Positions 1-64,000 of a stretch of DNA of 64,000 nucleotides are shown here, piece by piece. The position numbers were made by a program, and so were the translations under genes. A model generated the notes under the pieces. That model was not told where the DNA came from. It did no database searches and saw only the letters and a program-made list of their open reading frames with translations. Every line of letters starts with the position of its first letter. Position 1 is the first letter of the stretch. Origin of the DNA: Candidatus Curtissbacteria bacterium (lineage in GTDB: Bacteria > Patescibacteriota > Microgenomatia > Curtissbacterales > GWA2-41-24); contig JAUSJC010000007.1 of the NCBI GenBank assembly GCA_030647775.1, positions 50,038 through 114,037 on the forward strand, in the 5' to 3' direction.

Positions 1-180
1 TTTGTTGCTTTATCCGTTTTAAATTGGTACAATAACCCCTGCTTAAGTTAGAAGTGTTTAAAAGTTTTTGATTCTCCGGAAGCTATGTTTAAGTTCCTAA
101 ACTTCTCGACTCGAATCTTATTTAAGAAAAATCTGTTTGATATTTTTAATTAATTAAAAGGAGGTGAATTTAAAAACAAT

Positions 181-477
181 ATGGCAAAAAGATTATTTGT
201 AGGAAACCTTGCATATAGCGTAACTAGCGCTCAATTGGAAGAACTGTTTTCCCAAGTTGGAAAGATTTCGAGTTTAAACCTAATCACGGATAAGTTTTCC
301 GGTCAAAGCAAAGGTTTTGCTTTTCTGGAAATGACAACCGACGATGAAGCAAACGAAGCTATCAAGAAATTTAACGGTCACGAAATAGACGGCCGCAAGA
401 TGGTAGTTAACGAAGCCCGTCCGCAGGAAAATAGAGATAACAGAGACAGAAATTACAACAAATCCAAAAGTTGGTAA
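181..477 (+). CDS. RNA-binding protein with a single RRM domain, followed by an Arg/Asp/Asn-rich tail
   Basis: RNP-2 'LFVGNL' and RNP-1 'KGFAFLEM' motifs; strong RBS 'AAAGGAGGTGA' about 10 nt upstream of the ATG. Confidence 0.85.
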   Translation: MAKRLFVGNLAYSVTSAQLEELFSQVGKISSLNLITDKFSGQSKGFAFLEMTTDDEANEAIKKFNGHEIDGRKMVVNEARPQENRDNRDRNYNKSKSW

Positions 478-493
478 GCGAGGTTTTTAGTTA

Positions 494-778
494 ATGCTTA
501 TACAAAACCAGGCAAACTCGACCTGTATCCGTTGCGGGAAGATCCGTATCTTTTCTAAGAAATGGAAGGATAAAGAAAACGGTAAGGGGTCTATGGTAAC
601 TCACGAGGAAACCATATGCCCGGATCATGAATGCCAAAAAATCGTTGATGAAAAATTCAAGGAGATCCGTGACCGCAGAGAGCTTGCCGAAGAGCGAAAA
701 AGATATATAGTTCTAGCAAGGAGTGCCAAATCGAAAACGGGTATTAAGTTTGAAGGGAAAAATTTGGCTTCGTCATAA
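494..778 (+). CDS. hypothetical small Cys-containing (zinc-ribbon-like) protein
   Basis: 94-aa ORF with a GAGG upstream; 'CIRCGK...CPDHEC' cysteine pairs; no recognised family. Confidence 0.35.
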   Translation: MLIQNQANSTCIRCGKIRIFSKKWKDKENGKGSMVTHEETICPDHECQKIVDEKFKEIRDRRELAEERKRYIVLARSAKSKTGIKFEGKNLASS

Positions 779-820
779 AATTCACCTTTTTAGATACAGG
801 GAAGAGAGCTTGTAAATCCC

Positions 821-1843
821 TCATTTGAGGTATTTAGCGAAAAAGTCGAGTGATCTTTGGATGGCTGTTTCAAATGACGAGCCGGAGATGTTGTGGCCGG
901 CGCCCGGATAAGTGTAAAGTTCGACAGTTTTACCGGCAGATTTTAGGGCCGTTTCGAGCCTTTGGGAAAAAGATAAAGGAACTTCTTCGTCAGCTTCGCC
1001 ATGGTGGAGCTGAATCGGGGCCGAAATGTATTTGAGGTTATGAAAAGGGTCAATAGCGCTCCAAAATACTGGATTATCTTTTGGAGTCCCATATTTTTGG
1101 GTAAGGTTTGCCCTGTTGGCATTCCTTAGTGCTAACTGTCTCGGTGACGGTTGAAAGGGAACACGTCTTTGCCAGTTATTCATCAGATCGTTGTAAGATC
1201 CGGTAACGCCGGCCCAAATCACGGCCGCTTTTATATCTGTGGACACTTCTATGTTGCGAAGTGTTATGTTTCCCCCTAATGAATGGCCCCACATGCCAAT
1301 TTTGTTTGGGTTTGCGTCTGCAAACTTTTTGATTGACGAGACGGCATTTAAAATATCGACAGTATAAGCCGGTGAATAATAAGCACCTTCGGGCTCCCCT
1401 TCTGATTTGTCATTTCCCCGGTAATCTGATTTGAAAACTATGTAGCCGCTTGTGGCAAATGTCTCGACATAGGCAATGTAGCGCTCGGTTGTTACATATT
1501 GTTCTGGTGGAATATATCCATGGTTAAAAATAATTACCGGCCAGCCGTCTTTCGGCTTGTCCCCCATCGGAACCGTGAGAAGGGCGTAGATTTTAAGGTC
1601 CTGGGATTTGTAAGAAACTATATATTGTTTGTAATTTACGCCGTCTGGTAGGCTTTGCTCAATTGTAATATTACTGCCGGGGTAAGTCTGGCTTCGCATG
1701 TAATCAATTGCCAAAGGGTTGGAGACTGTGGTTTTAGAAGCTGGCGTTTGGCCGCTATTTGCGGCCGGTGGAGTTTTTTTAGAGAAAATTGCCAAGATAA
1801 CAAATATGAAAAGGAGAAATATTGGTATCAGATATTTTTTCAT
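821..1843 (-). CDS. secreted or membrane-anchored alpha/beta hydrolase (S9 peptidase / dienelactone-hydrolase-like)
   Basis: N-terminal hydrophobic segment; nucleophile-elbow motif 'GHSLGG'; 'GAGH' near the C-terminus. Confidence 0.7.
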   Translation of the reverse strand: MKKYLIPIFLLFIFVILAIFSKKTPPAANSGQTPASKTTVSNPLAIDYMRSQTYPGSNITIEQSLPDGVNYKQYIVSYKSQDLKIYALLTVPMGDKPKDGWPVIIFNHGYIPPEQYVTTERYIAYVETFATSGYIVFKSDYRGNDKSEGEPEGAYYSPAYTVDILNAVSSIKKFADANPNKIGMWGHSLGGNITLRNIEVSTDIKAAVIWAGVTGSYNDLMNNWQRRVPFQPSPRQLALRNANRANLTQKYGTPKDNPVFWSAIDPFHNLKYISAPIQLHHGEADEEVPLSFSQRLETALKSAGKTVELYTYPGAGHNISGSSFETAIQRSLDFFAKYLK

Positions 1844-1958
1844 GGAACTTTGGATTTTCGTCCGATCAATCCATATCCGCTACATACTTAGCGGCGATAG
1901 ACTGACTTTTATCAAGTCGGTTTAGAACCTGCTTATTTTGTGTGGGGTAATTTTATAA

Positions 1959-2144
1959 TTACCACTTGTGCGTAGCACCTACATAAACTGCCGAAGCACC
2001 TACCAATATATAGGCGGTTTTTTCGAGTGTTGGCCACGAACCCAAAAGAAGGGTTACGAGATTAAGGTTTAAGAGTGCGACTAGGCCCCAATTAAGGGCG
2101 CCAACGACAACGAGCGCGAAAGCAACCGTGCTGAGAGCTTTCAT
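1959..2144 (-). CDS. small two-helix membrane protein (DUF378-like)
   Basis: 61 aa, two hydrophobic helices, 'ALNWGLVALL' motif typical of DUF378. Confidence 0.5.
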   Translation of the reverse strand: MKALSTVAFALVVVGALNWGLVALLNLNLVTLLLGSWPTLEKTAYILVGASAVYVGATHKW

Positions 2145-2424
2145 AATTTGTTAATCACCTCCTTCCATTTACCTAATTCCAGATTACAAGTAAATGGGGA
2201 TTTAGTCAAAAGCGAAGTTTTTTGAGATAAAAAATTGGGACTAGTTAATGGTTCCTTATTTTATTGCCGCTTGGCCAGGGACGGCGCAAATATTTGGTGG
2301 GGATTCCAGTTCTTGCTTTATTCACTTTTCTTCTGGCTATTTCCAGCCATTTTTTTCCTTTTTCCCAAGAAGCTTTTATCATTACTTAAATATAACACCA
2401 AATCGCTTTGAGGCCAAATTAGAG

Positions 2425-2495
2425 CTGGGAGACCAGGATTCGAACCTGAATAAACAGCTCCAAAGGCTGTTGTCCTACCATTAGACGATCTCCCA
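2425..2495 (-). tRNA. tRNA-Gln(TTG)
   Basis: Cloverleaf folded by eye on the minus strand: acceptor UGGGAGA/UCUCCCA, D-loop 'AAUGGUAGGAC', anticodon loop CUUUGGA (anticodon UUG), T-loop GGTTCGAATCC; CCA not encoded. Confidence 0.8.
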
Positions 2496-2669
2496 ATGTC
2501 CTTCGTATTTTAGCAAATTGGTGATTGAAAACGAAATGGTTTATGTAATAAGTTCCCACCCTCACCAGGATTTTCGACTTCGTCTCCACATAGTCAACTC
2601 CGCTGGGCGGAGCAAGCCAGTGCCAGCGAAGTTCTTGTTTTTTAAAGACTTGATGTTTATTATTGAAAA

Positions 2670-2954
2670 GTGACTGACGAAAATTTAAAAAAGATAACTA
2701 AGATTGTTAGGGTTGAGATTGGTGATGCACTTAAGCCTGTCAATAAGAAACTTGACGGACACGATAGCCAGTTTAAGTCTATTACAAAGAAACTTGATGA
2801 ACATTCCCAAAGGTTAGAATCTCTCTATTTGGATATGACAGATGTCCAGAAAAAAACGGATTTATTGCCAGATATATATGATATTGTTAAGGGCACTAAA
2901 GAAAAGGTCGATGACCACGAAGAAAGACTCCAAGTTTTGGAAAACGCCGCTTAA
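2670..2954 (+). CDS. coiled-coil repeat protein, paralog 1 (unknown function)
   Basis: GTG start; repeated 'KKLDxHxxxL' heptad-like units; C-terminal 60 aa about 85% identical at DNA level to the ORF at 4984..5289. Confidence 0.5.
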   Translation: MTDENLKKITKIVRVEIGDALKPVNKKLDGHDSQFKSITKKLDEHSQRLESLYLDMTDVQKKTDLLPDIYDIVKGTKEKVDDHEERLQVLENAA

Positions 2955-3110
2955 ATATTAATAGCTTCCATAATCCGCAAGGATTATTTATAATCCTGGT
3001 CTCCCAGCCCTTCTTCGTTCCACTCATCAGGGTCTCCGACAGAATAAAATCGAAGAAGGCACTGAGGAGTCATGACATTAGGAAGGACGACGAAGTGATA
3101 AAATTCATCC

Positions 3111-3356
3111 ATGTCTTTTTTTATTTATATTCTTGAATGTGCTGACAAGACTTACTATGTCGGTTGCACCAATGACCTAGAACGAAGGCTAAAACAACAC
3201 AACGAATCCAAGTGGGGCGCCCACTATACAAAAATTCGAAGACCTGCAACCTTAAAATATTCAGAAGAATTTAAAACTCTTTTAGAAGCGCGTAGAAGAG
3301 AAGCGGAAATCAAAGGCTGGCGTAGACAGAAAAAAGAATTACTTTGGAAGTCTTAA
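3111..3356 (+). CDS. stand-alone GIY-YIG nuclease-domain protein (UPF0213/YhbQ-like)
   Basis: 'FIYILEC...YYVGCTNDLERRLKQHN' GIY-YIG core; 81 aa. Confidence 0.7.
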   Translation: MSFFIYILECADKTYYVGCTNDLERRLKQHNESKWGAHYTKIRRPATLKYSEEFKTLLEARRREAEIKGWRRQKKELLWKS

Positions 3357-3452
3357 AATTTTAAGATCGCAAATCCTAATGGCATCCTAGTCCCGTAGCT
3401 TCTTGAGGTAGTCTCAGTGTACGATGTTAGAACTTCTTGATATACTTCTGAT

Positions 3453-4031
3453 GTGAAAGTGAAAGAATATACGTCATGTTTTATAGGAATCCCTCTCCCT
3501 GAAGAATATCAACAAGATTTTGAAAGCTTACTGGTAGATGTTTCACAAATAGAACCCTTATTAGAAACAACTTATCCAAAAACTCCGCATATTACTGGAT
3601 ATTATTTGGATAAACAGTCTCAGTTTAAAATTCTAAACATCGCCGAGAATGTTAAATCCAAAATCGGTTTACTAAAAGGTGTTAAGTTAACCGTAGGAGG
3701 TTTTGGTTACTTTGGAGGTGATGATCCGAAGGTTATATTTTTGAATGTCCGATATACTGAAGCCTTAAAAGAGTTTAATGATGCAATGACAGGAAGTTTG
3801 TCAGAATATTGTGCCCCTGATAATAACTTACCCTCTCATCCACATATGACAGTCGGAAGAATGAGGATACCCAAGGTCCAGCAGTCATTTAAAAAATCAG
3901 TGTCCATTCTTAAAAATAGACTAAATAAGTTGAGCTGGACGTTTCCAGTGACTGAAGTTGTATTATATGGAGTTGATTCTACTCAAAGTCCTCAGTATCA
4001 GGAAAAGTTAATCTCCATTTCAGTTAGATAA
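3453..4031 (+). CDS. 2H phosphoesterase superfamily protein (LigT-like 2'-5' RNA ligase / cyclic phosphodiesterase)
   Basis: Two H-x-T-x motifs ('HITG' and 'HMTV') at positions typical of the 2H fold. Confidence 0.6.
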   Translation: MKVKEYTSCFIGIPLPEEYQQDFESLLVDVSQIEPLLETTYPKTPHITGYYLDKQSQFKILNIAENVKSKIGLLKGVKLTVGGFGYFGGDDPKVIFLNVRYTEALKEFNDAMTGSLSEYCAPDNNLPSHPHMTVGRMRIPKVQQSFKKSVSILKNRLNKLSWTFPVTEVVLYGVDSTQSPQYQEKLISISVR

Positions 4032-4057
4032 TAAGTTTCGATATAGTCAACTCTTCG

Positions 4058-4172
4058 ACAAATTATAATAGTGAGCGTAGTCGAACTACTCAGTGCTATA
4101 GCCCTTCGATAAGCTCAGGGTCATGACGCTTCGGTGAACTCAGTACTATAGCCAGTGCCAGTTTTATTTAGA
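4058..4172. repeat. repeat family A copy 1 (about 110 nt, internally sub-repeated 'CTTCG...ACTCAGT(A/G)CTATAGCC' units)
   Basis: Shares 'TTATAATNGTGAGCGNAGTCGAACTACTCAG' with the inverted copy at 63860..63960 and 'ACTCAGTACTATAGCCAGTGCC' with 5360..5392. Confidence 0.6.
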
Positions 4173-4282
4173 CCTAGTTTGATATAATCTGCCCAGTAAG
4201 GCTGGTATTGTAAACGCAAGAAATTGTTGGAAGAAGAGAATTTCTAACTAAGTGCCTAAGGTGGGGTATTGGCATACCGGCC

Positions 4283-4861
4283 TTGGCGGCATTGCGTCCA
4301 CTTTCAACACTTGCTGAAGGCGTAACAAATCAGGAATATCAGTTTCCCTGGTCTAGAGATGAAATTCTTTTTGGGCCAAACGCCGGATTTATAGAAGCGA
4401 AAAAAGGAATTCCTCTTGGTGTTTATGCCGCCAGCGGCATACGACCGGACCTTGTTAATTTAAGTATGGCACCCTGGAATAATTTAGCAAACAGTATGGG
4501 GAGAACTGATCTTTTTTACTTCGAAGAAAATCCATCTAGGGCAAAAATAATTATTGGTCAAAGTACGAAAGACTATAGCTATACTGTAGCAAATCCTGAT
4601 TTTAAAAGTCCCTATTTAAGATGCGATATTTACTTGGTGAATCAATGGATAGGAGTTATAACACATGAACTGGGCCATACACTTGGATTTGTTGATTTTA
4701 TTTATAAGGATACTGATCCCCGGGATTATTTCAATCCTAAACGTTGTGATCTTCCGGACAAACCTATTCACAGTATAATGGCACAAAATTTTATTGTTAC
4801 ACCAACAGTGTTGATTGGACCAGACGATGGAATCATGCTTAGGCTCGCGGGGTACGTTTAA
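4283..4861 (+). CDS. putative zinc metallopeptidase (HExxH, metzincin-like)
   Basis: 'HELGHTLGF' HExxHxxG motif followed by 'SIM' (possible Met-turn); start codon uncertain (TTG at 4283). Confidence 0.5.
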   Translation: MAALRPLSTLAEGVTNQEYQFPWSRDEILFGPNAGFIEAKKGIPLGVYAASGIRPDLVNLSMAPWNNLANSMGRTDLFYFEENPSRAKIIIGQSTKDYSYTVANPDFKSPYLRCDIYLVNQWIGVITHELGHTLGFVDFIYKDTDPRDYFNPKRCDLPDKPIHSIMAQNFIVTPTVLIGPDDGIMLRLAGYV

Positions 4862-4983
4862 ACATCACTGAACACATAGCAGGTTAAACTATTCCGAACA
4901 TAATCTAGTGTGGCCAGCTAAAATTTAGCCTCAATTTCTTAGTTATTGACATTAATTAAAGATGTACCGATAATAAAATTCCG

Positions 4984-5289
4984 ATGGCTGACTTGACAAT
5001 AAAGGAAATAGAAGAAGTGTTGGATAAAAAGCTCGATCAAAAACTCGAGCCTATTAAGAAGACACTTGATGAACATTCTAAGAAGCTTAATGAACACGAT
5101 GGTCAGTTTAGATCAATAAAAAAAACTCTTGACGAACATTCCCAAAGGTTAGAATCCATTTTCCCGGATATGGTAGATGTTCAGAAAAAGACAGATATAC
5201 TACCAGACATATATGACATTGTTAAGGGCACTAAAGAAAAGGTCGATGACCATGAAGAAAGACTAGGAGTTCTAGAACACGCTGCTTAA
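4984..5289 (+). CDS. coiled-coil repeat protein, paralog 2
   Basis: Shares the 'LDEHSQRLES...DVQKKTD(I/L)LPDIYDIVKGTKEKVDDHEERL' C-terminus with the ORF at 2670..2954. Confidence 0.5.
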   Translation: MADLTIKEIEEVLDKKLDQKLEPIKKTLDEHSKKLNEHDGQFRSIKKTLDEHSQRLESIFPDMVDVQKKTDILPDIYDIVKGTKEKVDDHEERLGVLEHAA

Positions 5290-5339
5290 TCTATCCAATT
5301 TAAATAATACATTCACACACAATTGTCCTGAGCGGGATC

Positions 5340-5392
5340 GAAGGATAGTCAACCCTTCGAAGTACTCAGTACTATAGCCAGTGCCGGCTCTA
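5340..5392. repeat. repeat family A copy 2 (partial)
   Basis: 'CCCTTCGAAGTACTCAGTACTATAGCCAGTGCCGG' matches the 3' half of copy 1. Confidence 0.55.
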
Positions 5393-5427
5393 TTTGACAA
5401 AGACTTCAAGTTTGTTAAACTCACCTG

Positions 5428-5838
5428 ATGGTAAGTAAACAAAAACGGATCAGCATTATTGCAACCAGCTTTCACAAAAAACACGTGGAGGTGATGCTTG
5501 AGGAGGCAAGAAAAACGTGCGGAGAAGTAAGGCTTGCCGTCGCCAATGAAGTATGGGTTCCGGGATCACTTGAAACCCCCTTGGCATTGCAAAGGGAACT
5601 TATGTCAGAAAAAGTAGATGGGGCCGTAGTTCTGGGTATCATCGAACGCGGAGAAACAAAGCATGGGCTGGTGATGGGCATGGCGGTAATATCTGCTATT
5701 ATCGAAATTCAGCTTCAGGCGGGGAAACCGATTGGTGTCGGGATTCTCGGGCCGGAAATTACCCCTGACCAAATTAAGCCACGCCTGAAACCATACGCAA
5801 AAGATGCTGTTTTAGCCGCTTGGGCAATGTTAAAATAG
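5428..5838 (+). CDS. ribH: 6,7-dimethyl-8-ribityllumazine synthase
   Basis: 'ISIIATSFHKKHVEVMLEEA...VWVPGSLETPLA...VVLGIIERGETKH' aligns with the lumazine synthase family. Confidence 0.8.
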   Translation: MVSKQKRISIIATSFHKKHVEVMLEEARKTCGEVRLAVANEVWVPGSLETPLALQRELMSEKVDGAVVLGIIERGETKHGLVMGMAVISAIIEIQLQAGKPIGVGILGPEITPDQIKPRLKPYAKDAVLAAWAMLK

Positions 5839-6224
5839 TGAACTTAAAACATATAGGAATTTTTTGGGGGAAAGTTGTTAAAGGTAAAAAGAGAGGCAAG
5901 TCTCTCGGTTTCCCTACTGCCAATGTTAAGCTGCACAGGGATATTGCCGACGGGATTTATATATCACTGGCGACAATTGATAAACACCAGTACCCGGCAT
6001 TAACGTTTATCGGCGCGGCTAAAACTTTTCGGGAAAAGGATGTAAAAGCGGAAACGCATCTACTTTCTTTTAGAGAAAACATTTATGGTAAACGGATTTC
6101 AGTCAGGCTTTTGGTAAAAATCCGGGGAAACCAAAATTTCAAGTCAGCAAAGATGCTTGTTTTGCAAATGAAAAGAGATAAACAGATTGCGGAAGAATAC
6201 TTTAAAACCACCAAATATGTTTAG
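5820..6224 (+). CDS. riboflavin kinase domain protein
   Basis: 'GKVVKGKKRGKSLGFPTANV' matches the riboflavin kinase signature (GxVxxGxxxGRxLGFPTANL). Confidence 0.6.
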   Translation: MGNVKIVNLKHIGIFWGKVVKGKKRGKSLGFPTANVKLHRDIADGIYISLATIDKHQYPALTFIGAAKTFREKDVKAETHLLSFRENIYGKRISVRLLVKIRGNQNFKSAKMLVLQMKRDKQIAEEYFKTTKYV

Positions 6225-6795
6225 CGGGATTATCAAGGCCAAAGCAAGCGCCAATAAGACCGAAAAGACGGGAAACGCCATGAGAATAGAGTTTACGGCG
6301 CCAAAAGGGTTTAGGGTGAGCTTGGGAGAGAGTGTAAGTATTGACGGTATATGCTCAACCGTTGAGAAAAAAGCCGGGAACAAGTTCTCTTTTTACTACA
6401 TGGCCGAAACGCTTAAAAAAACTACGCTTGCCCAAATTTCGGGTTCCCATGAGTTTAACATTGAGCGGTGCCTGACACTGCAAAGCTTGATTGGCGGACA
6501 CTTGGTAAGCGGGCATATTGATACCGTTGCCCTGTTAAAATCTATCGCCACGCAAGATGATTCAAAACTTATGGAATTTGTAGTTGACCCGAAATTCACG
6601 AGATACATTATTTATAAAGGGTCCATTGCCGTTAACGGCGTTAGCCTGACTGTTGTTTCCGTTTCCAAAAATTCTTTTCGCGTCTCTCTTATCCCATACA
6701 CACTCGCCCATACAAATCTGGGCAAGTTGAAAGCCGGAGATAAGGTGAATATTGAACTCGACCTGATTGCTAAATATCTTGAGAAACTACGGTGA
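6217..6795 (+). CDS. ribE: riboflavin synthase alpha subunit
   Basis: Begins 'MFSGIIKAK' (canonical MFTGI[IV]); two lumazine-binding repeats; ORF-track start at 6187 is probably an N-terminal over-extension. Confidence 0.75.
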   Translation: MFSGIIKAKASANKTEKTGNAMRIEFTAPKGFRVSLGESVSIDGICSTVEKKAGNKFSFYYMAETLKKTTLAQISGSHEFNIERCLTLQSLIGGHLVSGHIDTVALLKSIATQDDSKLMEFVVDPKFTRYIIYKGSIAVNGVSLTVVSVSKNSFRVSLIPYTLAHTNLGKLKAGDKVNIELDLIAKYLEKLR

Positions 6796-6825
6796 AGAAA
6801 AAATTTGAAGCAGTTTTTGTGACGA

Positions 6826-7479
6826 TTAAATTGATTGAAGTTTTTCAAAGCTAATTTCTTTAAAATCCCTAATGATGATATCTGCTTTTTCTAGGTCTTG
6901 TTTGTTGTAAGGAAGTCCTGCAAAACCAATACATTTCATGCCGGCTGCTTTGGCAGCATTTATTCCATGAGTTGAATCTTCTATCACTAAACAGTGGACT
7001 GGGGCTGTATTTAATTTTTGGGCAGCTCTTAGGAATATGTCGGGGGCTGGTTTGCCATTTTTGACATCGTCGGAGGACACAATTATAGGAAAGTGCTTGT
7101 GAAGCTTAATTATCTTAATTAAAGTAGATACTCTTTTTTGGGAGGCTGATGAGGCGACTGCTAGTTTTAATTTTAGTCGTGATAGTTCTTTAACTAATTC
7201 GACGGCACCGGGTACAGCTTTAAGATCTTTGCTTGTTTTCAAAAAATTAATGTAGCTTTCCCTTCCATCTGTAATTAATTCCTCCAATGTCTTTTCTAAT
7301 TGGTATTCCTCCTTTAGCGTTTCCCAGATTACTTTACTGGATGAGCCTCTGAATCGCTCACCGATAGTCTCGGGAGCTTTAATTCCTAATCTTTCCAGGT
7401 ATTTGACTAAATGAATATCGTTTAGGGGTTCTGTATCGACAAGAACTCCATCCATGTCGAAGATTATGGCTTTAATCAT
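6826..7479 (-). CDS. HAD-IA family hydrolase (beta-phosphoglucomutase-like phosphatase)
   Basis: 'IIFDMDGVLVDTE' motif I, 'ASSA' motif II, and 'GIKAGKAAG...IE DS' motifs III/IV. Confidence 0.75.
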   Translation of the reverse strand: MIKAIIFDMDGVLVDTEPLNDIHLVKYLERLGIKAPETIGERFRGSSSKVIWETLKEEYQLEKTLEELITDGRESYINFLKTSKDLKAVPGAVELVKELSRLKLKLAVASSASQKRVSTLIKIIKLHKHFPIIVSSDDVKNGKPAPDIFLRAAQKLNTAPVHCLVIEDSTHGINAAKAAGMKCIGFAGLPYNKQDLEKADIIIRDFKEISFEKLQSI

Positions 7480-7593
7480 ATAGAGATTATATCAACTTCT
7501 TAAAAATACTACCGTTCTCACTCCAAGCCAAATCCTGATTATGGAATTGATGATATCTCCGAAGTGCTTCCTTTGATACTTAAATAACGCTTT

Positions 7594-8277
7594 CTACACC
7601 AGGGGTTTTTGGCCGCTTTCCTTGAAATCGTCAAGGAATTTTTTGAGGCCGATATCGGTTAGCGGATGCTTTACCAATTTCTCCAGTACATCGTAAGGGC
7701 AGGTGGCAATGTCGGCACTGGCAAGGGCCGCTTGTTTTACATGAAGCGGAGAGCGCACGGACGCAAAAAGGATTTTGGTTTTGAAGCCGTAATTATCGTA
7801 GATTTGGCGGATTTCATCTATCAGGTCAATTCCGGTTTGGCCGATATCATCAAGCCTGCCGATAAAGGGGCTGACAATATAGGCGCCAAGTTTGGCAACA
7901 AGAAGTGCCTGGTTGGCGCTAAACACAAGGGTCATGTTAACTCGGATGCCAGTCTTGGTCAAAACCTTTAGCGCTTTTAGGCCTTCTTCTGTTGTCGGTA
8001 ATTTGATGACTACGTTTTTACCCATTTTTGTCAAGGCTCTCCCCTCTCGGATCATGCCCGGGGCGTCGGTTGATAAAACTTCGAGGCTGATATTATCGGG
8101 AACAATTTTGAGGATTTTGGCGACAGCTTCTTTGTAGGTCATCCCGGCTTTTGCCGCTAAGGATGGGTTTGTAGTCACGCCGTCGATTATTCCAAGAGCC
8201 ATCATCTTTTCAACTTCTTGGGGTACGGCGCTATCAATGTAAAGCTGCATGAGAGGATTTATTGTATCAAGTATCAT
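7594..8277 (-). CDS. transaldolase / fructose-6-phosphate aldolase family
   Basis: 'IDGVTTNPSL' and 'IKLP' lysine region typical of the short TalC/FSA family; -35 TTGACA on the minus strand about 25 nt upstream of the ATG. Confidence 0.8.
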   Translation of the reverse strand: MILDTINPLMQLYIDSAVPQEVEKMMALGIIDGVTTNPSLAAKAGMTYKEAVAKILKIVPDNISLEVLSTDAPGMIREGRALTKMGKNVVIKLPTTEEGLKALKVLTKTGIRVNMTLVFSANQALLVAKLGAYIVSPFIGRLDDIGQTGIDLIDEIRQIYDNYGFKTKILFASVRSPLHVKQAALASADIATCPYDVLEKLVKHPLTDIGLKKFLDDFKESGQKPLV

Positions 8278-8433
8278 GTATCACTTGCTAAGTGTCAAGG
8301 AATTAAAGTTTCCAACTCTATATGTGATAAAATTATTCGAAACTAAAGCAGGGTATATCAGCAGGTCGCTTTGGCACAGCCCTTCGGGCTTCATGCCAAT
8401 AGCGCTCCTCTGATATTCCTCCTCACTACGTTC

Positions 8434-8505
8434 GGGGGTATAGCTCAATGGTAGAGCACTCGCCTCTTAAGCGAATGGTTCAGGGTTCAAATCCCTGTGC
8501 CCCCA
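8434..8505 (+). tRNA. tRNA-Lys(CTT)
   Basis: GGGGGTA acceptor, D-loop AATGGTA, anticodon loop CUCUUAA, T-loop TTCAAAT; CCA not encoded. Confidence 0.8.
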
Positions 8506-8506
8506 C

Positions 8507-9988
8507 TTATTCTCTGACAAGGAGCTGAAAATGGCCGATATTTACTTCGTAGCTTATTGGTTTTCTTAAATTGTCTTCCTCCGTGGTTTTTTGAATCCAA
8601 TGGGGCCACTGGCGGTCGAGACTTGGCTCGATAATTGTGAATTCTGTTTTCGTAATTTCACCGGATCTTGGGAAAACCTCGATTCCCGGGAATGTTGATG
8701 CCGTATTGCCGTGGAAATGAGGCAGGAGAAGGTTATTTTGCTTGGCATACAGCTGGTATAGGTACGCCCAAGTCGTCGGGATATAAAGCGGGTTGGTAAC
8801 AGCATTGATGCTGAACCTTTGGACTGGAGAAATCTCGTAGGTTTTTTTAACGAGCGCCATTTCGTCTTTAAAAATCATGCCGTCCTGAATTCTGAATAGG
8901 ACACTGCCTTTTTGGTTCTTCTCAAAAACGGTAAGGGAGTTAGTAAGAATAATAGCGCCGATTATCAGGACAAAAGCGTATTTTGAAAATAGGCTGACCC
9001 TATGTAAAAAATAGGCGGTCAATACCAAAAGAGGGATGAGACTGCCGAGAGTTATGTAATACGAGCTGAAAGAAGACACGATAAAGATTGGTATATTGGC
9101 AAATAGAAGTATGAGCAGGAAGAGTAATGGCTTCCTTATTTTTTTATCGGTTTTGGCAAGGTAGATAGCAAAGGAAATTATGGCTAGGCCAAGAATGACA
9201 GAGATTGGCCCTGATTGAGGAAATAAATTATTACTGAGCTGCTCTTGCCATTTTTTTAAATATTCCATTAGTTGAGTGTCCAGTGCCGTTTTGGCGCCGA
9301 TGTTGCCGGCGAAAAAATCTGCCGCGCCTTTTATCCCCTGGAACTTAAATTTAAGTTCGGCAACTGCGAAGCTTGAAATAAGAAAGAGGAACCCGGATGC
9401 CCCTAAAAGCATCTCTTTTCTTGGGAAGTACCTGACATTTGCGATTGCCAGTGTCACCAATGCTGATAATATGAGATAGACTAAGAAAATCTGCGTCTGG
9501 ATGGCCAGACCGAGGGCAAGAAAAGTCATGACCCAGCCCCCTTTTTGTTTATGGACGATTTGCCAAAGGCCAAGGTAGAAAAAAGCAATTGCCGGTACTG
9601 CCAGAGATGGGTTGGAAATCCATCTGGCATAAGAAACGGCCTCGAAGGAAACGGCGTAAAGGATGAGGGCGACGATTGAAATAGAAGTGTTTTTGAAGAG
9701 TTTTTGCGTCAATTGCCAAAGAGGAATGAGGACTAAAAGATTGATTAATATCATTTCGATTAAAACTACTTGGGGATCGCCACTGCCCAAAAAGTAAAAT
9801 GGGGAGATAACGTAATAGAAAAGCGGGCCGTGGAAAAACCCCGGGATATCGCTTGGCGGGCCGACAATTTTCAGGTGGCCTTTTGTAATGCTTTGGGCGA
9901 AAAAAGCGTCCCTTGCCTGGTCATAAGTGAAAAGTAAAGTGGAGAGACCCGGCGTAAGCCGCAGGATAAAAGCAAGGGTAACAATCAA
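8507..9988 (-). CDS. polytopic integral membrane protein, possibly a GT-C-type glycosyltransferase
   Basis: 493 aa with more than 10 predicted TM helices and large loops; family not identified with certainty. Confidence 0.4.
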   Translation of the reverse strand: MIVTLAFILRLTPGLSTLLFTYDQARDAFFAQSITKGHLKIVGPPSDIPGFFHGPLFYYVISPFYFLGSGDPQVVLIEMILINLLVLIPLWQLTQKLFKNTSISIVALILYAVSFEAVSYARWISNPSLAVPAIAFFYLGLWQIVHKQKGGWVMTFLALGLAIQTQIFLVYLILSALVTLAIANVRYFPRKEMLLGASGFLFLISSFAVAELKFKFQGIKGAADFFAGNIGAKTALDTQLMEYLKKWQEQLSNNLFPQSGPISVILGLAIISFAIYLAKTDKKIRKPLLFLLILLFANIPIFIVSSFSSYYITLGSLIPLLVLTAYFLHRVSLFSKYAFVLIIGAIILTNSLTVFEKNQKGSVLFRIQDGMIFKDEMALVKKTYEISPVQRFSINAVTNPLYIPTTWAYLYQLYAKQNNLLLPHFHGNTASTFPGIEVFPRSGEITKTEFTIIEPSLDRQWPHWIQKTTEEDNLRKPISYEVNIGHFQLLVRE

Positions 9989-10013
9989 AAGAATAATAAT
10001 GAGTTTTATGCCC

Positions 10014-10265
10014 CTACCCTACTTCTTCTTGCAGTTCTTCGTCAACGTTTAGGGGACCCGGACCATGGGCTTCGTCGCCGTGCAAACCGACCTTTTTGAG
10101 TTCTTCGTCAATGTCCGGGGACTCGGAAGTTGTGGCGTCGCCGGAAAAAACATCTTCCTCGCCGGTTACAGAAGGAGGCGCAACCGGGTCTTGAAATTGG
10201 TTTTCCTCTGTCCCGGTGTCATTGATATTCGGAGCGTTTGGAATTGTGTGGTCGTCCGGAGCCAT
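10014..10265 (-). CDS. hypothetical acidic low-complexity protein
   Basis: 83-aa ORF rich in D/E/P/T; may not be coding. Confidence 0.25.
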   Translation of the reverse strand: MAPDDHTIPNAPNINDTGTEENQFQDPVAPPSVTGEEDVFSGDATTSESPDIDEELKKVGLHGDEAHGPGPLNVDEELQEEVG

Positions 10266-10294
10266 AATTATATTTTAGCAGAAATTGTGCGGTG

Positions 10295-10377
10295 TGCCGA
10301 GAGAGGGGATCGAACCCTCACGCCATTGCTGGCACAAGATTTTAAGTCTTGCGTGTCTGCCATTCCACCACCTCGGC
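10295..10377 (-). tRNA. tRNA-Leu(TAA)
   Basis: Class II tRNA with long variable arm; anticodon loop CUUAAAA; acceptor GCCGAGG; T-loop GGTTCGATCC. Confidence 0.8.
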
Positions 10378-10488
10378 CCGTTAGAAGTACGGTGATCGAT
10401 TTTTATTTTAAATAGTATATCAAAAATTTAAGAACGAATTGTGCCTTATTATAATAACCAAACTTCTAACGGGCCTCGGCTGGGTTTG

Positions 10489-10562
10489 GGGAGGCCGAGG
10501 GGAATTGAACCCCCAACCCGCAGCTCCACAAGCTGCTGCTCTACCATTGAGCTACGACCTCC
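10489..10562 (-). tRNA. tRNA-His(GTG) with G-1 and genomically encoded CCA
   Basis: Anticodon loop UUGUGGA; extra 5' G opposite discriminator C73; the only tRNA in the window followed by an encoded CCA. Confidence 0.8.
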
Positions 10563-10609
10563 ACGAATGGCCATATTATATCAGTTTTACGAGTTACGAT
10601 CAGAGTAAA

Positions 10610-11305
10610 TTAACTGGCGAAGCGATATTTTAATAAGATATATATTGCCCTAAAGCCATCCTTGATGCCGATTTTTTTCCCTTCCTGATAACTGCGGCTT
10701 TTATATGCGATTGGGATTTCCACGATTTTTAAGCCTTTTTTAAGAAGCTTACAGGTAATTTCCGGCTCAAAACCAAACCTGTCTTCACGCAGCTTGATTC
10801 CCTTTAAAACTTCACTCTTAAAGCATTTATAACAGGTTTCCATGTCTGTAATCTGGGCCCGGTAGAGGATCTTTGTCAGAAACGAAAGGAAAAGGTTACC
10901 GGCATAAAAAAGCAAATATTTTGGTTTGTGGTTGGGGTTCAGGAATCTTGAGCCGTAAATGACGTCGGTGCCGCTATTTTTTATTTCTGAAATTAATTTC
11001 AAATGATCGTTTGGGTCATACTCCAAATCGGCGTCCTGGATAAGGATTATCTCCCCTTTTGCTTTTGAAAACCCCGAGCGGAGGCAGTACCCTTTTCCCC
11101 TATTTTTGTTATTCCAGATTTTGGTAATGCCGGCGATTTTATCTATTTTCTCCTGCGTGCTGTCCTTTGAGCAATCGTTAATAACGATAATTTCAAACGT
11201 GCCCGGGTATTTGACTTTTTTAACGGCCGCGACGATTTGCCCGATTGTTTTTTCTTCGTTATAGGCGGGTATGATAATAGAGAAATCGATTTTTCTGCTT
11301 TTCAT
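10610..11305 (-). CDS. family-2 glycosyltransferase (dolichol-phosphate mannosyltransferase-like)
   Basis: 'FSIIIPAYNEE' plus 'INDCSKD' plus 'IQDADLEYDP' (DxD) GT2 motifs. Confidence 0.8.
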   Translation of the reverse strand: MKSRKIDFSIIIPAYNEEKTIGQIVAAVKKVKYPGTFEIIVINDCSKDSTQEKIDKIAGITKIWNNKNRGKGYCLRSGFSKAKGEIILIQDADLEYDPNDHLKLISEIKNSGTDVIYGSRFLNPNHKPKYLLFYAGNLFLSFLTKILYRAQITDMETCYKCFKSEVLKGIKLREDRFGFEPEITCKLLKKGLKIVEIPIAYKSRSYQEGKKIGIKDGFRAIYILLKYRFAS

Positions 11306-11510
11306 GTTTTAGGTTTGTATTATATTCGAAGAATACAAATTTTTCTCATTAATTCCTTGAGAGAATTATAATCGCAACAGCGTGGCGTCGACAATTGTCT
11401 AATTCTCGGGTACAATTAGAATCTGCAAAAGGGTTTGCGCCCGTAGCTTTAGATAGTTATTACACGCGTAGCGTGGAACTATAGCAAGCTACACAGCAAA
11501 TTGAAAATTT

Positions 11511-11584
11511 GCGCCCGTAGCTTAATGGATAGAGCAGACGGCTTCGGACCGTAAGGTTGGGGGTTCGACTCCCTCCGGGCGCAC
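11511..11584 (+). tRNA. tRNA-Arg(TCG)
   Basis: Acceptor GCGCCCG/CGGGCGC, anticodon loop CUUCGGA, T-loop GGTTCGACTCC. Confidence 0.75.
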
Positions 11585-11607
11585 TTCTGCAGAGCAGAAT
11601 TGCTAGG

Positions 11608-11868
11608 ATGTATCAGGTGTACATTTTAAGAAGTTTAAGCAATGGATCTCGGTCATATGTCGGCTTGACCTTGAAGGGGATAAAAAATAGATTAAAAGAG
11701 CACAATGCCGGGGAATCTAGATACACGAAAACCTATATTCCATGGGAGCTAGTGTACTTTGAAAACTTTTATTGTAGGTTATGTGCAGAGAAAAGAGAAA
11801 AATTTCTAAAATCGGGTTTTGGGTATCGGTTTAGAAAGTTGATTTTAGAGAAGTTTAAAGCAGGATAA
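11608..11868 (+). CDS. stand-alone GIY-YIG nuclease-domain protein
   Basis: 'YQVYILRS...YVGLT...RLKEHN' motif; ORF-track start at 11557 lies inside the tRNA-Arg gene, so the Met at 11608 is the likely start. Confidence 0.65.
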   Translation: MYQVYILRSLSNGSRSYVGLTLKGIKNRLKEHNAGESRYTKTYIPWELVYFENFYCRLCAEKREKFLKSGFGYRFRKLILEKFKAG

Positions 11869-11890
11869 TTTTACGTTCTGCTTTGCAGAA

Positions 11891-11964
11891 CGGGGAGTAG
11901 CTCAGTTGGCTAGAGCGCTGCTTTTGGGAAGCAGAGGCCGGAGGTTCAAGTCCTCTCTCCCCGA
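11891..11964 (+). tRNA. tRNA-Pro(TGG)
   Basis: C1-G72 acceptor (CGGGGAG), anticodon loop UUUGGGA, T-loop GGTTCAAGTCC. Confidence 0.8.
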
Positions 11965-12279
11965 CACTATTGGCATTTTTTAAATTTAGCTTGTTTGTAC
12001 AATCCGAAAGGGGTTCGAAGATTAAATATCACAAAAAGGCATAGCTTCGAGACGGGTTCGAAGATAGGACTACAGTATAATTTGATCTAAGTTAACCTAA
12101 TTCTAACCAAAAGATAACCTAATTCAAGTCAACCAGATACGCACAAACTTGACGCAGTTTGATCTAAATGGATACAATACTTGACGTAGTTTGTGCTATT
12201 GCCATTTTTTGCCGGGGGCATTTAAGATATCTATAGATATCTGCACTTTAATTAATTACGGGTAGGGTAAAAGAAACAG

Positions 12280-12368
12280 TCCTGCCGACGAGATTCGAAC
12301 TCGCAAAAACCGTGTCACGGGTTAGTAGCTTGATAGGCCACCGCGTCTACCAGTTGCGCCACAGCAGG
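12280..12368 (-). tRNA. class II (long variable arm) tRNA of uncertain identity, embedded in a 13-bp leader/trailer inverted repeat
   Basis: Acceptor CCUGCUG/CGGCAGG, 3-bp D-stem with GG D-loop, variable stem-loop CCGU-GAC-ACGG, T-loop GAGTTCGAATCTC. The best fold gives anticodon loop CUAUCAA (formal anticodon AUC), which matches no Leu/Ser/Tyr/Sec isoacceptor. Confidence 0.5.
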
Positions 12369-12827
12369 GCAACGTCTTTTACCCTATCCTCAATTAATTT
12401 TTAAGGTTCTCCTACAAAAAGGCACCTTGCCTTCCGGCTTAGGTGCTCGATTCTTCTCTATTTAGTCTGCACCCACAACTTTTATTTTCAGGGCTATCTC
12501 GCACCTCCTCGATAGCTCACCGTTTACCTATTAATTTATACTGCCCTTATTATGAAAATGTGGCATTTGGCATGCAGACTGAATTTCACGAATATGCCAA
12601 AAGCACAATATATTGTGGTCTAATCTTAGTATATACACAACTGAAAATAATAATCAAGCGCTTTTATCATTTCCGGCCGCCACAGACCCGGTAGCGGGTC
12701 TAGTTTCGCTTTACCTTGCCAAAAAGCCTATTTAATTCTGCTCAGTTTAATTTTTGGAGTAAATCGTTAATATATTGGATTTCAATAGCTGTAAGGGTTC
12801 GAATATCGCTCCATAGACCCGACCAAG

Positions 12828-14075
12828 TTAGTTCATATGTTTTTGGAGTGCAGGTCGAAGAACTAGGCCGATTACCGTTAGTATTAACCCTAAAATTATA
12901 AATATTGTTGTAACATCTAGCCTTTCGGTAAGCAGGGCTACCAGCAAGACCGGTATAGGGGTTATGGCAGATGCGGAAATTGTAACCAGCGAAAAAACTC
13001 TCCCCATCATTGTTTCGGGTGTATTTTGCTGCAAGACGGTTCTGGCATGAACCGCTACAAATACTGCGGCCACGCCAATTATGGTCGCCGACGCCATTGT
13101 CACCAGTCGAAGTATTGTAACGCCTGTTGGTTGACCTGCTAGAAGTTGTGCGCTCAACCCTAAGCTGAGCAATACCAAACCAAAAGTAATGACCCCTAAG
13201 AAGATGGAGTGACCCCTTTTCCACCACTTTTCGATATAACCCATTATTGCTACGCCAAGTCCCAGGCCGGCAATAAGCGGAATCACCAAGAAATAACTAG
13301 TGGAAGTTGCCGGCAGGTCTAGATATTGTTTGACGTAACCAATAAACAGAATCGCCAGCATGCCAATGTTGAATTCCATAATTGTTAGCAAAATGATTGG
13401 GATGGAAATGCCATGATTTTTCTTGGTGACGGAAAGGACGTCGCGGGTTAGGATTAAAGTGCGCATAAATATCTGTTTCCTAATCACCCCGGGACGTGCC
13501 GACTCGATAGTGTGGAGACTAAGTCTCAGGAAAAAGCCGATAGCGGTTAGTATTCCCGCGATTATGAAAGCTGCTTTAAACCCTTCGTTTCCGCCGCCGA
13601 ACAATTGGATGACAGGCCCGGCCGCCGCGTAACCTAGCATGACAGAACCAAGTTGAGTAAAGAGAAATAAGGAATTGGCCTGTGCCAATTTTTCTCCTTT
13701 TACCAGTAGTGGAATCGTTGCGGCTTCGGCAGGTGTAAAAAATTGCGAAACCGAGGCGGTTACAAAGGCAATTGCCAGTAAGCCCCAAACGCTGTGAATG
13801 CTAAACGCGTAAAGAATGAATAGCAAACTTAAGGCAAGGTCTGTTACAAGCATAAGCTTCTTGCGATTTGTCATATCGACTATCGAGCCGGCAAAAAAGC
13901 CTACAAAGAATGCCGGGAGCGTCATTGCCGCATAAAACTGCGCCAGTGCAAAGCGGGAATTTGTCAGTTGGCTGATAAGCAGCAGCGCCGTGAAGTTACA
14001 CATGTTAAAGGCAATTTGGAGAAGAACCTGGTTACCCCAAAGTTTTAAAAATTGGCTGTTTTTAAGTATTTCCAT
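12828..14075 (-). CDS. MFS transporter
   Basis: 415 aa, 12 predicted TM helices, MFS-type 'G...R...R' motif between TM2 and TM3. Confidence 0.75.
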   Translation of the reverse strand: MEILKNSQFLKLWGNQVLLQIAFNMCNFTALLLISQLTNSRFALAQFYAAMTLPAFFVGFFAGSIVDMTNRKKLMLVTDLALSLLFILYAFSIHSVWGLLAIAFVTASVSQFFTPAEAATIPLLVKGEKLAQANSLFLFTQLGSVMLGYAAAGPVIQLFGGGNEGFKAAFIIAGILTAIGFFLRLSLHTIESARPGVIRKQIFMRTLILTRDVLSVTKKNHGISIPIILLTIMEFNIGMLAILFIGYVKQYLDLPATSTSYFLVIPLIAGLGLGVAIMGYIEKWWKRGHSIFLGVITFGLVLLSLGLSAQLLAGQPTGVTILRLVTMASATIIGVAAVFVAVHARTVLQQNTPETMMGRVFSLVTISASAITPIPVLLVALLTERLDVTTIFIILGLILTVIGLVLRPALQKHMN

Positions 14076-14107
14076 AAACTAAGAATAGAATAGCGTGAGT
14101 AAATTGT

Positions 14108-14314
14108 CTAGAATCGCGCCTGTTGGATTACGAACCTCAATTTTTGTTCGTAAAGATCAAGATAACTGCGGTACTCACAGATTTGTTTTAGCGCTTGGAT
14201 ATCGTCGGCAGTTGGAGTCTTTGCTGATTTGTATAAGCTAAAGATGGGGGACAAATTGTACATTGAGGATAACACAGGGACAACTACTACCTTCATAGTT
14301 CGTGAAAGTCGCAT
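14108..14314 (-). pseudogene. 3' fragment of a matrixin-like metalloprotease gene (partial duplicate of 17865..18785)
   Basis: 'TPTADDIQALKQICEYRSYLDLYEQKLRFVIQQ' matches the C-terminus 'IPTADDIQALETICQNRSYFDLYMQRLNFVISQ' of the full-length gene. Confidence 0.55.
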
Positions 14315-14420
14315 CTATGATCCTGGGCTTGCAGGTGATGTTTTCAGTCGCAGCGATGGGACTTATTTAAACCTTATTACTTGCGATGGAGTATGGGACG
14401 GAGTTAAAAAAAAGCTATAA
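14229..14420 (+). pseudogene. 3' fragment of a sortase gene (partial duplicate of 17222..17956)
   Basis: 'GDKLYIEDNTGTTTTFIVRESRIYDPG...DVFSRSDGTYLNLITCDGVWDG' matches the sortase C-terminus including the TLxTC catalytic Cys; no N-terminal half is present. Confidence 0.55.
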
Positions 14421-14469
14421 CAAACGTTTGGTGGTATTTGCTAGGACCCTTTAGGGGTATAATAAATAT

Positions 14470-14811
14470 ATGGCAACTCTAATTTTTACTGTTTTATTTG
14501 GACTCATTATTGCCTTTTTTGCTACTCAAAACACAGCTGTTATCTCACTTAAATTCTTAAACTACCAAATACCTGGTATTCCTACCTATATTGTAGTAGT
14601 TGGTGCGCTTCTTGTTGGACTGTTTCTTTCCTGGATTATTAGTTTTGTAAACGATATAGCAACTGGTTTTACTATGCGGGGGAAAGACAGCAAAATTAAA
14701 GACTACAAAAAAGAGAATGCCGAATTACTCAAGTTAAACCATCAATTAGAACTTGAAAATACCAGACTTAAGGCAGAAACAGATGCCCCTTCAGATGATA
14801 AATCCTTGTGA
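14470..14811 (+). CDS. LapA/DUF1049-like single-pass membrane protein with C-terminal coiled coil
   Basis: Two N-terminal TM helices followed by a 'KLNHQLELENTRLK' coiled-coil tail. Confidence 0.5.
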   Translation: MATLIFTVLFGLIIAFFATQNTAVISLKFLNYQIPGIPTYIVVVGALLVGLFLSWIISFVNDIATGFTMRGKDSKIKDYKKENAELLKLNHQLELENTRLKAETDAPSDDKSL

Positions 14812-15281
14812 AAACTATTCTTGCTAAAGCCTGGCGTGTTCTGTCTCTTACTAAAGGTATTCAGCTTTCGCTTATGCGTGTTTTTCAAGACCAATTTCTA
14901 ATTGGGGTAACAGGTATTATTTTTAACAAAAATCAGGAGGTTTTACTCTTTAAACATACCTACCGCCAAACTGCTTGGAGTTTACCTGGCGGATACATTA
15001 AGTCAAAAGAGCATCCTTTTGAGGCACTAGAGCGGGAGATAAAAGAGGAGTCAGGGCTTGTCGTGAGTGCGGAAGAACAACTCAAAATTAGAACTGATAG
15101 AGAAACTTCACGTTTGGATGTAACTGTAGTTGGTCAGTATATTGGAGGAGAATTTAAGAAGTCACATGAAGTTTTGGAATTTGGCTTTTTCTCTTTTGAA
15201 AACCTCCCTTTTATTTCAAAAAATCAACTATTATTGATTGAGTATACCTTGCACAATAAAACTCCGCAGGTTGCAACTTAA
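14808..15281 (+). CDS. NUDIX hydrolase
   Basis: Nudix box 'GGYIKSKEHPFEALEREIKEESGL' (Gx5Ex7REUxEExGU). Confidence 0.8.
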   Translation: MKTILAKAWRVLSLTKGIQLSLMRVFQDQFLIGVTGIIFNKNQEVLLFKHTYRQTAWSLPGGYIKSKEHPFEALEREIKEESGLVVSAEEQLKIRTDRETSRLDVTVVGQYIGGEFKKSHEVLEFGFFSFENLPFISKNQLLLIEYTLHNKTPQVAT

Positions 15282-15514
15282 GCTGTTTAGATAATTTATT
15301 GGTATAATCTCACCTAGTTTCTTTTCTTGCTCAGGATTTGGTTCTGGCGGTGGAGTTTGATCTGCTGGTTAGTTTGGATCGTCTGGCATGATTCCAGTCT
15401 AGCACAGAATCGGCCAGAATGATGGAAATTAGCCGACTGCCATCATCCTCTCTAAATTTTCTGTTGCGTACGGAATTGAGTTCGAATTTTTCGATAAAGG
15501 TCGACTGGTTATGT

Positions 15515-15841
15515 TTATTCTTTACGTGATGCTCCCTGAAAAATATAGAAAGCAAGGCTCAAAATAATGGCAATAATAAAAATATTTGAAAGCCCGGCAA
15601 TTTGAAGAATGCCAATTGTTGAAAGTATCCAAAATAGCAATAGTATCGACGCAATTTCTCGAAACGGTTTAGGTAATATACCAATTGCCCAACCAACGGC
15701 AAGAAGAATCAGCACATTCCAAAGTGTAATTTGATAATTGTTTATGGAGATCAATTCAATATTTGGAATATGGATTACACCGTTTGGGACGTAGCCTAAA
15801 AACCAAAGAATAATAATTATTGCTAAAATTGCGGATAACAT
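15515..15841 (-). CDS. hypothetical small membrane protein
   Basis: 108 aa, three hydrophobic helices. Confidence 0.4.
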   Translation of the reverse strand: MLSAILAIIIILWFLGYVPNGVIHIPNIELISINNYQITLWNVLILLAVGWAIGILPKPFREIASILLLFWILSTIGILQIAGLSNIFIIAIILSLAFYIFQGASRKE

Positions 15842-16028
15842 ATGTGTACTACTTTATGTGAGTTAGCGGTAATTATATAACTTAAATTTAATATACGTCA
15901 AAATAACCTCTGATTTCGTTTTTCTTGACAAAATTAAGCAGGTAGTGTACCCTATAACATCTACTGCCTCATTTCTGTTTTTCTGCCTCAAAGTTAGAAA
16001 TTTTGCAAAACTAAAAAATTTTAAAAGG

Positions 16029-17225
16029 ATGAAGCCTATTTTAGTATCGCTATTTATTATTTTAATGGGGTTTGTTTTTATGCCTTTGCCGAAAGCATAT
16101 GCATACTCAAATCCGGCTGCTGTTCCACTGGGAACTGTTTCTAATTTTGCCGCTCTGGCTAAGACCTCGATTACCTCCCCGACAGGCCCGACTGTACTCA
16201 ATAATGGAGATTTAGGCATAGACAGCCCCGGTACGTGTACCGATTTTGCAACTCCCTGTTCTGCGCCGAATGCTAACGGAACGATAAACAGCGGTGCGAT
16301 TCAATTCCAAAATGCGGTTGCACTGCAGGGCCAGACGGATGCAACTGCGGCTATTACCAATATTGGTTTAAGAGTAGCCGATGACACACTTCTAGCTCAA
16401 CTTGGCGGTTAAACCTTAAATCAAGGCGTTTACGATGTGCCGGCTGCTGCGACTAATTTGACCGGGGATCTCACTTTAAATGGTGATGCCAGTTCCGTCT
16501 TTATCTTCCATTTGACATCCACTCTTATTACAGATAACGGAAGTAGAGTACTTCTTACCGGAGGGGCGCAAGCTTGCAATGTATTCTGGAAAGTTGATTC
16601 ATCGGCTACATTTAATGGAACCACAACGATGGTCGGAACCGTTTTGGCTTTGGCGGATATTACTTTTCCTGGAGGCGGAGCAACTTTAGATGGAAGAGTA
16701 GTTGCCCAAACGGGAGCGATCACTTTTAACAACACGACTATAAATAACTCCTCATGTGCTTCTACCAGCTCCAGTACTAGTTCCAGTTCCGGCGGATCAT
16801 CTACTTCAGTTTTTACTCCACTCAATAGCGGAATAATTGCCCCAACTATAATAGAATCAAAAAGAATCAGCCCAACGAGTGTTTTTATCAGCTGGGGACC
16901 ATATTCGGGAATAGATACTTTTATCATTCAGTATGGTCTTGAAAACGGGAATTGGTTATACAGCACCAACGTCACGGGGTTCTCAACCACCATCAATGCT
17001 CTACCTTCGAATCAACCCATCTGGTTTAGGATCGCAGCTAGAAACAGTCAATCAATAGGAAAGTACGGTGAGGCAAAACTTGTCGGAGGGCCGAGTCTGC
17101 CAAGTGCAGGATTTGCTCCCCGCGAGAATAATATTCCATGGTATATTCCGGTTGGTGTCGGCACCGCGTTTTTGGCCTCTTTACTTGTAATTCAAAGAAA
17201 ACGCAAACTGTCATTGGGAAGTTGA
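16029..17225 (+). pseudogene. DUF3494 (ice-binding-like) surface protein with C-terminal FN3-like region and sorting-signal-like tail, interrupted by an in-frame TAA at 16410..16412
   Basis: Signal peptide 'MKPILVSLFIILMGFVFMPLPKAYA'; 'LGTVSNFAALA...TGPTVLNNGDLG' and 'GAQACNVFWKVDSSATF' IBP beta-helix motifs continue in the same frame on both sides of the TAA; the C-terminus is 'LPSAG', a hydrophobic stretch, then 'QRKRK'. Confidence 0.7.
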
Positions 17226-17956
17226 AGGATTACGTCCAGCGGCCACTTCTAATAATTACGTTTACCGTATTTTCTCTATTTCTTCTTTTTCATATTGCCC
17301 CTGGCAGTAGCACAAAATCGGTACCTCAAAGCAAAGTAGCAAATAGTGTTTTTTTTAGCAAGGATTCTGCGGGATTGCCGATGCGTCTTTTGATACCTGC
17401 AATTAATGTTAATGCCGCTATTTTGCATCTGGGTGTTACTTCCGGTGGACAGATGGAAGTTCCGGATAATGCTGTCGATGTCGGTTGGTTTAAGTTGGGA
17501 CCGCGACCTGGAGAGATAGGCAGTGCTGTTATTTCTGGGCACTTTGACGGGAAAAATGGTGAAGAGGGAGTGTTTACTAATTTGAATAAGTTGACAGAAG
17601 GTGACAAATTATATGTTGAAGACGGTAGAGGAACATATAAAGCTTTCGTAGTCAGTGGGAGCCGCGCTTATGACCCCGGATATGCTGACGATGTTTTTAG
17701 TCGAAATGATGGTGCTCACCTAAATTTTATTACCTGTGGCGGAGTTTGGGATAATAATAAAAAAAGCTATACGGAAAGATTAGTAATATTTACAGATGCA
17801 AGCATTTATGAAAGTTGGGGTTATAAGATGAAAAGTACCCTGCAAAATACACGGTTGACCGGTTCTACCTTATCCCAAGATTCTTTTGGAGCTGGCTTAT
17901 TACAAAGTTTAGCCTTTGCATATAAAGGTCAAAATAGCTTCTATTTTGGCAAATAG
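17222..17956 (+). CDS. sortase family transpeptidase
   Basis: N-terminal TM anchor, conserved His in 'ISGHFDG', 'LNFITCGG' (TLxTC) catalytic Cys, downstream Arg. Probable TTG start at 17222 overlapping the upstream stop; the ORF-track start at 17138 is likely an over-extension. Confidence 0.7.
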   Translation: MKDYVQRPLLIITFTVFSLFLLFHIAPGSSTKSVPQSKVANSVFFSKDSAGLPMRLLIPAINVNAAILHLGVTSGGQMEVPDNAVDVGWFKLGPRPGEIGSAVISGHFDGKNGEEGVFTNLNKLTEGDKLYVEDGRGTYKAFVVSGSRAYDPGYADDVFSRNDGAHLNFITCGGVWDNNKKSYTERLVIFTDASIYESWGYKMKSTLQNTRLTGSTLSQDSFGAGLLQSLAFAYKGQNSFYFGK

Positions 17957-18785
17957 TTTCGAGCGCTTGGATATCGTCGGCAGTTGGAATGATTTGCTGA
18001 TTGGTATTGGCGTGCATGATGGACTTTTTGTTTTGCAGGTGGCCGAGACCAATAGCATGGCCAAGTTCATGGGCGATGGTGTGCACCAGCTCCTTTTTGT
18101 TGACGTTGAAGTAAATTTCGATTTTACTAGTGTTTGGGTCGTAGATTCCCTCTTCCGGTTTGACGGCAAGTTCTTGGTTAAAAGTATTAATAGTCCGGTT
18201 TAATTGGTTAACATTGGTGTTAAAGAGCTGGGCTGATTGGTTTAGAGACTCCGCCATTTTATTTAAGCGGTCGGCATCAGCTTTTAGGTCTTCCTGCTGT
18301 TTTAATAATTTTTCGTATTCGTCTTTCGGCGCCCCGCCTTTAGAATTCCAATAGTCTATTTGATAATTCAGGTCGGCAAGTTTTACCTTAAAGTCGGCCG
18401 ATTCTTTTTCATACTGGGTAAGACTGGGTTTAAGAGTGCTTTCCTGGCTCTGGACTTGGCCTTGAAGGTTCGTTATTTGTTTATTTAAAGATTGCCTCTG
18501 GTCATAAACAAGGCTGATCGTCAGTTTACCCCGGGGGTCATAGGCAAAAAGGTCTTTACCCTGCACACTCTCCCAAATTTCTGCGGCTTCTTCAACATTC
18601 CGGGTGAATTCGTCACGGCTTAAATTAAACCTGTTATCTACGGCATCAATCCGGAATTGGATAGGTTTGTCGCAGGGCGAAAAATATAGGAATTTTGTCC
18701 TGTCGGAATACGGAAGGCTGACTACTCTTAAGAAAATGGCGGCAATGGCAACTAAAATTGTCAGCTGCAACAGGACTTTTTTCAT
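17865..18785 (-). CDS. matrixin-like (M10) zinc metalloprotease with N-terminal TM anchor and coiled-coil region
   Basis: 'HELGHAIGLGH' HExxHxxGxxH plus 'SIMH' Met-turn; convergent with the sortase gene and overlapping its 3' end by about 90 nt. Confidence 0.7.
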   Translation of the reverse strand: MKKVLLQLTILVAIAAIFLRVVSLPYSDRTKFLYFSPCDKPIQFRIDAVDNRFNLSRDEFTRNVEEAAEIWESVQGKDLFAYDPRGKLTISLVYDQRQSLNKQITNLQGQVQSQESTLKPSLTQYEKESADFKVKLADLNYQIDYWNSKGGAPKDEYEKLLKQQEDLKADADRLNKMAESLNQSAQLFNTNVNQLNRTINTFNQELAVKPEEGIYDPNTSKIEIYFNVNKKELVHTIAHELGHAIGLGHLQNKKSIMHANTNQQIIPTADDIQALETICQNRSYFDLYMQRLNFVISQLQKNLGIR

Positions 18786-18851
18786 CTGTAAGAATTTTAA
18801 AGGAATAGTTTGTACTTGGCAATTGGTTAGCCGCTCATTTAAACTTGAAGA

Positions 18852-19622
18852 ATGAGACTCAAGTTTCTGCAGGTCAATATTTTCAGGGGAAAGTTTTTAG
18901 GCTCGCTTTTAGATTTTATAGAAAAGGTAGACCCGGATATTATTACGATGCAGGAGGTTTCTTGCGGGGAGATAAATTTATATGAGGACAAAAAAGCTGA
19001 CCTTTTCGAACTTATAAAGGGAAAAACAGGATATGACGGAGTTTTCCATTCGGATACAAGCCTTTCAGGCAGTCCTTTTTCGCGATTTGGAAATGGGGTT
19101 TTTAGCAAATGGCCTATTAACAGTTCAGCAGTTGTACCTCTAGCAACTTATGGATCTTTGACTTTAGATGAGTTTAATAATAACAAGGGTGACGTTTGGG
19201 CAAGACTATCCCGCCATATGTTGGACGCGGAAATTGAAATAGAAGGGAAGGCTGTGCATGCAATTTCGATCCATGGTAGAAGAATTGCGCCGCCGCTAGA
19301 TGACCCGGAGAATATTCGTCAGGCGCATGTGATGGCAAACCATTTAAAATCCTTTGGTGATAAGCCGTTTATTGTCGGAGGGGATTTTAATATGCCTCCG
19401 GGAACTGAAGTTATAAAAATTGTTTCGTCTGTTGCTAGTAACTTAATGGCCGACTGCGGGGTAAAACAGACCTTAAACCCGCAGGAACATGAGCTCGGGG
19501 AAAAAGGTTACTTGGTTGATTTTATCTTTACCTCGAAGCATTTTAAGAAGATTTCTTTGGAGGTACCGCAAGTGACGGTTTCGGACCATTTGCCGGTTGT
19601 GGCAGAGTTGGAAATGCTTTGA
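18852..19622 (+). CDS. endonuclease/exonuclease/phosphatase (EEP) family protein
   Basis: 'LQVNIF...DPDIITMQEV' N-terminal motif and C-terminal 'SDHLPV' His. Confidence 0.75.
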   Translation: MRLKFLQVNIFRGKFLGSLLDFIEKVDPDIITMQEVSCGEINLYEDKKADLFELIKGKTGYDGVFHSDTSLSGSPFSRFGNGVFSKWPINSSAVVPLATYGSLTLDEFNNNKGDVWARLSRHMLDAEIEIEGKAVHAISIHGRRIAPPLDDPENIRQAHVMANHLKSFGDKPFIVGGDFNMPPGTEVIKIVSSVASNLMADCGVKQTLNPQEHELGEKGYLVDFIFTSKHFKKISLEVPQVTVSDHLPVVAELEML

Positions 19623-19778
19623 TAAAATACTCTCCTGATTTATAATTGTTTTGCGGGGTGTGGTTCAATATACAGTGCCATGCGGTTCTCGTTCTGCAAT
19701 GCAGAACTGTGGGCCTAGGTAGAATGCGGGATTAGTTGATCGGCTCAACATTCGCTTTCCCCGCCTGCCAGAGCCTAT

Positions 19779-19849
19779 GCGGGTGTAGTTCAATGGTAGA
19801 ACACCAGTTTTCCAAACTGGATACGGCAGTTCGATTCTGCTCACCCGCT
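19779..19849 (+). tRNA. tRNA-Gly(TCC)
   Basis: Acceptor GCGGGTG, anticodon loop UUUCCAA, T-loop GTTCGATTC. Confidence 0.8.
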
Positions 19850-19905
19850 CAGCATTGGCGGGCAGGCAAGCGAAAAAGAGGGGTTCGACTCCCCTATCCC
19901 GCTCC
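19850..19905 (+). other. tRNA-like 3' fragment (T-arm plus acceptor-like end) immediately after tRNA-Gly
   Basis: 'GAGGGGTTCGACTCCCCTATCCCGCTCC' resembles a T-arm and acceptor 3' strand with no D or anticodon arm; it carries the motif 'GGCAGGCAAGCG', also found at 22917 and 23588. Confidence 0.25.
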
Positions 19906-19958
19906 CGTCTTTCGCCGTCCGTCGCCTTTGGCTAAGGACGGCTACAGACGGTAGCTTA

Positions 19959-20201
19959 TTGATGTACTACGTTTATATACTTCAGAGTTCAAAATCTGGA
20001 ATTTTTTACTACGGTTATACGACCGATTTAAAGAAGAGATTTAAAGAACATAACGAAAGCAAGTCTAAATTCACGAGCGGTCATATACCCTGGAAGCTTG
20101 TTTTCTACTGTGCATTTATTGATAAGAAAAAGGCAAAAGATTTTGAACTTTATCTAAAATCAGGATCTGGCAAGGCGTTTGCCTATAAGAGATTAGTTTA
20201 A
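19959..20201 (+). CDS. stand-alone GIY-YIG nuclease-domain protein
   Basis: 'YYVYILQS...YYGYTTDLKKRFKEHN'; paralogous to the gene at 11608..11868. Confidence 0.65.
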   Translation: MMYYVYILQSSKSGIFYYGYTTDLKKRFKEHNESKSKFTSGHIPWKLVFYCAFIDKKKAKDFELYLKSGSGKAFAYKRLV

Positions 20202-20305
20202 GTAGCTTTAGTGAAAGACGTAAGTGGTGATGAAAAAGGTGTTCCGAAACTGTCCGACGCTTAAGCTATGGACAGTGAAGGACACCCTTCACCCGCTCCA
20301 AACGC

Positions 20306-21526
20306 TTATTTATTTCTAAGAGGTAGTTCAACAGTAAAACTTGCGCCCTTAACTGGGACGCTAGAGACTTTAATTCTCCCGCCGTGTATTTTAACTATTT
20401 GTGAGGTAATGAAAAGACCCACACCCAAACCCTTTTTATATTCACCTGGCCCCGATGCTCTTTTAAAAAGATCAAAAATTACCTTCTGTTCAGAAGTTGG
20501 AATTCCTATACCCTGATCTTTAATAATAAATTTGGCCTGATTTCCACTTTTGAAAATACTAATCTCAATTGGTTTACCGTTTCCATATTTTGTGGCATTG
20601 GAGACAAGATTGGTAATTGCTTGTTCTATTCTTACTTTATCCCATTTCCCAACAACAGGAGTACTAGCATTAATTTTTATTTTGTATTTTTTCCTCTTTA
20701 GCATCTCGGAAAAACTCTGGGTTACTTGGTTGGTAATAGTTACCAGGTCGGTATCTTCAGGCTGTAAATTCATCCTCCCTGTTGTAATAAGTGAAACATC
20801 AAGCAAATCGTTAATCATTGATTTCAGCCATTCTATTTGCTGCTCCGAATTTTTTAGAACTTTCATTAATTTGGAAACTGAAAAATTCGCCAAAGAGGCG
20901 CTTCGTATGTTATTTAACTCGCCGTGAAGCTTTAAAAGCATTACAGTAAGGGGCGTTTTTAACTCGTGTGAAACTATAGAAAGAAATTCGTCTCTTGCTT
21001 GAATGTTCTGGAGGGCTATTGTGTGTTCATCGTGTAACTTTATAAAAGTACGTGCATACATTTTTTCTCGCTCCTTCAATTTTTTTACTTCACCGTCTTC
21101 TTTAATCAGATATACCAAAATACTGATAATAATTGCTCCAGCAATAAAAGAAGCAAGTTGGATATACAACGTTATATCCAAGCTGGTATTGTAAAAACCT
21201 CTAAAAAGAAGGTAGGCTTCAAGCGAAATAATTCCTGTAGTAAAGAGAGCGGATTTTAAACCACCCAAAATTGCACTGAAGGCTACGATTATTAGGAAAA
21301 GAAGGTAAAAAGGTGTTTTGTCTGGATACGCCTTTAATAAATCAACTGAAAAAAATATAAGTATTCCAAAAAGTATGTTAAGCCCCAAGGCAGTAATGTA
21401 CTCTAAGAGTTTTTGTGGAGATAATGGAATCGCTACTTTACCCAGTAATTTGTATGAGCGGTGTTTTTTTGAGTAATTATAAACTCGTTTATATAGTTTC
21501 TTTTTAGAATACTGAGTATTTGCCAT
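20306..21526 (-). CDS. membrane sensor histidine kinase
   Basis: N-terminal TM helices, H-box 'SIVSHELKTPLT', N/G1/G2 boxes 'NATKYG', 'DQGIGIP', 'GLGVGL'. Confidence 0.8.
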   Translation of the reverse strand: MANTQYSKKKLYKRVYNYSKKHRSYKLLGKVAIPLSPQKLLEYITALGLNILFGILIFFSVDLLKAYPDKTPFYLLFLIIVAFSAILGGLKSALFTTGIISLEAYLLFRGFYNTSLDITLYIQLASFIAGAIIISILVYLIKEDGEVKKLKEREKMYARTFIKLHDEHTIALQNIQARDEFLSIVSHELKTPLTVMLLKLHGELNNIRSASLANFSVSKLMKVLKNSEQQIEWLKSMINDLLDVSLITTGRMNLQPEDTDLVTITNQVTQSFSEMLKRKKYKIKINASTPVVGKWDKVRIEQAITNLVSNATKYGNGKPIEISIFKSGNQAKFIIKDQGIGIPTSEQKVIFDLFKRASGPGEYKKGLGVGLFITSQIVKIHGGRIKVSSVPVKGASFTVELPLRNK

Positions 21527-21608
21527 TTATGTATGACGAATATATCATGCCTTGTTTTAATAATACAAAGTATTAAGACGCTTACTTCAAATAGGTAGTA
21601 TAATTTCG

Positions 21609-22559
21609 GTGGTGCAAAAAACTATCCTTATTGTTGAAGATGATGATGACATCCGCGACTTTCTAAAAAAAGTCCTGGTAGCTAATAACTACAAAGTAGC
21701 AGAGGCAGCTGATGGGGCTGAGGCCCTGGAGGCTGTAGAAAAATACTTTCCAGATTTAGTACTTCTTGATTTTGGGCTACCCAAAGTTTCAGGAGAAACG
21801 GTTTGTGTAAAAATCAAAAAGGACCACCCGGAGATTATTGTTATTGCTCTAACTGAAAAAGCCAAAAGCGCTGATGTTGTGCACGGCTTACAAATAGGTG
21901 CGGATGATTATATTAGTAAGCCTTTTGTTGCCGAGGAAGTGGTAGCAAGGATAGATGCGAGGTTTAAAGCAGTTGTAAATGGGCAGGCGATACCTAAGGA
22001 AAAACCTGACCGCAATGCTTCGACAAGCGTGCCGGGCGGGAAAGAGCCGAAGATAGGGAAAATAATAATTAGAGAAAGTATTGTCCTAGTTATTATCCGG
22101 CTAATTTTTACAGAGGCTGTTTTCGGATTGTCGCTTTTTCTTCTTAGCATTTTATATTCTTACCTGAGTACATATTTAAATACTACTTACCTCTCAGGCC
22201 TGTACTCTCTAGTTTTAGCAGTAGGGGTTTTAATAAATATTGCAATAGTAATCTTAATTACTTTAAAACGGAACTCGGAATATACTGAAGTCTCTAAAGA
22301 TGGAGTTACAAAGCATAGCGGAATCCTGCAGAGGAAAGAGCAAACATACGCCTGTAATTTTGTTGAGGGAGCTAAACTTAGACAGTCTTTTTTGGGTTTA
22401 CTTTTTAATTACGGGACAATTGAATTATATGATCCAGCGTTGAAAGAGCAAGTTTACTTATTAAGTATAGCAAACCCCAAAAAATATAGTAAAACTATAC
22501 AAAATATTCTTTCAAAAGAAAAAGATCAACCCATACCGTTTATAGCCCCGGCGGGGTAA
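21609..22559 (+). CDS. response-regulator receiver domain fused to a membrane bPH_2/DUF304-like C-terminal domain
   Basis: REC motifs 'ILIVEDDDD', 'VLLDFGLP', 'LTEKAKS'; the C-terminus has two TM helices then 'GILQRKEQTYACNFVEGAKLRQSFLGLLFNYGTIELYD'; no DNA-binding domain. Confidence 0.65.
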   Translation: MVQKTILIVEDDDDIRDFLKKVLVANNYKVAEAADGAEALEAVEKYFPDLVLLDFGLPKVSGETVCVKIKKDHPEIIVIALTEKAKSADVVHGLQIGADDYISKPFVAEEVVARIDARFKAVVNGQAIPKEKPDRNASTSVPGGKEPKIGKIIIRESIVLVIIRLIFTEAVFGLSLFLLSILYSYLSTYLNTTYLSGLYSLVLAVGVLINIAIVILITLKRNSEYTEVSKDGVTKHSGILQRKEQTYACNFVEGAKLRQSFLGLLFNYGTIELYDPALKEQVYLLSIANPKKYSKTIQNILSKEKDQPIPFIAPAG

Positions 22560-22731
22560 GGGGGAATGACAACATTGGCGGTGGCTATCGGACGGTTTAT
22601 TTTGCCTCTCCTGGGCTTGATAAGCCCCCATTAATTTTCTAAAATGGGCTATAATCTGCATGAAGAAGCGGGGTTCGGAATAAGCATATCTTGCGATTCT
22701 AAGAATCTAAATTTGCGTCTCCCGCTCCAGC

Positions 22732-22834
22732 GCCCGCGTAGCTCAACGGATAGAGCAGTCGCGTTCTAAGCGATTGTGGGGGTACGCTTTTTCGCGTAGC
22801 GAAAAACTCGAGAAGTCAGATCCCTCCGCGGGCA
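22732..22834 (+). tRNA. tRNA-Arg(TCT)-like gene carrying a roughly 35-nt hairpin insertion in the T-loop
   Basis: Collinear with the canonical tRNA-Arg(TCT) at 29913..29985 through the acceptor, D-arm and anticodon arm (loop GUUCUAA). The T-loop TTCGAAT is replaced by 'T-ACGCTTTTTCGCGTAGCGAAAAACTCGAGAAGTCAG-AT'; the T-stem (GGGGG/CCCTC) and acceptor are preserved. Confidence 0.5.
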
Positions 22835-22914
22835 CAGGAAATTATGGCGTGTAGCGGAAGGATTGGGCTCTGCCCGATGCCTACCCACCCCGACTTTTCG
22901 CGCGCTAAATTCCA

Positions 22915-23000
22915 AAAGTACCGGGTGCAGGCAAGCGGAGCTGTACCAAAAAAATCCGAAGTGCTATTGCCCTGAGTTTATCGAATGGGCTAAAATTAGC
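22915..23000. repeat. 87-bp direct repeat, copy 1 (promoter/5'UTR-like), upstream of the DUF4258 toxin gene
   Basis: Shares 'ATCCGAAGTGCTATTGCCCTGAGTTTATCGAATGGGCTAAAATTAGC' (47/47) with 23583..23667, and the upstream 40 nt at about 80% identity. Confidence 0.7.
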
Positions 23001-23011
23001 CAACTTAGACG

Positions 23012-23266
23012 ATGAAAATTATTTATACACAACATTCGGAAGAAAAACTTAAACGGAGAGATATTAAGAAGTTCAAAATTAATAAAAAACTAATTAAATC
23101 AATTTTAAAAGATCCTCAAATTAAATCCAAAACAAAGTATGGTGATAGCTGCGCCCTGTCAGCTATCAATGGTGACCACGACATAAGAATTATCTATGAT
23201 ATAATAAGTAAAGATAATTCTAAGGTTATAACCTTTCATATCTCTAAAAGAGGCAGGTACGGATGA
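23012..23266 (+). CDS. DUF4258-family toxin (toxin of a DUF4258/DUF2283 TA pair)
   Basis: 'IIYTQHSEEKLKRRDI...IRIIYD...KVITFHISK' matches the DUF4258 pattern; 4-nt overlap (ATGA) with the downstream partner. Confidence 0.55.
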   Translation: MKIIYTQHSEEKLKRRDIKKFKINKKLIKSILKDPQIKSKTKYGDSCALSAINGDHDIRIIYDIISKDNSKVITFHISKRGRYG

Positions 23267-23475
23267 AATTAAAATATTACAAAAAAGACGACATTTTGGT
23301 TATGAATTTTTCCTCAAAAGCTGTTGAGGATTCGTATGAAGTGGAAAGCGCGATTTTAGAAGTCGATAAAGAGAACAATCCTGTATCACTAGAAATTCTG
23401 CATGCTTCCAACTTTTTTAATACAGCCTCCAAAGAACTTCCAATCGGAATCAAGCAAAAATTTTTCTCAGCCTAA
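23263..23475 (+). CDS. DUF2283-family antitoxin
   Basis: 'MKLKYYKKDDILVMNF...VSLEILHASN' matches DUF2283 (consensus 'MKIEYDKEADALYI...GIEILNAS'). Confidence 0.55.
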   Translation: MKLKYYKKDDILVMNFSSKAVEDSYEVESAILEVDKENNPVSLEILHASNFFNTASKELPIGIKQKFFSA

Positions 23476-23582
23476 CTCCTTGCGCTTTCGCACATATCAT
23501 CACAAACTGTGATGATATGGATTAAATACAATCGTAAAAGGTCACCATATATTTTTGCGCTGAGGATTCCCAAAACGCGCCA

Positions 23583-23667
23583 AAGTACCGGGCGCAGGCA
23601 AGCGGCCCTATCCCCAAAAAATCCGAAGTGCTATTGCCCTGAGTTTATCGAATGGGCTAAAATTAGC
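23583..23667. repeat. 87-bp direct repeat, copy 2, upstream of the 732-aa ORF
   Basis: See copy 1. Confidence 0.7.
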
Positions 23668-23687
23668 TCGTTTAAATTTATATGTAA

Positions 23688-25886
23688 ATGGCACAACAAT
23701 ACCTTGAATTAAAAACAAGCGAAGGCTCTGTAAGAAAATATCCAAACGTCATGTGGTTTCCTCGTTCCAAGACTGACCCCCAAGAAATAAGAGAGGTGCT
23801 TAAACTTGCCTTAAAAATACAAGACGAAAATTCTGATAAATATTTCAATGATAAATTATTGGGTGAACACATGGCACGAATAGGATCAATTAATGTCCTG
23901 GGGATGAAAGGGGAAGATTATATAAAATCGTACCAAGGAAAAAGTATTGGAGACGTTTCTTATATAACCAATGCTCGCATGTTGATGCGACTTTTTAGAT
24001 TCCTTGGTCTTGCCACTAGACTTGAAAGGGGGAAATACGCAATTACTGTACTTGGTAGAACCTATGTAAAATTTAATGGGGACTTCCCTTCTCAGCTAAA
24101 TGGGGAAAATGAAGAACAGATACTGCTACAATTACTCGCAAACTTTGCATTTTACTGCGTTAACGACGACAGCAAGTACAGAGATTCGTCTTTTCAAGTT
24201 AGGCCTTTCATTTGGCTACTCAACACATTAGCTATTGAGCCGCAATGCATTATTCAACTTATCGTAACCGCTTATGCTTCCAAAAGTGAAGGTTTTAATG
24301 AAATTAAAAGGATTAAAAATATTTTAAGTAATCTCAAATCAGGGAAAAGCACCCTTAAAGACGAGTTCACAAATCTAGGGCTGAATCCTAACGACTATAG
24401 CTGCGTTCATAATTTTTACGATAGTGCAAAGATATTAGTTTACTTGGGAATAAGCTTGGGGCTAGTAAAAAAAACCAAAAGCCCTACATATGGAAGAAAA
24501 ATTGCGGGAAACGCTAAGTATCTTAAAAACGCGTCTGCTTTTTACAATCTTACCGTAAAGGGCGAGAAGTATTTAGAAGAAAATATTCAGAAAAAACTCA
24601 TTTATTACTCCGACTTATACAAGGTACTAGGAAACAAAGACGTCCTTCAGTGCTCCTTTATATTAGCGGTGCTCAACACTTCAATCGGCGCTAAGAAAAT
24701 TGAGTCCATAAATATTAATTTTTTCAAAAAAATCTTGGGAAACAAATGGGAAAAATATACAAACTCTCTTAGAAAAAACCTGCAAATTGAAATAGAAATA
24801 AAAGATGGAAAAGTTGCTCTAAAAGATCGGATTTCATTCAACTTTTTCCAAAGCATGCCCCCCGAGTTTTTATACGATGAACCTATGAAAAATTGGTACA
24901 CTGTATTCATGGAGGAATTTAGTGACAAAAAATCTAAGTTATTAAATACAACCACATCAAAAATGGAAGAGCAATTTTCGGGAGAAATAACATCCAAATT
25001 TATACTAGACAAAGATAAAAATCTTGCATACGAAGTTCCTTCACTCACTCTCAAAGAAGCACAAGATTACATAAAGTACGAATACATGGACAATATTTTT
25101 GGGGGTCAAGATAGATATGCTAGTAGGATTTCTCCAACAAATTCAGTAATTCTAGTGGGTGATAAGGTTCATGTAGACAATGTCATTGACGCTCTTGACT
25201 TATTAATTCCGCTTAGACATCCAGACGAAAGGTTAAGAAAATTTATCGATGCCAACATTTCTCAGTTGCTAAAAACCTTTTTGTCCAGATCTGATACATG
25301 GGCAAAGGATCAACATTACGCATGGGTAAGAAACTGCTTTAGACTTTTTGGGGCTACGGCAATTTACTCCGGTTCTAGCGGCATGCTTTCTAGAGCAGAC
25401 ATTAGCATCATTGATCCATTTCTTGGTGGCGTTGAAGCAAAAAGCCCTAGTGAGAACAGGGGCAGTATAAACACAAAAGCAATTAGACAAGCACTCGATG
25501 CTAAAGTTCAGGTTGTAGATTTATATCCCGAAAAGAAAGGCATTCCAAAAATTGCGATAGCAATCGGAAGAAGAATTACTCCATTAGCAATTGCAGAAGA
25601 AAAGAAATGGCGATCAGGAGAAAATCAACCAGTACTTCTAATAACTGATGTAGTTCTTTACTATTTAACACTTAAGTCACTTGATATTCCCTTTGACGAC
25701 AAAGATTTAATTAGACTTTTTACCCAAAATGTAGGACTGCTCGATACGAAATCTTTGAGTGTATCCCTTGAAGAAATAATGAATAACAAAAAAATAGATA
25801 GTCAGGTTAAAGAGAAAATTAGAGAGGAGCTCAATAACTTAGGGGGATTGGTAAGTGGCTCGATTGAGGGAGCAATCGAGGAGTAA
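23688..25886 (+). CDS. large hypothetical protein (732 aa); candidate restriction endonuclease or defense effector partnered with two DNA methyltransferases
   Basis: No recognised family. A possible PD-(D/E)xK-like 'IIDPFLGGVEAK' lies near residue 570. Convergent with, and overlapping by 56 nt, the first MTase gene. Confidence 0.35.
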   Translation: MAQQYLELKTSEGSVRKYPNVMWFPRSKTDPQEIREVLKLALKIQDENSDKYFNDKLLGEHMARIGSINVLGMKGEDYIKSYQGKSIGDVSYITNARMLMRLFRFLGLATRLERGKYAITVLGRTYVKFNGDFPSQLNGENEEQILLQLLANFAFYCVNDDSKYRDSSFQVRPFIWLLNTLAIEPQCIIQLIVTAYASKSEGFNEIKRIKNILSNLKSGKSTLKDEFTNLGLNPNDYSCVHNFYDSAKILVYLGISLGLVKKTKSPTYGRKIAGNAKYLKNASAFYNLTVKGEKYLEENIQKKLIYYSDLYKVLGNKDVLQCSFILAVLNTSIGAKKIESININFFKKILGNKWEKYTNSLRKNLQIEIEIKDGKVALKDRISFNFFQSMPPEFLYDEPMKNWYTVFMEEFSDKKSKLLNTTTSKMEEQFSGEITSKFILDKDKNLAYEVPSLTLKEAQDYIKYEYMDNIFGGQDRYASRISPTNSVILVGDKVHVDNVIDALDLLIPLRHPDERLRKFIDANISQLLKTFLSRSDTWAKDQHYAWVRNCFRLFGATAIYSGSSGMLSRADISIIDPFLGGVEAKSPSENRGSINTKAIRQALDAKVQVVDLYPEKKGIPKIAIAIGRRITPLAIAEEKKWRSGENQPVLLITDVVLYYLTLKSLDIPFDDKDLIRLFTQNVGLLDTKSLSVSLEEIMNNKKIDSQVKEKIREELNNLGGLVSGSIEGAIEE

Positions 25887-26640
25887 TTTCATTTAATCTT
25901 TTCTCCGCCATTTCTACATATTTAGGATTTAATTCAAAACCAATATATTTTCGATCATTCATTCTTGCACTTACGCATTCACTCCCTGACCCCACGAATG
26001 GCATCAACAATGTGTCTCCCTGATTTGAAAAATGGTTGATGATTTTATGACATATGGCTAACGGTTTTTGCGTAGGATGATCAACTTTCTCGTTAGCAAA
26101 TCTTTTACCCGCTAACGTAGGAATTTCCCATATATCTCCACCATGCTTTCCTTCAGGATGTGGCGTCCAGACCTTACCATTTTTTATAATTTTATTCCTT
26201 AATCTCTCCGTACTTTTATAAGGTTCCCTAATCGTATGGTAAGTGTAATCTTTACCTTTATAAAACCATAATAGAGGTTCGTAAGCGGCTGCAGGCGCGC
26301 GTCTATACATTGAAAAGTTATTTTCATAATGCCAAATAAATAATCTCCCATAGAATAACCCTATATCGTATAAGTATGCCTGAATGTACCCAATATTATG
26401 ATGAATACCATATACAAAAAGAGAACCATTTGGCTTTAGGACTCGCTTTGATTCCTTTAGCCATTTTTTCATCCACTTAAACCATTCTTCATGATTCTTG
26501 AGATTCCATTTTTCACCATTTCCAAAATCTTTTTCTATTCCATATGGAGGATCTGCAATAATTAGGTTAATTGATTCATTGTCAATTTTTTTATATAAAT
26601 CAAGACAATCACCGGTATAAATTTTATTTAAATTAAACAT
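25831..26640 (-). CDS. DNA methyltransferase, beta-class N6A/N4C family (DPPY)
   Basis: Motif IV 'ADPPYG' near the N-terminus, motif I 'MPFVGSGSE' near the C-terminus (beta-class order). Confidence 0.8.
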   Translation of the reverse strand: MFNLNKIYTGDCLDLYKKIDNESINLIIADPPYGIEKDFGNGEKWNLKNHEEWFKWMKKWLKESKRVLKPNGSLFVYGIHHNIGYIQAYLYDIGLFYGRLFIWHYENNFSMYRRAPAAAYEPLLWFYKGKDYTYHTIREPYKSTERLRNKIIKNGKVWTPHPEGKHGGDIWEIPTLAGKRFANEKVDHPTQKPLAICHKIINHFSNQGDTLLMPFVGSGSECVSARMNDRKYIGFELNPKYVEMAEKRLNEITPRLLPQSSHLPIPLSY

Positions 26641-26641
26641 G

Positions 26642-27499
26642 CTACTTATTGTTCTGCAAGATTAGTATATATTGATTGTGAATATTGGGAACATAAGAAA
26701 AAGGATATCCATAGGGAAAGATTTTTTTGCGGCTTTGATAGAGTATAGTTATTCCTTTCAATTTATAATTCTTTTGTTCTAATTTGTTAGCAAGATCTGC
26801 ATGGAACATATAATATCTATCTTTGTGTCTAAAATCGCTAACTACTATACATAAATATTTCTTTGGTTTTAAAATCCGACTACAATCATTGAAAAAACCG
26901 GACAAAATTTCAAGAAACTGATCATAATCAGTAATATTTCCTAAATCTTCTTTAAGTTCACTATATTTTGTGTCTAGACCATTTGAAATCCGAGTGGAAA
27001 TGACTTTATGGTCAGCCTTTTTATTTAAAATACTCCAGTACGGAGGACTCGTTACAATAAAATCAAAATGGTCATCTTTAAAATCTTCGACCACTTTCAG
27101 CGCATCTCCTTGAATAACAGACTGGTCTTTATTGTCAAATAAACCATTGAGTTCAGTCTCAAGTCTCTTTTTCGTTAACTCCACATATTTAGGAACTAAC
27201 TCAATACCGACACCCCTTCGATTTAATATAGCGCAGGCCTTAAGAGTAGATCCTACTCCAACAAAAGGGTCTAATACTTTCTGCCCTGATTTCGTAAAGA
27301 ACCTGATTAGCCTTCCCACGTCTTGGAAAGAATATGGAGCGGGATGTTGTTTCTCAATTTGAGCTTCTTTATGGCCTGCCCCTAATCCTTTTTGAACATA
27401 CACCGAGATTGTTTCGGGAATCCATTCTGAGGCTGAAAGATCATTAAGATTATTTACAAGTTTCCTCTTCAACTGCCCATCGTTTATATTTAAACCCAT
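26642..27499 (-). CDS. DNA methyltransferase (SPPY motif, probable N4-cytosine type)
   Basis: Motif I 'DPFVGVGST' then motif IV 'TSPPYW'; SPPY/SPPF is characteristic of m4C methyltransferases. Confidence 0.7.
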   Translation of the reverse strand: MGLNINDGQLKRKLVNNLNDLSASEWIPETISVYVQKGLGAGHKEAQIEKQHPAPYSFQDVGRLIRFFTKSGQKVLDPFVGVGSTLKACAILNRRGVGIELVPKYVELTKKRLETELNGLFDNKDQSVIQGDALKVVEDFKDDHFDFIVTSPPYWSILNKKADHKVISTRISNGLDTKYSELKEDLGNITDYDQFLEILSGFFNDCSRILKPKKYLCIVVSDFRHKDRYYMFHADLANKLEQKNYKLKGITILYQSRKKIFPYGYPFSYVPNIHNQYILILQNNK

Positions 27500-27671
27500 T
27501 GTTATTATTAAATTTATTCTACACAGTATCTAACCACAATTAACACACAACATTAAATATACGAATAAAACCCGAAGATGTCAAGCGTGGACTTGACCCT
27601 AATTAAACCTAGTTGGGTTGTGTAACAACAAAAAACCAAGTAAGATCTATCACAAATCTTAAAATAATTAG

Positions 27672-27938
27672 ATGAACCCACTAGAACACATAGAAAAAAT
27701 TCAACAAGTAACAGACATCAACGAAAAAATAAGGTTGCGAACAGAATTTAAAGAAAAATATCCAAACGAATTTGAAGAATACATGAAGGCAATACCCAAA
27801 CAAAAACAGAGACCGCCACTTTGCTATGGTTGCAAGCATTTTATAAAAAGCGGTGATTGCGAATTAAATCTATTCCCGATTGGGAATGTTTTTAAGGATG
27901 TTATTAATTACACATGTCCCTCTTTTGAGAAAAAATAA
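27672..27938 (+). CDS. hypothetical small Cys-containing protein
   Basis: 88-aa ORF containing 'CYGCKHF...C...C'. Confidence 0.3.
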   Translation: MNPLEHIEKIQQVTDINEKIRLRTEFKEKYPNEFEEYMKAIPKQKQRPPLCYGCKHFIKSGDCELNLFPIGNVFKDVINYTCPSFEKK

Positions 27939-28051
27939 ACGGAAATTGACACCTTTCCTCCCAAATAATAATCTATACTTGTGTTAAAAACCCTGGAAAA
28001 AGAAAAAGCATATAAGGTTGGCCGGAAGAAATTGCAATTGTGGATGGGAAA

Positions 28052-28639
28052 TTAGGAATTATTCTTTAAGATTCCTTCCTTTTGCAGTCTTCTTAAAATA
28101 ACAGCGTCTGAAACTTGAAAAATTTCAGGTAGATCCTGCACAGCTGGAGCAATGATTTCCGGTAATTCCATGGATGGAATTTTTCCGAGCCGCTTTTTTA
28201 ATTCTTCAAGCAATTGCTCAGTTGGAACCAAAACCAATCCCGCAAAAGTATGTGCTTGTATTTCAGTAAACTTGTAAACTTGCTCATCTATTCGATCATG
28301 AGATGTAAGATATTCTTCAAAATTATTCGGTCCGTACTTTTCGTACCATTCCTTGTGCAATATTAAATGACCAACTTCATGGGCGATGGAAAATCTCGTT
28401 CTTTCGGGAAAACGCGTGAAATAATTTTCATCAACCGTTATTTGGGTAAAGTCCGAACTTATAAATGCATCTACTCCAATTAATGATCTAATGCCTGGTA
28501 CCGCGAACAGAGCAATTCCCATTTTGCTTTCAACTATATTTTCAATTGGAATTGGTAGGGTTAGCGAGGAATGATATGTCTGTAAAAATTTATCTGCTGC
28601 TCGTGCTACATCTACTAATCTTAAATTCGGTCCTTGCAT
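28052..28639 (-). CDS. ImmA/IrrE-family metallo-endopeptidase (DUF955)
   Basis: 'SIAHEVGHLILH' HExxH motif in the DUF955 context; immediately downstream of an XRE HTH gene. Confidence 0.7.
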   Translation of the reverse strand: MQGPNLRLVDVARAADKFLQTYHSSLTLPIPIENIVESKMGIALFAVPGIRSLIGVDAFISSDFTQITVDENYFTRFPERTRFSIAHEVGHLILHKEWYEKYGPNNFEEYLTSHDRIDEQVYKFTEIQAHTFAGLVLVPTEQLLEELKKRLGKIPSMELPEIIAPAVQDLPEIFQVSDAVILRRLQKEGILKNNS

Positions 28640-28642
28640 CCA

Positions 28643-29038
28643 TTATTCCTTCTTACCGACATCATTGAGAAGCTTGATTAATTGGATAATTTTCTTTTTA
28701 TCCAACTTTTCACCTCTAGCAGTTCTGTAAAAGGCAGGCAAAATAGAAAGAATGTGTGGACTTTTAAGCAAATCCTCTGGGAGTTTTCCTTTTGCTGCAT
28801 GAGCAAGATCAAAGAATATTGTCCATTCTTCGCTGTCGCGCGGAATTTTTAAGGCTAATGCGTATCCTTCAAGTTTTTGTTTATCTATGCTTGGAGGAAG
28901 AATATTTCTTTCAAGTCTGCTGATGTTACCCGGGTCGTAGCTATACCTTTCACAAAAAGATCTCAAGGTAAACCCTAAGGTTATTCTTTTTAATCTGAAA
29001 AATTCTCCGAAGGTTTGAGCAGTGTCTTGACTTTTCAC
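28643..29038 (-). CDS. XRE-family helix-turn-helix transcriptional regulator
   Basis: N-terminal 'FGEFFRLKRITLGFTLRSFCERYSYDPGNISRLERN' HTH_3-like segment; 4-nt gap before the ImmA partner. Confidence 0.6.
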   Translation of the reverse strand: MKSQDTAQTFGEFFRLKRITLGFTLRSFCERYSYDPGNISRLERNILPPSIDKQKLEGYALALKIPRDSEEWTIFFDLAHAAKGKLPEDLLKSPHILSILPAFYRTARGEKLDKKKIIQLIKLLNDVGKKE

Positions 29039-29129
29039 AGGAAGTGTTGTAAAAATATTACAACGTTATTTTAACGCAGCACTTGACTATTGTCAAGTCG
29101 ACAAAAAATTAGAAAGGCGGTGAATAAAA

Positions 29130-29339
29130 ATGGCAGTATTTAAGATCTACAAAGACGTTCAAGGCTATTACCGATGGCGATTCCGAGCAGCTAACAATAA
29201 AATCATCGCCGACAGCGGTGAAGGATACGTAAAGTGGCAAGATGCGAAAGCAGGAATAGATTTTATTAAGAAATATGCACCTGATGCCGAAGTTAAAGAC
29301 TTAACCGCACAAAAAACTGCTCGAGGACTCTTTAGTTAA
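29130..29339 (+). CDS. DUF1508 (YegP-like) protein
   Basis: 'FKIYKDVQGYYRWRFRAANNKIIADSGEGY' matches the DUF1508 repeat. Confidence 0.55.
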   Translation: MAVFKIYKDVQGYYRWRFRAANNKIIADSGEGYVKWQDAKAGIDFIKKYAPDAEVKDLTAQKTARGLFS

Positions 29340-29391
29340 AGGAGGTGAAGTCGATGAAATTTATACAAATTGCGGTTACCCGCGCAGGGGA

Positions 29392-29553
29392 AATGTATTT
29401 AGTATTTAGGATTGTGGTTTAGTCCCAGTACTAGATTCCGGGCTTGGAGTCGGCGAGGGAATTACTGTTGGATTAAATACGGGTTCGACAAGCTCACTGC
29501 TATAACTTGTACCTCCGCGATATCTGTCACCTTAAGCACGTTGGGATTTTAGC
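29392..29553. repeat. repeat family C copy 1 (about 160 nt)
   Basis: About 80% identical to 31528..31667. It contains the hairpin ACAAGCT-N9-AGCTTGT and the conserved 'CCGCGATATCTGTCACCTTA'. Confidence 0.65.
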
Positions 29554-29831
29554 TTCGTTTCTTGAGCAGCTAATTAATTTTGGCTTGGATGGTAAAAAAC
29601 TAAAACTGTCCGAACTTAAAAAACACTTTAGTAGGTTGCAGATAGATCCGGCGAAAAAAAGGTATTTGAAGTTTTTGCTCTCCTCGCCCCAATGAGCCAA
29701 ACACACATTCTAACTGAGAGGCAAAAGCTTCTTTGAATGAGCGCGATTGGCAGGATTTTTTTCTGATCTGGAATGTTATAATCCCCAAAGCAGCAGACCG
29801 GTTAGAATTTCGTCCAACCAGCCGCTCCCAT

Positions 29832-29877
29832 GCGCCTGTAGCTCAACGGATATCAGCAGCGCTTCGCGCTCTGATAT
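29832..29877 (+). other. tRNA 5' fragment (acceptor plus D-arm of the tRNA-Arg family) fused to an unrelated hairpin
   Basis: 'GCGCCTGTAGCTCAACGGATA' is identical to the 5' 21 nt of the tRNA-Arg-like genes, then 'TCAGCAGCGCTTCGCGCTCTGATA'. Confidence 0.4.
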
Positions 29878-29912
29878 TTTTAAGTTACACTTAAAAAGAG
29901 AGCAAATTTTAT

Positions 29913-29985
29913 GCGCCTGTAGCTCAATGGATAGAGCACTCGCGTTCTAAGCGATTGGTTGGGGGTTCGAATCCCTCCAGGCGCA
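29913..29985 (+). tRNA. tRNA-Arg(TCT), canonical copy
   Basis: Acceptor GCGCCTG/CAGGCGC, anticodon loop GUUCUAA, T-loop GGTTCGAATCC. Confidence 0.75.
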
Positions 29986-29995
29986 CATAAAATTA

Positions 29996-30075
29996 ATCGC
30001 GTTCTAAGCGAATGATTGGGGGTTCGCTTTTTTCGCGCAGCGAAAAACTCGAGAAGTCAGATCCCTCCAGGCGCA
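29996..30075 (+). other. tRNA-Arg(TCT) 3'-half fragment (anticodon stem to 3' end) carrying the T-loop hairpin insertion; att-like
   Basis: 'TCGCGTTCTAAGCGAATGATTGGGGGTTCG-CTTTTTTCGCGCAGCGAAAAACTCGAGAAGTCAG-ATCCCTCCAGGCGCA'; the same insertion as at 22732..22834 with compensatory changes in its stem. Confidence 0.5.
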
Positions 30076-30244
30076 CACACGTCTTGCTCCGACGTAAACG
30101 CTTCAGTTTCTCTCATGTATAATATTTTTAGTGAAGATTTCCGGCGGGCTTGTTGTTAATCTTATTGCAGGTTTAAAAGGACTTATGTCAAAAACATATA
30201 CCAAAAATTAAGAAAGATGTTTGTGGAGATGAATAAAAATTACT

Positions 30245-30772
30245 ATGGCTAAAAAACAGGCAATAAAAAAATTACCGGATAATCAAATCGCTTTCTATCA
30301 ATCACCTGATGGATCAGTGAATATTGAAGTGCTGTTTGCCGAAGAAAATATCTGGCTCACCCAAAAGAAAATGGCAGAGCTTTTTGATTGCTCAACAGAT
30401 AATATCTCGCTTCATCTAAAAAACATCTTTGGGGAAAAAGAATTGGATAAAGATTCAGTTACCGAGGAATACTCGACAACCATGACAAGCGGTTTAATGA
30501 GAGGGTCAAATATAGTTGCCTCGGTGCCAAAATATCTAGTGATGCCAGAAGAGAGAGAAGAGCAATTCAACAGAAAAATAAAGTCGCCTTTATTCGCAGA
30601 AAGATTCAAAGATGATAATTGGCAAATCCTTTATTTTGATTCAATCAGAAATAATTGGAAAAAACTTAAACAGAAAAATATAAAACTTGGCTCATTAGTG
30701 GGTAAAAAAGGCCCAGAAGCACTCCGCCCTAATTCTAATGAAAATGATAATGGACAAATAGGACTTTTATAA
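30245..30772 (+). CDS. RhuM-like (virulence protein RhuM family) DNA-binding protein
   Basis: 'IAFYQSPDGSVNIEVLFAEENIWLTQKKMAELFDCSTDNISLHLKNIF' matches the RhuM N-terminal signature. Confidence 0.55.
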   Translation: MAKKQAIKKLPDNQIAFYQSPDGSVNIEVLFAEENIWLTQKKMAELFDCSTDNISLHLKNIFGEKELDKDSVTEEYSTTMTSGLMRGSNIVASVPKYLVMPEEREEQFNRKIKSPLFAERFKDDNWQILYFDSIRNNWKKLKQKNIKLGSLVGKKGPEALRPNSNENDNGQIGLL

Positions 30773-30815
30773 TAAATGGGGCTTATTGATCACAAAAATC
30801 TAAAAATTATTAAGA

Positions 30816-31313
30816 TTATTTTAAATACCTATAAATTCCGAAAACATGAATAGCTTTTCTCTTTATCACGTTTATATGTGTTTCTAGCTTATAAATATTT
30901 GCCGGAAAGTCCTTGATATCTTTTGTCATAAGATAAATGTTTTTACCATATTTAACTAATGTTCCACCTAATAAAAGGTCTACGATTGAGATATCTTTAC
31001 CTTCTATTCCGTAAAGTTTTAATAACCCGATTGCATTGTCAAATACACCCTTTTCCAGAGGTATAATTGCATCAATGATTTCATCAAGGAATTTTTTCTT
31101 TTCTTCAAAAATCTTCAATTCAAAAGAACCTTTAGTAAACTCAATTAACACGGCATTGACGGTAACTAAAGTCACGCCATTTCCTTTCAATTCATTGAAG
31201 AATTTGCCATATTCACCCGGATTATGGAACGCGTCTATAAAGACATTTGTATCAAGAAGCAAATGAGAATTTTTAAGAGTTTGGAAAAATCCCTGAGGTG
31301 TTACTATTTGCAT
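30816..31313 (-). CDS. PIN-domain toxin (VapC-like)
   Basis: 'LLLDTNVFIDA' N-terminal acidic motif; further conserved acidic residues downstream. Confidence 0.65.
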   Translation of the reverse strand: MQIVTPQGFFQTLKNSHLLLDTNVFIDAFHNPGEYGKFFNELKGNGVTLVTVNAVLIEFTKGSFELKIFEEKKKFLDEIIDAIIPLEKGVFDNAIGLLKLYGIEGKDISIVDLLLGGTLVKYGKNIYLMTKDIKDFPANIYKLETHINVIKRKAIHVFGIYRYLK

Positions 31314-31449
31314 CGCTTCTAGTTTTTTCGAGATACCTTTCCTCTTCGTCGAAATATTTCTTTATTTTAGCTGCAAGTTTTTCAAACTTATTAATATCAA
31401 TCTTTTTGCCCTTTTTAGTTTTGGGAAGAGTTTCACTTTTTGTTTTCAT
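31273..31449 (-). CDS. putative antitoxin partner of the PIN toxin
   Basis: Small basic ORF 'MKTKSETLPKTKKGKKIDINKFEKLAAKIKKYF...' overlapping the PIN gene start. The ORF-track start at 31509 would run into repeat C2, so the internal Met is preferred. Confidence 0.4.
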   Translation of the reverse strand: MKTKSETLPKTKKGKKIDINKFEKLAAKIKKYFDEEERYLEKTRSDANSNTSGIFPNS

Positions 31450-31527
31450 TTTGATGACCTCTAAATATAGTATACCATTTGTCGTAAATACTCTAAGTAC
31501 CCAAAACAATTCCCGTCGCGCCTTGGA

Positions 31528-31667
31528 GATGTATTTAGTTTAGGGCCTGGAAGCGCCAGATGTTGACTCTACCGGGCTGGGAGTCGGTGAGGAGATTACG
31601 GTGGCGTTAAATACGGGTTCGACAAGCTCACTGCTATAGCTTGTACCTCCGCGATATCTGTCACCTT
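31528..31667. repeat. repeat family C copy 2
   Basis: See copy 1. Confidence 0.65.
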
Positions 31668-31904
31668 ATTTCAATAGACTTTCTTTGGAAGTTCAAAATA
31701 GAAATCTTATGAGGTGTGTTTATAGCTCTTGGAGCAAAGATTAAAACGACTCTTGTGGTGCTAATCTGTCGTATTCCGTAGATAATTTTTTTTGCAACTT
31801 ATTCGAACCACGTACCGCTTCTTTAATTATTCGTTTCTTTTCTTTAGCGGGTAATTCGAAGAAGTTTGTACCTTTGTCTTTTTTGATCAAGAAATTGAGT
31901 ACTT

Positions 31905-32633
31905 TCATTTAATTAATCTCTCCAGATCTTGTTCATTGTACCCTATTTTAAGGTGGTTATCAATCATATCGATATTAAACTTAGTATTCTCTTGCTCATT
32001 TGTATAATTCTTCTCAACTAAATGAAGCTCAATTTTATCACCAAGAATCTTTTTCACTTTATTCACGTTCGCTTTAGCTAAAAAGAACGAATTTATAAAC
32101 ATATCTTTTGAAACATGTCTTCCTTCAACCTTTTCTCTCTTCTTTGTAAAATCCCATGCAATAAGAGGATCCTGGTATAGGTAGAAAATACCAACCTTCC
32201 GACCTCTATTTAAGGCTCTCTTAACATCTTGAAACCCTTTACCAAAGTCAGAAAACGTTCCATCAACAATAACATTCTGACTTCTTTTTTGAACTTCATC
32301 GTAAAGTTTCTCAACGCCTAATGCGGCCGCCCCTTGAAACTTGTAAGCATTGCCGCCCGTGTAGCCTGGAATAATATCCCTAATTTCGTCAGCGTCTATC
32401 CTAATAATTTTTGTATTGGGATCGTAGTTTTTTATAAACGACTTAGAATATTCTGTTTTGCCTGCACCAGGGGAACCGGCCATAAAAATTGTGAAAGGGT
32501 TGGATACGCCAGGAAATTTAGTAGGGTCAGCAAATTTTTCAATAAGCAAATTCTTATTATCTCTAACCCATTTCTTTGCTTTTTCTTCTAGATCATTATT
32601 ATTCATCGACTGATTATAGCAATTAAGGATCAC
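31905..32633 (-). CDS. zeta-toxin family P-loop kinase
   Basis: Walker A 'GSPGAGKT' in a zeta-toxin-like context ('IFMAGSPGAGKTEYS...RIDADE'). Confidence 0.7.
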   Translation of the reverse strand: MILNCYNQSMNNNDLEEKAKKWVRDNKNLLIEKFADPTKFPGVSNPFTIFMAGSPGAGKTEYSKSFIKNYDPNTKIIRIDADEIRDIIPGYTGGNAYKFQGAAALGVEKLYDEVQKRSQNVIVDGTFSDFGKGFQDVKRALNRGRKVGIFYLYQDPLIAWDFTKKREKVEGRHVSKDMFINSFFLAKANVNKVKKILGDKIELHLVEKNYTNEQENTKFNIDMIDNHLKIGYNEQDLERLIK

Positions 32634-32659
32634 ACCTTACTGCGCCGAAGAAGTAGACT

Positions 32660-32742
32660 GAGGGACAGGAGAAGAAATCATTGTTGCATTGAATACTTGA
32701 ACCTCGGCGATATCTGTCACCTTAAGCACGTTGGTATTTTAC
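32660..32742. repeat. repeat family C copy 3 (internally deleted)
   Basis: 'ACCTCGGCGATATCTGTCACCTTAAGCACGTTGGTATTTTA' matches the 3' 45 nt of copy 1 (including the 'AAGCACGTTGG' tail); the central hairpin is missing. Confidence 0.55.
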
Positions 32743-32798
32743 CAAAATTGACCTAATTTAGTTTTGGTGAGTACGTTTGCGGTTGTCTAATATATAAT

Positions 32799-33344
32799 TT
32801 GCTTGTGGGACTGATTGTAAATGTCTTAATAAGACTCGGAATCTTTTATTTTCTGGGGGAGGTTTTGCTTTTTGCCGACGACCCGAGGTTTGCCGGCAAA
32901 GCCATCCCGATCAGGAACTTGGTGATTGTAATTTCGCTTAGCCTGCTTTTTCCGCTTCTCTATTTTTTAAAGAAGAAGTCAAGAAAATATCCTTTGTGGT
33001 TCGACAACCTTTACCTTTCAATTTTTCTTTTGGATATGGCCGGCAACTCCTTTAATTTATACGACCGCTATTTTTATTTTGATTTAATCCCCCATTTCCA
33101 CGGGACCGGCGCCATCAGCGCGGTTATGGCCGGGGCTTTTGGGCTTGGCGGTTTGGCGGCAGTCGGGCTTGCCAATATTATCCATATGGTTTTAGAGGCG
33201 CAGGAATATTACACGGATGTTTTCTTTAAAACCCATAACGTGCGGGGTATTGGCGATACGGTCAATGACCTTAGCGTCGGGCTGATCGGTTCGGCTGTCT
33301 ACATTGGGTTTTTGATTTTGGTGAAGAGACTGGCGAAAAAGTGA
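32799..33344 (+). CDS. hypothetical polytopic membrane protein
   Basis: 181 aa, about five TM helices. Confidence 0.4.
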   Translation: MLVGLIVNVLIRLGIFYFLGEVLLFADDPRFAGKAIPIRNLVIVISLSLLFPLLYFLKKKSRKYPLWFDNLYLSIFLLDMAGNSFNLYDRYFYFDLIPHFHGTGAISAVMAGAFGLGGLAAVGLANIIHMVLEAQEYYTDVFFKTHNVRGIGDTVNDLSVGLIGSAVYIGFLILVKRLAKK

Positions 33345-33355
33345 CGCTAATTTTT

Positions 33356-34732
33356 TTACTTTGGGAGTTTGGCAATGAGGGGTAGGATATTTTTGTAAGT
33401 GACCTGGTATTTATAAGGGTGATAGAGAAACGCGGCGGGAGCATCATCGACTAGAAACCTCTGGAAGTCGAAGTAGAGATTTTTTCTGTCATCTTCGTTT
33501 TCCGTACTTCTAGCATCCTCTAATAGTTTATCAATTTTGACATTTTTATAGTTGGTGATATTGGTTGTATTTATCTGGGAAGAATGCCAAAGGCCGTATT
33601 GGTCGGGGTCCGGTGAGAGTCTGTTTGTTGTAAGGAAAGCCTGAAAGTTTTTAGGCACTCCCTTTTCCTGTTTGAGGGCAACTTCGAAACCGACCGCTTC
33701 CCAATCCTTCTTAATGGATTTGGCCGTTTCTTCTAAAGATTGCATGTAACTTAAGGTGATTTTTAGGCTCGCTGAATTTACTTTGGATATCAGTTCTTTG
33801 GCGCGGGAGGTATTGTAATCGTACCTTTTGACCTGCTCACTGTAAGCCCAGTTTTTTGGTGATATCGGGCCGGTTGCTCCAACCCCATCAAATTCCGACT
33901 TGTTAACTGCAAAATTGAGGGCTTGGCGCAGGTCTTTTGAAGACAGCACCGGATCGTTATTATTGAAAAAGACGGTGACAACTTCATCCAGGGCAGCTTT
34001 TTTTTGGACTTCTAAATTGGGCCAGTTTTCAAATTCCTTAGCATTGGCAACAGAGGCCGTTTTAATTTCCCCAATTTTTACGGCTTCCAGCGCTTGGGTT
34101 TCGGTCTGATAAAATTTAATGTCGACATTTGGGAGGTTCTTATCCTTAGGAACAAGGCTAATTTTTTTAACAACGCTGGCGATCTGGTCTATACCAACGA
34201 TTCTAAACTCCCCTACACCATAAAAACTTTTGGCCTTAAAAACCGGTTTATTGAGAGCAAGGGGAAAGGAATAGATCGGATTCGGAAGTTTAAACTGGAT
34301 GGATTTGTTGTTGAGAGCTGTGATTTGGACGTTTTTAATGGCGATTGAAATATCGTTGGCATTCACCTGTGTGCCGTCATGCCACTTAAGATTATCCTTT
34401 AAAAATACCGTGTATGTTTTGCCGCCATCTGTGACTTGCCAATGCGAAGCAAGAGAAGGAACGGGTCTATCTTTCTCGTCAACCGTGGTTAGGGATTGGG
34501 TTGCCAAAAGGAGTGTTTGTGTCGAAATAGTTTCAAGGGTGTAAGAACCGACGTAGCCCATGCTTATGTAGTTTGTTTGGGAAAGCCGGGGAATAATTTT
34601 GTAAGCGCCAAAAACGACCGCTCCCAAAACCAGCATTGAAATTAGAATTCTTAATCTGTATCTAGATACGTAAGCGGAGCCAAGATGCCACCAAAAACGA
34701 ATGCGTCGGAGTTTAACTTTCAGAGACAGCAT
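33356..34732 (-). CDS. membrane-anchored extracellular solute-binding protein (family 5 / peptide-nickel-type SBP-like)
   Basis: N-terminal TM helix, 458 aa, overall resemblance to SBP_bac_5; weakly supported. Confidence 0.45.
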   Translation of the reverse strand: MLSLKVKLRRIRFWWHLGSAYVSRYRLRILISMLVLGAVVFGAYKIIPRLSQTNYISMGYVGSYTLETISTQTLLLATQSLTTVDEKDRPVPSLASHWQVTDGGKTYTVFLKDNLKWHDGTQVNANDISIAIKNVQITALNNKSIQFKLPNPIYSFPLALNKPVFKAKSFYGVGEFRIVGIDQIASVVKKISLVPKDKNLPNVDIKFYQTETQALEAVKIGEIKTASVANAKEFENWPNLEVQKKAALDEVVTVFFNNNDPVLSSKDLRQALNFAVNKSEFDGVGATGPISPKNWAYSEQVKRYDYNTSRAKELISKVNSASLKITLSYMQSLEETAKSIKKDWEAVGFEVALKQEKGVPKNFQAFLTTNRLSPDPDQYGLWHSSQINTTNITNYKNVKIDKLLEDARSTENEDDRKNLYFDFQRFLVDDAPAAFLYHPYKYQVTYKNILPLIAKLPK

Positions 34733-34948
34733 TTAGATAATTACCTGAACAATAGAAAGAACCAAAAATAAAAACGCGAGAATTACGGTGAAAGCGACAA
34801 AAAGTTTTTCGATTCCCCTTTTGGACCTGTAAAATCCCCCTTGGCCGCCGAATACTGTTGAGATACCCGAGCCTTTGGCCTGCATGAGAATGATGAGGAT
34901 GAGAAGAGCAGAAATTATTATTTGGACTATGAGTAAAATAGTTTTCAT
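34733..34948 (-). CDS. secG: preprotein translocase subunit SecG
   Basis: 71 aa, two TM helices, 'LMQAKGSGISTVFGG' signature. Confidence 0.7.
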   Translation of the reverse strand: MKTILLIVQIIISALLILIILMQAKGSGISTVFGGQGGFYRSKRGIEKLFVAFTVILAFLFLVLSIVQVII

Positions 34949-34984
34949 TTTTTAATACTTGTTTTAAAAAACAAGCTCTCTTAT

Positions 34985-35989
34985 TTATCGAGCCAGGTTC
35001 TCTATGACTGCGGCCATTTTTTGGCTGTTATGGTAAATGGCAAAACTTTCGTCGACATAATTACCTTCAATGATTTTACCGCTCAACTTATCCAGGTTTT
35101 TCGTGTCGACGTTAACGTATTTGTAATTAAAGCCTTGAGGTATTTTAGCATCTTGGTTTGAGTTAACCAAAATTTTATCAAAAGGGTTTGTGCCAAGATG
35201 GGCTTCGAGCGTATTTATGTGATCGGAGACTTTAAAACCTGCCGTTTCAAACGGTTTATTGGCGATATTAACGATAAAGATCTTTTTGGCTTTGGATGAT
35301 AGAAGCAGGTTTTTAATTTGGGGGACGATTATAACCGGCAGGATTGTGGAAAAAAGATCGCCGGGACCGACAATAATTATATCGGCTGTCTTTATGGCAT
35401 CGGCGGCCGCTTTGTAAGTTTTGACTTTGGGCGGATCAAGATGAACTTCTTTTAACGATTTGGCGCGGTTTTTATATTTTCCAAGGTCAATATTTTGTTC
35501 GCCGTAGACCTTTTTACCGTCCGCGGTTTTTGCCCAAATGTTGACGTCACCCAAAGTTGCCGGCAGGACTCTTCCCCTTGGGGAAATAATTCTGGAAAAT
35601 TCTTCGAGCGCTTTCCCGGTATCGCCTTTATAGATATCCACAAGGGCGACAAAAATTAAGTTGCCCAATTTTTGCCCGCCCAGATCCGTATCTTTTCCGT
35701 AGCGCTGGCCGGCGAAGCGGTAGAGGAAGAGTTCTTTGATAACAGACTCTTCGTCGGAAAGCGCTGCCAGGCAATTGACGAGATCACCAGGAGGCGGGAC
35801 TGAGAATGCGCGCCTAAGCCTGCCGGCGGAACCTCCATCGTCCGCCATCGAAACTATAGCAGTCAGGTTATAAGGCATATGCCTTAGGCCTTTAAGGATT
35901 TGGGCAGTGCCGACCCCACCACCAAGGCAGACAATGCTTTGAGCTTTTTCCGGCAGTTCGAAGTAATGCCGAAAGAACGTTTTGAACAT
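34985..35989 (-). CDS. YvcK/CofD-like gluconeogenesis-factor family protein (UPF0052)
   Basis: 'VCLGGGVGTAQILKGL' N-terminal Rossmann-like motif and 'IIVGPGDLFSTILP' segment. Confidence 0.75.
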   Translation of the reverse strand: MFKTFFRHYFELPEKAQSIVCLGGGVGTAQILKGLRHMPYNLTAIVSMADDGGSAGRLRRAFSVPPPGDLVNCLAALSDEESVIKELFLYRFAGQRYGKDTDLGGQKLGNLIFVALVDIYKGDTGKALEEFSRIISPRGRVLPATLGDVNIWAKTADGKKVYGEQNIDLGKYKNRAKSLKEVHLDPPKVKTYKAAADAIKTADIIIVGPGDLFSTILPVIIVPQIKNLLLSSKAKKIFIVNIANKPFETAGFKVSDHINTLEAHLGTNPFDKILVNSNQDAKIPQGFNYKYVNVDTKNLDKLSGKIIEGNYVDESFAIYHNSQKMAAVIENLAR

Positions 35990-36108
35990 TAAGGGTAATG
36001 ATAACGGTTAAGGCATTGAGGCGTCAATCAAATTGTCGATTGTTGATGGTTGATAGTTGATTGGGATTATTGTTCGAACGAAGTGAGAACTTTCCTTAAC
36101 AATTCCCG

Positions 36109-36540
36109 CTACTCGAAAATTATGTGAAGGACTTTTTGGATGAAAGTTATAATTAGCGCGACAAGAATAATGGTAGCCAGTTGATTAAAGTGGTACGCGG
36201 GAAGGATAAGCCCGCCCACGTCGGCACCTTTAAAGTCAAAAGCTTTAATGGTGAAACCAGGGAGATAGATAGTTAGGCCATAAACGAGAATTGCATTCAA
36301 AATAAACGAGACAGACCCGAGAGTTAAAAAGTTAATTGGAAGCAGAATCAGGGAGAAGATCGGCTTTATAAAAAGCGAGAAAGCAAGAAGGGCGCCGATA
36401 ATAACAGCGATGTTTTTAGGGTCATTGCCGATAACAATTGTAGGAATAAGCTTGTAAGCACCAAAGAAGGCTGTTGAGGAAATAATTAATGCTTTTAGGT
36501 AGTGGCGCATGGCAGGTGTATTTAGCGTATCAGGTAACAA
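36109..36540 (-). CDS. YvlD/DUF360-like membrane protein (phage-holin_4_2 family)
   Basis: 143 aa, four TM helices, pattern similar to pfam04020. Confidence 0.45.
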   Translation of the reverse strand: MLPDTLNTPAMRHYLKALIISSTAFFGAYKLIPTIVIGNDPKNIAVIIGALLAFSLFIKPIFSLILLPINFLTLGSVSFILNAILVYGLTIYLPGFTIKAFDFKGADVGGLILPAYHFNQLATIILVALIITFIQKVLHIIFE

Positions 36541-36564
36541 GTATCATGTGTCAAGTATTGAGTG

Positions 36565-37824
36565 TCAAGTCTTTATGAAAGCCTTTGAGCGGAGTTTGCG
36601 GTGATAGGTGATGGCAAAGCGGTGGGCTTCATCACGGATTTCCTGCGCCAGCTGACGCGCCGGGCTTTCTTTGGGGAGGGAGATAGGTCGGATTTTACCC
36701 GATGTATAAATTTCTTCTAAGCGCTTAGCAAGGGAAATGACGGTTGTTTGGTATTTATATTTGTTGAGGATTGATAATACGGCATTTAATTGTCCGCGGC
36801 CGCCGTCGATTATCATCACATCCGGTTTAGGCCAGTTATTTTTAATGCGGCGGGCTAAGACTTCGCGCATCATTTCGTAATCGTTTGGTGTGCTGGAGAA
36901 TTTAATTTTGAAGCGGCGGTACTCTCCTTTGTCGATTTTTCCATTGGTCATAACGACCATCGATCCCGTCGCGTCTGTACCGGAGATATTAGAAATGTCG
37001 TAGCACTCAATCCTTTTAGGAAGTTTCGGGAGATTGAGCGCTCTTTGAAAATCTTTAAGCCTGGTTAACGTGAGATCGTCAACCAGGGTTGGCTGTTCCA
37101 TGAATTCGCGGGGTGTATGGTAGGTTGTCATTAAATACTGCAGGTTTTCTATTTGTTTTTTGGCGGCGGCGGCATCTTCGTATTTTTGAAGCTTTGACAG
37201 GTCTTTCATTCCGTGAACCAGGTCACGAAGCAGAGATTTGGATTTGCCGGACAGGAGCTTTTTTATCTTGACGATTGTCGAAACGTATTCTTGTTTTGTT
37301 TGGCCGTCCCTGTAAGGATAAGGGCACAAACCAAGATGGACATAAAGGCAAGGCTTCCCGGGGTTTTTGTGGACACAGTAGGGGAAAATGCGTCTTGTCA
37401 TTTTTAGAATTTCCCTCGTAGTTTTCGTGTTTGGAAAAGGACCTTTGAGAAAAATCCCCCGTACTGGTTTTTCTTTTCTGGTCGTTTGGATAAGAGGAAT
37501 TTCGTCACTAGTGATTTTTATGTAGAGAGGGCTTTTATCATCTTTGGCAATTACGTTATAAAATGGTTTATTTTCGCGAATTAGCTCGGATTCCAGAAGC
37601 AACGCTTCGAATTCTGAAAAAACTTTGATGTAGTCGATGCTTGTGATGTTTTGTACCAGCTTATTGGTTTTGGGGCCAAGATCTTTGCCGACAAAGTACG
37701 ACTGGGCGCGTTTTTTGATAGAGACGGATTTGCCGACGTAAATTAATTTGCCGTTTTTGTCAAAGAATTTATAAACCCCCGGCTCCTCAGGGAGTTTGGC
37801 GATTTGCCGCTTGAGACTTCCCAC
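36565..37824 (-). CDS. uvrC: excinuclease ABC subunit C, short form lacking the C-terminal (HhH)2 domain
   Basis: N-terminal GIY-YIG 'EEPGVYKFFDKNGKLIYVGKS...KRAQSYF', UvrBC-interaction region, 'ECYDISNISGTDATGSMVV' RNase-H-like endonuclease core; ends at 419 aa. Confidence 0.75.
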   Translation of the reverse strand: MGSLKRQIAKLPEEPGVYKFFDKNGKLIYVGKSVSIKKRAQSYFVGKDLGPKTNKLVQNITSIDYIKVFSEFEALLLESELIRENKPFYNVIAKDDKSPLYIKITSDEIPLIQTTRKEKPVRGIFLKGPFPNTKTTREILKMTRRIFPYCVHKNPGKPCLYVHLGLCPYPYRDGQTKQEYVSTIVKIKKLLSGKSKSLLRDLVHGMKDLSKLQKYEDAAAAKKQIENLQYLMTTYHTPREFMEQPTLVDDLTLTRLKDFQRALNLPKLPKRIECYDISNISGTDATGSMVVMTNGKIDKGEYRRFKIKFSSTPNDYEMMREVLARRIKNNWPKPDVMIIDGGRGQLNAVLSILNKYKYQTTVISLAKRLEEIYTSGKIRPISLPKESPARQLAQEIRDEAHRFAITYHRKLRSKAFIKT

Positions 37825-37836
37825 GGGGGAATTTTA

Positions 37837-39753
37837 CTACAAGTGGTACTTTTTTCTGCTCCTCGCGGTTTTTTTGTAAAGAATAAGCCCGGCGGCGATG
37901 ATTAAAACCGTTATGAGCATGCTCACTAAAAAGCTTTTTAGGAAAATAAGGTTATAGATGGGAAAAGCAGAAACCGGAAGAGCAATTTGGGTACCAGCAT
38001 AGCTTAAAGTGAGCGTATCATTTGAGGAGCCAAAAATGGCCGGGTTTGTAAGTCTGAACTGGAAGCTTCTTTTGGCATAGGGCGGCAAAAGGGCTATTTC
38101 AACAGAATTATCTGTCGGTTGCGGTTTTGCAATATCGGTAATCCTGCGCAGAGTATATGACGTTAGCGTAAGGGATTTTCCAAAAATTGAGGTATTGCCG
38201 GCATTTTCCAGCCTGGCTATAACAGAAACGGGAATGCCGGAAATTATTTTTTGGGGAGCACTTAGGGAAAGCTCGGGTATGACACTTGGCGTCGGAAGGT
38301 CCTGGGCAAATTCGATGGCAATATCTTTGCCAAGATCACCGCTTCTTTTATAGCTTCCGGCAGGGTAAGGGGTTTGGGATGATACTCCCCTTTGAACGAA
38401 AGTAATATGGTTAAAATCCAGTTTTTTAAAATAATCGAGGCCGCCGGAGGTTGAACCCCACGTCGGGTCAACTTGAACCCAGCCCAGCTTATCGTCCCAA
38501 TATTCGGGCCAAGCGTGCAGAACGTCACCCGGAAAAAGAGCCAGCGAAAGAGGCCTTAGGCGCTCGTTTTGCGTATAGGCATAACCTTCAACTTCGCGGG
38601 CGGGAATACCTGCCGCCCTGGCGATAGCGATGAAAAGGTCCGTAAATTCTGTACAGATGGCATCATTAGGACTGGCGGCCGCCGCGGCAGCCCCTTTTCT
38701 TTCAACCCTTGTTTGCTTCAGGCGGTCCTCATTGTAGCTTAAGTATGTTGTGACGAAGTTATAAATTGCCTGCGGGTTTTTGAGCTCTTGAGCCTTTTTT
38801 TTAATGAATGCTGAATCTGTTTCCCAGTATTTTTGTTTTGTTGTATAAAGTTCCCTGTCGCTTTGGCCCAGAGGAGAGTAGATATTCCTGAAGGGCCTGC
38901 TAAAAACTTCTACGAAGCCCGTAGCCGTGACATCAATCTTTTGGTGCGATGAAAGTTTGTAAAGAGCCAGGAAGTTATTATCTTTGTCGACAATGACATC
39001 ACGCGGTGCGGGGTCCAGTTTCTGGATGACAATTTTTTGATAATTGTTATCCGGCGGCAGGGCGATTTCCCGCATTTGGCTTGTCAAATTATTATTTTCA
39101 AGGTGGTAGTTCAGGGTAAAGGAAAAAACCTGTTTTTCGCCGAAAGATATGGCAATGCCTGATTCAACCAGTTGATCTTTGCCAAAGGTGAAGGATTGAC
39201 GAATCCCAACCTTCTCGCTTGTAAGCGGTGACGGGACCGCAAAAGCAATTTGCCCAAAGGATATGGGGGTCGAAACCGCAGCGCTGTAATCGGTTATATC
39301 GGCCGAGCGGGCGAGGCGCGGAATTGAAACTTCCCAAATCTGGCCGGATTTGGAGGCAAGTTCACCCGAGGTATACGTAAGGGTCCAGGGGAGGGTTTTT
39401 TCGATACCAATGACCTTTTGGTTAAATTTAACGCTGATTGTGGTCAAGTTGTTTTCGAATTTCGCCTCTGTTTCCAATGGACCCGTTGCATCCTGGGCTT
39501 TGACGTTTTCTACTTTGGTCGAGCCGATTTTCAGTTCAAATTTATCGGCGTAATAATTGGAAGTTTTATTTTTTAAGACTATTTGTTGGGTAACTTGGGT
39601 TTTGCCCGTTTCGTCGACATCGTACTCGACCTTGTAAGTTGTTCCAAATTCGCCGGCGGCGTGAGTGACGGGAGTGAATAGTGCGTAGTGCACAGTGATT
39701 AGTGAGAGGAGGACGAAAGCGGCAAGACAAAAGCGAACAAGAAAACGCATCAA
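37837..39753 (-). CDS. transglutaminase-like domain protein, membrane anchored at both ends
   Basis: 'CTEFTDLFIAIARAAGIPAREVEGY' catalytic Cys region, 'HAWPEYW' His, N- and C-terminal TM segments. Confidence 0.7.
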   Translation of the reverse strand: MMRFLVRFCLAAFVLLSLITVHYALFTPVTHAAGEFGTTYKVEYDVDETGKTQVTQQIVLKNKTSNYYADKFELKIGSTKVENVKAQDATGPLETEAKFENNLTTISVKFNQKVIGIEKTLPWTLTYTSGELASKSGQIWEVSIPRLARSADITDYSAAVSTPISFGQIAFAVPSPLTSEKVGIRQSFTFGKDQLVESGIAISFGEKQVFSFTLNYHLENNNLTSQMREIALPPDNNYQKIVIQKLDPAPRDVIVDKDNNFLALYKLSSHQKIDVTATGFVEVFSRPFRNIYSPLGQSDRELYTTKQKYWETDSAFIKKKAQELKNPQAIYNFVTTYLSYNEDRLKQTRVERKGAAAAAASPNDAICTEFTDLFIAIARAAGIPAREVEGYAYTQNERLRPLSLALFPGDVLHAWPEYWDDKLGWVQVDPTWGSTSGGLDYFKKLDFNHITFVQRGVSSQTPYPAGSYKRSGDLGKDIAIEFAQDLPTPSVIPELSLSAPQKIISGIPVSVIARLENAGNTSIFGKSLTLTSYTLRRITDIAKPQPTDNSVEIALLPPYAKRSFQFRLTNPAIFGSSNDTLTLSYAGTQIALPVSAFPIYNLIFLKSFLVSMLITVLIIAAGLILYKKTARSRKKYHL

Positions 39754-39832
39754 GAACTAGTGTCAGGTATAAGAGAGCTTATTGTCAACTCCGTTGATAA
39801 GCACGTATCAGGTGTCAAGTCCGCCCACTATT

Positions 39833-39926
39833 GTCATCCTGAATTTATTTCAGGATCTTGGTGAAGATGCTGAAATATACAGTGCCATGCGCCCTCGCTT
39901 CGCTCGGGGCTAGAGTTCAGCATGAC
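39833..39926. repeat. repeat family B copy 1 (about 95-nt double-hairpin element with 11-bp terminal inverted repeats)
   Basis: 'GTCATCCTGAA-TTTAT-TTCAGGATC...GATGCTGAA-ATATACAGTGCCATGCGCCC...-TTCAGCATGAC'; about 85% identical to 42888..42985. Confidence 0.7.
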
Positions 39927-39936
39927 ATTTATGGTT

Positions 39937-42876
39937 TTATAATTCCCTTGCTAAAAATTGTCCGGTGTAGGAGGTTTTGATTTTACTAACTTCTTTAGGT
40001 GTACCGACAGCGATGACCTGACCGCCGCCATCGCCGCCTTCGGGGCCAAGGTCGATTATCCAATCGGTGTTTTTAATGACATCCAAGTTGTGCTCTATGA
40101 TTACCACCGTGTTCCCCTGCCCGACCAAACGTTTGAGGATTAAAAGTAAGCGTTCGATATCGGCAAAGTGCAAACCCGTTGTCGGTTCATCCAGAATATA
40201 CATTGTGCGGCCTGTGGCGCGTTTAGAAAGCTCTGTTGCCAGCTTTACCCTTTGGGCTTCACCGCCGGATAAAGTCGGGGCCGGCTGACCAAGGTGGATA
40301 TATCCCAGACCGACGTCATAAATTGTTTCCAGTTTTATTTTAATTTGTGGAATGTTTTCGAAAAAACGTAAGGATTCCTCGACGGTCATATCCAAAACTT
40401 CAGAAATATTCTTGTTTTTATAATGGATTTCTAATGCCTCTTCGTTGTACCTTTTACCGCTGCAAACTTCACAGTCGACATAGACGTCGGGGAGAAACTG
40501 CATTTCAATTTTAACCTGGCCTTCTCCCTCGCAGGCTTCACAGCGGCCGCCCTTAACGTTGAAAGAGAATCGGCCGGGTTTATAACCCCTAATTCTTGCG
40601 TCCGTTGTTTGGGCAAAAAGCTCGCGGATATGGGTAAAGGCGCCGGTATAAGTTGCCGGGTTAGAACGGGGTGTCCTGCCGATTGGAGACTGGTCGATTA
40701 AGATAACTTTGTCCAGGTTTTCGGCGCCCCTTATTAAATCGTGCTGTCCGGCTTTTTGGCGGGAGCGAAAGATTTCCGTGGCAAGGGCATTATAAAGGAT
40801 GTCGTGAATCAGGGTTGATTTGCCGGAGCCGGAGACACCGGTGATACAAATAAACTTGCCCAGCGGAAATTCGACGTCTATATTTTTCAAATTATGTTCG
40901 GTAGCACCAATGATTGTTAAGGTCTGATCAGCGCCTATATTGTTCGAGCGATAGCGAGAACTAAAAGTAGGTAGTTCTCGATTCGCTCCGCTCCCTCGAA
41001 CAATATCGGCAGATGTAACTTCTACTTTTTTCTTCCCCGAAAGGTATTTGCCGGTAATCGATGCCGGGTTTTTCATAATTTGTGCCGGAGTGCCCTGGGC
41101 AATAATTTTACCGCCGTGTTCCCCCGCCGCGGGTCCAAAATCCAGGATCTCATCCGACTCCATCATCATTTCCCTATCATGCTCAACAACTATAACGGTG
41201 TTCTGGAGGTCCCTTAAGCGTTTTAAAGTGTTAATAAGCCGGATATTGTCCCTTTGGTGGAGACCGATAGACGGCTCGTCCAGAACATAGAGAACGCCGG
41301 AAAGGCCCGAACCGATTTGGGAAGCAAGACGAATCCTCTGGGCTTCACCGCCGGCTAAGGTATTGGCAGTTCTGGAAATGGTTAGGTAATCTAAGCCGAC
41401 ATCAACCAGAAACTGCACCCTGGCGATTAATTCTTTAAAAATGGGTTTGGCGACAATTTTTTCCCTTTCGGATAATTTGTCTTCGCTAGTGGATAAGTCT
41501 TTTAGCCAGATGCTTAAATTGGTGATGGAAAGATCCGTAACTTGGGCAATGGAATTTTTGTCAATGCTGACGGAAAGCGCTTCCGGTTTAAGCCGCGCGC
41601 CGCGACAGGCATCGCAAATATCAATCCTCATAAACTTTTCCGATTCTTTGCGCACAAAATCGGATTCTGTTTCACCGTATTTTCGCTCGAGTTGCGGGAT
41701 TACACCTTCATACTGGGTATCCCAGGTAACGACTTTGCCAAAACGGTTGGGGCCTTTAACACGATAAACTTGATCTTTGTCCCCATAAAGAATTAACTTC
41801 CTTTCGTCATCTGAAAGTTCGCCGACAGATTTATTGATATCGATTGCGTTTTCGCGGCAGACAGTTTCCAGAACGCGCCACGACCACGAATCGCTTTGGA
41901 CCAGACGGGCCCATGGCAGGATGGCGCCTTCGGCGATTGTTAGGTTTTTGTTAAAGACAAGATCCGGATCAACTTTGCGCAGAGTTCCAAGACCACTACA
42001 AAGCTCACAGGCGCCGTGAGGAGAATTGAAAGAGAAAAATCGCGGTTCGATTTCAGGAAGAGATATGTTGTCAACCGGGCAAGCAAATTTTTCGGAAAAA
42101 AGGTGGTCTTTTAATTCCTTTGGATAAGCGGGTATATCAAAAGATTTATCCAGGATTTCGGAAATAATGAGGCTGCCTTCACCGAGCTTTAGGGCCTGTT
42201 CGACAGACTGGGAGAGACGGCTTTTGTCACTGGGTAAAACCAGTCTATCGATGACTGCTTCTATTGAATGCTTATTGGTTTTAATAAGAACAAAGTCCTC
42301 GTCGTTATCCTTAACCTGGCCATCGACTCTGCTATAGGTGTAACCTTTTTTCACCAGATCGCGGAAAAGATCTTTGAACTCCCCTTTCCTGTCTTTAACT
42401 ACCGGTGCCAGAATTAAAACACGGGTACCCGGGCCTTTTTTATCGGTAGCGAGTTTTTGGATTTCATCGACTATTTGTTCTTTAGATCTATGAGAAATTT
42501 CGCGGCCGCAGGTTGGACAATGCGGATGGCCGACTCTGGCAAAAAGTAAACGCAAGTAATCGTAAATTTCAGTAACCGTACCAACTGTGGAGCGCGGGTT
42601 GTGGGAAGCGGCTTTTTGGTCAATGGAAATGGCAGGTGATAAGCCTTCTATAGAATCGACGTCCGGTTTATCCATGACTCCGAGGAACTGGCGGGCGTAA
42701 GATGCCAGTGATTCGACATAACGGCGCTGGCCTTCGGCGTAAATTGTGTCAAACGCCAGAGATGATTTGCCTGAACCGGAAATACCGGTAAAAACCACTA
42801 ACTTATTCTTGGGAATCTCAACCGAGACGTTTTTTAAATTATGCTCGCGGGCACCTTTGATAATGAGTTTATCCAT
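39937..42876 (-). CDS. uvrA: excinuclease ABC subunit A
   Basis: Two ABC ATPase modules ('GISGSGKSS', 'GVSGSGKST'), zinc-finger CxxC pairs, signature 'LSGGE' motifs; 979 aa. Confidence 0.95.
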
Positions 42877-42887
42877 GATTGATTTGT

Positions 42888-42985
42888 GTCATCCTGAACT
42901 CGTTTCAGGATCTCTTTTGCGTTAGATGCCGAAATATACAGTGCCATGCGCCCTTGCTTCGCTCGGAGCTAAAGTTCGGCATGAC
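42888..42985. repeat. repeat family B copy 2
   Basis: See copy 1; located immediately upstream of the uvrA start. Confidence 0.7.
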
Positions 42986-43069
42986 GAAGTGCAAAGCGAA
43001 TCTACAATTCTAGCACCAAATACAATATTTGGGCAAGAGTTATTGCTGTGAATTTACTTTGACCGCTTG

Positions 43070-43899
43070 GATTTGGTCGCGGAGGATGGCTGCCTGGCTA
43101 ATGCAGTGGCTAATGCAGGTCCGACCTGTTTAGCTTTTGTTTGCTCTCCTTCTCTTCAAATTCCAAAGTTAATTCTGCCAGAACTTCTGCGGAATTAATC
43201 TGGTAATCTTCCACAAAACTCTTGTACGATGAATTGTTTTGCAAGAAGGCTGTTTTTGCAATATTGAAGAAAGCAAGTATTTCTTCCGGGTGGATCCATG
43301 TAGTGTTTCTGGATCCTAAATATTCACCATAGCTAGAATAAGGATATGACAACAGGTCGGACCTGTTTTGATCGTCTAATGTGGCAATACCAGCCGGGTT
43401 TAAATGAATATACCGAGTTAGGTGAAGTAAGTAGGAATCTTCGGTTACAAGAACTCCTTTATATTTTCCTTGAAAAAGTGGCCCTACTCTTTCGTGACGT
43501 TCGTTAAAGTACTTTGTGTAAGCATTACCAATTCTTCTCATAAAACCGACTATCCCGTACTTAGTATTCTGTTTAAGCAATAAATGAAAATGGTTCGGCA
43601 TTAAGGCATAGCAAATAAGTTGTACTTCTTCGAAGATCTTCGATTGTCTTACAGGTCGGACCTGTTTGGGCGTAGGTGGTAGTAAATAGCTTTTAAGGTA
43701 TGAGAGGAAAATTTTGTAATCCATTTCGTCGTCAAAAACTATTCGTTTATCTACTCCACGGTTGTACACGTGATAAAAACCACCCTCTAAGTATTGTTTG
43801 ACGGAGTTTTTCGAAGGCATGCAGAATATAATAATACACCAAAGCAGGTCGGACCTGTTATGGGGATTTGAGTGACATGATTTGGTCGCGGAGGATGGC
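43070..43899. mobile_element. IS200/IS605-family (RAYT-like Y1 transposase) element bounded by perfect 21-bp direct repeats and carrying four 17-bp palindromes
   Basis: Direct repeat 'GATTTGGTCGCGGAGGATGGC' at 43070..43090 and 43879..43899. Palindrome 'AACAGGTC(G/C)GACCTGTT' at 43115..43130, 43351..43367, 43651..43666 and 43844..43860. The insertion truncates the uvrB 3' end. Confidence 0.65.
43110..43820 (-). CDS. IS200-like Y1 (HuH) tyrosine transposase / RAYT
   Basis: HuH motif 'MPNHFHLLL' and catalytic Tyr region 'RYIHLNP'; likely start at the Met of 'MPSKNSVKQYLEGGF'. Two of the palindromes lie inside the reading frame, translated as 'NRSDL' and 'VRPV'. Confidence 0.65.
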   Translation of the reverse strand: MPSKNSVKQYLEGGFYHVYNRGVDKRIVFDDEMDYKIFLSYLKSYLLPPTPKQVRPVRQSKIFEEVQLICYALMPNHFHLLLKQNTKYGIVGFMRRIGNAYTKYFNERHERVGPLFQGKYKGVLVTEDSYLLHLTRYIHLNPAGIATLDDQNRSDLLSYPYSSYGEYLGSRNTTWIHPEEILAFFNIAKTAFLQNNSSYKSFVEDYQINSAEVLAELTLEFEEKESKQKLNRSDLH

Positions 43900-45855
43900 G
43901 GCGCGTTCAAAGTCGAGGACGCGGGCGGCATCTTTCATCTCGCGGGTGAGAACCCTGACCAATTTTTGTTTGTCGTCAGCAAGTAGTGAACCCTCTTTGG
44001 CACGGTCGAGAGCGGATTGGATAACCGCATCCTGGTAGGACTTTTTCTTTTCTTCGAACATCTGTTCGCGATTGACCAGTTTTTCGCGGATAGGTTTGGC
44101 GATAGATTCGGGGGTGATACCATGTTCTTTGTTGTAATCGGTCTGGATTTTGCGTCTGCGGTTGACCTCGTCAATGGCCCTTTGCATGGAACCGGTAATG
44201 TTGTCTGCATACAAAACGACCAAACCCTCGAGGTGGCGGGCGGCGCGGCCCATTGTTTGCACAAGGGACGTTTCGGAACGCAAAAATCCTTCTTTGTCGG
44301 CGTCTAAGATGGCGACAAGAGAGACTTCAGGCAGGTCTAGACCCTCTCTGAGTAAATTTATACCTACAAGAACATCATAATTACCCAACCGAAGGTCGTC
44401 GAGGATATCGCTTCTATCTAAAGTTAGGACTTCCGAATGTAAATACTGGACTTTTAAGCCTTTTTCTTCTAAATATTTGGACAGTTCCTCTGCCATACGT
44501 TTTGTAAGCGTAGTAACCAATGCCCTTTGTTTTTTGGCGGTGCGCTTCTTAATTTCGGCCATTAAATCTTCTATTTGGCCTTCGGATGGCCGGATTTCTA
44601 TCTGCGGATCGATTAAACCCGTTGGCCTAATCAATTGTTCGACGACTTGGCTGGAAATATTCAGCTCGTACTGTGCCGGTGTGGCGGATGTGTAAACAAC
44701 TTGCTTGATTTTGCGTGAAAATTCGTCAAATCTCAACGGCCGGTTGTCAAACGCGCTTGGCAGGCGAAACCCAAAATCAACAAGCATTTGTTTCCTAGCA
44801 CGGTCACCATTATACATGCCGTTTATTTGGGGTACAGTCATATGGGATTCGTCGAGTATTAATAGATAATCTTTAGGAAAATGGTCCAGTAAACTAAATG
44901 GGGGATCTCCGGGATTCCTGCCGTCAAAGTACCTCGAATAGTTTTCAATCCCCTTGCAGTATCCAAAAGTTTGAATCATTTCCAGGTCGTATAGTGTTCT
45001 TTGCTTTAGCCTGTGAGCTTCCAATTCTTTGCCGGCGGCTTTAAGTTCCTTTAGCCGAGCTTCTAGTTCCAGCCGGATTGATTGCATCGCCCCGAAGGCG
45101 CTTTCGTCCGAGGCTACATGATGTTTGGCGGGGTAAATAAAAGCGAAGTCGAGTTTTTCGATTGTTTGGCCCGTTATTGGAGAAATTGATTCAATTTTAG
45201 ATAATGTTTCGCCCGAGAAAGTAAGTTTGAGGGCATCGTTTTCGTACGAAGGAAGGATTTGGACTGATTCGCCGCGGATCCTGTAAGTTCCCCTGGCAAA
45301 ATCAACGTCGTTCCTTTCATATTGAAGCTTGGCAAATGCCGTCAAAAGGTCGTTCCTGGCCCAATCTTTTCCTATTTCCAGGGTAACTCTGGAGTTTTGG
45401 TATTCTGTGGGAGAACCCAAGTTGTAGATAGCGGAAACAGAAGCAATGACTATGACGTCTTTTCTAGTAGCCAGAGCGGTGGTAGCAGCCAGCCGCAGCC
45501 TGTCGATTTCTTCATTAATTTCGGTTTCTTTTTCGATGTAAGTGTCTGTAGCCGGCATATAGGCTTCCGGCTGGTAATAGTCGTAATAAGAAACAAAGTA
45601 GCAGACGGCGTTTTGGGGGAAAAATTCGCGGAATTCCTGGTAAAGCTGGGCGGCGAGTGTTTTGTTGTGGGAAATAACCAAAGTTGGTTTTTGGGTTTTT
45701 TGGATAACGTTGGCCATGGTAAAAGTTTTACCGGAGCCTGTTACGCCAAGCAGGGTTTGGTATTTAAATCCTTTTTCGATGCCCTTAACTAACTTATCAA
45801 TGGCTTGCGGCTGGTCACCGGTAGGTTTATAAGCTGATGTAAGTTCGAATTTCAT
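43858..45855 (-). CDS. uvrB: excinuclease ABC subunit B, with its C-terminal codons replaced by the insertion
   Basis: 'GVTGSGKTFTMA' Walker A, helicase motifs, beta-hairpin region, C-terminal UVR domain '...ERAAILRDQI'. The original terminus 'QAVKVNSQQ*' can be read beyond the downstream direct repeat at 43041..43069. Confidence 0.9.
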   Translation of the reverse strand: MKFELTSAYKPTGDQPQAIDKLVKGIEKGFKYQTLLGVTGSGKTFTMANVIQKTQKPTLVISHNKTLAAQLYQEFREFFPQNAVCYFVSYYDYYQPEAYMPATDTYIEKETEINEEIDRLRLAATTALATRKDVIVIASVSAIYNLGSPTEYQNSRVTLEIGKDWARNDLLTAFAKLQYERNDVDFARGTYRIRGESVQILPSYENDALKLTFSGETLSKIESISPITGQTIEKLDFAFIYPAKHHVASDESAFGAMQSIRLELEARLKELKAAGKELEAHRLKQRTLYDLEMIQTFGYCKGIENYSRYFDGRNPGDPPFSLLDHFPKDYLLILDESHMTVPQINGMYNGDRARKQMLVDFGFRLPSAFDNRPLRFDEFSRKIKQVVYTSATPAQYELNISSQVVEQLIRPTGLIDPQIEIRPSEGQIEDLMAEIKKRTAKKQRALVTTLTKRMAEELSKYLEEKGLKVQYLHSEVLTLDRSDILDDLRLGNYDVLVGINLLREGLDLPEVSLVAILDADKEGFLRSETSLVQTMGRAARHLEGLVVLYADNITGSMQRAIDEVNRRRKIQTDYNKEHGITPESIAKPIREKLVNREQMFEEKKKSYQDAVIQSALDRAKEGSLLADDKQKLVRVLTREMKDAARVLDFERAAILRDQIMSLKSP

Positions 45856-45900
45856 TGAACCTACATTATACCTTACATATCCAGTAGAGTGCGGAAGAAT

Positions 45901-46752
45901 TTAGTTTCCTATAACCAACGTGCTTGCTGCCGGTTCAGTTTTACTTATATCTCGATACACTCCCTGATATTCGTCCGGCAAGAGCTTTGCAATTTCGATC
46001 ATGACGTAGTCAACAAGTGTACCTCTTTTTTCTTCTCTGGGAATCAAGTGATTAAAATCAGCCTTAACAGCCGGAATATCAATAGGTTTGCCCACATTCA
46101 TTGCCACATAGCTTTTTTTTCTAGGAATCAGTGCACCAATGGGAAGCACTGTTTCTGTTCCGTATAGGCCAATAGGTACGACCCAGTTACCTTCAAGGTA
46201 GTGTGAGATGGCAGGATAACCTTCTATCAACTGACTCGTTCTACTTCTGCCTCCTTCTGGAAATAGCGCTATAATTCCGCCCTGCTTTATAACCGAGCGT
46301 GTTGCTCTTATAGATTTGTATGTAAAAGACATCGCCATCTTTTCTTGTTCGGCGTTTTTGGGTTTTAGATTTGGGGGCCAAACAGGTATGAAAGAATAAC
46401 CACCAACGAATTTTGATGTAAGCTTGTTGAGAAGCAGTTTGGCGCCTAGAATAAAGACCGTTCTTTGCGCTATATCCTGAAATCCATGCCTTCGTAAAGC
46501 AGAGATGATCGCGGGAGCATCGAAATTGCTAAGATGGTTAAAAGCAAAAACGACTTTTTCTCCTGCCGCTATCAACTGTCTAACTTCTTCTAGGTTTTCT
46601 TGGCCAGACAATAAGATATTCTCTATATATATGCGTGTTAGACACTCGTTGAGTAACAATTGCAGGGGATTTGCCTTTTTGACATCTTTGACAGCACCGT
46701 GATTATACCTTTCGGACATTTGGCGAATTATAATGAATTTTGATGGTTTCAT
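45901..46752 (-). CDS. 1-acyl-sn-glycerol-3-phosphate acyltransferase family (LPLAT/PlsC-like)
   Basis: 'FNHLSNFD' (HX4D) and 'FPEGGRS' motifs; the N-terminus of the ORF-track version (to 46800) is probably over-extended. Confidence 0.65.
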   Translation of the reverse strand: MKPSKFIIIRQMSERYNHGAVKDVKKANPLQLLLNECLTRIYIENILLSGQENLEEVRQLIAAGEKVVFAFNHLSNFDAPAIISALRRHGFQDIAQRTVFILGAKLLLNKLTSKFVGGYSFIPVWPPNLKPKNAEQEKMAMSFTYKSIRATRSVIKQGGIIALFPEGGRSRTSQLIEGYPAISHYLEGNWVVPIGLYGTETVLPIGALIPRKKSYVAMNVGKPIDIPAVKADFNHLIPREEKRGTLVDYVMIEIAKLLPDEYQGVYRDISKTEPAASTLVIGN

Positions 46753-46761
46753 CAAAGCCTC

Positions 46762-46790
46762 TTGACAACTTCGGGTTTTATTTGGTAGTA
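46762..46790 (+). promoter_or_regulatory. sigma70-like promoter of lexA (TTGACA-N17-TAGTAT)
   Basis: -35 TTGACA at 46762..46767 and -10 TAGTAT at 46785..46790; the -10 overlaps the first ATG, so the second Met (46802) is the likely start. Confidence 0.5.
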
Positions 46791-46801
46791 TGGTTTTCAA
46801 T

Positions 46802-47419
46802 ATGGCTACAGTAATTTACCGCAGACAGAAACAAATTTTGGATTTTCTCAACGATTACATTGAAGAGCATGGTCATGCGCCGACATTAGTAGAGATTGCT
46901 AAAAATTTAGGGGTTCGGTCTTTGGCGACAGTCCATGAACACCTAGCGACTCTTGAAAAGAAAGGCTTAATTAAAAAATCGGGAGGAATTGCCCGCGGGA
47001 TTGAGCTGATTGAGAAAAGGATAGGCAGAATTGTCAAAGGGATAGAACTGCCGGTAATGGGGTTTATTGCGGCCGGTGCCCCGATAGAACCATATACAGA
47101 CCCTAATGCTACATTTCCTGTTTCTCCAAATCTTGTAACACCGAACAAAAAATCATATGTTCTTCAGGTTAAAGGTGAATCAATGATTGATGACGGAATC
47201 TTAGATGGTGACTTTGTGGTTGTTGAAGAAACGAACCACGCTAATAATGGCGATATTGTGGTGGCGATGATCGAAAATGGTGTTGTAACTCTGAAGAGAT
47301 TTTTCAAAGAATCAGATAGGGTCAGACTCCAGCCGGCCAATTCCACCATGCAGCCGATTTATGCCAAAAACGTGACGATACAGGGTAAAGTTACTTCCGT
47401 AATCCGCAAGTACAACTGA
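46802..47419 (+). CDS. lexA: LexA repressor (S24 peptidase)
   Basis: N-terminal winged-helix 'LTKRQKQILDFL'-type segment, cleavage-site region, 'VKGESMIDDGI' Ser and 'VVAMIENGVVTLKR' Lys. Confidence 0.85.
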   Translation: MATVIYRRQKQILDFLNDYIEEHGHAPTLVEIAKNLGVRSLATVHEHLATLEKKGLIKKSGGIARGIELIEKRIGRIVKGIELPVMGFIAAGAPIEPYTDPNATFPVSPNLVTPNKKSYVLQVKGESMIDDGILDGDFVVVEETNHANNGDIVVAMIENGVVTLKRFFKESDRVRLQPANSTMQPIYAKNVTIQGKVTSVIRKYN

Positions 47420-47422
47420 TTA

Positions 47423-48691
47423 TCACTTACTAAAAAAGCTTAGGAGAAGGGCAAAGGCGGCGAAGGTCATCACAAGCGTGATTGCCCAACCGGCGATATT
47501 GGAGAAAGTGTTGCTTTTATATTTCCCCATGATTTTAGAATTATTTGATATTAAAAGAATTAAAACCATGAGTGGCGGGGCAACAATCCCATTTAAAACT
47601 GCCGTGTAGTAGAGGATTTTAAAAGGCGGGATACCGGTAAAGTTAACTAGGAGACCCAAGACAGTTGCTATCGTGATAATGCCGTAAAAACCGTGAGCTT
47701 GTTTGAACTTGCGGTATAAACCTTCTTTCCAGCCGAAAGCTTCGGAAATTGCATAAGAGGCGGAACCGGCAAGAACCGGTACAGCCAAAAGACCGGTGCC
47801 GATCACCCCCACCCCAAAAAGGAAAAAGGTAAAATTTCCGGCAATCGGCCTTAGAGCTTCAGCTGCGTCTGTAGCGGTGTTGATATTATTTATACCTTTT
47901 GCCGCTAAAGTTGAAGCTGTTGTGACAATAATAAAGAACATAACCAGTTGAGAGAAAAACATGCCTACTAGGGTATCGATTCTCATTTTCTTAATATCAA
48001 TCGCGGTTATTTTCGGGACTCCCCTGCCCATTGCCCGGATTTTATGAAATTCGACTTCTTCTTCGACTTCTTCATCTGATTGCCAGAAAAATAAATACGG
48101 GGATATAGTGGTTCCGAGAATAGCGACGATATTGAGAAAATAATCCCGGTTAAAGGATATCGCCGGAATAAAAGTAGCTGTAAGAATTCTTGACCAATCT
48201 TGCTTAACGACAAAGGCAACTATAATGTATGAAAACAGGGAAAACGTGAGATATTTTAGAATTTTTGAATAAACTTTATAGGAGACGAAAACTTCCAAAA
48301 TTAAAGACAGCGCGGTGATTATCAGAAGTAAAACGACGAATGGCAATGGAATAAGGAGCTCGGCAGATGATGCCATGGCTCCAAGATCCGCACCGATATT
48401 GATGGTATTGGCAATAAGCAGTAAAAGTATTGAGAAATAGAGAATTTTTTTGGAGTAATGAATACGGATTACGCCGGATAAACCTTTACCAGTAACCATG
48501 CCGATGCGGCCGCACATTTCCTGAATAACAGTCATAAAAGGAAAGGAAAAGAGGGCGGTCCACAGTTGCGTATAGCCAAACTGGGCACCGGCTTGGGAGT
48601 ATGTAGCGATGCCCGAAGGATCATCATCGGCGGCTCCGGTTATAAACCCGGGCCCAAGGCGGGAAAGGATTTTTTTAAGTTTTTTGAGCAC
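47423..48691 (-). CDS. mntH: NRAMP-family divalent metal transporter
   Basis: 'GPGFITGAADDDPSGIATYSQAGAQFGY' consensus Nramp motif; 11 TM helices. Confidence 0.8.
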   Translation of the reverse strand: MLKKLKKILSRLGPGFITGAADDDPSGIATYSQAGAQFGYTQLWTALFSFPFMTVIQEMCGRIGMVTGKGLSGVIRIHYSKKILYFSILLLLIANTINIGADLGAMASSAELLIPLPFVVLLLIITALSLILEVFVSYKVYSKILKYLTFSLFSYIIVAFVVKQDWSRILTATFIPAISFNRDYFLNIVAILGTTISPYLFFWQSDEEVEEEVEFHKIRAMGRGVPKITAIDIKKMRIDTLVGMFFSQLVMFFIIVTTASTLAAKGINNINTATDAAEALRPIAGNFTFFLFGVGVIGTGLLAVPVLAGSASYAISEAFGWKEGLYRKFKQAHGFYGIITIATVLGLLVNFTGIPPFKILYYTAVLNGIVAPPLMVLILLISNNSKIMGKYKSNTFSNIAGWAITLVMTFAAFALLLSFFSK

Positions 48692-49319
48692 TTAGTTTTC
48701 GCTTGTGAAGCTTATGATAGACGTAAGCCGCAACTGCGATTATTGCAAGAATAATAATCAAAACGTCAAACTTGCGAAATAGCGGCCTGATACTTTCCCA
48801 GTTTTCACCGAGTTTGACTCCGATTAATGTGAGAAAAGCAGACCAGATTAAAGATCCAAAAAATGTGAGCGCAGAAAATTTCCAAAAAGGTAATTTAGCC
48901 ATACCGGCCGGAAGGGAGATGACTGTCCTTATGGCTGGTAGTATCCTGGAAACTGCGGCCGCCCACTGTCCGTATTTGTTGAACAGCTTTATGGAGCTAT
49001 CGAATTCCTCTTCCGTCAAAAGGATAAATTTCCCGTACTTTATGACCAGCTTTCTGATAAGCCTTTTTTCGCCCCAATATCCAAGGGCATAAGCTATCCA
49101 AGACCCGGCAAGATTCCCTAGAGCACCGACTAAGATAACCGCCAGCAAGTTAAACTTTCCCTGTGAAACCAGAAAGCCGGAAAAGGGCATGATCACTTCG
49201 GAAGGAATCGGGATTAAGGCTGATTCTATGGCCATGAGAACAAAAATCCCCGGGTAGCCTAATGTATCTATAACCGATATAACCCATAAGACTATGGTTT
49301 CCAAGATAGACTGATCCAT
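48675..49319 (-). CDS. DedA-family membrane protein
   Basis: 'GYPGIFVLMAIESALIPIPSE' re-entrant loop motif. Confidence 0.7.
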   Translation of the reverse strand: MDQSILETIVLWVISVIDTLGYPGIFVLMAIESALIPIPSEVIMPFSGFLVSQGKFNLLAVILVGALGNLAGSWIAYALGYWGEKRLIRKLVIKYGKFILLTEEEFDSSIKLFNKYGQWAAAVSRILPAIRTVISLPAGMAKLPFWKFSALTFFGSLIWSAFLTLIGVKLGENWESIRPLFRKFDVLIIILAIIAVAAYVYHKLHKRKLSAQKT

Positions 49320-49361
49320 CGGTCTATTGTAAAGGCAGGCAGTTAAAATTTAAAGTAGTAT

Positions 49362-50960
49362 TTAAGCTAGGAGACTTCTGCCGGTCATCGTGGATGGCTT
49401 GGGAATATTTAAAAGCGCAAGAATTGTGGGGGCAACATCGGCAAGCAAGCCTTCAGACTGATCGGTGCTGCTCCCTCCGAGTTCTTTAATGACAAAAATA
49501 CATGGCGCGGGGCCGGCATTATGTGCGGTATCTATTTGGCCTGTCTTGGCATTAACCATTACCTCGGCGTTTCCATGATCGGCGGTAATAATAAGTCCCC
49601 CGCCGGCTCCAAGCGTGGTTTCGGATATTTTTTTAAGGCAAGTATCGATTTCATTTACCGCCTTAACTGTTGCTTCGAAGTTTCCCGTATGGCCAACCAT
49701 ATCTGCATTGGCAAGATTGAGGACTATAAAATCGTAAATGCCGCTTTTGATTTTTGAGATTAGTTTTTCTGTTATTTGGGGCGCGGACATTCCCGGCGCC
49801 AGATCGTAAGACGCAACTTTTTGGGAATTAACAAGAACCCGGTCTTCGCCGGGGAACGGTTCTTCTCTGCCGCCGTTGAAAAAATAGGTGACATGGGCAT
49901 ATTTTTCTGTTTCTGCTATATGAAGTTGTCTCATGTTCCTTTCGGAAATGATTTGGGCAAGCGGAATTTCGACTTCTTCAGGCGGGAAAGCGACGGCGGA
50001 AACAGGTAAGCCTTTTTCATACCGGGTCATGGAAGCAAAGAACAGGTTTTCAATTTTTGGTTCCCTTTCGAAAGTCTTTACCTCGTCGCCGGACGGAGCT
50101 TTTTGGTGATCGAGCGAAGGGAGAACAAAAGCTTTGGTCAGCTGGCGTGCCCGATCCGGCCGAAAGTTGAAAAAAATTATGGCATCATTTTGCCTGATAC
50201 GACCAATAGGATTGCCCTCTTGGTCGGTAATGGCAAACGGCTCTATAAACTCATCGGTTTTACCGTCGGCGTACGAATCTACAATTGCTTTTTCTAAGTC
50301 GGTTTTAAAATTAAGAGTTTGGCCAAGCATTGCAAAATAGGCCTTGGCAGTTCTTTCCCAGCGGTTATCGCGATCCATAGAATAGTATCTGCCGGAAATG
50401 GAGGCAATTTGGCCGAGATTTTCTTTCTCAAGTTTTTCCTGAAGCTGGGAAATAACTGCTTTTGCGGAGGTCGGGGGGCTATCGCGGCCGTCAGTAAAAA
50501 GGTGCAATTTTATTTTCTCTTTGGGGACCAATTTTTTTTGCAGCAGGCTAAGAAGCGCAAATAGGTGGCTACTGGCGCTATGGACGAAGCCCAAACCCAC
50601 AAGACCCATCAAATGAATGTTGCCGCCGTTTTTTTGGTAGTGGTTAATTGCGCCGGTAAAAGCCTCATTAGTAAAAAAAGAACCATCTGTGATTGCGCTG
50701 TTAATTCGCAAAAGATCTTGAAAAACAATTCTGCCGGCGCCAAGATTCAAGTGGCCGACTTCGCTGTTGCCGACACACCCGCGGGGAAGACCAACGCCGG
50801 GTCCGGAAGTAACCAGTGTTGTGTGGGGATAGTTTAACCAAAGACTTGTAAAGTTTAAAGGGTTAGCGCAAGTTATGGCATTTCCCGGTGACGGCGGTGC
50901 CTGCCCCCAGCCATCAAGGATACAAAGAACTAAAGGTTTGGGGATTCGGGATGGTTTCAT
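49362..50960 (-). CDS. gpmI: 2,3-bisphosphoglycerate-independent phosphoglycerate mutase
   Basis: 'LCILDGWG', 'GNSEVGHLN', 'ITADHGNAE' iPGM motifs. Confidence 0.9.
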   Translation of the reverse strand: MKPSRIPKPLVLCILDGWGQAPPSPGNAITCANPLNFTSLWLNYPHTTLVTSGPGVGLPRGCVGNSEVGHLNLGAGRIVFQDLLRINSAITDGSFFTNEAFTGAINHYQKNGGNIHLMGLVGLGFVHSASSHLFALLSLLQKKLVPKEKIKLHLFTDGRDSPPTSAKAVISQLQEKLEKENLGQIASISGRYYSMDRDNRWERTAKAYFAMLGQTLNFKTDLEKAIVDSYADGKTDEFIEPFAITDQEGNPIGRIRQNDAIIFFNFRPDRARQLTKAFVLPSLDHQKAPSGDEVKTFEREPKIENLFFASMTRYEKGLPVSAVAFPPEEVEIPLAQIISERNMRQLHIAETEKYAHVTYFFNGGREEPFPGEDRVLVNSQKVASYDLAPGMSAPQITEKLISKIKSGIYDFIVLNLANADMVGHTGNFEATVKAVNEIDTCLKKISETTLGAGGGLIITADHGNAEVMVNAKTGQIDTAHNAGPAPCIFVIKELGGSSTDQSEGLLADVAPTILALLNIPKPSTMTGRSLLA

Positions 50961-52210
50961 GAGAGTTCATGTTCAATTTCCAGGAGCCTGTTATATTTAG
51001 CCACCCGCTCACCCCTGGCCGGAGCCCCAAATTTGGTGTAGTCCGCCCCGACGCCGACAGCAAAGTCAACAATAAAGTCATCGTTGGTTTCACCCGAACG
51101 ATGAGAGACGATGACTTTGAATTTTGCCTCTTTTGCTTTTTTGACAAACGCCAGAGTCTCGGAAATAGTGCCTATCTGGTTTGGTTTGACAATAACGGCA
51201 TTTAGGGCGTGCCCTTCTATTGCTTTATCTAAAAGTTTGGTATTCGTGGAGGTAAGATCGTCGCCAACGATCAGAGTTTCTGTGCCAAGTTTTCCTAGAA
51301 GATCTGACCAGTCACCCCAGTCATCATCCGAAAAAGGGTCTTCCAAGGAAAGCAGGTGATACCGCTCATTTGCCGAAATGTAAAATTCGATAAGGTCGCT
51401 TCCTGTTTGGGGAACGGGTTTATCCTTGATTCTGTAAGTATTTCCCTCTTTAAGATTCGAGGCCGCGACGTCGAGAGAGAAAAAGGCATCAAGGCCGGTT
51501 TTGTAACCGGCAATGGTGACTGCTTCTTCGAAAATCTTAAAAACTTCCATGTTGGAATAAAGCATGGGGGCGTACCCGCCCTCATCGCCGATCAAGGTGG
51601 CATAGTTTTGGGATTTAAGAACCTCTTTGAGGGCAAAGTAGACTTCGGCGCCAAATTTCAGGTTTTGGGAAAAAGTATTAGCCTTAGGGGGAACAATTAA
51701 AAATTCCTGGAAGTCGAGATTGAAGCCGCCATGGAGACCCCCGTTTAGGATGTTAAACATCGGCGTGGGGATGGAAAACTCGCGAGTACTTATACCGGCA
51801 ATTTGGGCAATATATTGGTATAGCGGCACTTTCTGGCTCATGCTTTGGGCTCTCGCAACTGCCCCGGACAGGGCAAGGATACTGTTTGCCCCCAGTTTGC
51901 TTTTATCATCAGTACCGTCCAGGGTAATCATTGCTTCGTCTACTTGCGCTTGGTTTTTGGCATCCATACCAATTATCTGGGGGGCAAGAATAGTCGCGAT
52001 ATTGCCAAGCGCTTTCAAAACCCCCTTGCCGCCAAACCTTGTTTTATCACCGTCACGAAGCTCTATCGCTTCGTGCTTTCCGACAGATGCGCCCGAAGGG
52101 ACAGAGTAAATGCCGATTGCGCCGTCCTCCAGTTCCAGGATTGCTTCAACGGTCGGCTGGCCGCGGCTGTCTAAAATTTCCCTGGCAACTATTTTTTTAA
52201 TTTTCGACAT
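50957..52210 (-). CDS. eno: enolase
   Basis: 'IVAREILDSRGQPTVE' N-terminus and 'SHRSGETED'-type motif 'SHRSGETND'. Confidence 0.95.
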   Translation of the reverse strand: MSKIKKIVAREILDSRGQPTVEAILELEDGAIGIYSVPSGASVGKHEAIELRDGDKTRFGGKGVLKALGNIATILAPQIIGMDAKNQAQVDEAMITLDGTDDKSKLGANSILALSGAVARAQSMSQKVPLYQYIAQIAGISTREFSIPTPMFNILNGGLHGGFNLDFQEFLIVPPKANTFSQNLKFGAEVYFALKEVLKSQNYATLIGDEGGYAPMLYSNMEVFKIFEEAVTIAGYKTGLDAFFSLDVAASNLKEGNTYRIKDKPVPQTGSDLIEFYISANERYHLLSLEDPFSDDDWGDWSDLLGKLGTETLIVGDDLTSTNTKLLDKAIEGHALNAVIVKPNQIGTISETLAFVKKAKEAKFKVIVSHRSGETNDDFIVDFAVGVGADYTKFGAPARGERVAKYNRLLEIEHELS

Positions 52211-52234
52211 AATTTAAGTATAAAGTATCTCGTG

Positions 52235-54505
52235 TCAAGATTTTGATACAAGTTTGTGTTCCGCGCCCGCGATTATCCGGCGGGTTGATTCGATGGCGTC
52301 CGGGTTAACAGAAACGGAAGTTATGCCCCAGGAAACCAGTTTTTGGGTAAGTTCGGGGTAAATTGAAGGCGCTTGCCCGCAGATTGACGAGGTAATGCCT
52401 TCTTTGACGCAGGTTTTAATAAGGTGCTCGAGTGCCCACAAGACAGACGGGTCGAGTTCGTTAAATTCGCTTGCCACCTCTTCGTTATCGCGGTCGGTGC
52501 CCAGAATCAGCATCGTTAAATCGTTTGAGCCGATGGAAATGCCGTCAATACCTATTTTAATAAATTCCGAAAGGCTGATGACATTTGTAGGAATCTCGGC
52601 CATCATCCAGAATTTGAAGTGCTTGTCTTCGAAAAGGCCGGACGCGCTAACTAGCTCTTTGACGTTTTGAAGCTCTTGCGGGCTCCTGACAAAGGGAATC
52701 ATCAGGTGAAGATTTTTGTGGAGCCGGCGCACTTTTTTTATCGCGTCAAGTTCCAGCTTGAATGTTTCGGGATCTTTTATATAACGGAAAGCGCCCCGGT
52801 AACCAAGCATCGGGTTTGATTCATTGGGCTCAAACATATCACCTCCGGCGAGGTTTCTGTATTCGTTGGATTTAAGGTCGGAGGCTCTATAGATAACCGG
52901 CCGGCTTCCGAAGGCTTTAGCAAAAACGGTAAGCTCGCCCGCCATTCTATCGACAAAAATATCCTCTTTACCGTCTTTTATAAATTTTTTGGGGTGGGTG
53001 CCAATTTGTGCCAAAATAAACTCGGCACGCAAAAGCCCCACGCCATCAACATTTCTGGCGGCGACTTTTGGAGCAAGGTCTGGTTCAGCCAGATTAACGT
53101 AGAGCTTTGTGGCGGTTTTTCTTGGCGGTACTTTGGCGCTTGCCGAAGCACTATTTTGATTTTTTTTATCAGGGTTTAACGCCCCGTTATAGACTATACC
53201 CTTGGCCCCGTCGACAGTGACAACTTGTCCGTTTTTAAGTTTTTTTGTTGCATTGCCGGTACCTACCACGCAGGCGATGCCAAGCTCTCTTGAAACAATG
53301 GCGGCGTGGGAAGTTCGGCCGCCGCGGTCGGTAACGATTGCGCTCGCCCGTTTCATGGCGGGCACAAAATCCGGGTTTGTCATTTCAGTTACCAGAACCA
53401 TGCCTTTTTGGACTTTTGAAAGTTCAGCCGCGGATTTAATAATCACTACCGGGCCGGATGCCAACGCCGGTGAGGCCGGAGCACCCTGGAGAATTATAAC
53501 TTTGGCGGCTTTTTCCAAATCTGCCGATTCTTTCTTTTCCAGCCGAGGTTCTTTGTTTCCGGTTGTTGTTACCGGCCTTGTCTGGACGATATAGAGTTTG
53601 CTATCTTTATAGGCCCATTCAATGTCTTGCGGCCAGAAATAGTGTTTTTCGATAATTGAACCGATTTTTGCCAGTTCGATAATTTTTTGATCCGACAGCT
53701 TCTGGGATTTTTTGTAGGCCTTGGCAATCTTGATTTCTTTGTTGCCGCCTGCGCCCCTTACTAATTGTTTATCCTGGGAGACAATATTTCTGGCGATTAT
53801 TTCAAAAGTGTCTTTGGCGACTTCATAATGGTCCGGGGTCACCTGGCCTGAGACAATCAGCTCACCAAGCCCGAAGATTGCCTCTATAACAATCTTTTTG
53901 GCGTTGGTGACGGGGTCGATTGTAAACATGACACCGGAAACGTCCGATTCCACCATTAGCTGGACCGGGAGAGCGATACCGACTTTGAAGTGATCAAACC
54001 CTTTTTGGACACGGTAGTAGATTGCCCTGGCTTCGAAGAGGGATGCCCAGCCATCAAGGACTGCTTTCTGAAGTTTGCCGGTACCGGATATATTAAGGAA
54101 TGTTTTTTGCTGGCCGGCAAAGGATGCTTCCGGTAAGTCTTCGGCCGTAGCCGAGGAGCGAACGGCAACCAGTTTATTTTTACTTTGAGTCAGTTTGTTA
54201 TAGTAGGAGTTAACTTGCGATTCGAGCTTTGGGTCAAGCTTTATGCCGCTAATGACCTTTTGGCAAGCAAGTGCTTTATCTGCTAAAAGCGCCGGGTTCT
54301 CGACGTCTAGGTTAAAGAGGATTCCTTTGATTTTGTCTATGGCACCTGAATCTTCCAGAGTACGAAAGTACGCTTGGGCAGTGATAATAAAACCGTTGGG
54401 TACCGGTGCGCCAATTTTATAAAGCTCGCCAAGGTTTGCACCTTTACCACCAACCAGGGCCGTATCGTTTTTATCAATTTCGGAAAACCAAACAAGATCT
54501 TTCAC
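52235..54505 (-). CDS. ppsA: phosphoenolpyruvate synthase / pyruvate, water dikinase family
   Basis: N-terminal ATP-grasp PEP-utilising region, central phospho-His domain 'GGRTSHAAIVSRELGIACVVG', C-terminal PEP-utilising TIM barrel. Confidence 0.85.
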   Translation of the reverse strand: MKDLVWFSEIDKNDTALVGGKGANLGELYKIGAPVPNGFIITAQAYFRTLEDSGAIDKIKGILFNLDVENPALLADKALACQKVISGIKLDPKLESQVNSYYNKLTQSKNKLVAVRSSATAEDLPEASFAGQQKTFLNISGTGKLQKAVLDGWASLFEARAIYYRVQKGFDHFKVGIALPVQLMVESDVSGVMFTIDPVTNAKKIVIEAIFGLGELIVSGQVTPDHYEVAKDTFEIIARNIVSQDKQLVRGAGGNKEIKIAKAYKKSQKLSDQKIIELAKIGSIIEKHYFWPQDIEWAYKDSKLYIVQTRPVTTTGNKEPRLEKKESADLEKAAKVIILQGAPASPALASGPVVIIKSAAELSKVQKGMVLVTEMTNPDFVPAMKRASAIVTDRGGRTSHAAIVSRELGIACVVGTGNATKKLKNGQVVTVDGAKGIVYNGALNPDKKNQNSASASAKVPPRKTATKLYVNLAEPDLAPKVAARNVDGVGLLRAEFILAQIGTHPKKFIKDGKEDIFVDRMAGELTVFAKAFGSRPVIYRASDLKSNEYRNLAGGDMFEPNESNPMLGYRGAFRYIKDPETFKLELDAIKKVRRLHKNLHLMIPFVRSPQELQNVKELVSASGLFEDKHFKFWMMAEIPTNVISLSEFIKIGIDGISIGSNDLTMLILGTDRDNEEVASEFNELDPSVLWALEHLIKTCVKEGITSSICGQAPSIYPELTQKLVSWGITSVSVNPDAIESTRRIIAGAEHKLVSKS

Positions 54506-54568
54506 GCAGACATAAACTTACCTTCCGATTTAAAATCGGTGTGGGTGAAGATAGCTTTATTGTAGCAT

Positions 54569-55288
54569 TTAACTTCTCAAATATTTAAGCATGAGAAAGG
54601 CGGTAAGTTCCGGTTCTTCTAAACCGGTCTTGCCTGTTTTTATTGCCAAGTCTGCCTTAAGACTTCCGGTAAGGAAATTTTTCAGAGTTTTCAATTCGAA
54701 TAAGTTTGCCTGGTTTTTGATCTTGTCCCACTGCCACGGGGCAAGATTCCTGCCGCTGATTTGACCGGCCTGGGAGGCGCTTGCGCCGAGTTTTGCGAGA
54801 GTAAGAAGGATTAGTCTCGCCGAAATATGCCAAATTAGAGGGTAGCTATAGGCTGCGGGATCAGGGTCTTGTTGATATTCGAGATCACGAAGAATCGACA
54901 AGGATCTTTTGGCATCCGGGGAAAGTGTGTCGAGAAACTGGAAAATAAAAGCCCGGGGTTTGAATGTTTCGACTCTTGCTAAGAGTGCGATAGATTTTAT
55001 TTGAGCAGGTGCAATCTCTGCCTGCTCCCAAAAAACTATGGTCGTATCTTTGGGAGTGTTTTTGAAAATTTCATCTTTTACAGTTAACTTTTTGTCTTTT
55101 AGGAAATTATGCGCAACTAGGATATTTTCGTCCTCCAGAAGCGTGGTGCCAAAAATTGCCATATAGAGATCGTCTCTGGTGTTTTCCTTTGAAAAGTGCA
55201 GGCGCTTTGCCTTGGGGTATGTTTTGATAATTTGCTCGAGACGGATATAGGCGGCAGTTTTATCTTCTCCGTGCAGTAAGTAAATCAT
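54569..55288 (-). CDS. holA: DNA polymerase III delta subunit-like protein
   Basis: 'IYLLHGEDK...IRLEQII' N-terminal pattern, 239 aa; weak. Confidence 0.45.
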   Translation of the reverse strand: MIYLLHGEDKTAAYIRLEQIIKTYPKAKRLHFSKENTRDDLYMAIFGTTLLEDENILVAHNFLKDKKLTVKDEIFKNTPKDTTIVFWEQAEIAPAQIKSIALLARVETFKPRAFIFQFLDTLSPDAKRSLSILRDLEYQQDPDPAAYSYPLIWHISARLILLTLAKLGASASQAGQISGRNLAPWQWDKIKNQANLFELKTLKNFLTGSLKADLAIKTGKTGLEEPELTAFLMLKYLRS

Positions 55289-55289
55289 C

Positions 55290-55565
55290 TCAAACCTTTG
55301 TTATTGGCGAAGGAGTCTTAACGGGTTTTTGGACTTTTATGCCGAATTCGTCTCCTTTTTTGGCAATATCAATATTGGCGTGTTCTATTTGCATTGAGGT
55401 TACGTCTTCCGTAAATTCCTGGCCGTCTTTACCAGCTAATTTAACCTGATCGCCAATTTTTAGATCTCCGCCGGTAAGCTTAACAACGGCGACACCAATT
55501 TTGTCGTAATAATGGGTAACAGTACCCAATTTTTTATCTGCTATTTTTATCACCCCCTGACTCAA
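55290..55565 (-). CDS. hypothetical small beta-barrel protein
   Basis: 91-aa ORF, translationally coupled (1-nt spacing) to the upstream gene; no family assigned. Confidence 0.35.
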   Translation of the reverse strand: MSQGVIKIADKKLGTVTHYYDKIGVAVVKLTGGDLKIGDQVKLAGKDGQEFTEDVTSMQIEHANIDIAKKGDEFGIKVQKPVKTPSPITKV

Positions 55566-55569
55566 ATTA

Positions 55570-55794
55570 TTATATCTCCTCTACTTCCGAACTCTCATCT
55601 TTAAGAATAGCCGAGATTTTGGTGCTTGCCTCCGTTAATTTATTTTTGCAAAGCTTGTGAAGTTTTACCCCTTCTTCGAGAAGTTTGAGGCCTTCTTCCA
55701 AATCGAGATCCGGTTCTTCGAGTTTTTGGACAATTTCCTCAAGTCTTTTTAGGGACCGGGTAAAATTAATGTCGTCCGCTGTCTTTTTTGTCAT
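55570..55794 (-). CDS. xseB: exodeoxyribonuclease VII small subunit
   Basis: 74 aa, 'LKRLEEIVQKLEEPDLDLEEGLKLLEEGVKLHKLC' matches the XseB helical hairpin consensus; 4-nt overlap with xseA. Confidence 0.7.
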   Translation of the reverse strand: MTKKTADDINFTRSLKRLEEIVQKLEEPDLDLEEGLKLLEEGVKLHKLCKNKLTEASTKISAILKDESSEVEEI

Positions 55795-56987
55795 TTATTT
55801 TTAGATTGAACTTGTGATGTTAAACTTCCGCGAGCCAATTTTACACCAATGATGTCGCCAAGGACAACGCCCTCAATGCTTTTGACGATCCGGCCACGGC
55901 TATCGGTGGTAATAGAATAGCCGCGGGAAAGAGTATTTTCGGGCGAGAGAATTCGCAGTGATTTGGCAAGGTTTTCCAATTTAGTGGAAGCGTCGGTAAT
56001 TAAATATTTTTGCTGATGGGCAAAAGCCTGGGCAATGATTGTCAGACGATGGGGCAGATCCTTAAAATAAGATTTTACTTGCAGAAGCTGGCGGAAATTA
56101 TAGTCAAGCTTTTGAAAATTGGCAGAGAAAAAATAGTCGGCACGGATTTTAAGGCGCGTGCCAATGCTTTCCAGTTTATCTATGATCAGCAAATAGCCGT
56201 TTGTGACGATATTGGCGGCGTCCGTTGGGGTTGAAGCGCGGCGGTCGGCCACCCATTCGGCGAGCGATTCATTGGCTTCATGGCCAATGGCAACAACGGT
56301 TGGAGTTTTCATCTTAAAAATTGCTCGGGCAACCGCCTCATCGTTGAAAGCCGCCAAATCCTCCAGCGATCCGCCGCCGCGGGTAATGACGACTACGTCG
56401 AACCCCTCCCGATCGACCTTTGGAAGAATCGCAAGAAGCTGTGGGATTGATTTTATTCCCTGCACGCGGACATCGGCAGTTGCTAGATCGATAATCGGAA
56501 ATTTATCAGTCGTGTGGCGTTTAAAATCATTCCAGGCGTCGGATCCGGCAGACGTTACGACGCAAACTTTTTTAGGGTAAAGTGGGATTTCTTTTTTGTG
56601 TTGCTGATCAAATAGACCTTCGCCTTTTAATTTTTTGATTAATTCCTCAAGTTTTTTAGCTAAAACGCCTTCACCGATGGCTTCCACTTTCTTAATTTTG
56701 AACTGGTACTGACCGCGGGGCTCGTAGAGCGACAAGAATCCGAAGGCTAGGATTTTTTGGCCAACGAGTTCCGATCCGCCAAAATCTTTAAAGATTGACC
56801 CGTCGGCAACACAGGGGAGGAGGGCATTATCGTCTTTTAAATCCAAATAAAAGAAGCGCCAGTTGGGGTTTTCTTTAAAGGTCGTAACTTCTCCTTCGAC
56901 CCAGAGCTCCATTTGCTCCAGGGTCTCTTTGGCGAAATAATTGACTTCGGAGACGGAGTAGATTTTGCGGTCTTTGTCGGTTTTCAT
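55791..56987 (-). CDS. xseA: exodeoxyribonuclease VII large subunit
   Basis: N-terminal OB fold 'YSVSEVNYFAKETLE...WVEGEV', central catalytic region. Confidence 0.85.
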   Translation of the reverse strand: MKTDKDRKIYSVSEVNYFAKETLEQMELWVEGEVTTFKENPNWRFFYLDLKDDNALLPCVADGSIFKDFGGSELVGQKILAFGFLSLYEPRGQYQFKIKKVEAIGEGVLAKKLEELIKKLKGEGLFDQQHKKEIPLYPKKVCVVTSAGSDAWNDFKRHTTDKFPIIDLATADVRVQGIKSIPQLLAILPKVDREGFDVVVITRGGGSLEDLAAFNDEAVARAIFKMKTPTVVAIGHEANESLAEWVADRRASTPTDAANIVTNGYLLIIDKLESIGTRLKIRADYFFSANFQKLDYNFRQLLQVKSYFKDLPHRLTIIAQAFAHQQKYLITDASTKLENLAKSLRILSPENTLSRGYSITTDSRGRIVKSIEGVVLGDIIGVKLARGSLTSQVQSKNK

Positions 56988-57101
56988 TTAGGAAAGTATA
57001 TCAGTTCGGAGATTCCGGCGAAATATTAAATTTTAAAATTACTATCATTTTAGCCTCATTTTGCCCCGTTGACAATGTTTTTTTCTTGTTATATTATATC
57101 C

Positions 57102-57165
57102 AAGCTTATCGCAAGATAGGCAATCTGAAAGGGCCCCTCGCAAGAAGGGCCTTTTCTTTTGGGAA
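57102..57165 (+). ncRNA. candidate small RNA 1 (promoter TTGACA-N17-TATTAT at 57070..57100; GNRA hairpins; intrinsic terminator)
   Basis: 'TATC-GCAA-GATA' and 'CCTC-GCAA-GAAGG' hairpins followed by GGCCC/GGGCC stem plus 'TTTTCTTTTGG'. Confidence 0.25.
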
Positions 57166-57175
57166 AAAATAAGAT

Positions 57176-57236
57176 GTCATGCTGAACTCGTTTCAGCATC
57201 TTAAATAGAAGAGATCCCGAAACAGGTCCGGGATGA
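57176..57236. repeat. repeat family B variant copy
   Basis: 'GTCATGCTGAA-CTCGT-TTCAGCATC' plus 'ATCCCG-AAACAGGTC-CGGGAT-GAC'; the loop shares 'AACAGGTC' with the RAYT-element palindrome arm. Confidence 0.5.
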
Positions 57237-57439
57237 CAAGAGTAACCATTTTGCCCCGTTGACCCCGCCAATCTTACTTCTCGCCTTTCCCGCCTGCAAC
57301 CCGCCCAGAACTGTGTAGCTGTTGGCGGGTAGCATTGCGGGCAGGTCACTATTATTCATACACGGCTCGAAGAGCGATTTTGGAGGGGCAAGCAAATTTT
57401 GATGTATTGACAAGTATTTTTACACGCTATATATTGCCT

Positions 57440-57523
57440 TTTGTAATTACAGCAATGTAGTTACACGGTTGCCGCAAGGTGACCAAAACTGAAGGGGCCT
57501 TACCAAAAGTGAGGCCTTTTCTT
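57440..57523 (+). ncRNA. candidate small RNA 2 (promoter TTGACA-N17-TATATT at 57411..57439; terminator GGCCT/AGGCC plus TTTTCTTTTGG)
   Basis: The promoter region 'ATTTTGCCCCGTTGAC' is duplicated at 57049 and 57244; a 'GCCGCAAGG' GNRA loop is present; the terminator is near-identical to that of candidate 1. Confidence 0.25.
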
Positions 57524-57604
57524 TTGGTTTTTAAGTCGCAAAAACATACCAATCGTGGCGTTGGTAATTATTCCTTAATTTTTTTAAAGGAAAGCGTTTT
57601 TAGA

Positions 57605-57886
57605 TTAACCCTGCGAGTTTTTCTTTTGCATGTAACAATCTCGGCAGTATACCGGCCTATCTCCTGATGGCTGAAAAGGTACTTGCGTATCTTTACCACA
57701 ATTGCTGCACTTTACGTTGTAAAGCGTACGGCCTTGTTGGTCTGTCCCCTCTGACTGGGCTGCGGGCGCATCTTTTGCAACTTCTTCTGCTTTTGGTTCT
57801 ACATCTGCGGCTGGCTGGGCAGCTGCTTCATCTGCTGCATCAGCGGCCGGTTCATCTGTTGTTGTTGTTTTATCGTCATCTAACAT
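57605..57886 (-). CDS. CxxC-x17-CxxC zinc-ribbon protein with acidic Ala/Asp-rich N-terminus
   Basis: 'CSNCGKDTQVPFQPSGDRPVYCRDC' gives exactly CxxC-x17-CxxC. Confidence 0.55.
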   Translation of the reverse strand: MLDDDKTTTTDEPAADAADEAAAQPAADVEPKAEEVAKDAPAAQSEGTDQQGRTLYNVKCSNCGKDTQVPFQPSGDRPVYCRDCYMQKKNSQG

Positions 57887-58016
57887 TATTTATCACCTCC
57901 TTTTTGTTTATTATGAGCGAATATCAAAACACCACGGCCTTTAGACCGTGTGTAATTTATTTTACCAAAAATTAGCGGAGAAAACATTTATGCTACAGAT
58001 CGCTACTTTCATATAT

Positions 58017-58727
58017 CTAGAAATAGGTGAGACTACGGGCCATGTCTTCGAGAACTTTCCCGCTTGAATCCGCATCTTCTTTGGCATCCTGCTGCTGGTA
58101 AATGATCACAATCGGATTTTGGGCATCGGGAATTAAAAAGGTTATTTGGGAAAAGCCTTTTGTCGTTGAACCTCTACCCGTAGTTTGCGCCTTTACTTTT
58201 TGGACGGACTTTCCATTAACTTCAATATTCTGGCTAGTGACGATGATTTGGAGGTCATTGGGATTTTGGTAGTAACCTACGGTTCCCTGCCAATCTTCGG
58301 GTTTGATGACCTCAAGATATATGGGGGTGAATTGGATATCGGTATCGGCCGGGACCGTAAAAGAGTAAGGGGCGAAGTAATTACATTTCTGACTGTCGTC
58401 GTTATAGGTAGTAAACCAGTCTTTGGGATAAGAGACGCTAAAGCCGTAAGTAGCGTTGGAGCAAAGCTTAACGTAGGAAGCAATGATTGAGTTTGATTGG
58501 GTGTCGGCGGCGGGAATCGGGCTGTCGATCGGCGCGATTGGCCCGGCTTTTGTGGTTGCGCCGCGAACGTTAAGGAGCGAAGCGACGTTTTGCCGAATGG
58601 ATGTTGACCCCAAAAGAAAAAACCCCAATCCGTACAAGGCCATAAAAGTAACTGCGAGTGTGATTTTGGAATGTTTTTTAAAAGAAGATAGAGTCAACTT
58701 TGATTCCTTAGCTTGATAGCCTAACAC
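58017..58727 (-). CDS. hypothetical secreted / membrane-anchored protein
   Basis: N-terminal TM/signal segment, 236 aa, no family. Confidence 0.4.
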   Translation of the reverse strand: MLGYQAKESKLTLSSFKKHSKITLAVTFMALYGLGFFLLGSTSIRQNVASLLNVRGATTKAGPIAPIDSPIPAADTQSNSIIASYVKLCSNATYGFSVSYPKDWFTTYNDDSQKCNYFAPYSFTVPADTDIQFTPIYLEVIKPEDWQGTVGYYQNPNDLQIIVTSQNIEVNGKSVQKVKAQTTGRGSTTKGFSQITFLIPDAQNPIVIIYQQQDAKEDADSSGKVLEDMARSLTYF

Positions 58728-59086
58728 TCTCTAGCATAGGGAACCAAAGTTGACTCTGTCAACCCCGTTAGAAGTGTGGTCTTTGACATTATCGAGTCGA
58801 TAAATATCAAAAATTTTCCGGACTTCTAACGGGGTCAATACGTTTTAATTACTTTTTAGATAATTAGGCCGCTTGAGAATCGTCTGCCGGTACTTCTCCT
58901 GCAGTCGGTTCTTCTGCGGGTGGAGGCGGAGCAATCTCGCCTTCTTCTGCCGGAGCAGCCGGCGCACCACCCTGGTCGTCAGCCGGAGCAACAGGCGCTT
59001 GGCCGTCATCGGTTACCGGTTGACCCGTAGGGTTTTGATTTTGGTCATCGTTCGGATCCATAATATTTTCCCTCCTTTTTTCAATT

Positions 59087-60172
59087 TTACCAAATTGCGA
59101 GTGGGGTTTGTAAAGCCTGTAAAAATTTTGTCCCGGCGGGGAGGTTACTAATAACTTTGATAACGGTTTGAGGTATCTGGTAGGTTTTCGGCTGGGGCTG
59201 GTTCTGGTAGAGATCCGTCAGCTTTGCCTGAAGCGCGTTTTGGGTAATATTAACCTGGGCAAATTTTTCTAAATTCCTCTTTTTATCAAAGACTTTAAGC
59301 TTTTGGGAAAGCAGCTGTCCCGACAAGCCTTCATTCTTAATTTTGGCCTGCTGGAGTATTTGGTAGGCTTTTTCAATTTGGGGGACGCTGTCTTTTTCGG
59401 TTTCGTTTGCTCCGGACAGGGTTTTGGTGATATCGCTTGCGACATTGACCAAAAGCTCGAGGTAAGCAATCTGGGTGTCGTAATAAGTTTTAAAACCGTC
59501 CGGAACGGTGAGACGGGACAGATCGGAAAGGGTAATATTGGCCTGACGTTTTTTGGCTTCATAATAATCGATGATCGGCTGCGGCTTTTGGTTGGGCCAG
59601 AGGGTTTCGTCGGTTAGAACAGGCAGATAAAATCCGGTACCGGAGGCGATAAGAATTTCCCGCTGAAAATTCTGGTCGGCCAAAAAGCCGTCTAAAAGAA
59701 TTGCGCTTCCATTGTAGTAGGCGAACAAATCTTTTCTAATTGCCTGGAATTTATCCGGCACTTCCAGCTTGGAAAGCTGGTTTTTTTGCTCCAGTAAACT
59801 TTTTTGAGTCGATTCTACCTGGGAAATTGCCTTTTCGATGTCGTTGAGGCTGACATAGTAACCTTGAGGTGTCGGTGTTGCTTCTTTTAGGATATCGACG
59901 GCTTTGACCTTAGCCCCGGCGACCTGAAACGAACCAATAATCTCCGAGAGCGAGTTTTTGGAAGAGGTAAAACCGCTTATAGCTACTTCCAAATAATGGT
60001 TTTCGGTTCTAAGAGGCGCCTCTTTGTAATATTGCCAAAATGAAAAGGCGCTAGCGGCACCGCCGGTAATAAGAACAAGAGCCAAAAATAAAAAAAGTGT
60101 TTTTTGGATAAGAGAAGCTTTAGGCTTTTTCTCCAAAACCGAAACGTAATACTTATAAGAGTGGATATGCAT
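59087..60172 (-). CDS. hypothetical membrane-anchored protein
   Basis: N-terminal TM helix, 361 aa, coiled-coil segments. Confidence 0.4.
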   Translation of the reverse strand: MHIHSYKYYVSVLEKKPKASLIQKTLFLFLALVLITGGAASAFSFWQYYKEAPLRTENHYLEVAISGFTSSKNSLSEIIGSFQVAGAKVKAVDILKEATPTPQGYYVSLNDIEKAISQVESTQKSLLEQKNQLSKLEVPDKFQAIRKDLFAYYNGSAILLDGFLADQNFQREILIASGTGFYLPVLTDETLWPNQKPQPIIDYYEAKKRQANITLSDLSRLTVPDGFKTYYDTQIAYLELLVNVASDITKTLSGANETEKDSVPQIEKAYQILQQAKIKNEGLSGQLLSQKLKVFDKKRNLEKFAQVNITQNALQAKLTDLYQNQPQPKTYQIPQTVIKVISNLPAGTKFLQALQTPLAIW

Positions 60173-60263
60173 GAATTTCTTACTACTAGATTATCACGGT
60201 CGGCAAAACAAACCAATTTTGACCATTGATATTCGGGTTTTCTTTGGTATATTTAGAGTTAAG

Positions 60264-61715
60264 ATGGACAACAATCAACGAGTCATTATCCATGCGGACT
60301 TGAATAGTTTCTTTGCAACGGCCGAACAGCAAACAAACCCTGCCCTACGCGGTAAACCGGTAGGAGTTATCAAAGCCCCGGGCAGAACTTGCATTATCGC
60401 CGCTTCCGTTGAAGCTAAAAAGTTTGGCGTCGGTACTGGCAGCCGCGTTTACGATGCCAAGAAACTCTGTCCCGAGATTATTCTGGTGCCGGCTAACTTT
60501 AGCAAATACGAGAAAATGACTTACCGTTTTATTGATATTTGCAAAACTTATTCACCGGCTTGCGAGGTCTTTTCACTGGACGAGTGTTTTATCGATGTAA
60601 CGGAAACGGAATTTATCTGGCCGCGCCCGCCACGCAATGCCAGTCTTGAACAACTCGCTTGGCTGGAAATGGGGAAAGCATTGCGAGGCAATGCGGGCGG
60701 GAAGAATGTTTTTAACATTGCCTTTGAAATTAAGGACAGGTTAAGGCGAGAAGTCGGCGATTATATGACTTGCTCCGTCGGTGTTTCCCACAACAGGTTT
60801 TTGGCCAAGCTTGCTTCTTCCCAAATTAAACCCGATGGGCTTTTTTGGATAACGGACGATAATAAACTTGAAGTTTTGGATAGAAGCAAACTGACGGATG
60901 TCTGCGGCCTTGGGGACGGACTGTATCAGCATCTGACCCGCGTCGGGATTGATAGTTTTCCAATACTTAGGGCAAAATCCATAACATTTTTGCAAGAACA
61001 TTTCGGGCCGCACTGGTCTTTACATCTTTATAACTTAGCGCGGGGAATTGATGATTCAGGGGTAGGATCGATTCTCGAAATTCCCGACGCCAAAAGCGTT
61101 GGGCGCACTTATACAACCCACCGCAATTTATATAGAAAAGAAGAAGTTTGGCGCTTAACCCGTAATCTATGTGAGGAGACGGCGGCCAAAGCCCGCAAGA
61201 TGCATTTGGCGGGCCGGTACGTAGGGTTTTGTCTTCGCGGCGGGCCTGCCCGCATCGCTACCCGCCAACAGCTACACAGTTCTGGGCGGGTTGCTGGCGG
61301 GGAAGTGTCAGAGTGGGGACATTTGACTTTAAAAAATTATATTAACGACGGCAAAATTCTTTTTGATCTATGCTTGCAAATTTCTAAGAACTGGAACTTC
61401 TTCCAACAGCCCTTCGACTTCGCTCAGGTCTTCGACTCCGAGGTCGCTCAGACTCGAGGAGGTCTTCGACCTTATGTGCGTTTTTGCGGAGTAACACTGG
61501 GGATGCTTACCAAATCGGCGTATCTCCCCTCTCCCCTTTTCGTTTCTGATAGCCGGCGGGTAGATCTAATAAAAACAATTGACAAGGTTAACGGCAAGTA
61601 CGGAGACTACACCATTTACCCGGGCCAACTGCTTGGAACGAGCTTAATTCGGCCGGAGGTAAACGGTTTTTTCGGCGACCGCAAATACCGGTTAGACTTT
61701 GCAAGCAAAAATTAA
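60264..61715 (+). CDS. dinB: Y-family DNA polymerase (DinB/Pol IV-like)
   Basis: 'VIIHADLNSFFATAEQ' catalytic Asp motif, 'SLDECFIDVT', 'SVGVSHNRFLAKLAS'; probable start at 'MDNNQRVII'. Confidence 0.8.
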   Translation: MDNNQRVIIHADLNSFFATAEQQTNPALRGKPVGVIKAPGRTCIIAASVEAKKFGVGTGSRVYDAKKLCPEIILVPANFSKYEKMTYRFIDICKTYSPACEVFSLDECFIDVTETEFIWPRPPRNASLEQLAWLEMGKALRGNAGGKNVFNIAFEIKDRLRREVGDYMTCSVGVSHNRFLAKLASSQIKPDGLFWITDDNKLEVLDRSKLTDVCGLGDGLYQHLTRVGIDSFPILRAKSITFLQEHFGPHWSLHLYNLARGIDDSGVGSILEIPDAKSVGRTYTTHRNLYRKEEVWRLTRNLCEETAAKARKMHLAGRYVGFCLRGGPARIATRQQLHSSGRVAGGEVSEWGHLTLKNYINDGKILFDLCLQISKNWNFFQQPFDFAQVFDSEVAQTRGGLRPYVRFCGVTLGMLTKSAYLPSPLFVSDSRRVDLIKTIDKVNGKYGDYTIYPGQLLGTSLIRPEVNGFFGDRKYRLDFASKN

Positions 61716-61948
61716 AAGCGGGTTAAACTAACTAAAAAGTTTTTTGGGAGGGGGAATTATTAATATATAACTAGAGGGCGGGCCATAGAGCATTACAACC
61801 CGCCACTTGCTAATTACCAGCGGTGTGCTTACTTAGCAACTTCCTCTGTTTTAACTTCTTCAACTGCCGGTTTTTCTTCAGCAGCGTCTTCTACTTTTTC
61901 TTCTGTTTTTGTGTCGTCCATATATTTCACCCCCTCTCAAAAATGTTG

Positions 61949-62377
61949 TTAATTTATACAAAGCTTGTGGTTAATCAAGTGAAGCAACTGGTCGGGATTT
62001 TTCATAAGGTTTACTTCTATCCAGGAATCGTAATTGTCATGTTTTTTCAAGGTATTGACCTCGGACGCGAAAAGTTCGTCATCGAGCAGGAAAAATCTGC
62101 GGTTAAAATCGATGGCCTCGGTTTTATCCAGCCGAAAAGTAGTCGGCTTAATTTTCTCAAGCAGGGCAACGGTCGTCGGCAAAAGAAACTGGGATAAGTA
62201 TTTAATTAAGGCTTTGCTGTCACCGTTGCACTTGGAAGTCAGCCAGAAAACAGAATAATTTTTCAAAATATATCCGAGAAATTTATCGAGATGTTGCGCG
62301 GGCGCGACACCCCTTGTCAGGATAACCCCATCGACATCGATATAAATATTTTTGGGCAAAACTTTGATCTTTTTCAT
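61949..62377 (-). CDS. HAD-like hydrolase (small)
   Basis: 'IYIDVDGVI' motif I; 142 aa. Confidence 0.4.
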   Translation of the reverse strand: MKKIKVLPKNIYIDVDGVILTRGVAPAQHLDKFLGYILKNYSVFWLTSKCNGDSKALIKYLSQFLLPTTVALLEKIKPTTFRLDKTEAIDFNRRFFLLDDELFASEVNTLKKHDNYDSWIEVNLMKNPDQLLHLINHKLCIN

Positions 62378-62382
62378 ATAAC

Positions 62383-63567
62383 TCAGACAAATGTTAACGC
62401 GGTACCTTTCTTCTGCATCCGGCCGGTCCTGCCAATCCTGTGGATGTAATCATCATAGGAAGCGGGCATATCGTAGTTTATCACATGGCTTACGTCTTCG
62501 ATATCGAGCCCGCGTGAGGCAACGTCGGTAGCCAGAAGTATATGAATTTGATTGGTACGGAATTGATCAAGTGTTTTTTGCCGTTGGCTTTGGCTTTTGT
62601 TGCCGTGAATTGCCCCCGCCTTAAAACCGCGCCCGGCAAGTTCATCGGAAAGCCTTTGGACTCCCCATTTAGTCCGGCCAAAAATTAATACCTTATTAAA
62701 GCCTTCCTGGATTAATAAGTCGTGGAGTTTGTCTACTTTTTGTTTGCTGTTTTCAACCTTAATAATTTCCTGGCTGATATTTTCAACCGTATCCCTAACT
62801 TTAACCGAAATGGTTACGGGGTCGGTGACAAATGTTTGGATAATTTCTTTGACCTTTGAAGAAACGGTTGCCGAAAAGAAAAGCGACTGACGCCTCCCGG
62901 GAAGAAGCGAAATTAAGTACTTGATGTCTTTGATAAAGCCGATATCGACCATGCGGTCCGTTTCGTCCAGTACCACACTAGCAAAGCCGCCAAGGTGCAG
63001 GCAGTTCTGGCGGACAAGGTCGATTATTCTTCCCGGTGTACCAATGACAAAATTAGGCCGATAGGCAATTTCCGTTCTCTGCCTTCTCATACTGGTCCCG
63101 CCAATACAAAGGGCCGATTTTATACCAAACCCCCTGGCGAATAGGACCAGTTCGTCCTGAATTTGTAAAGCCAGTTCGCGGGTTGGAGTGATAATCAGAA
63201 CATTTTGAGTCCTGTCCTTTATAACTTTATCGATAAGCGGAATTAAAAACGCGGCGGTTTTACCCGTGCCGGTGTTGGCAATGCCGATAACGTCCTTGCC
63301 TTCCAGAATTGCCTCAATAGCCTGATCCTGGATCGGGGTTGTTTCAGTGTAATTTTTGGCGGCAATATTTCTTTTAATGCCCTCATCGATAGCGAAATCC
63401 GCAAATTTATGTTTGGGGACATAGGCCTCGCGGATGGGCACATCGCTGGGCATATTTTTGCTTTGGCCGGCCGTAATTGCCCATAAAAGGCCCTGGTCGG
63501 TTCTGGCACTCGGCCTTGGAGAAAATCTTCTCCTGAAACCTCCTCTTGGTCTAAATCTTTGCGGCAT
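62383..63567 (-). CDS. DEAD-box ATP-dependent RNA helicase with Arg-rich N-terminal extension
   Basis: Q-motif, 'ANTGTGKTAAF' (motif I), 'DETD' (motif II variant), 'SAT', 'HRIGRTGR'. Confidence 0.85.
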   Translation of the reverse strand: MPQRFRPRGGFRRRFSPRPSARTDQGLLWAITAGQSKNMPSDVPIREAYVPKHKFADFAIDEGIKRNIAAKNYTETTPIQDQAIEAILEGKDVIGIANTGTGKTAAFLIPLIDKVIKDRTQNVLIITPTRELALQIQDELVLFARGFGIKSALCIGGTSMRRQRTEIAYRPNFVIGTPGRIIDLVRQNCLHLGGFASVVLDETDRMVDIGFIKDIKYLISLLPGRRQSLFFSATVSSKVKEIIQTFVTDPVTISVKVRDTVENISQEIIKVENSKQKVDKLHDLLIQEGFNKVLIFGRTKWGVQRLSDELAGRGFKAGAIHGNKSQSQRQKTLDQFRTNQIHILLATDVASRGLDIEDVSHVINYDMPASYDDYIHRIGRTGRMQKKGTALTFV

Positions 63568-63859
63568 GTTATTTTTGTTTGTTTTTAGAAAAAAGTTGAA
63601 GAAGTAAACCTACTTTAGGCCCGCAGACCACGTAGTGGACGAGGACCGCAAGCTCTGCTTAATTAAGAGTTGTATTTGTGAATAGGGAGAAAGATACTTT
63701 AGTAAAAATAAAACAATAGACTATCTTTATCTTGTCTAATCAAAAATTATTCGAAGTTAAGCAGAGTTACTGCTTCAATCTGCAAATCTAAAATACAGTA
63801 TAGCAGAAAACGCGAATTAATTCAACTATAAGCCCACTTCGTGAGCTTGCGTCCTTGGG

Positions 63860-63960
63860 GACTAAGGTTCAGTGACCCAAGGGTCTTGGAAATGCTATAA
63901 CCCTGAGTAGTTCGACTTCGCTCACCATTATAATCTATCGAAGGGGAACCAAGTCTTCTC
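63860..63960. repeat. repeat family A copy 3 (inverted orientation)
   Basis: Its reverse complement, 'ATTATAATGGTGAGCGAAGTCGAACTACTCAGGGTTATAGC', matches 4061..4101. Confidence 0.55.
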
Positions 63961-64000
63961 GGAACTTGGGTTATTATACTCGAGCCTGTCTGTTGAGAGC

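Follow-up and report, generated by a model that had tools for sequence, protein, structure and literature searches.

The 33-nt T-loop insertion at 22787–22819 of the window (the whole 64-kb stretch of DNA analysed here) is one copy of a recurring hairpin-plus-tail insert, and the sequences that carry it are probably retired tRNA copies in nested tRNA-replacement arrays, with the insert a portable one placed at the DNA level. The full-length copy at 22732–22834 (copy 1) and an outer, split copy at 29832–30075 (V2) would then be two retired tRNA-Arg(UCU) copies at a repeatedly rebuilt locus of Candidatus Curtissbacteria (CPR). The working gene would be that at 29913–29985, nested in an older copy of itself, and copy 1 would be a foreign-looking one, 7 kb upstream, beyond a defence and toxin–antitoxin island. 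The evidence comprises the anatomy of the locus, the nesting, the redundancy of the carriers, the recurrence of the insert in tRNAs of other identities and in other contigs, and one pair of related remnants with and without it.

Copy 1 is a full-length but defective tRNA-Arg(UCU)-like sequence

Copy 1 (22732–22834, forward strand) was delimited with Rfam, ARAGORN and alignment. It scored 41.8 bits against the Rfam tRNA model RF00005, whose gathering score is 29, and in the Rfam alignment 36 nt replace four T-loop positions. ARAGORN left the sequence uncalled as it stands and called tRNA-Arg(tct) after deletion of 22787–22819. These results confirm the collinearity with the canonical tRNA-Arg(TCT) at 29913–29985 that the initial annotation had proposed, together with the T-loop insertion, which lies between G57 and A58. 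Some features had gone unrecorded there: three compensated pairs distinguish the acceptor (GCCCGCG/CGCGGGC) from that of the canonical gene, U55 is replaced by A, and the variable loop is 3 nt long.

Copy 1 lacks the 7-nt T-loop (with U54, U55, C56 and A58) and the 4–5-nt variable loop of a functional tRNA; its T-loop reads UACG-(33 nt)-AU, and that of the second insert-bearing copy UUCG-(34 nt)-AU. Nor is it the needed or sole gene for its anticodon, since an intact tRNA-Arg(tct) is present at 29913–29985. Apart from this, its cloverleaf is well formed, its acceptor stem is paired throughout and a promoter-like site is found ~85 nt upstream, so that expression and some RNA-level role are possible, which counts against retirement. 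In our view copy 1 is most likely a tRNA copy that has been disabled and superseded, rather than a working tRNA with an intron.

Anatomy of the T-loop insert

From sequence, alignment and a palindrome scan, the insert of copy 1 (22787–22819, forward strand) consists of a C, the hairpin TTTTTCGC-GTA-GCGAAAAA (22788–22806) with the core GCGTAGC, and the tail CTCGAGAAGTCAG (22807–22819), and is flanked by TACG on the left and ATCC on the right. The second insert, which had likewise been placed in a tRNA 3′ part, was recovered by alignment, palindrome scan and profile as 34 nt at 30027–30060 (forward strand) within 29997–30075, with the core GCGCAGC and its tail at 30048–30060. The window contains exactly two occurrences of a 25-nt stretch that spans the hairpin arm, the tail and the T-stem, with 0 expected from 100 shuffles.

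The initial annotation had reported compensatory stem changes between these two copies and had argued from them for selection on RNA structure. Such changes are absent: both 3′ arms have five A, and the only differences in the second insert are an additional T, left unpaired, in the 5′ arm and a C for T in the loop. As only an unpaired T and a loop base differ, there is no covariation between the two window copies, and the argument for selection loses its basis. Folded as RNA, the hairpin is no stabler than shuffled sequence (z = −0.3 and −0.7). The three perfect T5…A5 palindromes in the 64 kb all lie at tRNA-Arg remnant sites. Both window inserts share a CGC/GCG stem variant found in no other contig, despite their different tRNA bodies, in agreement with copying inside the genome. 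The T-loop flanking the insert lacks one nucleotide (TTCG…AT) in the window and in most copies, so the insertion was not perfectly clean everywhere.

The working tRNA-Arg(UCU) gene lies inside an older copy of itself

At 29832–30075, all on the forward strand, the halves of V2 enclose the intact gene. The 5′ part of this outer, retired tRNA-Arg(UCU) runs from the acceptor 5′ strand to the D-loop GGATA (29832–29852; repeat family D5, alignment and reconstitution). Two inserts follow in the V2 D-loop. The first, identified by folding and a terminator scan, is the palindrome TCAGCAGCGC-TTCG-GCGCTCTGA with TA on each side (29853–29874), which folds at −23.3 kcal/mol (z = −4.2) and has a terminator-like score in the terminator scan; a related sequence, TCAGCAGG…CCTCTGA, stands in front of tRNA-Lys at 8358–8413. 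The second, found in the palindrome scan, is the perfect T5…A5 palindrome TTTTTAAGT-TAC-ACTTAAAAA (29877–29897), whose layout of CTGATA, T-run hairpin and A-run recurs in tRNA-Ile remnants of L007, L015 and L016. Sequence and reconstitution then place the D-stem 3′ strand and nucleotide 26 of V2 at 29898–29904 (GAGAGCA, with a 2-nt duplication).

The inner gene (29913–29985; called by ARAGORN, Rfam 67.3 bits) is an intact canonical tRNA-Arg(UCU). It sits between positions 26 and 27 of V2, bracketed in the sequence by an 8-bp inverted repeat with left arm AATTTTAT (29905–29912) and right arm ATAAAATT (29987–29994). Alignment and reconstitution show the V2 3′ part at 29997–30075, with anticodon arm, variable loop, T-arm with insert and the acceptor 3′ strand CAGGCGC. 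When 29832–29852, 29900–29904, 29996–30026 and 30061–30077 were joined, ARAGORN called tRNA-Arg(tct). The 5′ fragment at 29832–29852, partner of the 3′ fragment, had been missed in the initial annotation. V2 and copy 1 differ in three acceptor pairs, the variable loop and positions 27, 43 and 55.

The same arrangement is found at a second locus in the window, where 19726–19760 and 19868–19905, lying around tRNA-Gly, give an ARAGORN tRNA-Gly(tcc) when joined; this outer tRNA-Gly copy is retired and has no insert. tRNA fragments also flank tRNA-Lys and tRNA-Arg(TCG). As the source is a MAG and near-repeat tRNA arrays are hard to assemble, strain variants of one tRNA-Arg locus could have been stitched together. 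We regard such an artefact as highly improbable, since the same architecture and insert appear in independent JGI, NCBI and ENA assemblies from different samples and assemblers, and the pieces join to the nucleotide into valid tRNAs.

The insert recurs in tRNA remnants of other contigs

Collection scans with the tail yielded eight further distinct copies of the insert (L002, L004, L007, L010, L011, L012, L015 and L016). They have different T-stems and sit in the T-loops of tRNA-Ile, tRNA-Thr and unassigned remnants. Of the ten carriers known, nine are tRNA copies that have been truncated or split, and wherever the context is readable an intact tRNA with the same anticodon adjoins the carrier (intact partners were seen in L007, L011, L012, L015 and L016). 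The tRNA-Ile and tRNA-Thr remnants are found a short distance downstream of an intact tRNA of matching identity, again where context is readable. With its T-loop fold destroyed by the insert, a carrier would be unable to act as a tRNA; the carriers are presumably non-functional, and the insert would persist only where an intact paralogue has made the copy dispensable.

One comparison gives the site with and without the insert: fragment 3 of L007 and the L015 fragment have flanks in common, and only the latter contains it. The empty site in L007 reads TTCG^ATCC, and there is no duplication. Upstream of the insert, (G)GTTCG or a close variant is present in 10/10 copies, the variants including TACG in copy 1 of the window and GGTTG in L002; the metagenome search pattern demanded GGTTCG at this position, and the genome-scan hits L002 and L004 were free of that demand. 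Insert length ranges from 27 to 41 nt. The tail is identical across copies with differing T-stems and hairpins, but its invariance and the constant orientation must be discounted as partly ascertainment, because both search patterns demanded CGAGAAGTCAGATCC on the sense side.

The insert is of low copy number, at one or two per locus. A profile search (E up to 10) of 225 kb of related DNA turned up no additional copy, an 18-mer scan of viral contigs gave 0 matches, and we saw no long autonomous version. A genome-wide REP family was rejected: the 64 kb contain two copies, each in the T-loop of a tRNA-Arg, and the 225 kb none more.

That insert-bearing pieces lie, in seven contigs, in what is probably the 3′ trailer of an intact tRNA, with the same tail beside different T-stems and hairpins, and that PIN, zeta and other toxin–antitoxin genes are near the arrays in the window, would agree with a tRNA-derived ncRNA or processing element, for example a 3′ trailer guiding or blocking RNase P, RNase Z or CCA addition on the adjacent intact tRNA, or a decoy for nearby-encoded toxins that target tRNA. 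We think this improbable. A distance of 7 kb separates copy 1 from the intact gene, the insert is missing from other retired copies (L007 fragment 3 and the middle fragment of L011, both within arrays, and the outer tRNA-Gly of the window), the stems are perfect without G-U pairs and of unremarkable RNA stability, and the tail identity was partly imposed by the search patterns.

Known RNA elements were also considered. By eye, the required helices and core motifs of hammerhead, twister and pistol ribozymes are absent, as are those of the hairpin ribozyme, whose loop A shares the octamer AGAAGUCA. A K-turn was rejected by inspection. The insert hairpins were dismissed as intrinsic terminators, since their T-run comes before the stem and is base-paired with the A-run.

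Comparison with tRNA introns

At face value copy 1 would represent the first short T-loop intron in a bacterial tRNA, and the evidence speaks against this. A D-loop base intercalates between T-loop residues 57 and 58, and an insert at this place would disrupt the fold of the T-loop. A functional tRNA-Arg(UCU) interrupted by a short T-loop intron or intervening sequence of a new kind, either spliced out or tolerated as an expansion of the elbow, would fit the complete cloverleaf of copy 1 with its fully compensated acceptor stem, the promoter-like site and the hairpin present in all ten copies despite stem sequence differences; CPR are, moreover, rich in introns and in short unexplained rRNA-gene insertions (PMC13011429, PMC11270868). 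We nevertheless judge it very unlikely. Nine of ten carriers are truncated or split and incapable of giving a tRNA, with intact same-anticodon tRNAs adjoining the readable ones; copy 1 is without U55 and has the short variable loop; and in most copies the T-loop that would remain after removal of the insert has 6 nt and no A58/A59. A group I core is absent, and inspection showed no bulge-helix-bulge, the AGAU before the 3′ T-stem strand being without a partner after the 5′ strand. The mini-intron suggested in the initial annotation is thus unsupported, being too short for group I and without an Rfam intron match, in carriers that are redundant and mostly truncated.

Two known intron classes do not fit. 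Group I and II introns need at least 200 nt against the 33–34 nt here, and no model matched in permissive Rfam scans of 22600–30200 and 1–34000. For the archaeal/eukaryal type, UUCGC follows the 5′ T-stem strand and AGAU precedes the 3′ strand, and inspection showed no 4-bp helix with 3-nt bulges. No EndA splicing endonuclease was found among the scanned ORFs of the 64-kb window.

The non-canonical introns of archaea and Cyanidioschyzon merolae resemble the insert in being short D-, anticodon- and T-loop insertions, sometimes several per gene (PMC9602550, PMC3728597, PMC4390854), but they are removed by EndA/TSEN at a bulge-helix-bulge from the sole gene for that tRNA, whereas here the host is bacterial, there is no bulge-helix-bulge and the carriers are redundant and mostly truncated. 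Catalytic tRNA introns of the same phylum also interrupt tRNA genes and defeat standard tRNA finders; they are hundreds of nucleotides long and lie in the anticodon loop, while the insert has 27–41 nt, lies in the T-loop and matches no model. The 23S rRNA intervening sequences and short CPR rRNA insertions are likewise patchy hairpin insertions at a conserved helix tip and, comparably to the insert, are thought to spread horizontally (PMC11270868). They differ in that functional rRNA is their host and RNase III excises the intervening sequences without ligation, whereas the hosts of the insert appear to be dead tRNA copies. A tRNA cut in the T-loop would not function.

The accessory island and the question of attachment sites

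Between the insert-bearing copies lies a low-GC accessory island (22835–29831, no strand assigned; GC, Pfam and NCBIfam), with a GC content of 0.33–0.40 against 0.43–0.47 in the flanks. It encodes a DUF4258/DUF2283 toxin–antitoxin pair, an unknown ORF of 732 aa, two N6_N4 DNA methylases, an ImmA/IrrE peptidase and an HVO_2922-family ORF. No recombinase (integrase, HUH/Y1 transposase or other) was found with Pfam and NCBIfam among the ORFs at 19–40 kb and the neighbours of eight related arrays, and the window has no CRISPR-like array. Exact look-ups of three window proteins (HK, UvrA and RR) gave no entry. Homologues of the upstream response regulator in other Microgenomates are not followed by tRNA-Arg, so they provided no orthologous locus to compare.

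Two tRNA-Arg-like direct repeats bracketing a low-GC defence and toxin–antitoxin island raise the possibility that the 7-kb island at 22835–29831 integrated into tRNA-Arg via a tyrosine integrase, the insert-bearing sequences being attachment sites and the insert deriving from the attP arm. The crossover sublocations of tRNA-targeting integrases include T-loops and anticodon loops, and integration-derived tRNA fragments are well documented (PMC9897764). Several observations make this unlikely. The island, the related arrays and their immediate neighbourhoods contain no integrase. In each copy the 5′ and 3′ acceptor strands match one another (GCCCGCG/CGCGGGC in copy 1, GCGCCTG/CAGGCGC in V2), and such self-consistency argues against a crossover within the tRNA bodies. 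The two window sites share no homology beyond the tRNA borders, and they are not hybrid sites with an identical crossover core. In six other contigs the remnant with the insert lies 10–300 nt from an intact tRNA and core genes follow directly, with no island. The earlier suggestion of an attachment-site variant therefore holds in part: a by-product of DNA rearrangement at a tRNA gene is supported, and a classical attL/attR pair is not, given the missing integrase and the self-consistent acceptors.

The integration-site tRNA fragments described by van der Gulik et al. 2023 (PMC9897764) are similar in that defective copies beside an intact tRNA border accessory DNA and are easily mistaken for unusual tRNA genes. 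The present loci differ in having no integrase, in old copies whose halves enclose the new gene with a variable break position, and in the recurrent, sequence-defined T-loop insert of the old copies.

A proposed DNA-level origin for the insert

Returning to retired copies with a DNA-level insert, the insert (a GCGNAGC palindrome followed by the 13-nt tail CTCGAGAAGTCAG) would land at TTCG^A, a conserved word in the DNA that encodes the T-loop, placed there by a DNA process, either a single-strand hairpin-type or a repair-linked insertion. The simple hairpins are all perfect Watson–Crick palindromes with no G-U pair, and the core GCGNAGC is found in 6/7, as GCGTAGC (copy 1 of the window and L016), GCGCAGC (the second window copy) and GCGAAGC (L007, L011 and L004), the exception being L015 (TCGAAGA). 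GCGNAGC is an extraordinarily stable ‘mini-hairpin DNA’ motif (PMC13037366), and the perfect palindromes and these cores together hint at a DNA-level origin. Some points tell against this account: no recombinase, integrase or HUH/Y1 transposase is near any array; the low copy number and missing autonomous version are unlike typical mobile miniature elements; and the hairpin is kept in all ten copies while stem sequence varies, a pattern that selection on an RNA hairpin would also produce.

Single-strand DNA hairpin elements include IS200/IS605 ends, REP sequences and ssDNA priming signals that have mini-hairpins of the GCGNAGC type. Like these, the insert has a stable DNA hairpin followed by ~10–13 conserved bases to the junction, and like a REP or IS200/IS605-type element it is inserted 3′ of a fixed TTCG-type motif with no target duplication. 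It differs from IS200/IS605-type elements in having one hairpin instead of two ends and a very low copy number, with no HUH enzyme found in the window or the loci. We take the likeness as one of resemblance, not of membership.

A more specific and rather speculative proposal is that the insert is an undescribed site-specific single-hairpin DNA element of Microgenomates (CPR), made of the GCGNAGC mini-hairpin and CTCGAGAAGTCAG and landing at TTCG^A, which no other DNA word in tRNA genes surpasses in conservation. It would act within a turnover of tRNA genes in which self-contained cassettes, some linked to GIY-YIG genes (80–90 aa), time and again insert into the resident tRNA, replace it and leave nested dead shells, and would be either a footprint of that machinery or a device neutralising the T-arm of the displaced copy. 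If a site-specific single-strand DNA mechanism did place it, this would be a very small and precisely targeted system aimed at a universally conserved sequence.

In a full-text search of the literature, neither short T-loop insertions nor nested tRNA genes were described for CPR bacteria. A recurring hairpin-plus-tail insert in seemingly dead tRNA copies of related CPR bacteria thus has no earlier description that we could find, nor has the organisation in which tRNA loci of Microgenomates appear to be rebuilt repeatedly with the working gene inside older copies. CPR genomes would accordingly contain full-length tRNA look-alikes and many fragments at risk of being miscounted as tRNA genes or introns. 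The signature of TTCG, GCGNAGC hairpin, CTCGAGAAGTCAG and ATCC is searchable, would mark one step of turnover and may lead to the enzyme.

Small GIY-YIG genes beside rebuilt tRNA loci

The tRNA turnover may be driven by mobile tRNA cassettes, several of them adjoined by small GIY-YIG genes. Such genes directly adjoin tRNA genes with displaced older copies at 11608–11868 and 19959–20201 of the window and in L019 and L023, and encode proteins of 80–91 aa with the catalytic domain only; none adjoins the tRNA-Arg(UCU) array of the window. The arrangement recalls the free-standing GIY-YIG homing endonucleases of the phage T4 SegB type, small genes beside displaced tRNA copies, and take-over of a tRNA locus driven by a nuclease has been documented (PMC2330249). 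The CPR proteins differ from SegB in consisting of the catalytic domain only, and their tie to the T-loop insert is by association. In L019, another tRNA-Arg(TCT) is preceded by a 5′ fragment and a GIY-YIG gene.

Anatomy of the T-loop insert

The tRNA-Arg(UCU)-like copy at 22732–22834 (copy 1) reads GCCCGCG-TA-GCTCAACGGATAGAGC-A-GTCGC-GTTCTAA-GCGAT-TGT-GGGGG-TACG-CTTTTTCGCGTAGCGAAAAACTCGAGAAGTCAG-AT-CCCTC-CGCGGGC-A, with CTTTTTCGCGTAGCGAAAAACTCGAGAAGTCAG as the insert. It received no ARAGORN call and was absent from the default Rfam scan. A permissive Rfam scan matched copy 1 over its full length to the tRNA model: the score was 41.8 bits against a gathering score of 29, and four T-loop positions were replaced by 36 nt; the canonical tRNA-Arg(TCT) at 29913–29985 scored 67.3 bits. 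A second insert (copy 2, 30027–30060) lies within 29997–30075, which comprises the anticodon arm, variable loop, T-arm and acceptor 3′ strand of a tRNA. A 25-nt probe spanning the insert matched exactly these two sites (chance expectation 0), and together with the Rfam alignment this bears out the initial annotation, which had described an insertion in a tRNA-Arg T-loop and a second copy in a 3′ fragment. The acceptor stem of copy 1 (GCCCGCG/CGCGGGC) differs from the canonical one (GCGCCTG/CAGGCGC) at three pairs, all compensated; copy 1 therefore descends from a separate tRNA-Arg lineage that once functioned. It also carries A in place of U55 and a variable loop of 3 nt. A promoter-like box, TGGGCTATAAT, is found ∼80 nt 5′ of copy 1 at 22636–22655.

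The same annotation had read compensatory stem changes between the two inserts as selection on the RNA. We found five A in the 3′ arm of both, copy 2 merely having one additional unpaired T and a T-to-C change in the loop, and neither insert is more stable as RNA than shuffled sequence (z = −0.3 and −0.7), so that argument fails. Between G57 and A58, the T-loop closes via the 54–58 pair and receives a D-loop base; as the insert sits at this point, a carrier could work only with the insert removed, and removal would leave a 6-nt T-loop in most copies. The proposal of a mini-intron was rejected: the insert is too short for a group I or II intron and matches no such model in Rfam, while against the archaeal type, its borders allow no bulge–helix–bulge and the host is a bacterium (UvrA, UvrC and a two-component system, with F-type ATPase and Mur ligase on related contigs). 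The feature is real and unusual, yet it is no bacterial T-loop intron. Membership of a CRISPR array was also ruled out for the insert.

A nested tRNA-Arg(UCU) array

The 5′ fragment of an outer, older copy (29832–29852) runs from the acceptor 5′ strand to the D-loop, and its acceptor strand matches that of the 3′ fragment. Between it and the intact gene lie a TCAG...CTGA palindrome with TA on either side (29853–29874), a perfect T5...A5 palindrome (29877–29897), the missing D-stem strand and nucleotide 26 of the outer copy (29898–29904), and an 8-nt repeat, AATTTTAT, whose inverted partner, ATAAAATT, lies 3′ of the intact gene. When the outer pieces are joined and the T-loop insert is taken out, ARAGORN calls tRNA-Arg(tct); the intact gene thus interrupts its own older copy between positions 26 and 27. 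The annotation's suggestion of an attachment-site variant did not hold for a classical att pair, as scans of the ORFs around the array and beside related arrays found no integrase and each tRNA copy is internally consistent. Core genes directly follow the remnant in most contigs.

Other tRNAs in the window are arranged similarly. Outer halves at 19726–19760 and 19868–19905, joined across the intact tRNA-Gly that they enclose (19779–19850), yield tRNA-Gly(tcc) in ARAGORN with the break in the anticodon loop, and inverted repeats occupy 19761–19769 and 19857–19867. tRNA-Lys (8434) and tRNA-Arg(TCG) (11511) have their own short 5′ fragments upstream, followed by palindromes (regions 8351–8413 and 11437–11510). 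Nesting of tRNAs inside their own dead copies is a habit of this genome. Palindromic mini-insertions at 29853–29874 and 8358–8413, in the D-loop region of the dead tRNA-Arg and tRNA-Lys copies, share the ends TCAGCAG...CTCTGA with TA on both sides, and look like TA-duplicating miniature elements.

The insert in other genomes

Scanning 185,579 species genomes with ACTCGAGAAGTCAGATCC gave five loci, two of them real (L004, another Curtissbacteria MAG, and L002); the other three are chance matches: a coding sequence shared by two Vicinamibacteria MAGs, and a further site apparently within a coding region. A metagenome scan with GGTTCG-N15-45-CGAGAAGTCAGATCC gave 13 loci, eight of them real and representing six distinct copies (L007 = L008, L010, L011, L012, L015 = L017, and L016); the remaining five look like chance matches without tRNA-like context. 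All real copies share one layout: after a T-stem strand and TTCG comes a hairpin of a pyrimidine run and a purine run, then CTCGAGAAGTCAG, AT(C) and T-stem. The identity of the tail and the constant orientation are not independent evidence, since both were demanded by the search patterns. The T-stems vary (GGGGG, CCTGG, TCAGG, AATGG, GTGG, GGAGG and others), and the hosts elsewhere are tRNA-Ile remnants starting at the anticodon loop CTGATA, tRNA-Thr remnants and three unassigned remnants. The insert-bearing remnant has an intact tRNA-Ile or tRNA-Thr within 10–300 nt upstream of it in L007, L011, L012, L015 and L016. L007 has three nested layers, each with 5′ and 3′ halves of matching acceptor strands and an inverted repeat enclosing the next inner layer; a TCAG...CTGA pair there encloses an entire inner tRNA layer. 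A dispersed REP-like family was rejected, as perfect T5...A5 palindromes are confined in the window to the three tRNA-Arg remnant sites and, even at E = 10, a profile of the ten copies found none beyond them in 225 kb of related DNA.

Two side observations concern these contigs. A second conserved motif, CTGAGTG[G/T]AATCGAAGGG, lies in or beside T-arms of other tRNA remnants on two unrelated contigs (L015, ∼2120–2175; L010, ∼4425–4450), suggesting that dead tRNA copies are targets for small inserts of more than one family. In L011, a gene for a VirD4/TrwB-like type IV coupling protein (10265–12634) just 5′ of the nested tRNA-Ile array hints that a conjugative or mobilisable element adjoins the array.

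Origin of the insert

The simple hairpins are all perfect Watson–Crick palindromes with no G–U pair, and six of the seven have the tip heptamer GCGAAGC, GCGTAGC or GCGCAGC. These heptamers fit GCGNAGC, the 'mini-hairpin DNA' motif, which has extraordinary stability as DNA and occurs in phages and plasmids at single-strand DNA priming sites (PMC13037366). Fragment 3 of L007 is the same kind of remnant as that of L015, with the same flanks, but the insert is in L015 alone; at the empty site the sequence is TTCG^ATCC, without duplication. The motif, the lack of target duplication and the fixed site 3′ of TTCG favour a DNA-level origin, and from these sequence features the insert was probably placed as DNA. 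That the stems vary while pairing is kept would be expected equally if an RNA hairpin were under selection and if some process made or maintained DNA palindromes. The insertion process could resemble that of single-strand hairpin elements, or templated repair; scans of the window and related arrays found no enzyme for insert placement, and the DNA-level process is what we infer.

Overall, the best-supported reading, which we consider fairly probable, is that a nested tRNA-replacement array of a CPR bacterium contains two retired tRNA-Arg(UCU) copies, and that both have been disabled by a T-loop insert, small and recurrent, whose placement probably took place at the DNA level. We found no description of the T-loop insert or of nested tRNA genes in the literature on CPR bacteria, the nearest reports being of integration sites with tRNA fragments (PMC9897764), group I introns in anticodon loops of Patescibacteria (PMC13011429) and short unclassified insertions in CPR rRNA genes (PMC11270868).

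GIY-YIG genes and tRNA turnover

Small ORFs of 80–91 aa encoding a GIY-YIG nuclease domain alone adjoin several rebuilt tRNA genes. In the window they lie between tRNA-Arg(TCG) and tRNA-Pro (11608–11868) and directly after the tRNA-Gly array (19959–20201). On related contigs, one has a 5′ tRNA fragment on one side and an intact tRNA-Arg(TCT) on the other (L019, 19336–19587), and another (L023, 4001–4276) follows a tRNA-Gly 5′ fragment and an intact tRNA-Gly and precedes an acceptor 3′ fragment. Homologues with 72–91% identity are spread over Curtiss-, Roizman- and Cerribacteria; most are on very short contigs, as mobile or strain-variable DNA would be. These ORFs recall free-standing homing endonucleases such as T4 SegB in its tRNA cluster (PMC2330249), and offer a lead on the driver of tRNA turnover. 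Because none adjoins the tRNA-Arg(UCU) array, their link to the T-loop insert is by association only.

Surroundings of the arrays

The 7 kb from copy 1 to the nested array has low GC and encodes a toxin–antitoxin pair, two DNA methylases with a large unknown ORF, and an ImmA/IrrE peptidase; no recombinase was found in this island. The window is from a Candidatus Curtissbacteria MAG: the response regulator at 21609–22559 is 100% identical to a Candidatus Curtissbacteria protein at NCBI, and all its homologues are from Microgenomates. An 86-nt repeat (22915–23000 and 23582–23667, 93% identical) with a promoter-like box, TGGGCTAAAAT, which the box 5′ of copy 1 resembles, precedes two small island gene pairs. 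The tRNA-Arg array is flanked by a 97-nt direct repeat (29438–29534 and 31572–31668, 91% identical, with a partial third copy at 32695–32741), whose copies have toxin genes (PIN, zeta toxin) around them and may mark where additional accreted segments begin or end. Finally, a tRNA of 90 nt on the minus strand (12279–12368), which has a long variable arm, was called tRNA-Asp(ATC) by ARAGORN and scored only 42.5 bits in Rfam; with CTATCAA in the loop, its anticodon assignment looks doubtful, and the tRNA may belong to an unusual class II or suppressor-like type.

Follow-up and report, generated by a model that had tools for sequence, protein, structure and literature searches.

In a genome of a Candidatus Curtissbacteria bacterium, of which we analysed a stretch of 64,000 nucleotides (the window), about 7 kb of accessory, foreign-looking DNA lies between two tRNA-Arg-derived sequences. 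The GC content of 22840-29830 is 0.362, against 0.436 +/- 0.018 (minimum 0.402) in 7-kb chunks of the remaining window, and its tetranucleotide distance is 0.285, the maximum among 300 core chunks being 0.165. The first-pass annotation had described an accessory island of about 7.3 kb and had proposed comparing its composition with that of the surroundings. The foreign composition was borne out by this comparison, but the boundaries were not, as atypical, lineage-specific DNA spans about 19.9-32.7 kb and extends beyond 22732-30078 on both sides. A GC content of 0.36-0.37 and a tetranucleotide distance of 0.28-0.30 are found alike in 19.95-22.7, 22.84-29.83 and 30.08-33.35 kb; in this distance the 7-kb segment exceeds every core chunk of the same size, and its two shorter neighbours lie near the top of the core range.

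The whole variable locus, of about 13 kb, sits between a gene of the exonuclease/phosphatase family and an SBP_bac_5 gene. The atypical genes found outside the originally reported interval encode, on its left, a GIY-YIG protein of 80 aa (19959-20201, + strand), a histidine kinase (20306-21526, - strand) and a response regulator with a bacterial PH domain (21609-22559, + strand), all assigned with Pfam; this left segment (19959-22559) has a GC content of 0.368. On the right, there are genes for a protein with a RhuM-like N-terminal domain (30245-30772, + strand), a PIN-domain protein (30816-31313, - strand; Pfam PIN) with its 78-aa neighbour (31273-31509, - strand), and a zeta toxin (31905-32633, - strand; Pfam Zeta_toxin). 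The right segment (30245-32633, GC 0.365) gives a match to PADLOC PDC-S05. A direct repeat of about 150 nt (+ strand; copy A 29384-29536, core 29438-29534; copy B 31520-31670, core 31572-31668), with cores that are 91% identical, encloses the right tRNA cluster, the RhuM-like gene and the PIN pair.

In a related Curtissbacteria contig (L006/L007), in which the flanking genes keep the order of the window, the gene order is M10 peptidase, Exo, (954-aa gene), tRNA-Gly, tRNA-Arg, ..., SBP, SecG, CofD, ..., UvrC, and the distance from Exo to SBP is 4.2 kb, vs 13.7 kb in the window. Its tRNA-Gly(UCC) and tRNA-Arg(UCU) genes are about 12-14 nt apart, with no tRNA fragments, and tRNA-Arg(UCU) is present as one normal copy without a T-loop insert. 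Gly(UCC) adjoins Arg(UCU) in a Berkelbacteria contig too. The comparison of the tRNA-Arg locus with that of relatives, also proposed in the first-pass annotation, therefore revealed an undisturbed tRNA pair, but one separated in the window by 10 kb and not by 7.3 kb. The left segment is absent between the two tRNAs of L006/L007, and the right one shares no DNA with L006. The last DNA common with the relative ahead of the variable region is 19571-19633 (+ strand), 87% identical to L006 13675-13737, directly upstream of the L006 tRNA-Gly; it represents the promoter region of the ancestral tRNA-Gly/tRNA-Arg operon. Given the distance of the comparator genomes, whose flanking genes show about 67-70% identity, this "empty site" is ancestral by parsimony and should not be taken for a recent empty allele.

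Cargo between the two tRNA-Arg copies

The ORFs of the cargo were searched against Pfam, PADLOC, NCBIfam and PHROGs. R (23688-25886, + strand) had been reported as a 732-aa orphan convergent with two methyltransferases, a description that we could confirm, and it indeed has no family match in Pfam, NCBIfam or PADLOC. However, its AlphaFold2 model (mean pLDDT 87.6) is predicted to comprise N-terminal winged-helix recognition domains and a C-terminal PD-(D/E)XK domain, and Foldseek matched it to FokI (1fok, E 8e-10), N.BspD6I (6qnz, E 1e-7) and the BpuJI recognition domain (E 9e-4). D571, E583 and K585, which make up a D...ExK motif, are invariant in 28 homologues. The two N4/N6 DNA methyltransferases, M1 (25831-26640, - strand; PF01555, E 1e-49) and M2 (26642-27499, - strand; PF01555, E 2e-25), belong to N6_N4_Mtase in Pfam and to MTase_II in PADLOC, and the 3' ends of M1 and R overlap by 56 nt. 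Judging from the model, the Foldseek matches and the motif, R and the two methyltransferases are a restriction-modification system of a predicted type IIS, FokI-like kind. As in FokI, N.BspD6I and BpuJI, the predicted multi-winged-helix recognition domains of R are followed by a PD-(D/E)XK cleavage domain, and two adenine/cytosine-N methyltransferase activities are what one expects of a type IIS system with an asymmetric site. On the other hand, R is only 9-14% identical in sequence to FokI-type enzymes and is longer (732 vs about 580 aa), and its methyltransferases are two separate genes, not one fusion.

The order R-M1-M2 is the same in L012 and L013, with DNA about 68% identical over 23712-27492, and homology to these two is restricted to exactly that part of the window; in L012 the three genes adjoin a large serine recombinase. 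Going by this sequence comparison, R-M1-M2 is a portable unit of 3.8 kb that travels separately.

Upstream of R, a DUF4258-like gene (23012-23266, + strand) and a DUF2283 gene (23263-23475, + strand) overlap by 4 nt, and a similar pair is present in L004. The toxin-antitoxin pair named DUF4258/DUF2283 in the first-pass annotation stands for DUF2283 (Pfam E 6e-11; 42.7 bits, cut-off 23), but the DUF4258 match is weak (18.1 bits vs a cut-off of 25). An 86-nt direct repeat (22915-23000 and 23582-23667, + strand, 93% identical), both copies of which contain the promoter-like TTGCCC-18-TAAAAT, encloses this pair only. Downstream of the module lie an 88-aa ORF to which no function was given (27672-27938, + strand), an ImmA/IrrE-type M78 metallopeptidase gene (28052-28639, - strand; Peptidase_M78 E 2e-9, with the HEVGH motif), a gene for a putative HTH repressor of 131 aa (28643-29038, - strand) and a DUF1508 gene (29130-29339, + strand). 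The protease and DUF1508 (Pfam E 6e-16) had been recognized correctly, while the XRE partner assigned to the protease has only weak HTH or repressor matches (E about 2-3e-4; PADLOC HTH_VI 3e-4, PHROG 3 1.6e-4). An ImmA/IrrE protease, an HTH repressor and DUF1508 are regulatory leftovers common in integrated elements. Since R-M1-M2 is a separate unit and the toxin-antitoxin pair has 86-nt repeats of its own, the 7 kb is, as far as the sequence indicates, a mosaic and not the single element that had been assumed.

The tRNA-derived borders

The left border is, as the first-pass annotation had it, an insertion-bearing tRNA-Arg-like gene, designated here L* (22732-22835, + strand). This full-length tRNA-Arg(UCU)-like gene scores 41.8 bits with the Rfam tRNA model (gathering score 29), leaving 36 unmatched bases in the T-loop, where an insertion of 34-35 nt is located (22785-22819). 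Its acceptor stem is GCCCGCG/CGCGGGC, and an A replaces U55, which is near-universal in tRNA T-loops. ARAGORN misses the native L* but calls a tRNA-Arg(tct) after in-silico removal of the insert and addition of an A at position 58. A promoter-like site is found upstream, at 22617-22645.

At the right border, the previously noticed cluster of a 5' fragment, an intact tRNA-Arg(TCT) and a 3' fragment is present within a few bases of where it had been placed. On the basis of sequence and folds, this cluster (29832-30076, + strand) reads as one continuous, outer, insertion-bearing copy of tRNA-Arg(UCU), split in the D-loop by hairpins and at about 26/27 by a complete tRNA. The acceptor and D-stem 5' strand (29832-29852, + strand), a 21-nt fragment identical to the intact tRNA-Arg at 20 of its positions, is followed on the same strand by a D-loop insert of two hairpins, the first of which is terminator-like (29850-29895), by GAGCA (29900-29904) and by the intact inner tRNA-Arg(UCU) (29913-29985; anticodon tct; 67.3 bits with Rfam tRNA, also called by ARAGORN), the only canonical copy within the window. 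A perfect 9-bp inverted repeat, AATTTTATG/CATAAAATT (about 29905-29913 and 29986-29994), surrounds this inner tRNA, and the anticodon arm, T arm and acceptor 3' strand come last (29997-30076, + strand). The latter fragment does start at the anticodon stem, but the integrase crossover that had been read from its start is not supported, as the cluster reads as one interrupted tRNA copy.

The T arm of this 3' fragment has a 34-nt insert (30027-30060), which is the same insert as in L*: direct reading finds the two identical over about 30 nt, and a 29-nt block of it has two matches in the window vs 0.00 expected from shuffles. The acceptor strands of the outer right copy, GCGCCTG/CAGGCGC, pair with each other, and the reconstituted gene is called tRNA-Arg(tct) by ARAGORN after deletion of its inserts and addition of an A at position 58. 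L* and the reconstituted copy are identical at 94 of 107 positions, and six of the 13 differences form three compensated acceptor pairs; the promoter-like DNA upstream of the two copies can be aligned as well. Each copy being self-complementary in its acceptor stem, with three compensated differences, the two are, judging from their sequences, most readily taken as paralogues and not as recombinant hybrids.

It might still be assumed that the two insertion-bearing copies are attL and attR of a single integrative island in tRNA-Arg(UCU), the integrase of which was lost or acts in trans, and the tRNA 3'-half repeat had indeed been suggested as attL/attR. tRNA genes are classic integration targets at which partial copies are left behind (PMC9897764; PMC2853133). 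Here, tRNA-derived direct repeats of about 100 nt flank DNA of foreign composition at a tRNA locus and share perfect blocks of 15 nt (the anticodon stem-loop) and about 30 nt, and the same T-arm variant is found after tRNA-Val in another contig, like a stray att scar. The locus resembles Islander-type tRNA islands (PMC9897764) also in its restriction-modification, toxin-antitoxin and regulatory genes, a cargo typical of islands, and in the adjacency of the tRNA genes in a relative. Nevertheless, islands of this type have one intact tRNA and a displaced 3' fragment as attL/attR (PMC9897764), whereas the intact tRNA and the 3' fragment described here share one end, with 11 nt between them, the former inside one of the repeats, and the opposite, left end is a full-length disrupted tRNA copy with a promoter-like region homologous to that of the right copy, not a displaced partial copy. 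The repeats are whole promoter-plus-tRNA units, and an att copy with their 34-nt T-loop insert, which would disable the tRNA, could not restore a working gene. The att reading is not supported because a crossover inside the tRNA body would have given hybrids, and the acceptor strands of each copy self-pair; had the crossover been at the outermost 3' end of the gene, both copies would be non-hybrid, and this test would miss it. Furthermore, as the first-pass annotation had also reported for the integrase, no recombinase was found among the ORFs of 19959-33344 with Pfam, PADLOC, NCBIfam and PHROGs (intergenic six-frame pieces were covered by inspection only), and none of the ten annotated ORFs in 23012-30772 matches a recombinase family. 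The 7 kb is composite and part of a larger variable region, with atypical DNA extending past both of its sides, and equivalents of the tRNA fragments exist at tRNA-Gly, tRNA-Arg(UCG) and in other contigs without islands. A single island is therefore, in our opinion, an unlikely though still credible origin.

Another idea, which we consider quite improbable, is that the tRNA-derived sequences are working RNA elements and that accessory genes merely accumulated between two such genes. The T-loop insert would then be intervening or regulatory, the 5' fragments with D-loop hairpins would be conserved leaders of tRNA-Arg transcripts, and the tRNA-in-tRNA would be a processed precursor. Compensation of all three acceptor-stem differences agrees with it, although two or three sequences per element are too few for a real covariation statistic, and so do the promoter-like sites ahead of both insertion-bearing copies. 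Conservation of the insert exceeds that of its host tRNA, 26 nt being identical to a copy in an unrelated metagenome contig from another organism. The hairpin motif CGCGYAGCG occurs three times in the window vs 0.35 expected, only inside tRNA-derived inserts, and once in L004. Upstream of tRNA-Arg(UCG), a 52-nt "5' fragment plus hairpin" is identical in L009 at 49 of 52 positions, while the spacer behind it diverges and the whole region is 73% identical. However, A58 is missing, so that the T-loop is not canonical even once the insert is taken out, L* has an A instead of U55, the outer right copy holds a terminator-like hairpin, and Rfam gives only tRNA at both sites.

The two kinds of tRNA intron considered do not match the inserts either. 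The ribozyme core of a group I intron, which Rfam can detect, measures at least about 200 nt, a size far above that of the T-loop inserts (34 and 34-35 nt); the inserts taken together measure 34-140 nt and have no ribozyme core, and Rfam gave no Intron_gpI match, either across the window at gathering score or, for the two tRNA regions, at E <= 10, so that this candidate was rejected. The archaeal bulge-helix-bulge motif has a 4-bp helix between two 3-nt bulges where exon and intron meet. It was rejected as well, the T-arm fold being a 4-bp helix (UUCG/CGAG), which carries a mismatch in L*, a 2x2 internal loop and a bulge of about 9-10 nt. The insert positions (D-loop, about 26/27, anticodon loop 35/36 or 36/37, and T-loop) recall those reported for archaeal introns, which include non-canonical ones, but the archaeal splicing endonuclease is not known from bacteria. 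Patescibacteria tRNAs can have group I introns in their anticodon loop (PMC13011429), and the present locus is alike in having interrupted tRNA genes in a candidate-phylum bacterium. It is unlike them in that its inserts have no group I core or Rfam match, and it departs from known tRNA introns in that two inserts contain a complete second tRNA with the same anticodon.

Similar arrangements at other tRNA genes

The tRNA fragments and the tRNA-in-tRNA arrangement are not confined to tRNA-Arg(UCU), as they are found in the window also at tRNA-Gly and tRNA-Arg(UCG), without islands, and comparable fragment or nested arrangements exist in unrelated candidate-phylum contigs, again without islands; one of these fragments is conserved across species. 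The tRNA-Gly cluster (19653-19903, + strand) is composed, by sequence and fold, of a short 5' fragment with a borderline alignment score (19653-19669), hairpins, and outer and inner tRNA-Gly(UCC) genes. The outer gene is split after the anticodon (19726-19760 and 19868-19903, + strand), its joined halves being called tRNA-Gly(tcc) by ARAGORN, and the complete inner tRNA-Gly(UCC) (19779-19850, + strand), which is 93% identical to the relative's tRNA-Gly, lies within an imperfect helix of about 20 bp. The energy of this flank duplex, -31.5 kcal/mol, was reached by none of 300 shuffles.

Two GIY-YIG paralogues of 80-86 aa, 44% identical, are each encoded directly 3' of tRNA genes. One of them is a 306-nt cassette bounded by TTCTGC-N3-GCAGAA hairpins and placed exactly between tRNA-Arg(UCG) and tRNA-Pro, which in the relative L009 are only 6 nt apart; a third copy of this hairpin is in the tRNA-Gly cluster. 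One could imagine that free-standing GIY-YIG homing endonucleases targeting tRNA genes made the tRNA duplications, and so part of the locus, with break repair copying or capturing tRNA-containing DNA into nested and partial copies, and that the cargo arrived separately. T4 SegB, a GIY-YIG homing endonuclease, is known to act on a cluster of tRNA genes (PMC2330249), and the small genes described here similarly adjoin tRNA genes, one being a clear insertion in comparison with a related genome. Unlike SegB, their proteins consist of the catalytic domain only, with no DNA-binding domain for site specificity, and no such gene adjoins the tRNA-Arg(UCU) copies. Moreover, L009 has the tRNA-Arg(UCG) 5' fragment yet no GIY-YIG cassette, and no mechanism giving flanking inverted repeats has been demonstrated; this origin seems very unlikely.

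Logan contigs of SRR13727527 match the window exactly in 23638-29502 and 31609-39857. They end inside repeats, the 150-nt pair included, and none spans the tRNA clusters; because of these breaks, the tRNA-cluster junctions rest on a single assembly. That the repeated tRNA pieces are mis-joined strain variants is nonetheless hardly believable, even though the window is part of a metagenome-assembled genome and contigs of two other relatives break off shortly behind Exo or within the tRNA-Gly next to it, as comparable structures occur in independent assemblies, namely in GenBank CAIRFN010000006, in two JGI metagenomes (identical sequence) and in L009, the copies differ by compensated changes and unique hairpin inserts and are not simple duplications, and no repeat exceeds about 150 nt.

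A proposed history of the locus

The reading that we prefer, with a probability of roughly 0.55, is that several insertions at a tRNA hotspot built a mosaic accessory locus which is now without a recombinase of its own. We infer the order of events as follows. An ancestral tRNA-Gly(UCC)-tRNA-Arg(UCU) operon of Candidatus Curtissbacteria would have grown by several separate insertions into the hypervariable locus of about 13 kb, of which the 7-kb interval would be the middle part. One of the arrivals would be the portable type IIS module, in which R would bind an asymmetric site, its predicted PD-(D/E)XK domain cleaving some distance away, and M1 and M2 would protect one strand each. The DUF4258-like/DUF2283 cassette would have entered ahead of R, duplicating 86 nt of the R promoter region. 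The flanking repeats would be two paralogous units of promoter plus tRNA-Arg(UCU) with the same T-loop insertion, 88% identical, gene conversion having probably preserved the similarity of their central parts, and the right unit would later have been split by the hairpins and the complete tRNA-Arg(UCU).

In long-target-duplication insertions, a close relative has a single copy of the repeat at its empty site, and as a rule only restriction-modification genes are inserted (PMC2853133). Three segments of the present locus are likewise bracketed by direct repeats of about 90-150 nt, namely the toxin-antitoxin pair, the 7 kb with the restriction-modification module and a 2.1-kb segment, and the repeat around the toxin-antitoxin pair is the promoter region of the neighbouring R. 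A difference is that the comparison gave no close empty site, neither for the 86-nt nor for the 97-nt repeats, and that the repeats around the 7 kb are 88%, and not near 100%, identical.

Two observations are not easily reconciled with the proposed history. The compensated acceptor pairs fit poorly with two pseudogene copies merely drifting after a duplication, and thus both backbones were either once functional tRNAs or came from different sources. The identity of 26 nt of the insert in an unrelated contig points to mobility or function of the insert itself.

As neither a recombinase nor hybrid att sites were found, the 7-kb segment has most likely become immobile. In that case the restriction-modification and toxin-antitoxin genes would maintain it through post-segregational killing. 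The cargo is ordinary, but the tRNA-derived borders differ from classic integration scars.

A probable mosaic locus in the tRNA-Gly/tRNA-Arg operon

The first-pass annotation described an accessory island of about 7.3 kb (22732-30078) bounded by tRNA-Arg(UCU)-derived sequences, and suggested comparing base composition inside and outside it. A difference is indeed present, as GC content of the 7-kb segment is 0.362 versus 0.436 +/- 0.018 in random 7-kb chunks of the remaining window (none below 0.402), and its tetranucleotide distance is 0.285 versus a chunk maximum of 0.165. However, the flanking stretches are equally low in GC, namely 19950-22700 (0.368; a GIY-YIG gene, a histidine kinase and a response regulator) and 30080-33350 (0.365; RhuM-like, PIN and zeta toxin genes). 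Exact-protein look-ups found no identical proteins for the response regulator, the kinase or the RhuM-like protein. A 175-aa protein encoded at 30245-30772 matches RhuM-like candidate defence families (PDC-S05) across residues ~12-84 only, and may be a truncated or short RhuM-like form.

Comparison with relatives led to a similar picture. The window itself belongs to a candidate-phyla-radiation bacterium, as its exonuclease/phosphatase-family protein (18852-19622) shares 100% of its sequence with one from a Candidatus Curtissbacteria metagenome-assembled genome. In a related Curtissbacteria contig recovered twice (L006/L007), the flanking gene order is kept, with the M10 peptidase and an exonuclease/phosphatase-family gene (Exo, 67% protein identity) on one side and SBP_bac_5, SecG, CofD, a holin-like gene, UvrC and a transglutaminase-core gene on the other. 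There, tRNA-Gly(UCC) and tRNA-Arg(UCU) are separated by ~12-14 nt, the promoter region before them is 87% identical to window 19571-19633, and no tRNA fragments are found at the tRNA-Gly/tRNA-Arg locus. In the window, 10,062 nt separate these tRNAs, and the distance from Exo to the SBP gene is 13.7 kb versus 4.2 kb in the relative. The two genes also occur in this order, Gly(UCC) before Arg(UCU), in a Berkelbacteria contig, with a gap of 133 nt. Because the two tRNAs adjoin in one case and lie close in the other, parsimony would have all DNA between them, and most of that after tRNA-Arg to ~32.7 kb, added in this lineage. On this comparison, the reported interval is the middle of a larger variable locus. 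The contigs of two further relatives end just 3' of Exo, one of them within tRNA-Gly. Upstream of Exo, another relative (L011, 1-8200) carries a phage integrase, a small terminase, a primase-like gene and a serine recombinase, and therefore the left side of this neighbourhood is variable as well.

The best-supported reading is that of a mosaic accessory locus, formed by several insertions in a tRNA-Gly/tRNA-Arg operon and lying between two paralogous, disrupted tRNA-Arg units. It is best regarded as currently devoid of a recombinase of its own; in agreement with the earlier remark that no integrase is present, no recombinase family was found among the ORFs searched.

The tRNA-Arg copies at the two borders

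Nine canonical tRNA genes are scattered between the protein-coding genes of the window (ARAGORN, Rfam). The insertion-bearing tRNA-Arg-like gene reported at the left border was confirmed, as the Rfam tRNA model scores 41.8 bits at 22732-22835, with 36 unmatched bases within the T-loop. ARAGORN does not call this copy as it stands, but gives tRNA-Arg(tct) for an in-silico version that lacks the insert and has an extra A at position 58. All three pieces described at the right border are also present: a 5' fragment equal to the initial 21 nt of a tRNA-Arg (29832-29852), a canonical tRNA-Arg(tct) (29913-29985), and a 3' fragment running from the anticodon stem through the 3' end (29997-30076). That description missed the fact that the T-loop insert of the left gene is found in the right 3' fragment, too. 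By direct reading the two copies are identical across ~30 nt, and a 29-nt block has two matches in the window versus none expected in shuffles.

Judging by sequence, folds and ARAGORN, the right cluster is readable as a single outer tRNA-Arg(UCU) gene with three interruptions. Its acceptor and D-stem 5' strands lie at 29832-29845. Its D-loop holds two hairpins, the first being a 12-bp stem followed by five T's, after which come the D-stem 3' strand (GAGC, then A) and a perfect 9-bp inverted repeat, AATTTTATG ... CATAAAATT, which surrounds the complete inner tRNA. The 3' portion comprises the anticodon arm, the T arm with a 34-nt insert and the matching acceptor 3' strand. The joins across the tRNA clusters rest on one assembly, because the independent assembly of SRR13727527, which matches 23638-29502 and 31609-39857 exactly, stops inside repeats.

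As initially proposed, the tRNA-Arg copies would be the attL and attR sites of a single island. This assumption is not supported. A crossover inside the tRNA would join the 5' acceptor strand of one copy to the 3' strand of the other, whereas each copy is internally consistent: the left one has GCCCGCG with CGCGGGC, and the right one, like its inner intact tRNA, GCGCCTG with CAGGCGC. The left and the reconstituted right copy are identical at 94 of 107 positions, and 6 of the 13 differences make up three compensated acceptor pairs. Similarity of the two copies also extends upstream, through a promoter-like region, and therefore the repeated unit is a whole small transcription unit rather than the 3' part of a tRNA. 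Moreover, the intact tRNA and the supposed 3' half share one and the same segment end, with 11 nt between them. Nor could integration rebuild a working tRNA from an att copy whose T-loop holds 34 additional nt. The only crossover that the acceptor test would miss is one at the extreme 3' end.

Cargo of the locus

Gene content of the interval is as first described, except that the DUF4258 match falls below the Pfam cut-off and the "XRE partner" has weak helix-turn-helix matches. In the candidate restriction-modification module, the 732-aa protein R (23688-25886, + strand) has no match in Pfam, NCBIfam, PADLOC or PDB sequences, and belongs to a family of metagenome proteins of ~710-760 aa that are 47-67% identical, with aspartate 571, glutamate 583 and lysine 585 invariant in 28 members. 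An AlphaFold2 model built from the family alignment (mean pLDDT 87.6) has as its best structural matches FokI (E 8e-10), the FokI-like nickase N.BspD6I (E 1e-7) and the BpuJI recognition domain (E 9e-4). Next to R, and convergent with it, are two N4/N6 DNA methyltransferase genes, M1 (25831-26640) and M2 (26642-27499), both on the minus strand. Together, the three likely form a type IIS restriction-modification system with a FokI-like endonuclease; R would read an asymmetric site and cut beside it, and M1 and M2 presumably provide one methyltransferase per DNA strand.

The same order of R, M1 and M2 recurs in two other contigs (L012, 545-8325; L013, 10001-14027), and DNA similarity to them (~68%) is limited to window 23712-27492. 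The module is therefore a portable unit of ~3.8 kb, whose history is separate from that of the rest of the 7 kb. Neither contig has tRNA genes. In L012, a 555-aa large serine recombinase is encoded ~2 kb from the module, which suggests that elsewhere the module rides on other mobile elements. A small HTH_17 gene follows the module in both contigs. No relatives of R or of the M78 protease were found in viral contigs.

As for the remaining cargo, the DUF4258-like/DUF2283 pair lies between two 86-nt direct repeats (93% identical), each with the same promoter-like site, the second copy being immediately upstream of R; the pair thus looks, from this arrangement, like an insertion that duplicated the R promoter region. 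The M78 peptidase, in which the HEVGH motif is present, matches regulators of the CapP and RmrA types. It and the small protein next to it, along with the DUF1508 gene, resemble regulatory leftovers of integrated elements. Further to the right, a 2.1-kb segment with the right tRNA cluster, the RhuM-like gene and a PIN pair is enclosed by a direct repeat of ~150 nt (29384-29536 and 31520-31670), the 97-nt core of which is 91% identical. This repeat also accounts for the break points of the independently assembled contigs. It holds a T-loop-like GGGTTCGAC and has no Rfam match; a structured RNA in the 97-nt core was considered and dropped, there being no covariation and two copies only. Altogether, three adjoining segments are each flanked by direct repeats of ~90-150 nt. 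[quoted passage not shown] Viewed as an island, the locus is routine, with restriction-modification and toxin-antitoxin genes gathering at a tRNA hotspot; its cargo is ordinary, and it is the tRNA-derived architecture that is unusual.

Nested and interrupted tRNA-like sequences

The pattern of tRNAs within tRNAs and of tRNA fragments, as read from the DNA, is not confined to the reported island. A complete tRNA-Gly(UCC) (19779-19850) is nested in an outer tRNA-Gly(UCC)-like gene (19726-19903), which is split just 3' of the anticodon by an imperfect ~20 bp helix bearing the inner tRNA. Energy of this flank helix was reached by 0 of 300 shuffles, the joined outer halves are called tRNA-Gly(tcc) by ARAGORN, and the 93% identity to tRNA-Gly of the relative is that of the inner gene. 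Upstream of tRNA-Arg(UCG), a 52-nt element (11437-11488) combines the initial 13 nt of the tRNA with a D-loop hairpin behind them; 49 of its 52 positions are identical in a related Curtissbacteria contig (L009, 5442-5493), while the spacer behind it is diverged and the whole region is 73% identical. This element may be a conserved leader, and the tRNA-derived pieces are thus not all fresh debris.

Similar arrangements occur in other organisms. In the Berkelbacteria contig CAIRFN010000006, an outer tRNA-Thr(CGU) at 1397-1579 is apparently divided at its anticodon loop, where a 13-bp helix and a complete inner tRNA-Thr intervene, but ARAGORN does not call in-silico joins of its halves tRNA-Thr. 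In the same contig, tRNA-Pro is followed by a 3' fragment of tRNA-Pro with a hairpin insert of 24 nt (3700-3767), and tRNA-Arg(UCU) by a T-arm fragment with a 14-nt insert (4105-4146). In the unrelated JGI metagenome contig Ga0209542_10003529, whose sequence was recovered from two samples, a T-arm-plus-acceptor fragment follows tRNA-Val (6510-6575), its T-loop insert sharing 26 identical bases with the window insert, and behind tRNA-Phe lies a 3' fragment of that tRNA into which a CGCGCGTAGCGCG hairpin is inserted (6838-6895). Three copies of the motif CGCGYAGCG are present in the window, where 0.35 would be expected, and one in this contig, each of them inside a tRNA-derived insert. About 1 kb downstream of its tRNA fragments, the contig also carries a DUF4258/DUF2283-like pair (7853-8312).

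Two further tRNAs of the window should be mentioned. A 90-nt tRNA with a long variable arm (12279-12368, - strand) is given the anticodon AUC by ARAGORN; A34 is very unusual in bacterial tRNAs. Its flanks form a ~24 bp helix, with an energy reached by 0 of 300 shuffles. For tRNA-Gln (2424-2495, - strand), the last 17 nt of the 3' end recur without mismatch ~500 nt off on the opposite strand (2992-3008), with a small ORF in between, and the tRNA-Gln flanks are partly complementary.

What are these sequences? Removal of the insert does not restore a standard T-loop in the tRNA-Arg copies, and the left one has an A at the position of U55, which is almost universal in tRNAs; since this is so, both insertion-bearing copies are probably non-functional as tRNAs. 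This view leaves two facts unexplained: the compensated acceptor changes, and the inserts being more conserved than the sequence around them, whether compared inside this genome or between genomes. Gene conversion between copies would explain the identical central blocks within this genome, but would not account for 26 identical nucleotides in another organism. Searches for more copies gave little. An exact 21-mer of the insert had no match in GTDB representative genomes, a metagenome scan gave one other copy only (in two samples, with identical sequence), two scans of viral-contig DNA gave no matches, and ~190 kb of sequence scanned by nhmmer, with the T-arm variant as the profile, held no additional copies. 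A gapped pattern for 25-55 nt T-loop inserts in tRNA-Arg(UCU) led to a single Berkelbacteria contig, where a stray T-arm fragment bears a shorter insert.

In the literature searched, we found no description of such nested-tRNA and fragment arrangements; for Patescibacteria, the tRNA introns reported in a recent survey are group I introns, all in the anticodon loop (PMC13011429). We would give roughly one chance in four to the idea that the tRNA-derived pieces represent a previously undescribed class of elements in candidate-phylum bacteria, around which accessory genes would collect because the elements create recombination hotspots. On one hand, they might be mobile, with the 34-nt T-loop insert and its CGCGYAGCG hairpin being a small insertion that targets tRNA loops. 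On the other hand, they might be functional tRNA mimics serving as leader or carrier structures, including tRNAs nested in shells of the same anticodon and the 5'-fragment leader conserved between species.

Another conceivable driver is a GIY-YIG homing endonuclease, as such an enzyme acts on a tRNA gene cluster in phage T4 (PMC2330249). Two GIY-YIG paralogues of 80-86 aa are encoded immediately 3' of tRNA genes. One (ORF 11608-11868) lies in a 306-nt cassette (11585-11890) bounded by two TTCTGC-N3-GCAGAA hairpins and placed exactly between tRNA-Arg(UCG) and tRNA-Pro, where L009 has a gap of 6 nt; the other (19959-20201) follows the tRNA-Gly cluster, which contains the third and last copy of the hairpin. 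However, L009 has the 5' fragment at tRNA-Arg(UCG) and lacks the cassette, and we treat this analogy as a lead only.

Other candidates were rejected: a group I intron (the inserts are too short, and Rfam gives only tRNA at these sites), a bulge-helix-bulge intron (size and Rfam speak against it, and the T-arm fold has the 4-bp helix but not the pair of 3-nt bulges), a small self-cleaving ribozyme (Rfam gives no match, and a hammerhead core is not seen by eye), an intrinsic terminator (no U tail after the T-loop hairpin), a single inverted-repeat transposon family carrying tRNAs (four tRNAs have flanking inverted repeats, and these share no sequence), and an archaeal origin of the window, because its genes, such as SecG, the two-component system and sortase, are bacterial.

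With the mosaic locus as the best-supported reading, two modest gains reach beyond it. A fold and a likely function can be given to a ~730-aa "hypothetical" family present in many metagenomes, apparently a FokI-like type IIS enzyme with two separate methyltransferases, which could supply new specificities. Furthermore, tRNA genes of these reduced genomes have structured sequences of tRNA origin around them, among which are nested tRNAs, loop insertions and conserved 5'-fragment leaders, and which standard tools overlook or misread. This architecture merits a systematic survey. If mobile or functional, such sequences would bear on tRNA gene expression and replacement in candidate-phylum bacteria, on the recruitment of accessory DNA without resident integrases, and on the use of tRNA fragments as boundaries in automated island finders.

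Follow-up and report, generated by a model that had tools for sequence, protein, structure and literature searches.

The stretch of DNA analysed here (64 kb, hereafter the window) belongs to a 117,946-bp contig of a Candidatus Curtissbacteria MAG. Between 22.7 and 33.3 kb it carries an island beside tRNA-Arg genes. The cargo of this island comprises a putative toxin-antitoxin pair, a restriction module, an ImmA/IrrE-HTH pair, DUF1508, a PDC-S05-like gene, a PIN module and a zeta toxin, and its sequence is divided up by several repeat families. The pair is bracketed by two copies of a direct repeat on the plus strand: copy 1 (22915-23000) stops 11 nt short of the toxin start codon, and copy 2 (23582-23667) 20 nt short of the ATG of a gene for a 732-aa protein.

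The two copies align without gaps over 86 nt, with 80 of the 86 bases identical (93%). The original prediction had described an 87-bp direct repeat with an identical core that ended 12 to 20 nt before the two ATGs. The two-copy repeat is real, but its length is 86 nt and copy 2 begins at 23582. Of the six mismatches, one is a SNP at repeat position 12, and the other five cluster at positions 25-34, a 10-nt segment that occupies 22939-22948 in copy 1 and 23606-23615 in copy 2. This placement makes the last 52 nt (22949-23000 and 23616-23667) the identical core, and not 47 nt as had been proposed. Since five of the six differences form a single 10-nt patch, which may reflect one event, a mismatch gradient toward the 5' end of the repeat was dropped as evidence. 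The right edge is sharp: the repeat breaks off 11 nt short of the toxin ATG (23012) and 20 nt short of that of the 732-aa gene (23688); at the junctions, TTAGC is followed by CAACTTAGACG in the toxin leader and by TCGTTTAAAT in the leader of the 732-aa gene. A longer repeat was rejected, as neither the weak similarity upstream (reached by 184 of 500 shuffles) nor the downstream extension (28 of 500 shuffles) was significant. Within the window the 52-mer has exactly two matches at up to three mismatches, with zero expected. A candidate third copy at 22636-22655 was discarded as well, since only the 13-nt string AATGGGCTAWAAT matches there and 7 of 300 shuffles equal it. Exact-match scans found neither a 36-mer nor a 30-mer of the core in public genome and metagenome contigs, and neither a 27-mer of the core nor the GC-rich 5' part of the repeat in viral contigs. 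An independent contig from Logan (L001, SRR13727527) matches window positions 23638-29502 without a single difference in 5865 nt. Its first 30 nt are the end of copy 2, and its other end lies within a different local repeat. A break of this kind is what real repeats cause in a short-k assembly graph (k=31 for Logan).

An 11-mer of the repeat, GCAGGCAAGCG, recurs after tRNA-Gly, as had been pointed out before. It is present at 19862-19872, yet the implied link is probably due to chance, because the match does not extend beyond 11 nt, is equalled in 3 of 300 shuffles (about 1%) for that one pair of regions, and was picked post hoc. The region that follows tRNA-Gly (19851-19958) contains a remnant resembling a tRNA T-arm and 3' acceptor (GAGGGGTTCGACTCCCCTATCCCGCTCC), and the next gene is that of a small GIY-YIG nuclease (19959-20201).

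Each copy of the repeat contains a sigma-70-like motif on the plus strand, TTGCCC and TAAAAT with an 18-nt spacer (22967-22996 in copy 1 and 23634-23663 in copy 2), which has 9 of 12 consensus matches; neither of the two intergenic regions has any other promoter-like site on the plus strand. GC directly precedes the −10 box (context GCTAAAAT). The string GCTAWAAT is also found, on the minus strand in each case, before tRNA-Gln (2514), the zeta toxin gene (32620) and the gene starting at 56987 (57054). The −10 boxes end 15 nt before the toxin start codon and 24 nt before that of the 732-aa gene, so both leaders would be very short. From these motifs we infer that both copies may act as promoters and that copy 2 would drive the 732-aa gene. 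The idea that the pair sits between two copies of a promoter-like block agrees with both the repeat alignment and the presence of TTGCCC-18-TAAAAT in each copy. A structured RNA was rejected: the repeat folds no better than shuffled sequences (plus-strand z-scores of −0.03 and −1.22, and positive values for the minus strand), and an Rfam search around it returned no family beyond the tRNA-like gene described below.

The toxin gene (23012-23266, plus strand, 84 aa) and its DUF2283 partner, the putative antitoxin (23263-23475, plus strand, 70 aa), are co-oriented and overlap by 4 nt at the toxin stop. The partner matches Pfam DUF2283 above the cut-off (E 6e-11), and the toxin scores 18.1 bits against Pfam DUF4258, under the cut-off of 25 bits; four of 23 members of the toxin family match DUF4258, the best with E 3.2e-5. 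The AF2 model of the toxin has a pLDDT of 91, and its best Foldseek matches are YoeB/ParE (6n90) and BrnT (3u97), with probability 1.00 and TM 0.5-0.6. Across YoeB/ParE, BrnT and HigB2 the probabilities range from 0.98 to 1.00, but the E-values are only 5e-3 to 3e-2. Together, the model and this weak match point to a putative toxin with a RelE/ParE (BECR) fold, distantly related to DUF4258. DUF4258 has been placed in the RelE/ParE superfamily with its activity unknown (PMC11980606), and our literature search returned no paper that names both DUF4258 and DUF2283. As in type II toxin-antitoxin modules, two small, adjacent and co-oriented genes are conserved as a pair: the DUF2283 gene adjoins the toxin gene in every related locus examined, and at 13 further genomic sites, whose neighbours are unrelated, the two genes invariably occur together. 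DNA homology to 12 of these relatives runs from 23009/23012 to about 23471 only, that is, approximately from start to stop, which implies that the repeat is not part of the conserved pair. No related pairs were found in viral contigs, and a lookup of the window's own antitoxin and response regulator proteins returned nothing on record. The 106 nt between the antitoxin stop and copy 2 contain a perfect 11-bp hairpin, ATATCATCACA-AAC-TGTGATGATAT (23494-23518, plus strand), which may be a terminator or an operator.

The 732-aa protein (23688-25886, plus strand) has no sequence match in Pfam, NCBIfam, PADLOC or the PDB. Its AF2 model (pLDDT 85) is most similar in Foldseek searches to FokI (E 1e-10) and the nickase Nt.BspD6I (E 3e-7), and a D..ExK motif (SRADISIIDPFLGGVEAKSP) is conserved in a 21-sequence alignment of the family, which makes it a predicted FokI-like type IIS restriction endonuclease. 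The family has about 55 members and no Pfam domain, and is represented by loci L005-L019. Two N6_N4 DNA methyltransferase genes (269 and 285 aa, domain search) follow on the minus strand at 25831-27499, and the same three-gene arrangement is present in 12 other loci (L006-L016 and L018). With its FokI-like predicted endonuclease and two adjacent methyltransferases, the trio resembles type IIS systems and is a predicted type IIS restriction-modification module. In none of the 12 other loci does the toxin-antitoxin pair lie upstream, and their upstream DNA is unrelated to the repeat. The pair and the restriction-modification module are independent mobile units. Controller (C) proteins control restriction enzyme genes. 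At the corresponding position directly upstream of the restriction enzyme, three loci carry a small HTH gene, representing two distinct sequences (L017, and L007, which equals L019), and the window carries the toxin-antitoxin pair. Unlike in controller systems, the restriction enzyme of the window has its own copy of the predicted promoter of the pair, and shared regulation of the two is speculation. The upstream HTH genes of L017 and L007/L019 are of the XRE type and of a MerR/excisionase type (62 aa), and they are placed like a controller protein.

The wider island is marked by tRNA-derived repeats. A tRNA-Arg 3' half is present twice, at 22759-22836 and 29997-30077 (89% identity over 81 nt), with a 7.2-kb block of defence genes in between. 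The first lies in a tRNA-Arg(TCT)-like gene (22732-22834) with a hairpin-containing 36-nt insert in its T-loop, which scores 41.8 bits against Rfam tRNA and is missed by ARAGORN. The same 36-nt insert occurs in the 3'-half copy (29989-30077) right after an intact tRNA-Arg(TCT) (29913-29986), and a 5' tRNA fragment lies just upstream of the intact gene (29836-29852). Tandem accretion of elements at tRNA genes produces islands flanked by tRNA-derived repeats. The window is similar in that the 7.2-kb block lies between copies of an approximately 80-nt tRNA-Arg 3' half and is accompanied by several repeat families, and it differs in that the 86-bp repeat is not tRNA-derived and in that no integrase, recombinase or transposase domain was detected in the proteins scanned between 18.8 and 34.7 kb. 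A second repeat family is present on the minus strand at 29438-29551, 31572-31685 and 32695-32741 (97 and 47 nt, 91-94% identical). Its copies 1 and 3 come after a TAAAAT box, segments are shared among the three copies in a mosaic fashion, and the family brackets the zeta toxin operon and an operon of a small ORF and PIN, a repeat-module-repeat order like that of the 86-nt repeat. Further away, a 99-nt direct repeat (39832-39926 and 42887-42985, 84% identical) brackets a 979-aa gene on the minus strand; it holds hairpins, for instance ATCCTGAA..TTCAGGAT, and its motif ATATACAGTGCCATGCG is also found upstream of tRNA-Gly (19668-19684).

A comparison of genomes with and without the pair had been suggested as a check on its insertion. 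We searched for an empty site by way of the neighbouring response regulator and found none in the collections covered: the closest relatives (L002-L004) have regulators that are 76-83% identical, and overall the closest relatives are 67-83% identical at the protein level. L002-L004 share the kinase-regulator pair and not the downstream region, L004 sharing just 100 nt after the regulator gene. At this position (22630-22727) the window has a conserved non-coding element that includes GGGCTATAAT, ends in TCTCCCGCTC and is kept in L004 at 4252-4321, next to the 83% identical regulator. Synteny with L004 breaks exactly where the tRNA-Arg-like gene starts in the window.

We compared the 120 nt upstream of each related toxin with the 250 nt after each antitoxin. 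Two null distributions served as references, one built from 3000 placements drawn at random within these loci (mean 10.9, 99th percentile 18) and one of 265 real genes (99th percentile 22.2). The window scored 74, followed by L028 (25), L033 (22), L029 (20.5), L043 (19) and L032 (18), and eight other related sites had no flanking repeat (L020, L031, L034, L035, L036, L048 and L049 being among those without one). The repeats of L024, L032 and L043, at first counted as support, were later discounted because they are made of a generic intergenic element, GAACTTTTTGGGTTC, which has two to four copies per locus there and is absent from the window. This leaves locus-specific flanking repeats at four of 14 independent sites (the window, L028, L033 and L029) and none at the other ten, which supports the view that such repeats are commoner at related pairs than expected by chance. 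In L028 and L033 the duplicated block is promoter-like. In another lineage, represented by the loci L042-L047, L024-L027 and L032, an identical pair is followed by different cargo genes in different samples, and each such cargo is then followed by a 58-nt element in one orientation (GTGCCGACACGTAGACGwTGTTAGAACTTTTTGGGTTCArAAyCAAAATAACTTT), an arrangement that resembles a cassette array. In L043 the pair is found again 2.3 kb further downstream; this second copy has 96.6% identity and starts 67 nt upstream of the toxin.

The repeat of L029 corresponds to the last 17 codons of the upstream gene, and the same site is found in decayed form in L030. Here the two copies can be compared as coding sequence. 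They differ at 15 of 18 codons, 13 of the differences being synonymous and two non-synonymous, and by codon position the differences number 2, 2 and 13, so that 13 of 17 are at third positions. Had the target been freshly duplicated and the displaced copy left to decay, first and second codon positions should have changed as well, and under this scenario the pattern has P ~0.025 even with a generous model. The mostly synonymous divergence therefore suggests that the copies diverged as working gene ends in separate genomes and were joined by recombination afterwards. The loci that encode the toxin protein P0186 have an identical pair and left flank and differ between samples in their right-hand cargo, and homology-anchored integration of incoming DNA fits both these loci and L029. 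The synonymous-site argument is not transferable to the window repeat, which is non-coding.

We consider it somewhat better than an even bet (a probability of roughly 0.55) that two cargo modules were stacked by recombination, each keeping a copy of the same promoter-carrying upstream block. The 86-bp repeat would then be a recently duplicated intergenic block carrying a promoter within a tRNA-Arg-associated defence and toxin-antitoxin island. An island with such mixed cargo and several repeat families is in keeping with this history. The pair and the restriction-modification module would each first have sat behind their own version of this block, and recombination would have stacked the two modules in tandem. 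In this event the shared sequence may have anchored one end, with illegitimate joining at the other; alternatively, a single crossover may have brought in a small circle. The pair would thereby have been left between two copies of the block, with both modules retaining a promoter. Here the promoter activity, the direction of events and the mechanism of recombination are all what we infer from the arrangement.

The original prediction had left the choice between duplication of the target and recombination through the repeat. The second is the more likely, because the L029 copies differ by 13 synonymous and only two non-synonymous changes, and a fresh target duplication does not fit that pattern. 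For the window, a de novo duplication would mean that a promoterless pair inserted behind the promoter of the restriction enzyme by cut-and-fill, copying 86 bp that have since drifted slightly. The repeat-insert-repeat layout with its sharp right edge, the restriction of homology among related pairs to the ORFs, the 93% identity of the copies, which would fit a recent event, and the flanking repeats of 33-86 nt at other sites can all be read in this way. Against it, the insert encodes two small proteins only, has no inverted repeats at its ends and brings along 106 nt of unrelated 3' sequence; no transposase or recombinase is encoded nearby among the proteins scanned; and L029, the sole site at which the question can be put to the test, shows divergence under purifying selection. 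To our knowledge, 86 bp also far exceeds the duplications known from transposition. We regard such a duplication as improbable.

The block could also be the pair's own upstream region, a copy of which was recruited before the restriction enzyme when that module landed downstream; tandem duplication of the pair, with later replacement of the second copy, is a possible route. The unrelated upstream DNA of the restriction modules elsewhere, three of which have an HTH gene at that position, indeed implies that the promoter of the restriction enzyme in the window was acquired locally. Moreover, the repeat motif GGGCTAAAATTAG precedes the related pair of L032 and, in a form that lacks one base or stretch by a single deletion, that of L024, and two copies of a related pair stand 2.3 kb apart in L043. 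Yet the nucleotide homology between pairs stops at the toxin ATG, GGGCTAAAAT-like strings are a generic intergenic family in those genomes, and no remnant of a second pair is present downstream of copy 2, so we hold capture of this kind to be doubtful too.

A further possibility is that two copies of a dispersed REP- or MITE-like element came to lie before both genes by chance, unrelated to the arrival of the pair. The core of the repeat does belong to such a family. Its segment 22955-22992 is about 81% identical over approximately 37 nt to the minus-strand segment 4099-4134, which scored highest among 1252 tiles (21.5, where the mean was 9.0 and the sd 1.6), and it is built of CCTGAG-N4-TCGAAGG-GCTA units that are found, in both orientations, at further places in the window as well as in other candidate-phyla-radiation loci. 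Repeats flank other genes of these genomes too, and the membership of the core in a dispersed family means that the two copies may have been seeded independently. However, other family members share just those 37 nt or so at about 81%, and the two copies share 86 nt at 93%, including 52 nt without a mismatch, and agree in orientation and in their sharp edge. The repeat lacks terminal inverted repeats and a significant fold, and no other full-length copy exists within the 64 kb. We therefore think it quite unlikely that chance placed the copies; a core built of dispersed units points to the repeat as a recent local duplication of one instance of a short-unit family. Widespread occurrence of the repeat had been named as the observation that would make it a generic promoter element. 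The full unit is limited to two copies in 64 kb and is absent from the scanned collections, but its core is part of a dispersed family, and by these sequence comparisons the repeat is neither a unique sequence nor a widespread 86-nt element. CCTGAG-N-TCGAAGG units occur in the window at 4060-4180 (minus strand), 5327-5395 and about 61400-61450 (minus strand), and in intergenic DNA of loci L024, L030, L033 and L042-L046. They often form tandem arrays, whose period is close to 25 nt, or inverted pairs, and near-identical CCTGAG..TCGAAGG units (for example CCCTGAGTTTATCRAAKGG) are shared between different genomes. Finally, it is very improbable that the assembly of the metagenome misjoined two strain variants in tandem, one with the block before the pair and one with the block before the restriction enzyme. 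In favour of such an error, the sequence comes from a MAG, the break of the Logan unitig falls exactly at the repeat and cargo varies between strains at comparable sites. Against it, copy 2 has a distinctive 5' part with six differences and is tied to the antitoxin end by unique sequence, and an assembler or a read spanning more than 52 identical bases resolves the path.

Stacking of two modules through a shared block can be set beside several known systems. Homology-facilitated illegitimate recombination after DNA uptake reportedly joins incoming DNA to a genome. With one end anchored by homology and the other joined illegitimately, it can produce a direct repeat of which one copy is the donor's version of the anchor and the other the resident one. 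It fits the nearly exclusively synonymous divergence in L029; for the window, the presumed anchor and junction are read from the sequence. In common with integron cassettes, the units are small, often promoterless ORFs in one orientation separated by repeats, and toxin-antitoxin pairs are frequent cargo, as in the cassettes of chromosomal integrons. The 86-nt repeat differs from attC sites in that it lacks their imperfect palindrome, and the island proteins scanned included no integrase; an attC or integron reading was rejected on the grounds that there is no palindrome, no RYYYAAC...GTTRRRY pair and no significant fold. Unlike transposable elements with a target-site duplication, the arrangement combines an 86-nt repeat with an insert that has neither inverted repeats nor a transposase. 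Unlike REP and MITE sequences, the full 86-nt unit is not dispersed, only the 37-nt core (~81%) and the short units. A further comparison is with promoter reuse by putative mobile promoters, defined as highly similar upstream regulatory DNA before non-homologous genes within one genome and with no known mobile element (Nijveen, Matus-Garcia and van Passel 2012, PMC3575422). The window resembles these in that nearly identical 86-nt sequences, here with a predicted promoter, precede the toxin gene and the non-homologous 732-aa gene. It is unlike them in that there are just two copies, adjacent and in tandem, which bracket one small module, and in that no dispersed copies were found in the 64 kb or in the genome, metagenome and viral collections scanned. 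We saw no sign of the 86-nt block moving on its own.

Taken by itself, the locus is a tidy and fairly ordinary case of promoter reuse and module stacking in a defence island, and of modest interest; it would be of more interest if the pattern of flanking repeats were general for toxin-antitoxin cargo in reduced genomes. If the stacking reading is right, the locus illustrates on a small scale how defence islands grow in tiny, integrase-poor genomes, through recombination at common upstream DNA that leaves every module with a promoter. The toxin-antitoxin pair and the restriction enzyme lie behind identical predicted promoters and could be co-expressed or co-regulated. L029 offers a simple sequence test, which could find wide use, for telling a fresh duplication of the target apart from recombination between lineages. 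More tentatively, and in our view at rather long odds, small toxin-antitoxin ORF pairs of this DUF4258-like/DUF2283 family, perhaps PIN and zeta modules too, may spread and stack into the defence islands of the candidate phyla radiation without a dedicated recombinase. A shared promoter block or gene end would anchor one side of the incoming DNA, and the other side would be joined illegitimately; such events would leave 30-90-bp repeats that represent the donor and resident versions of the anchor, and each stacked module would inherit a working promoter.
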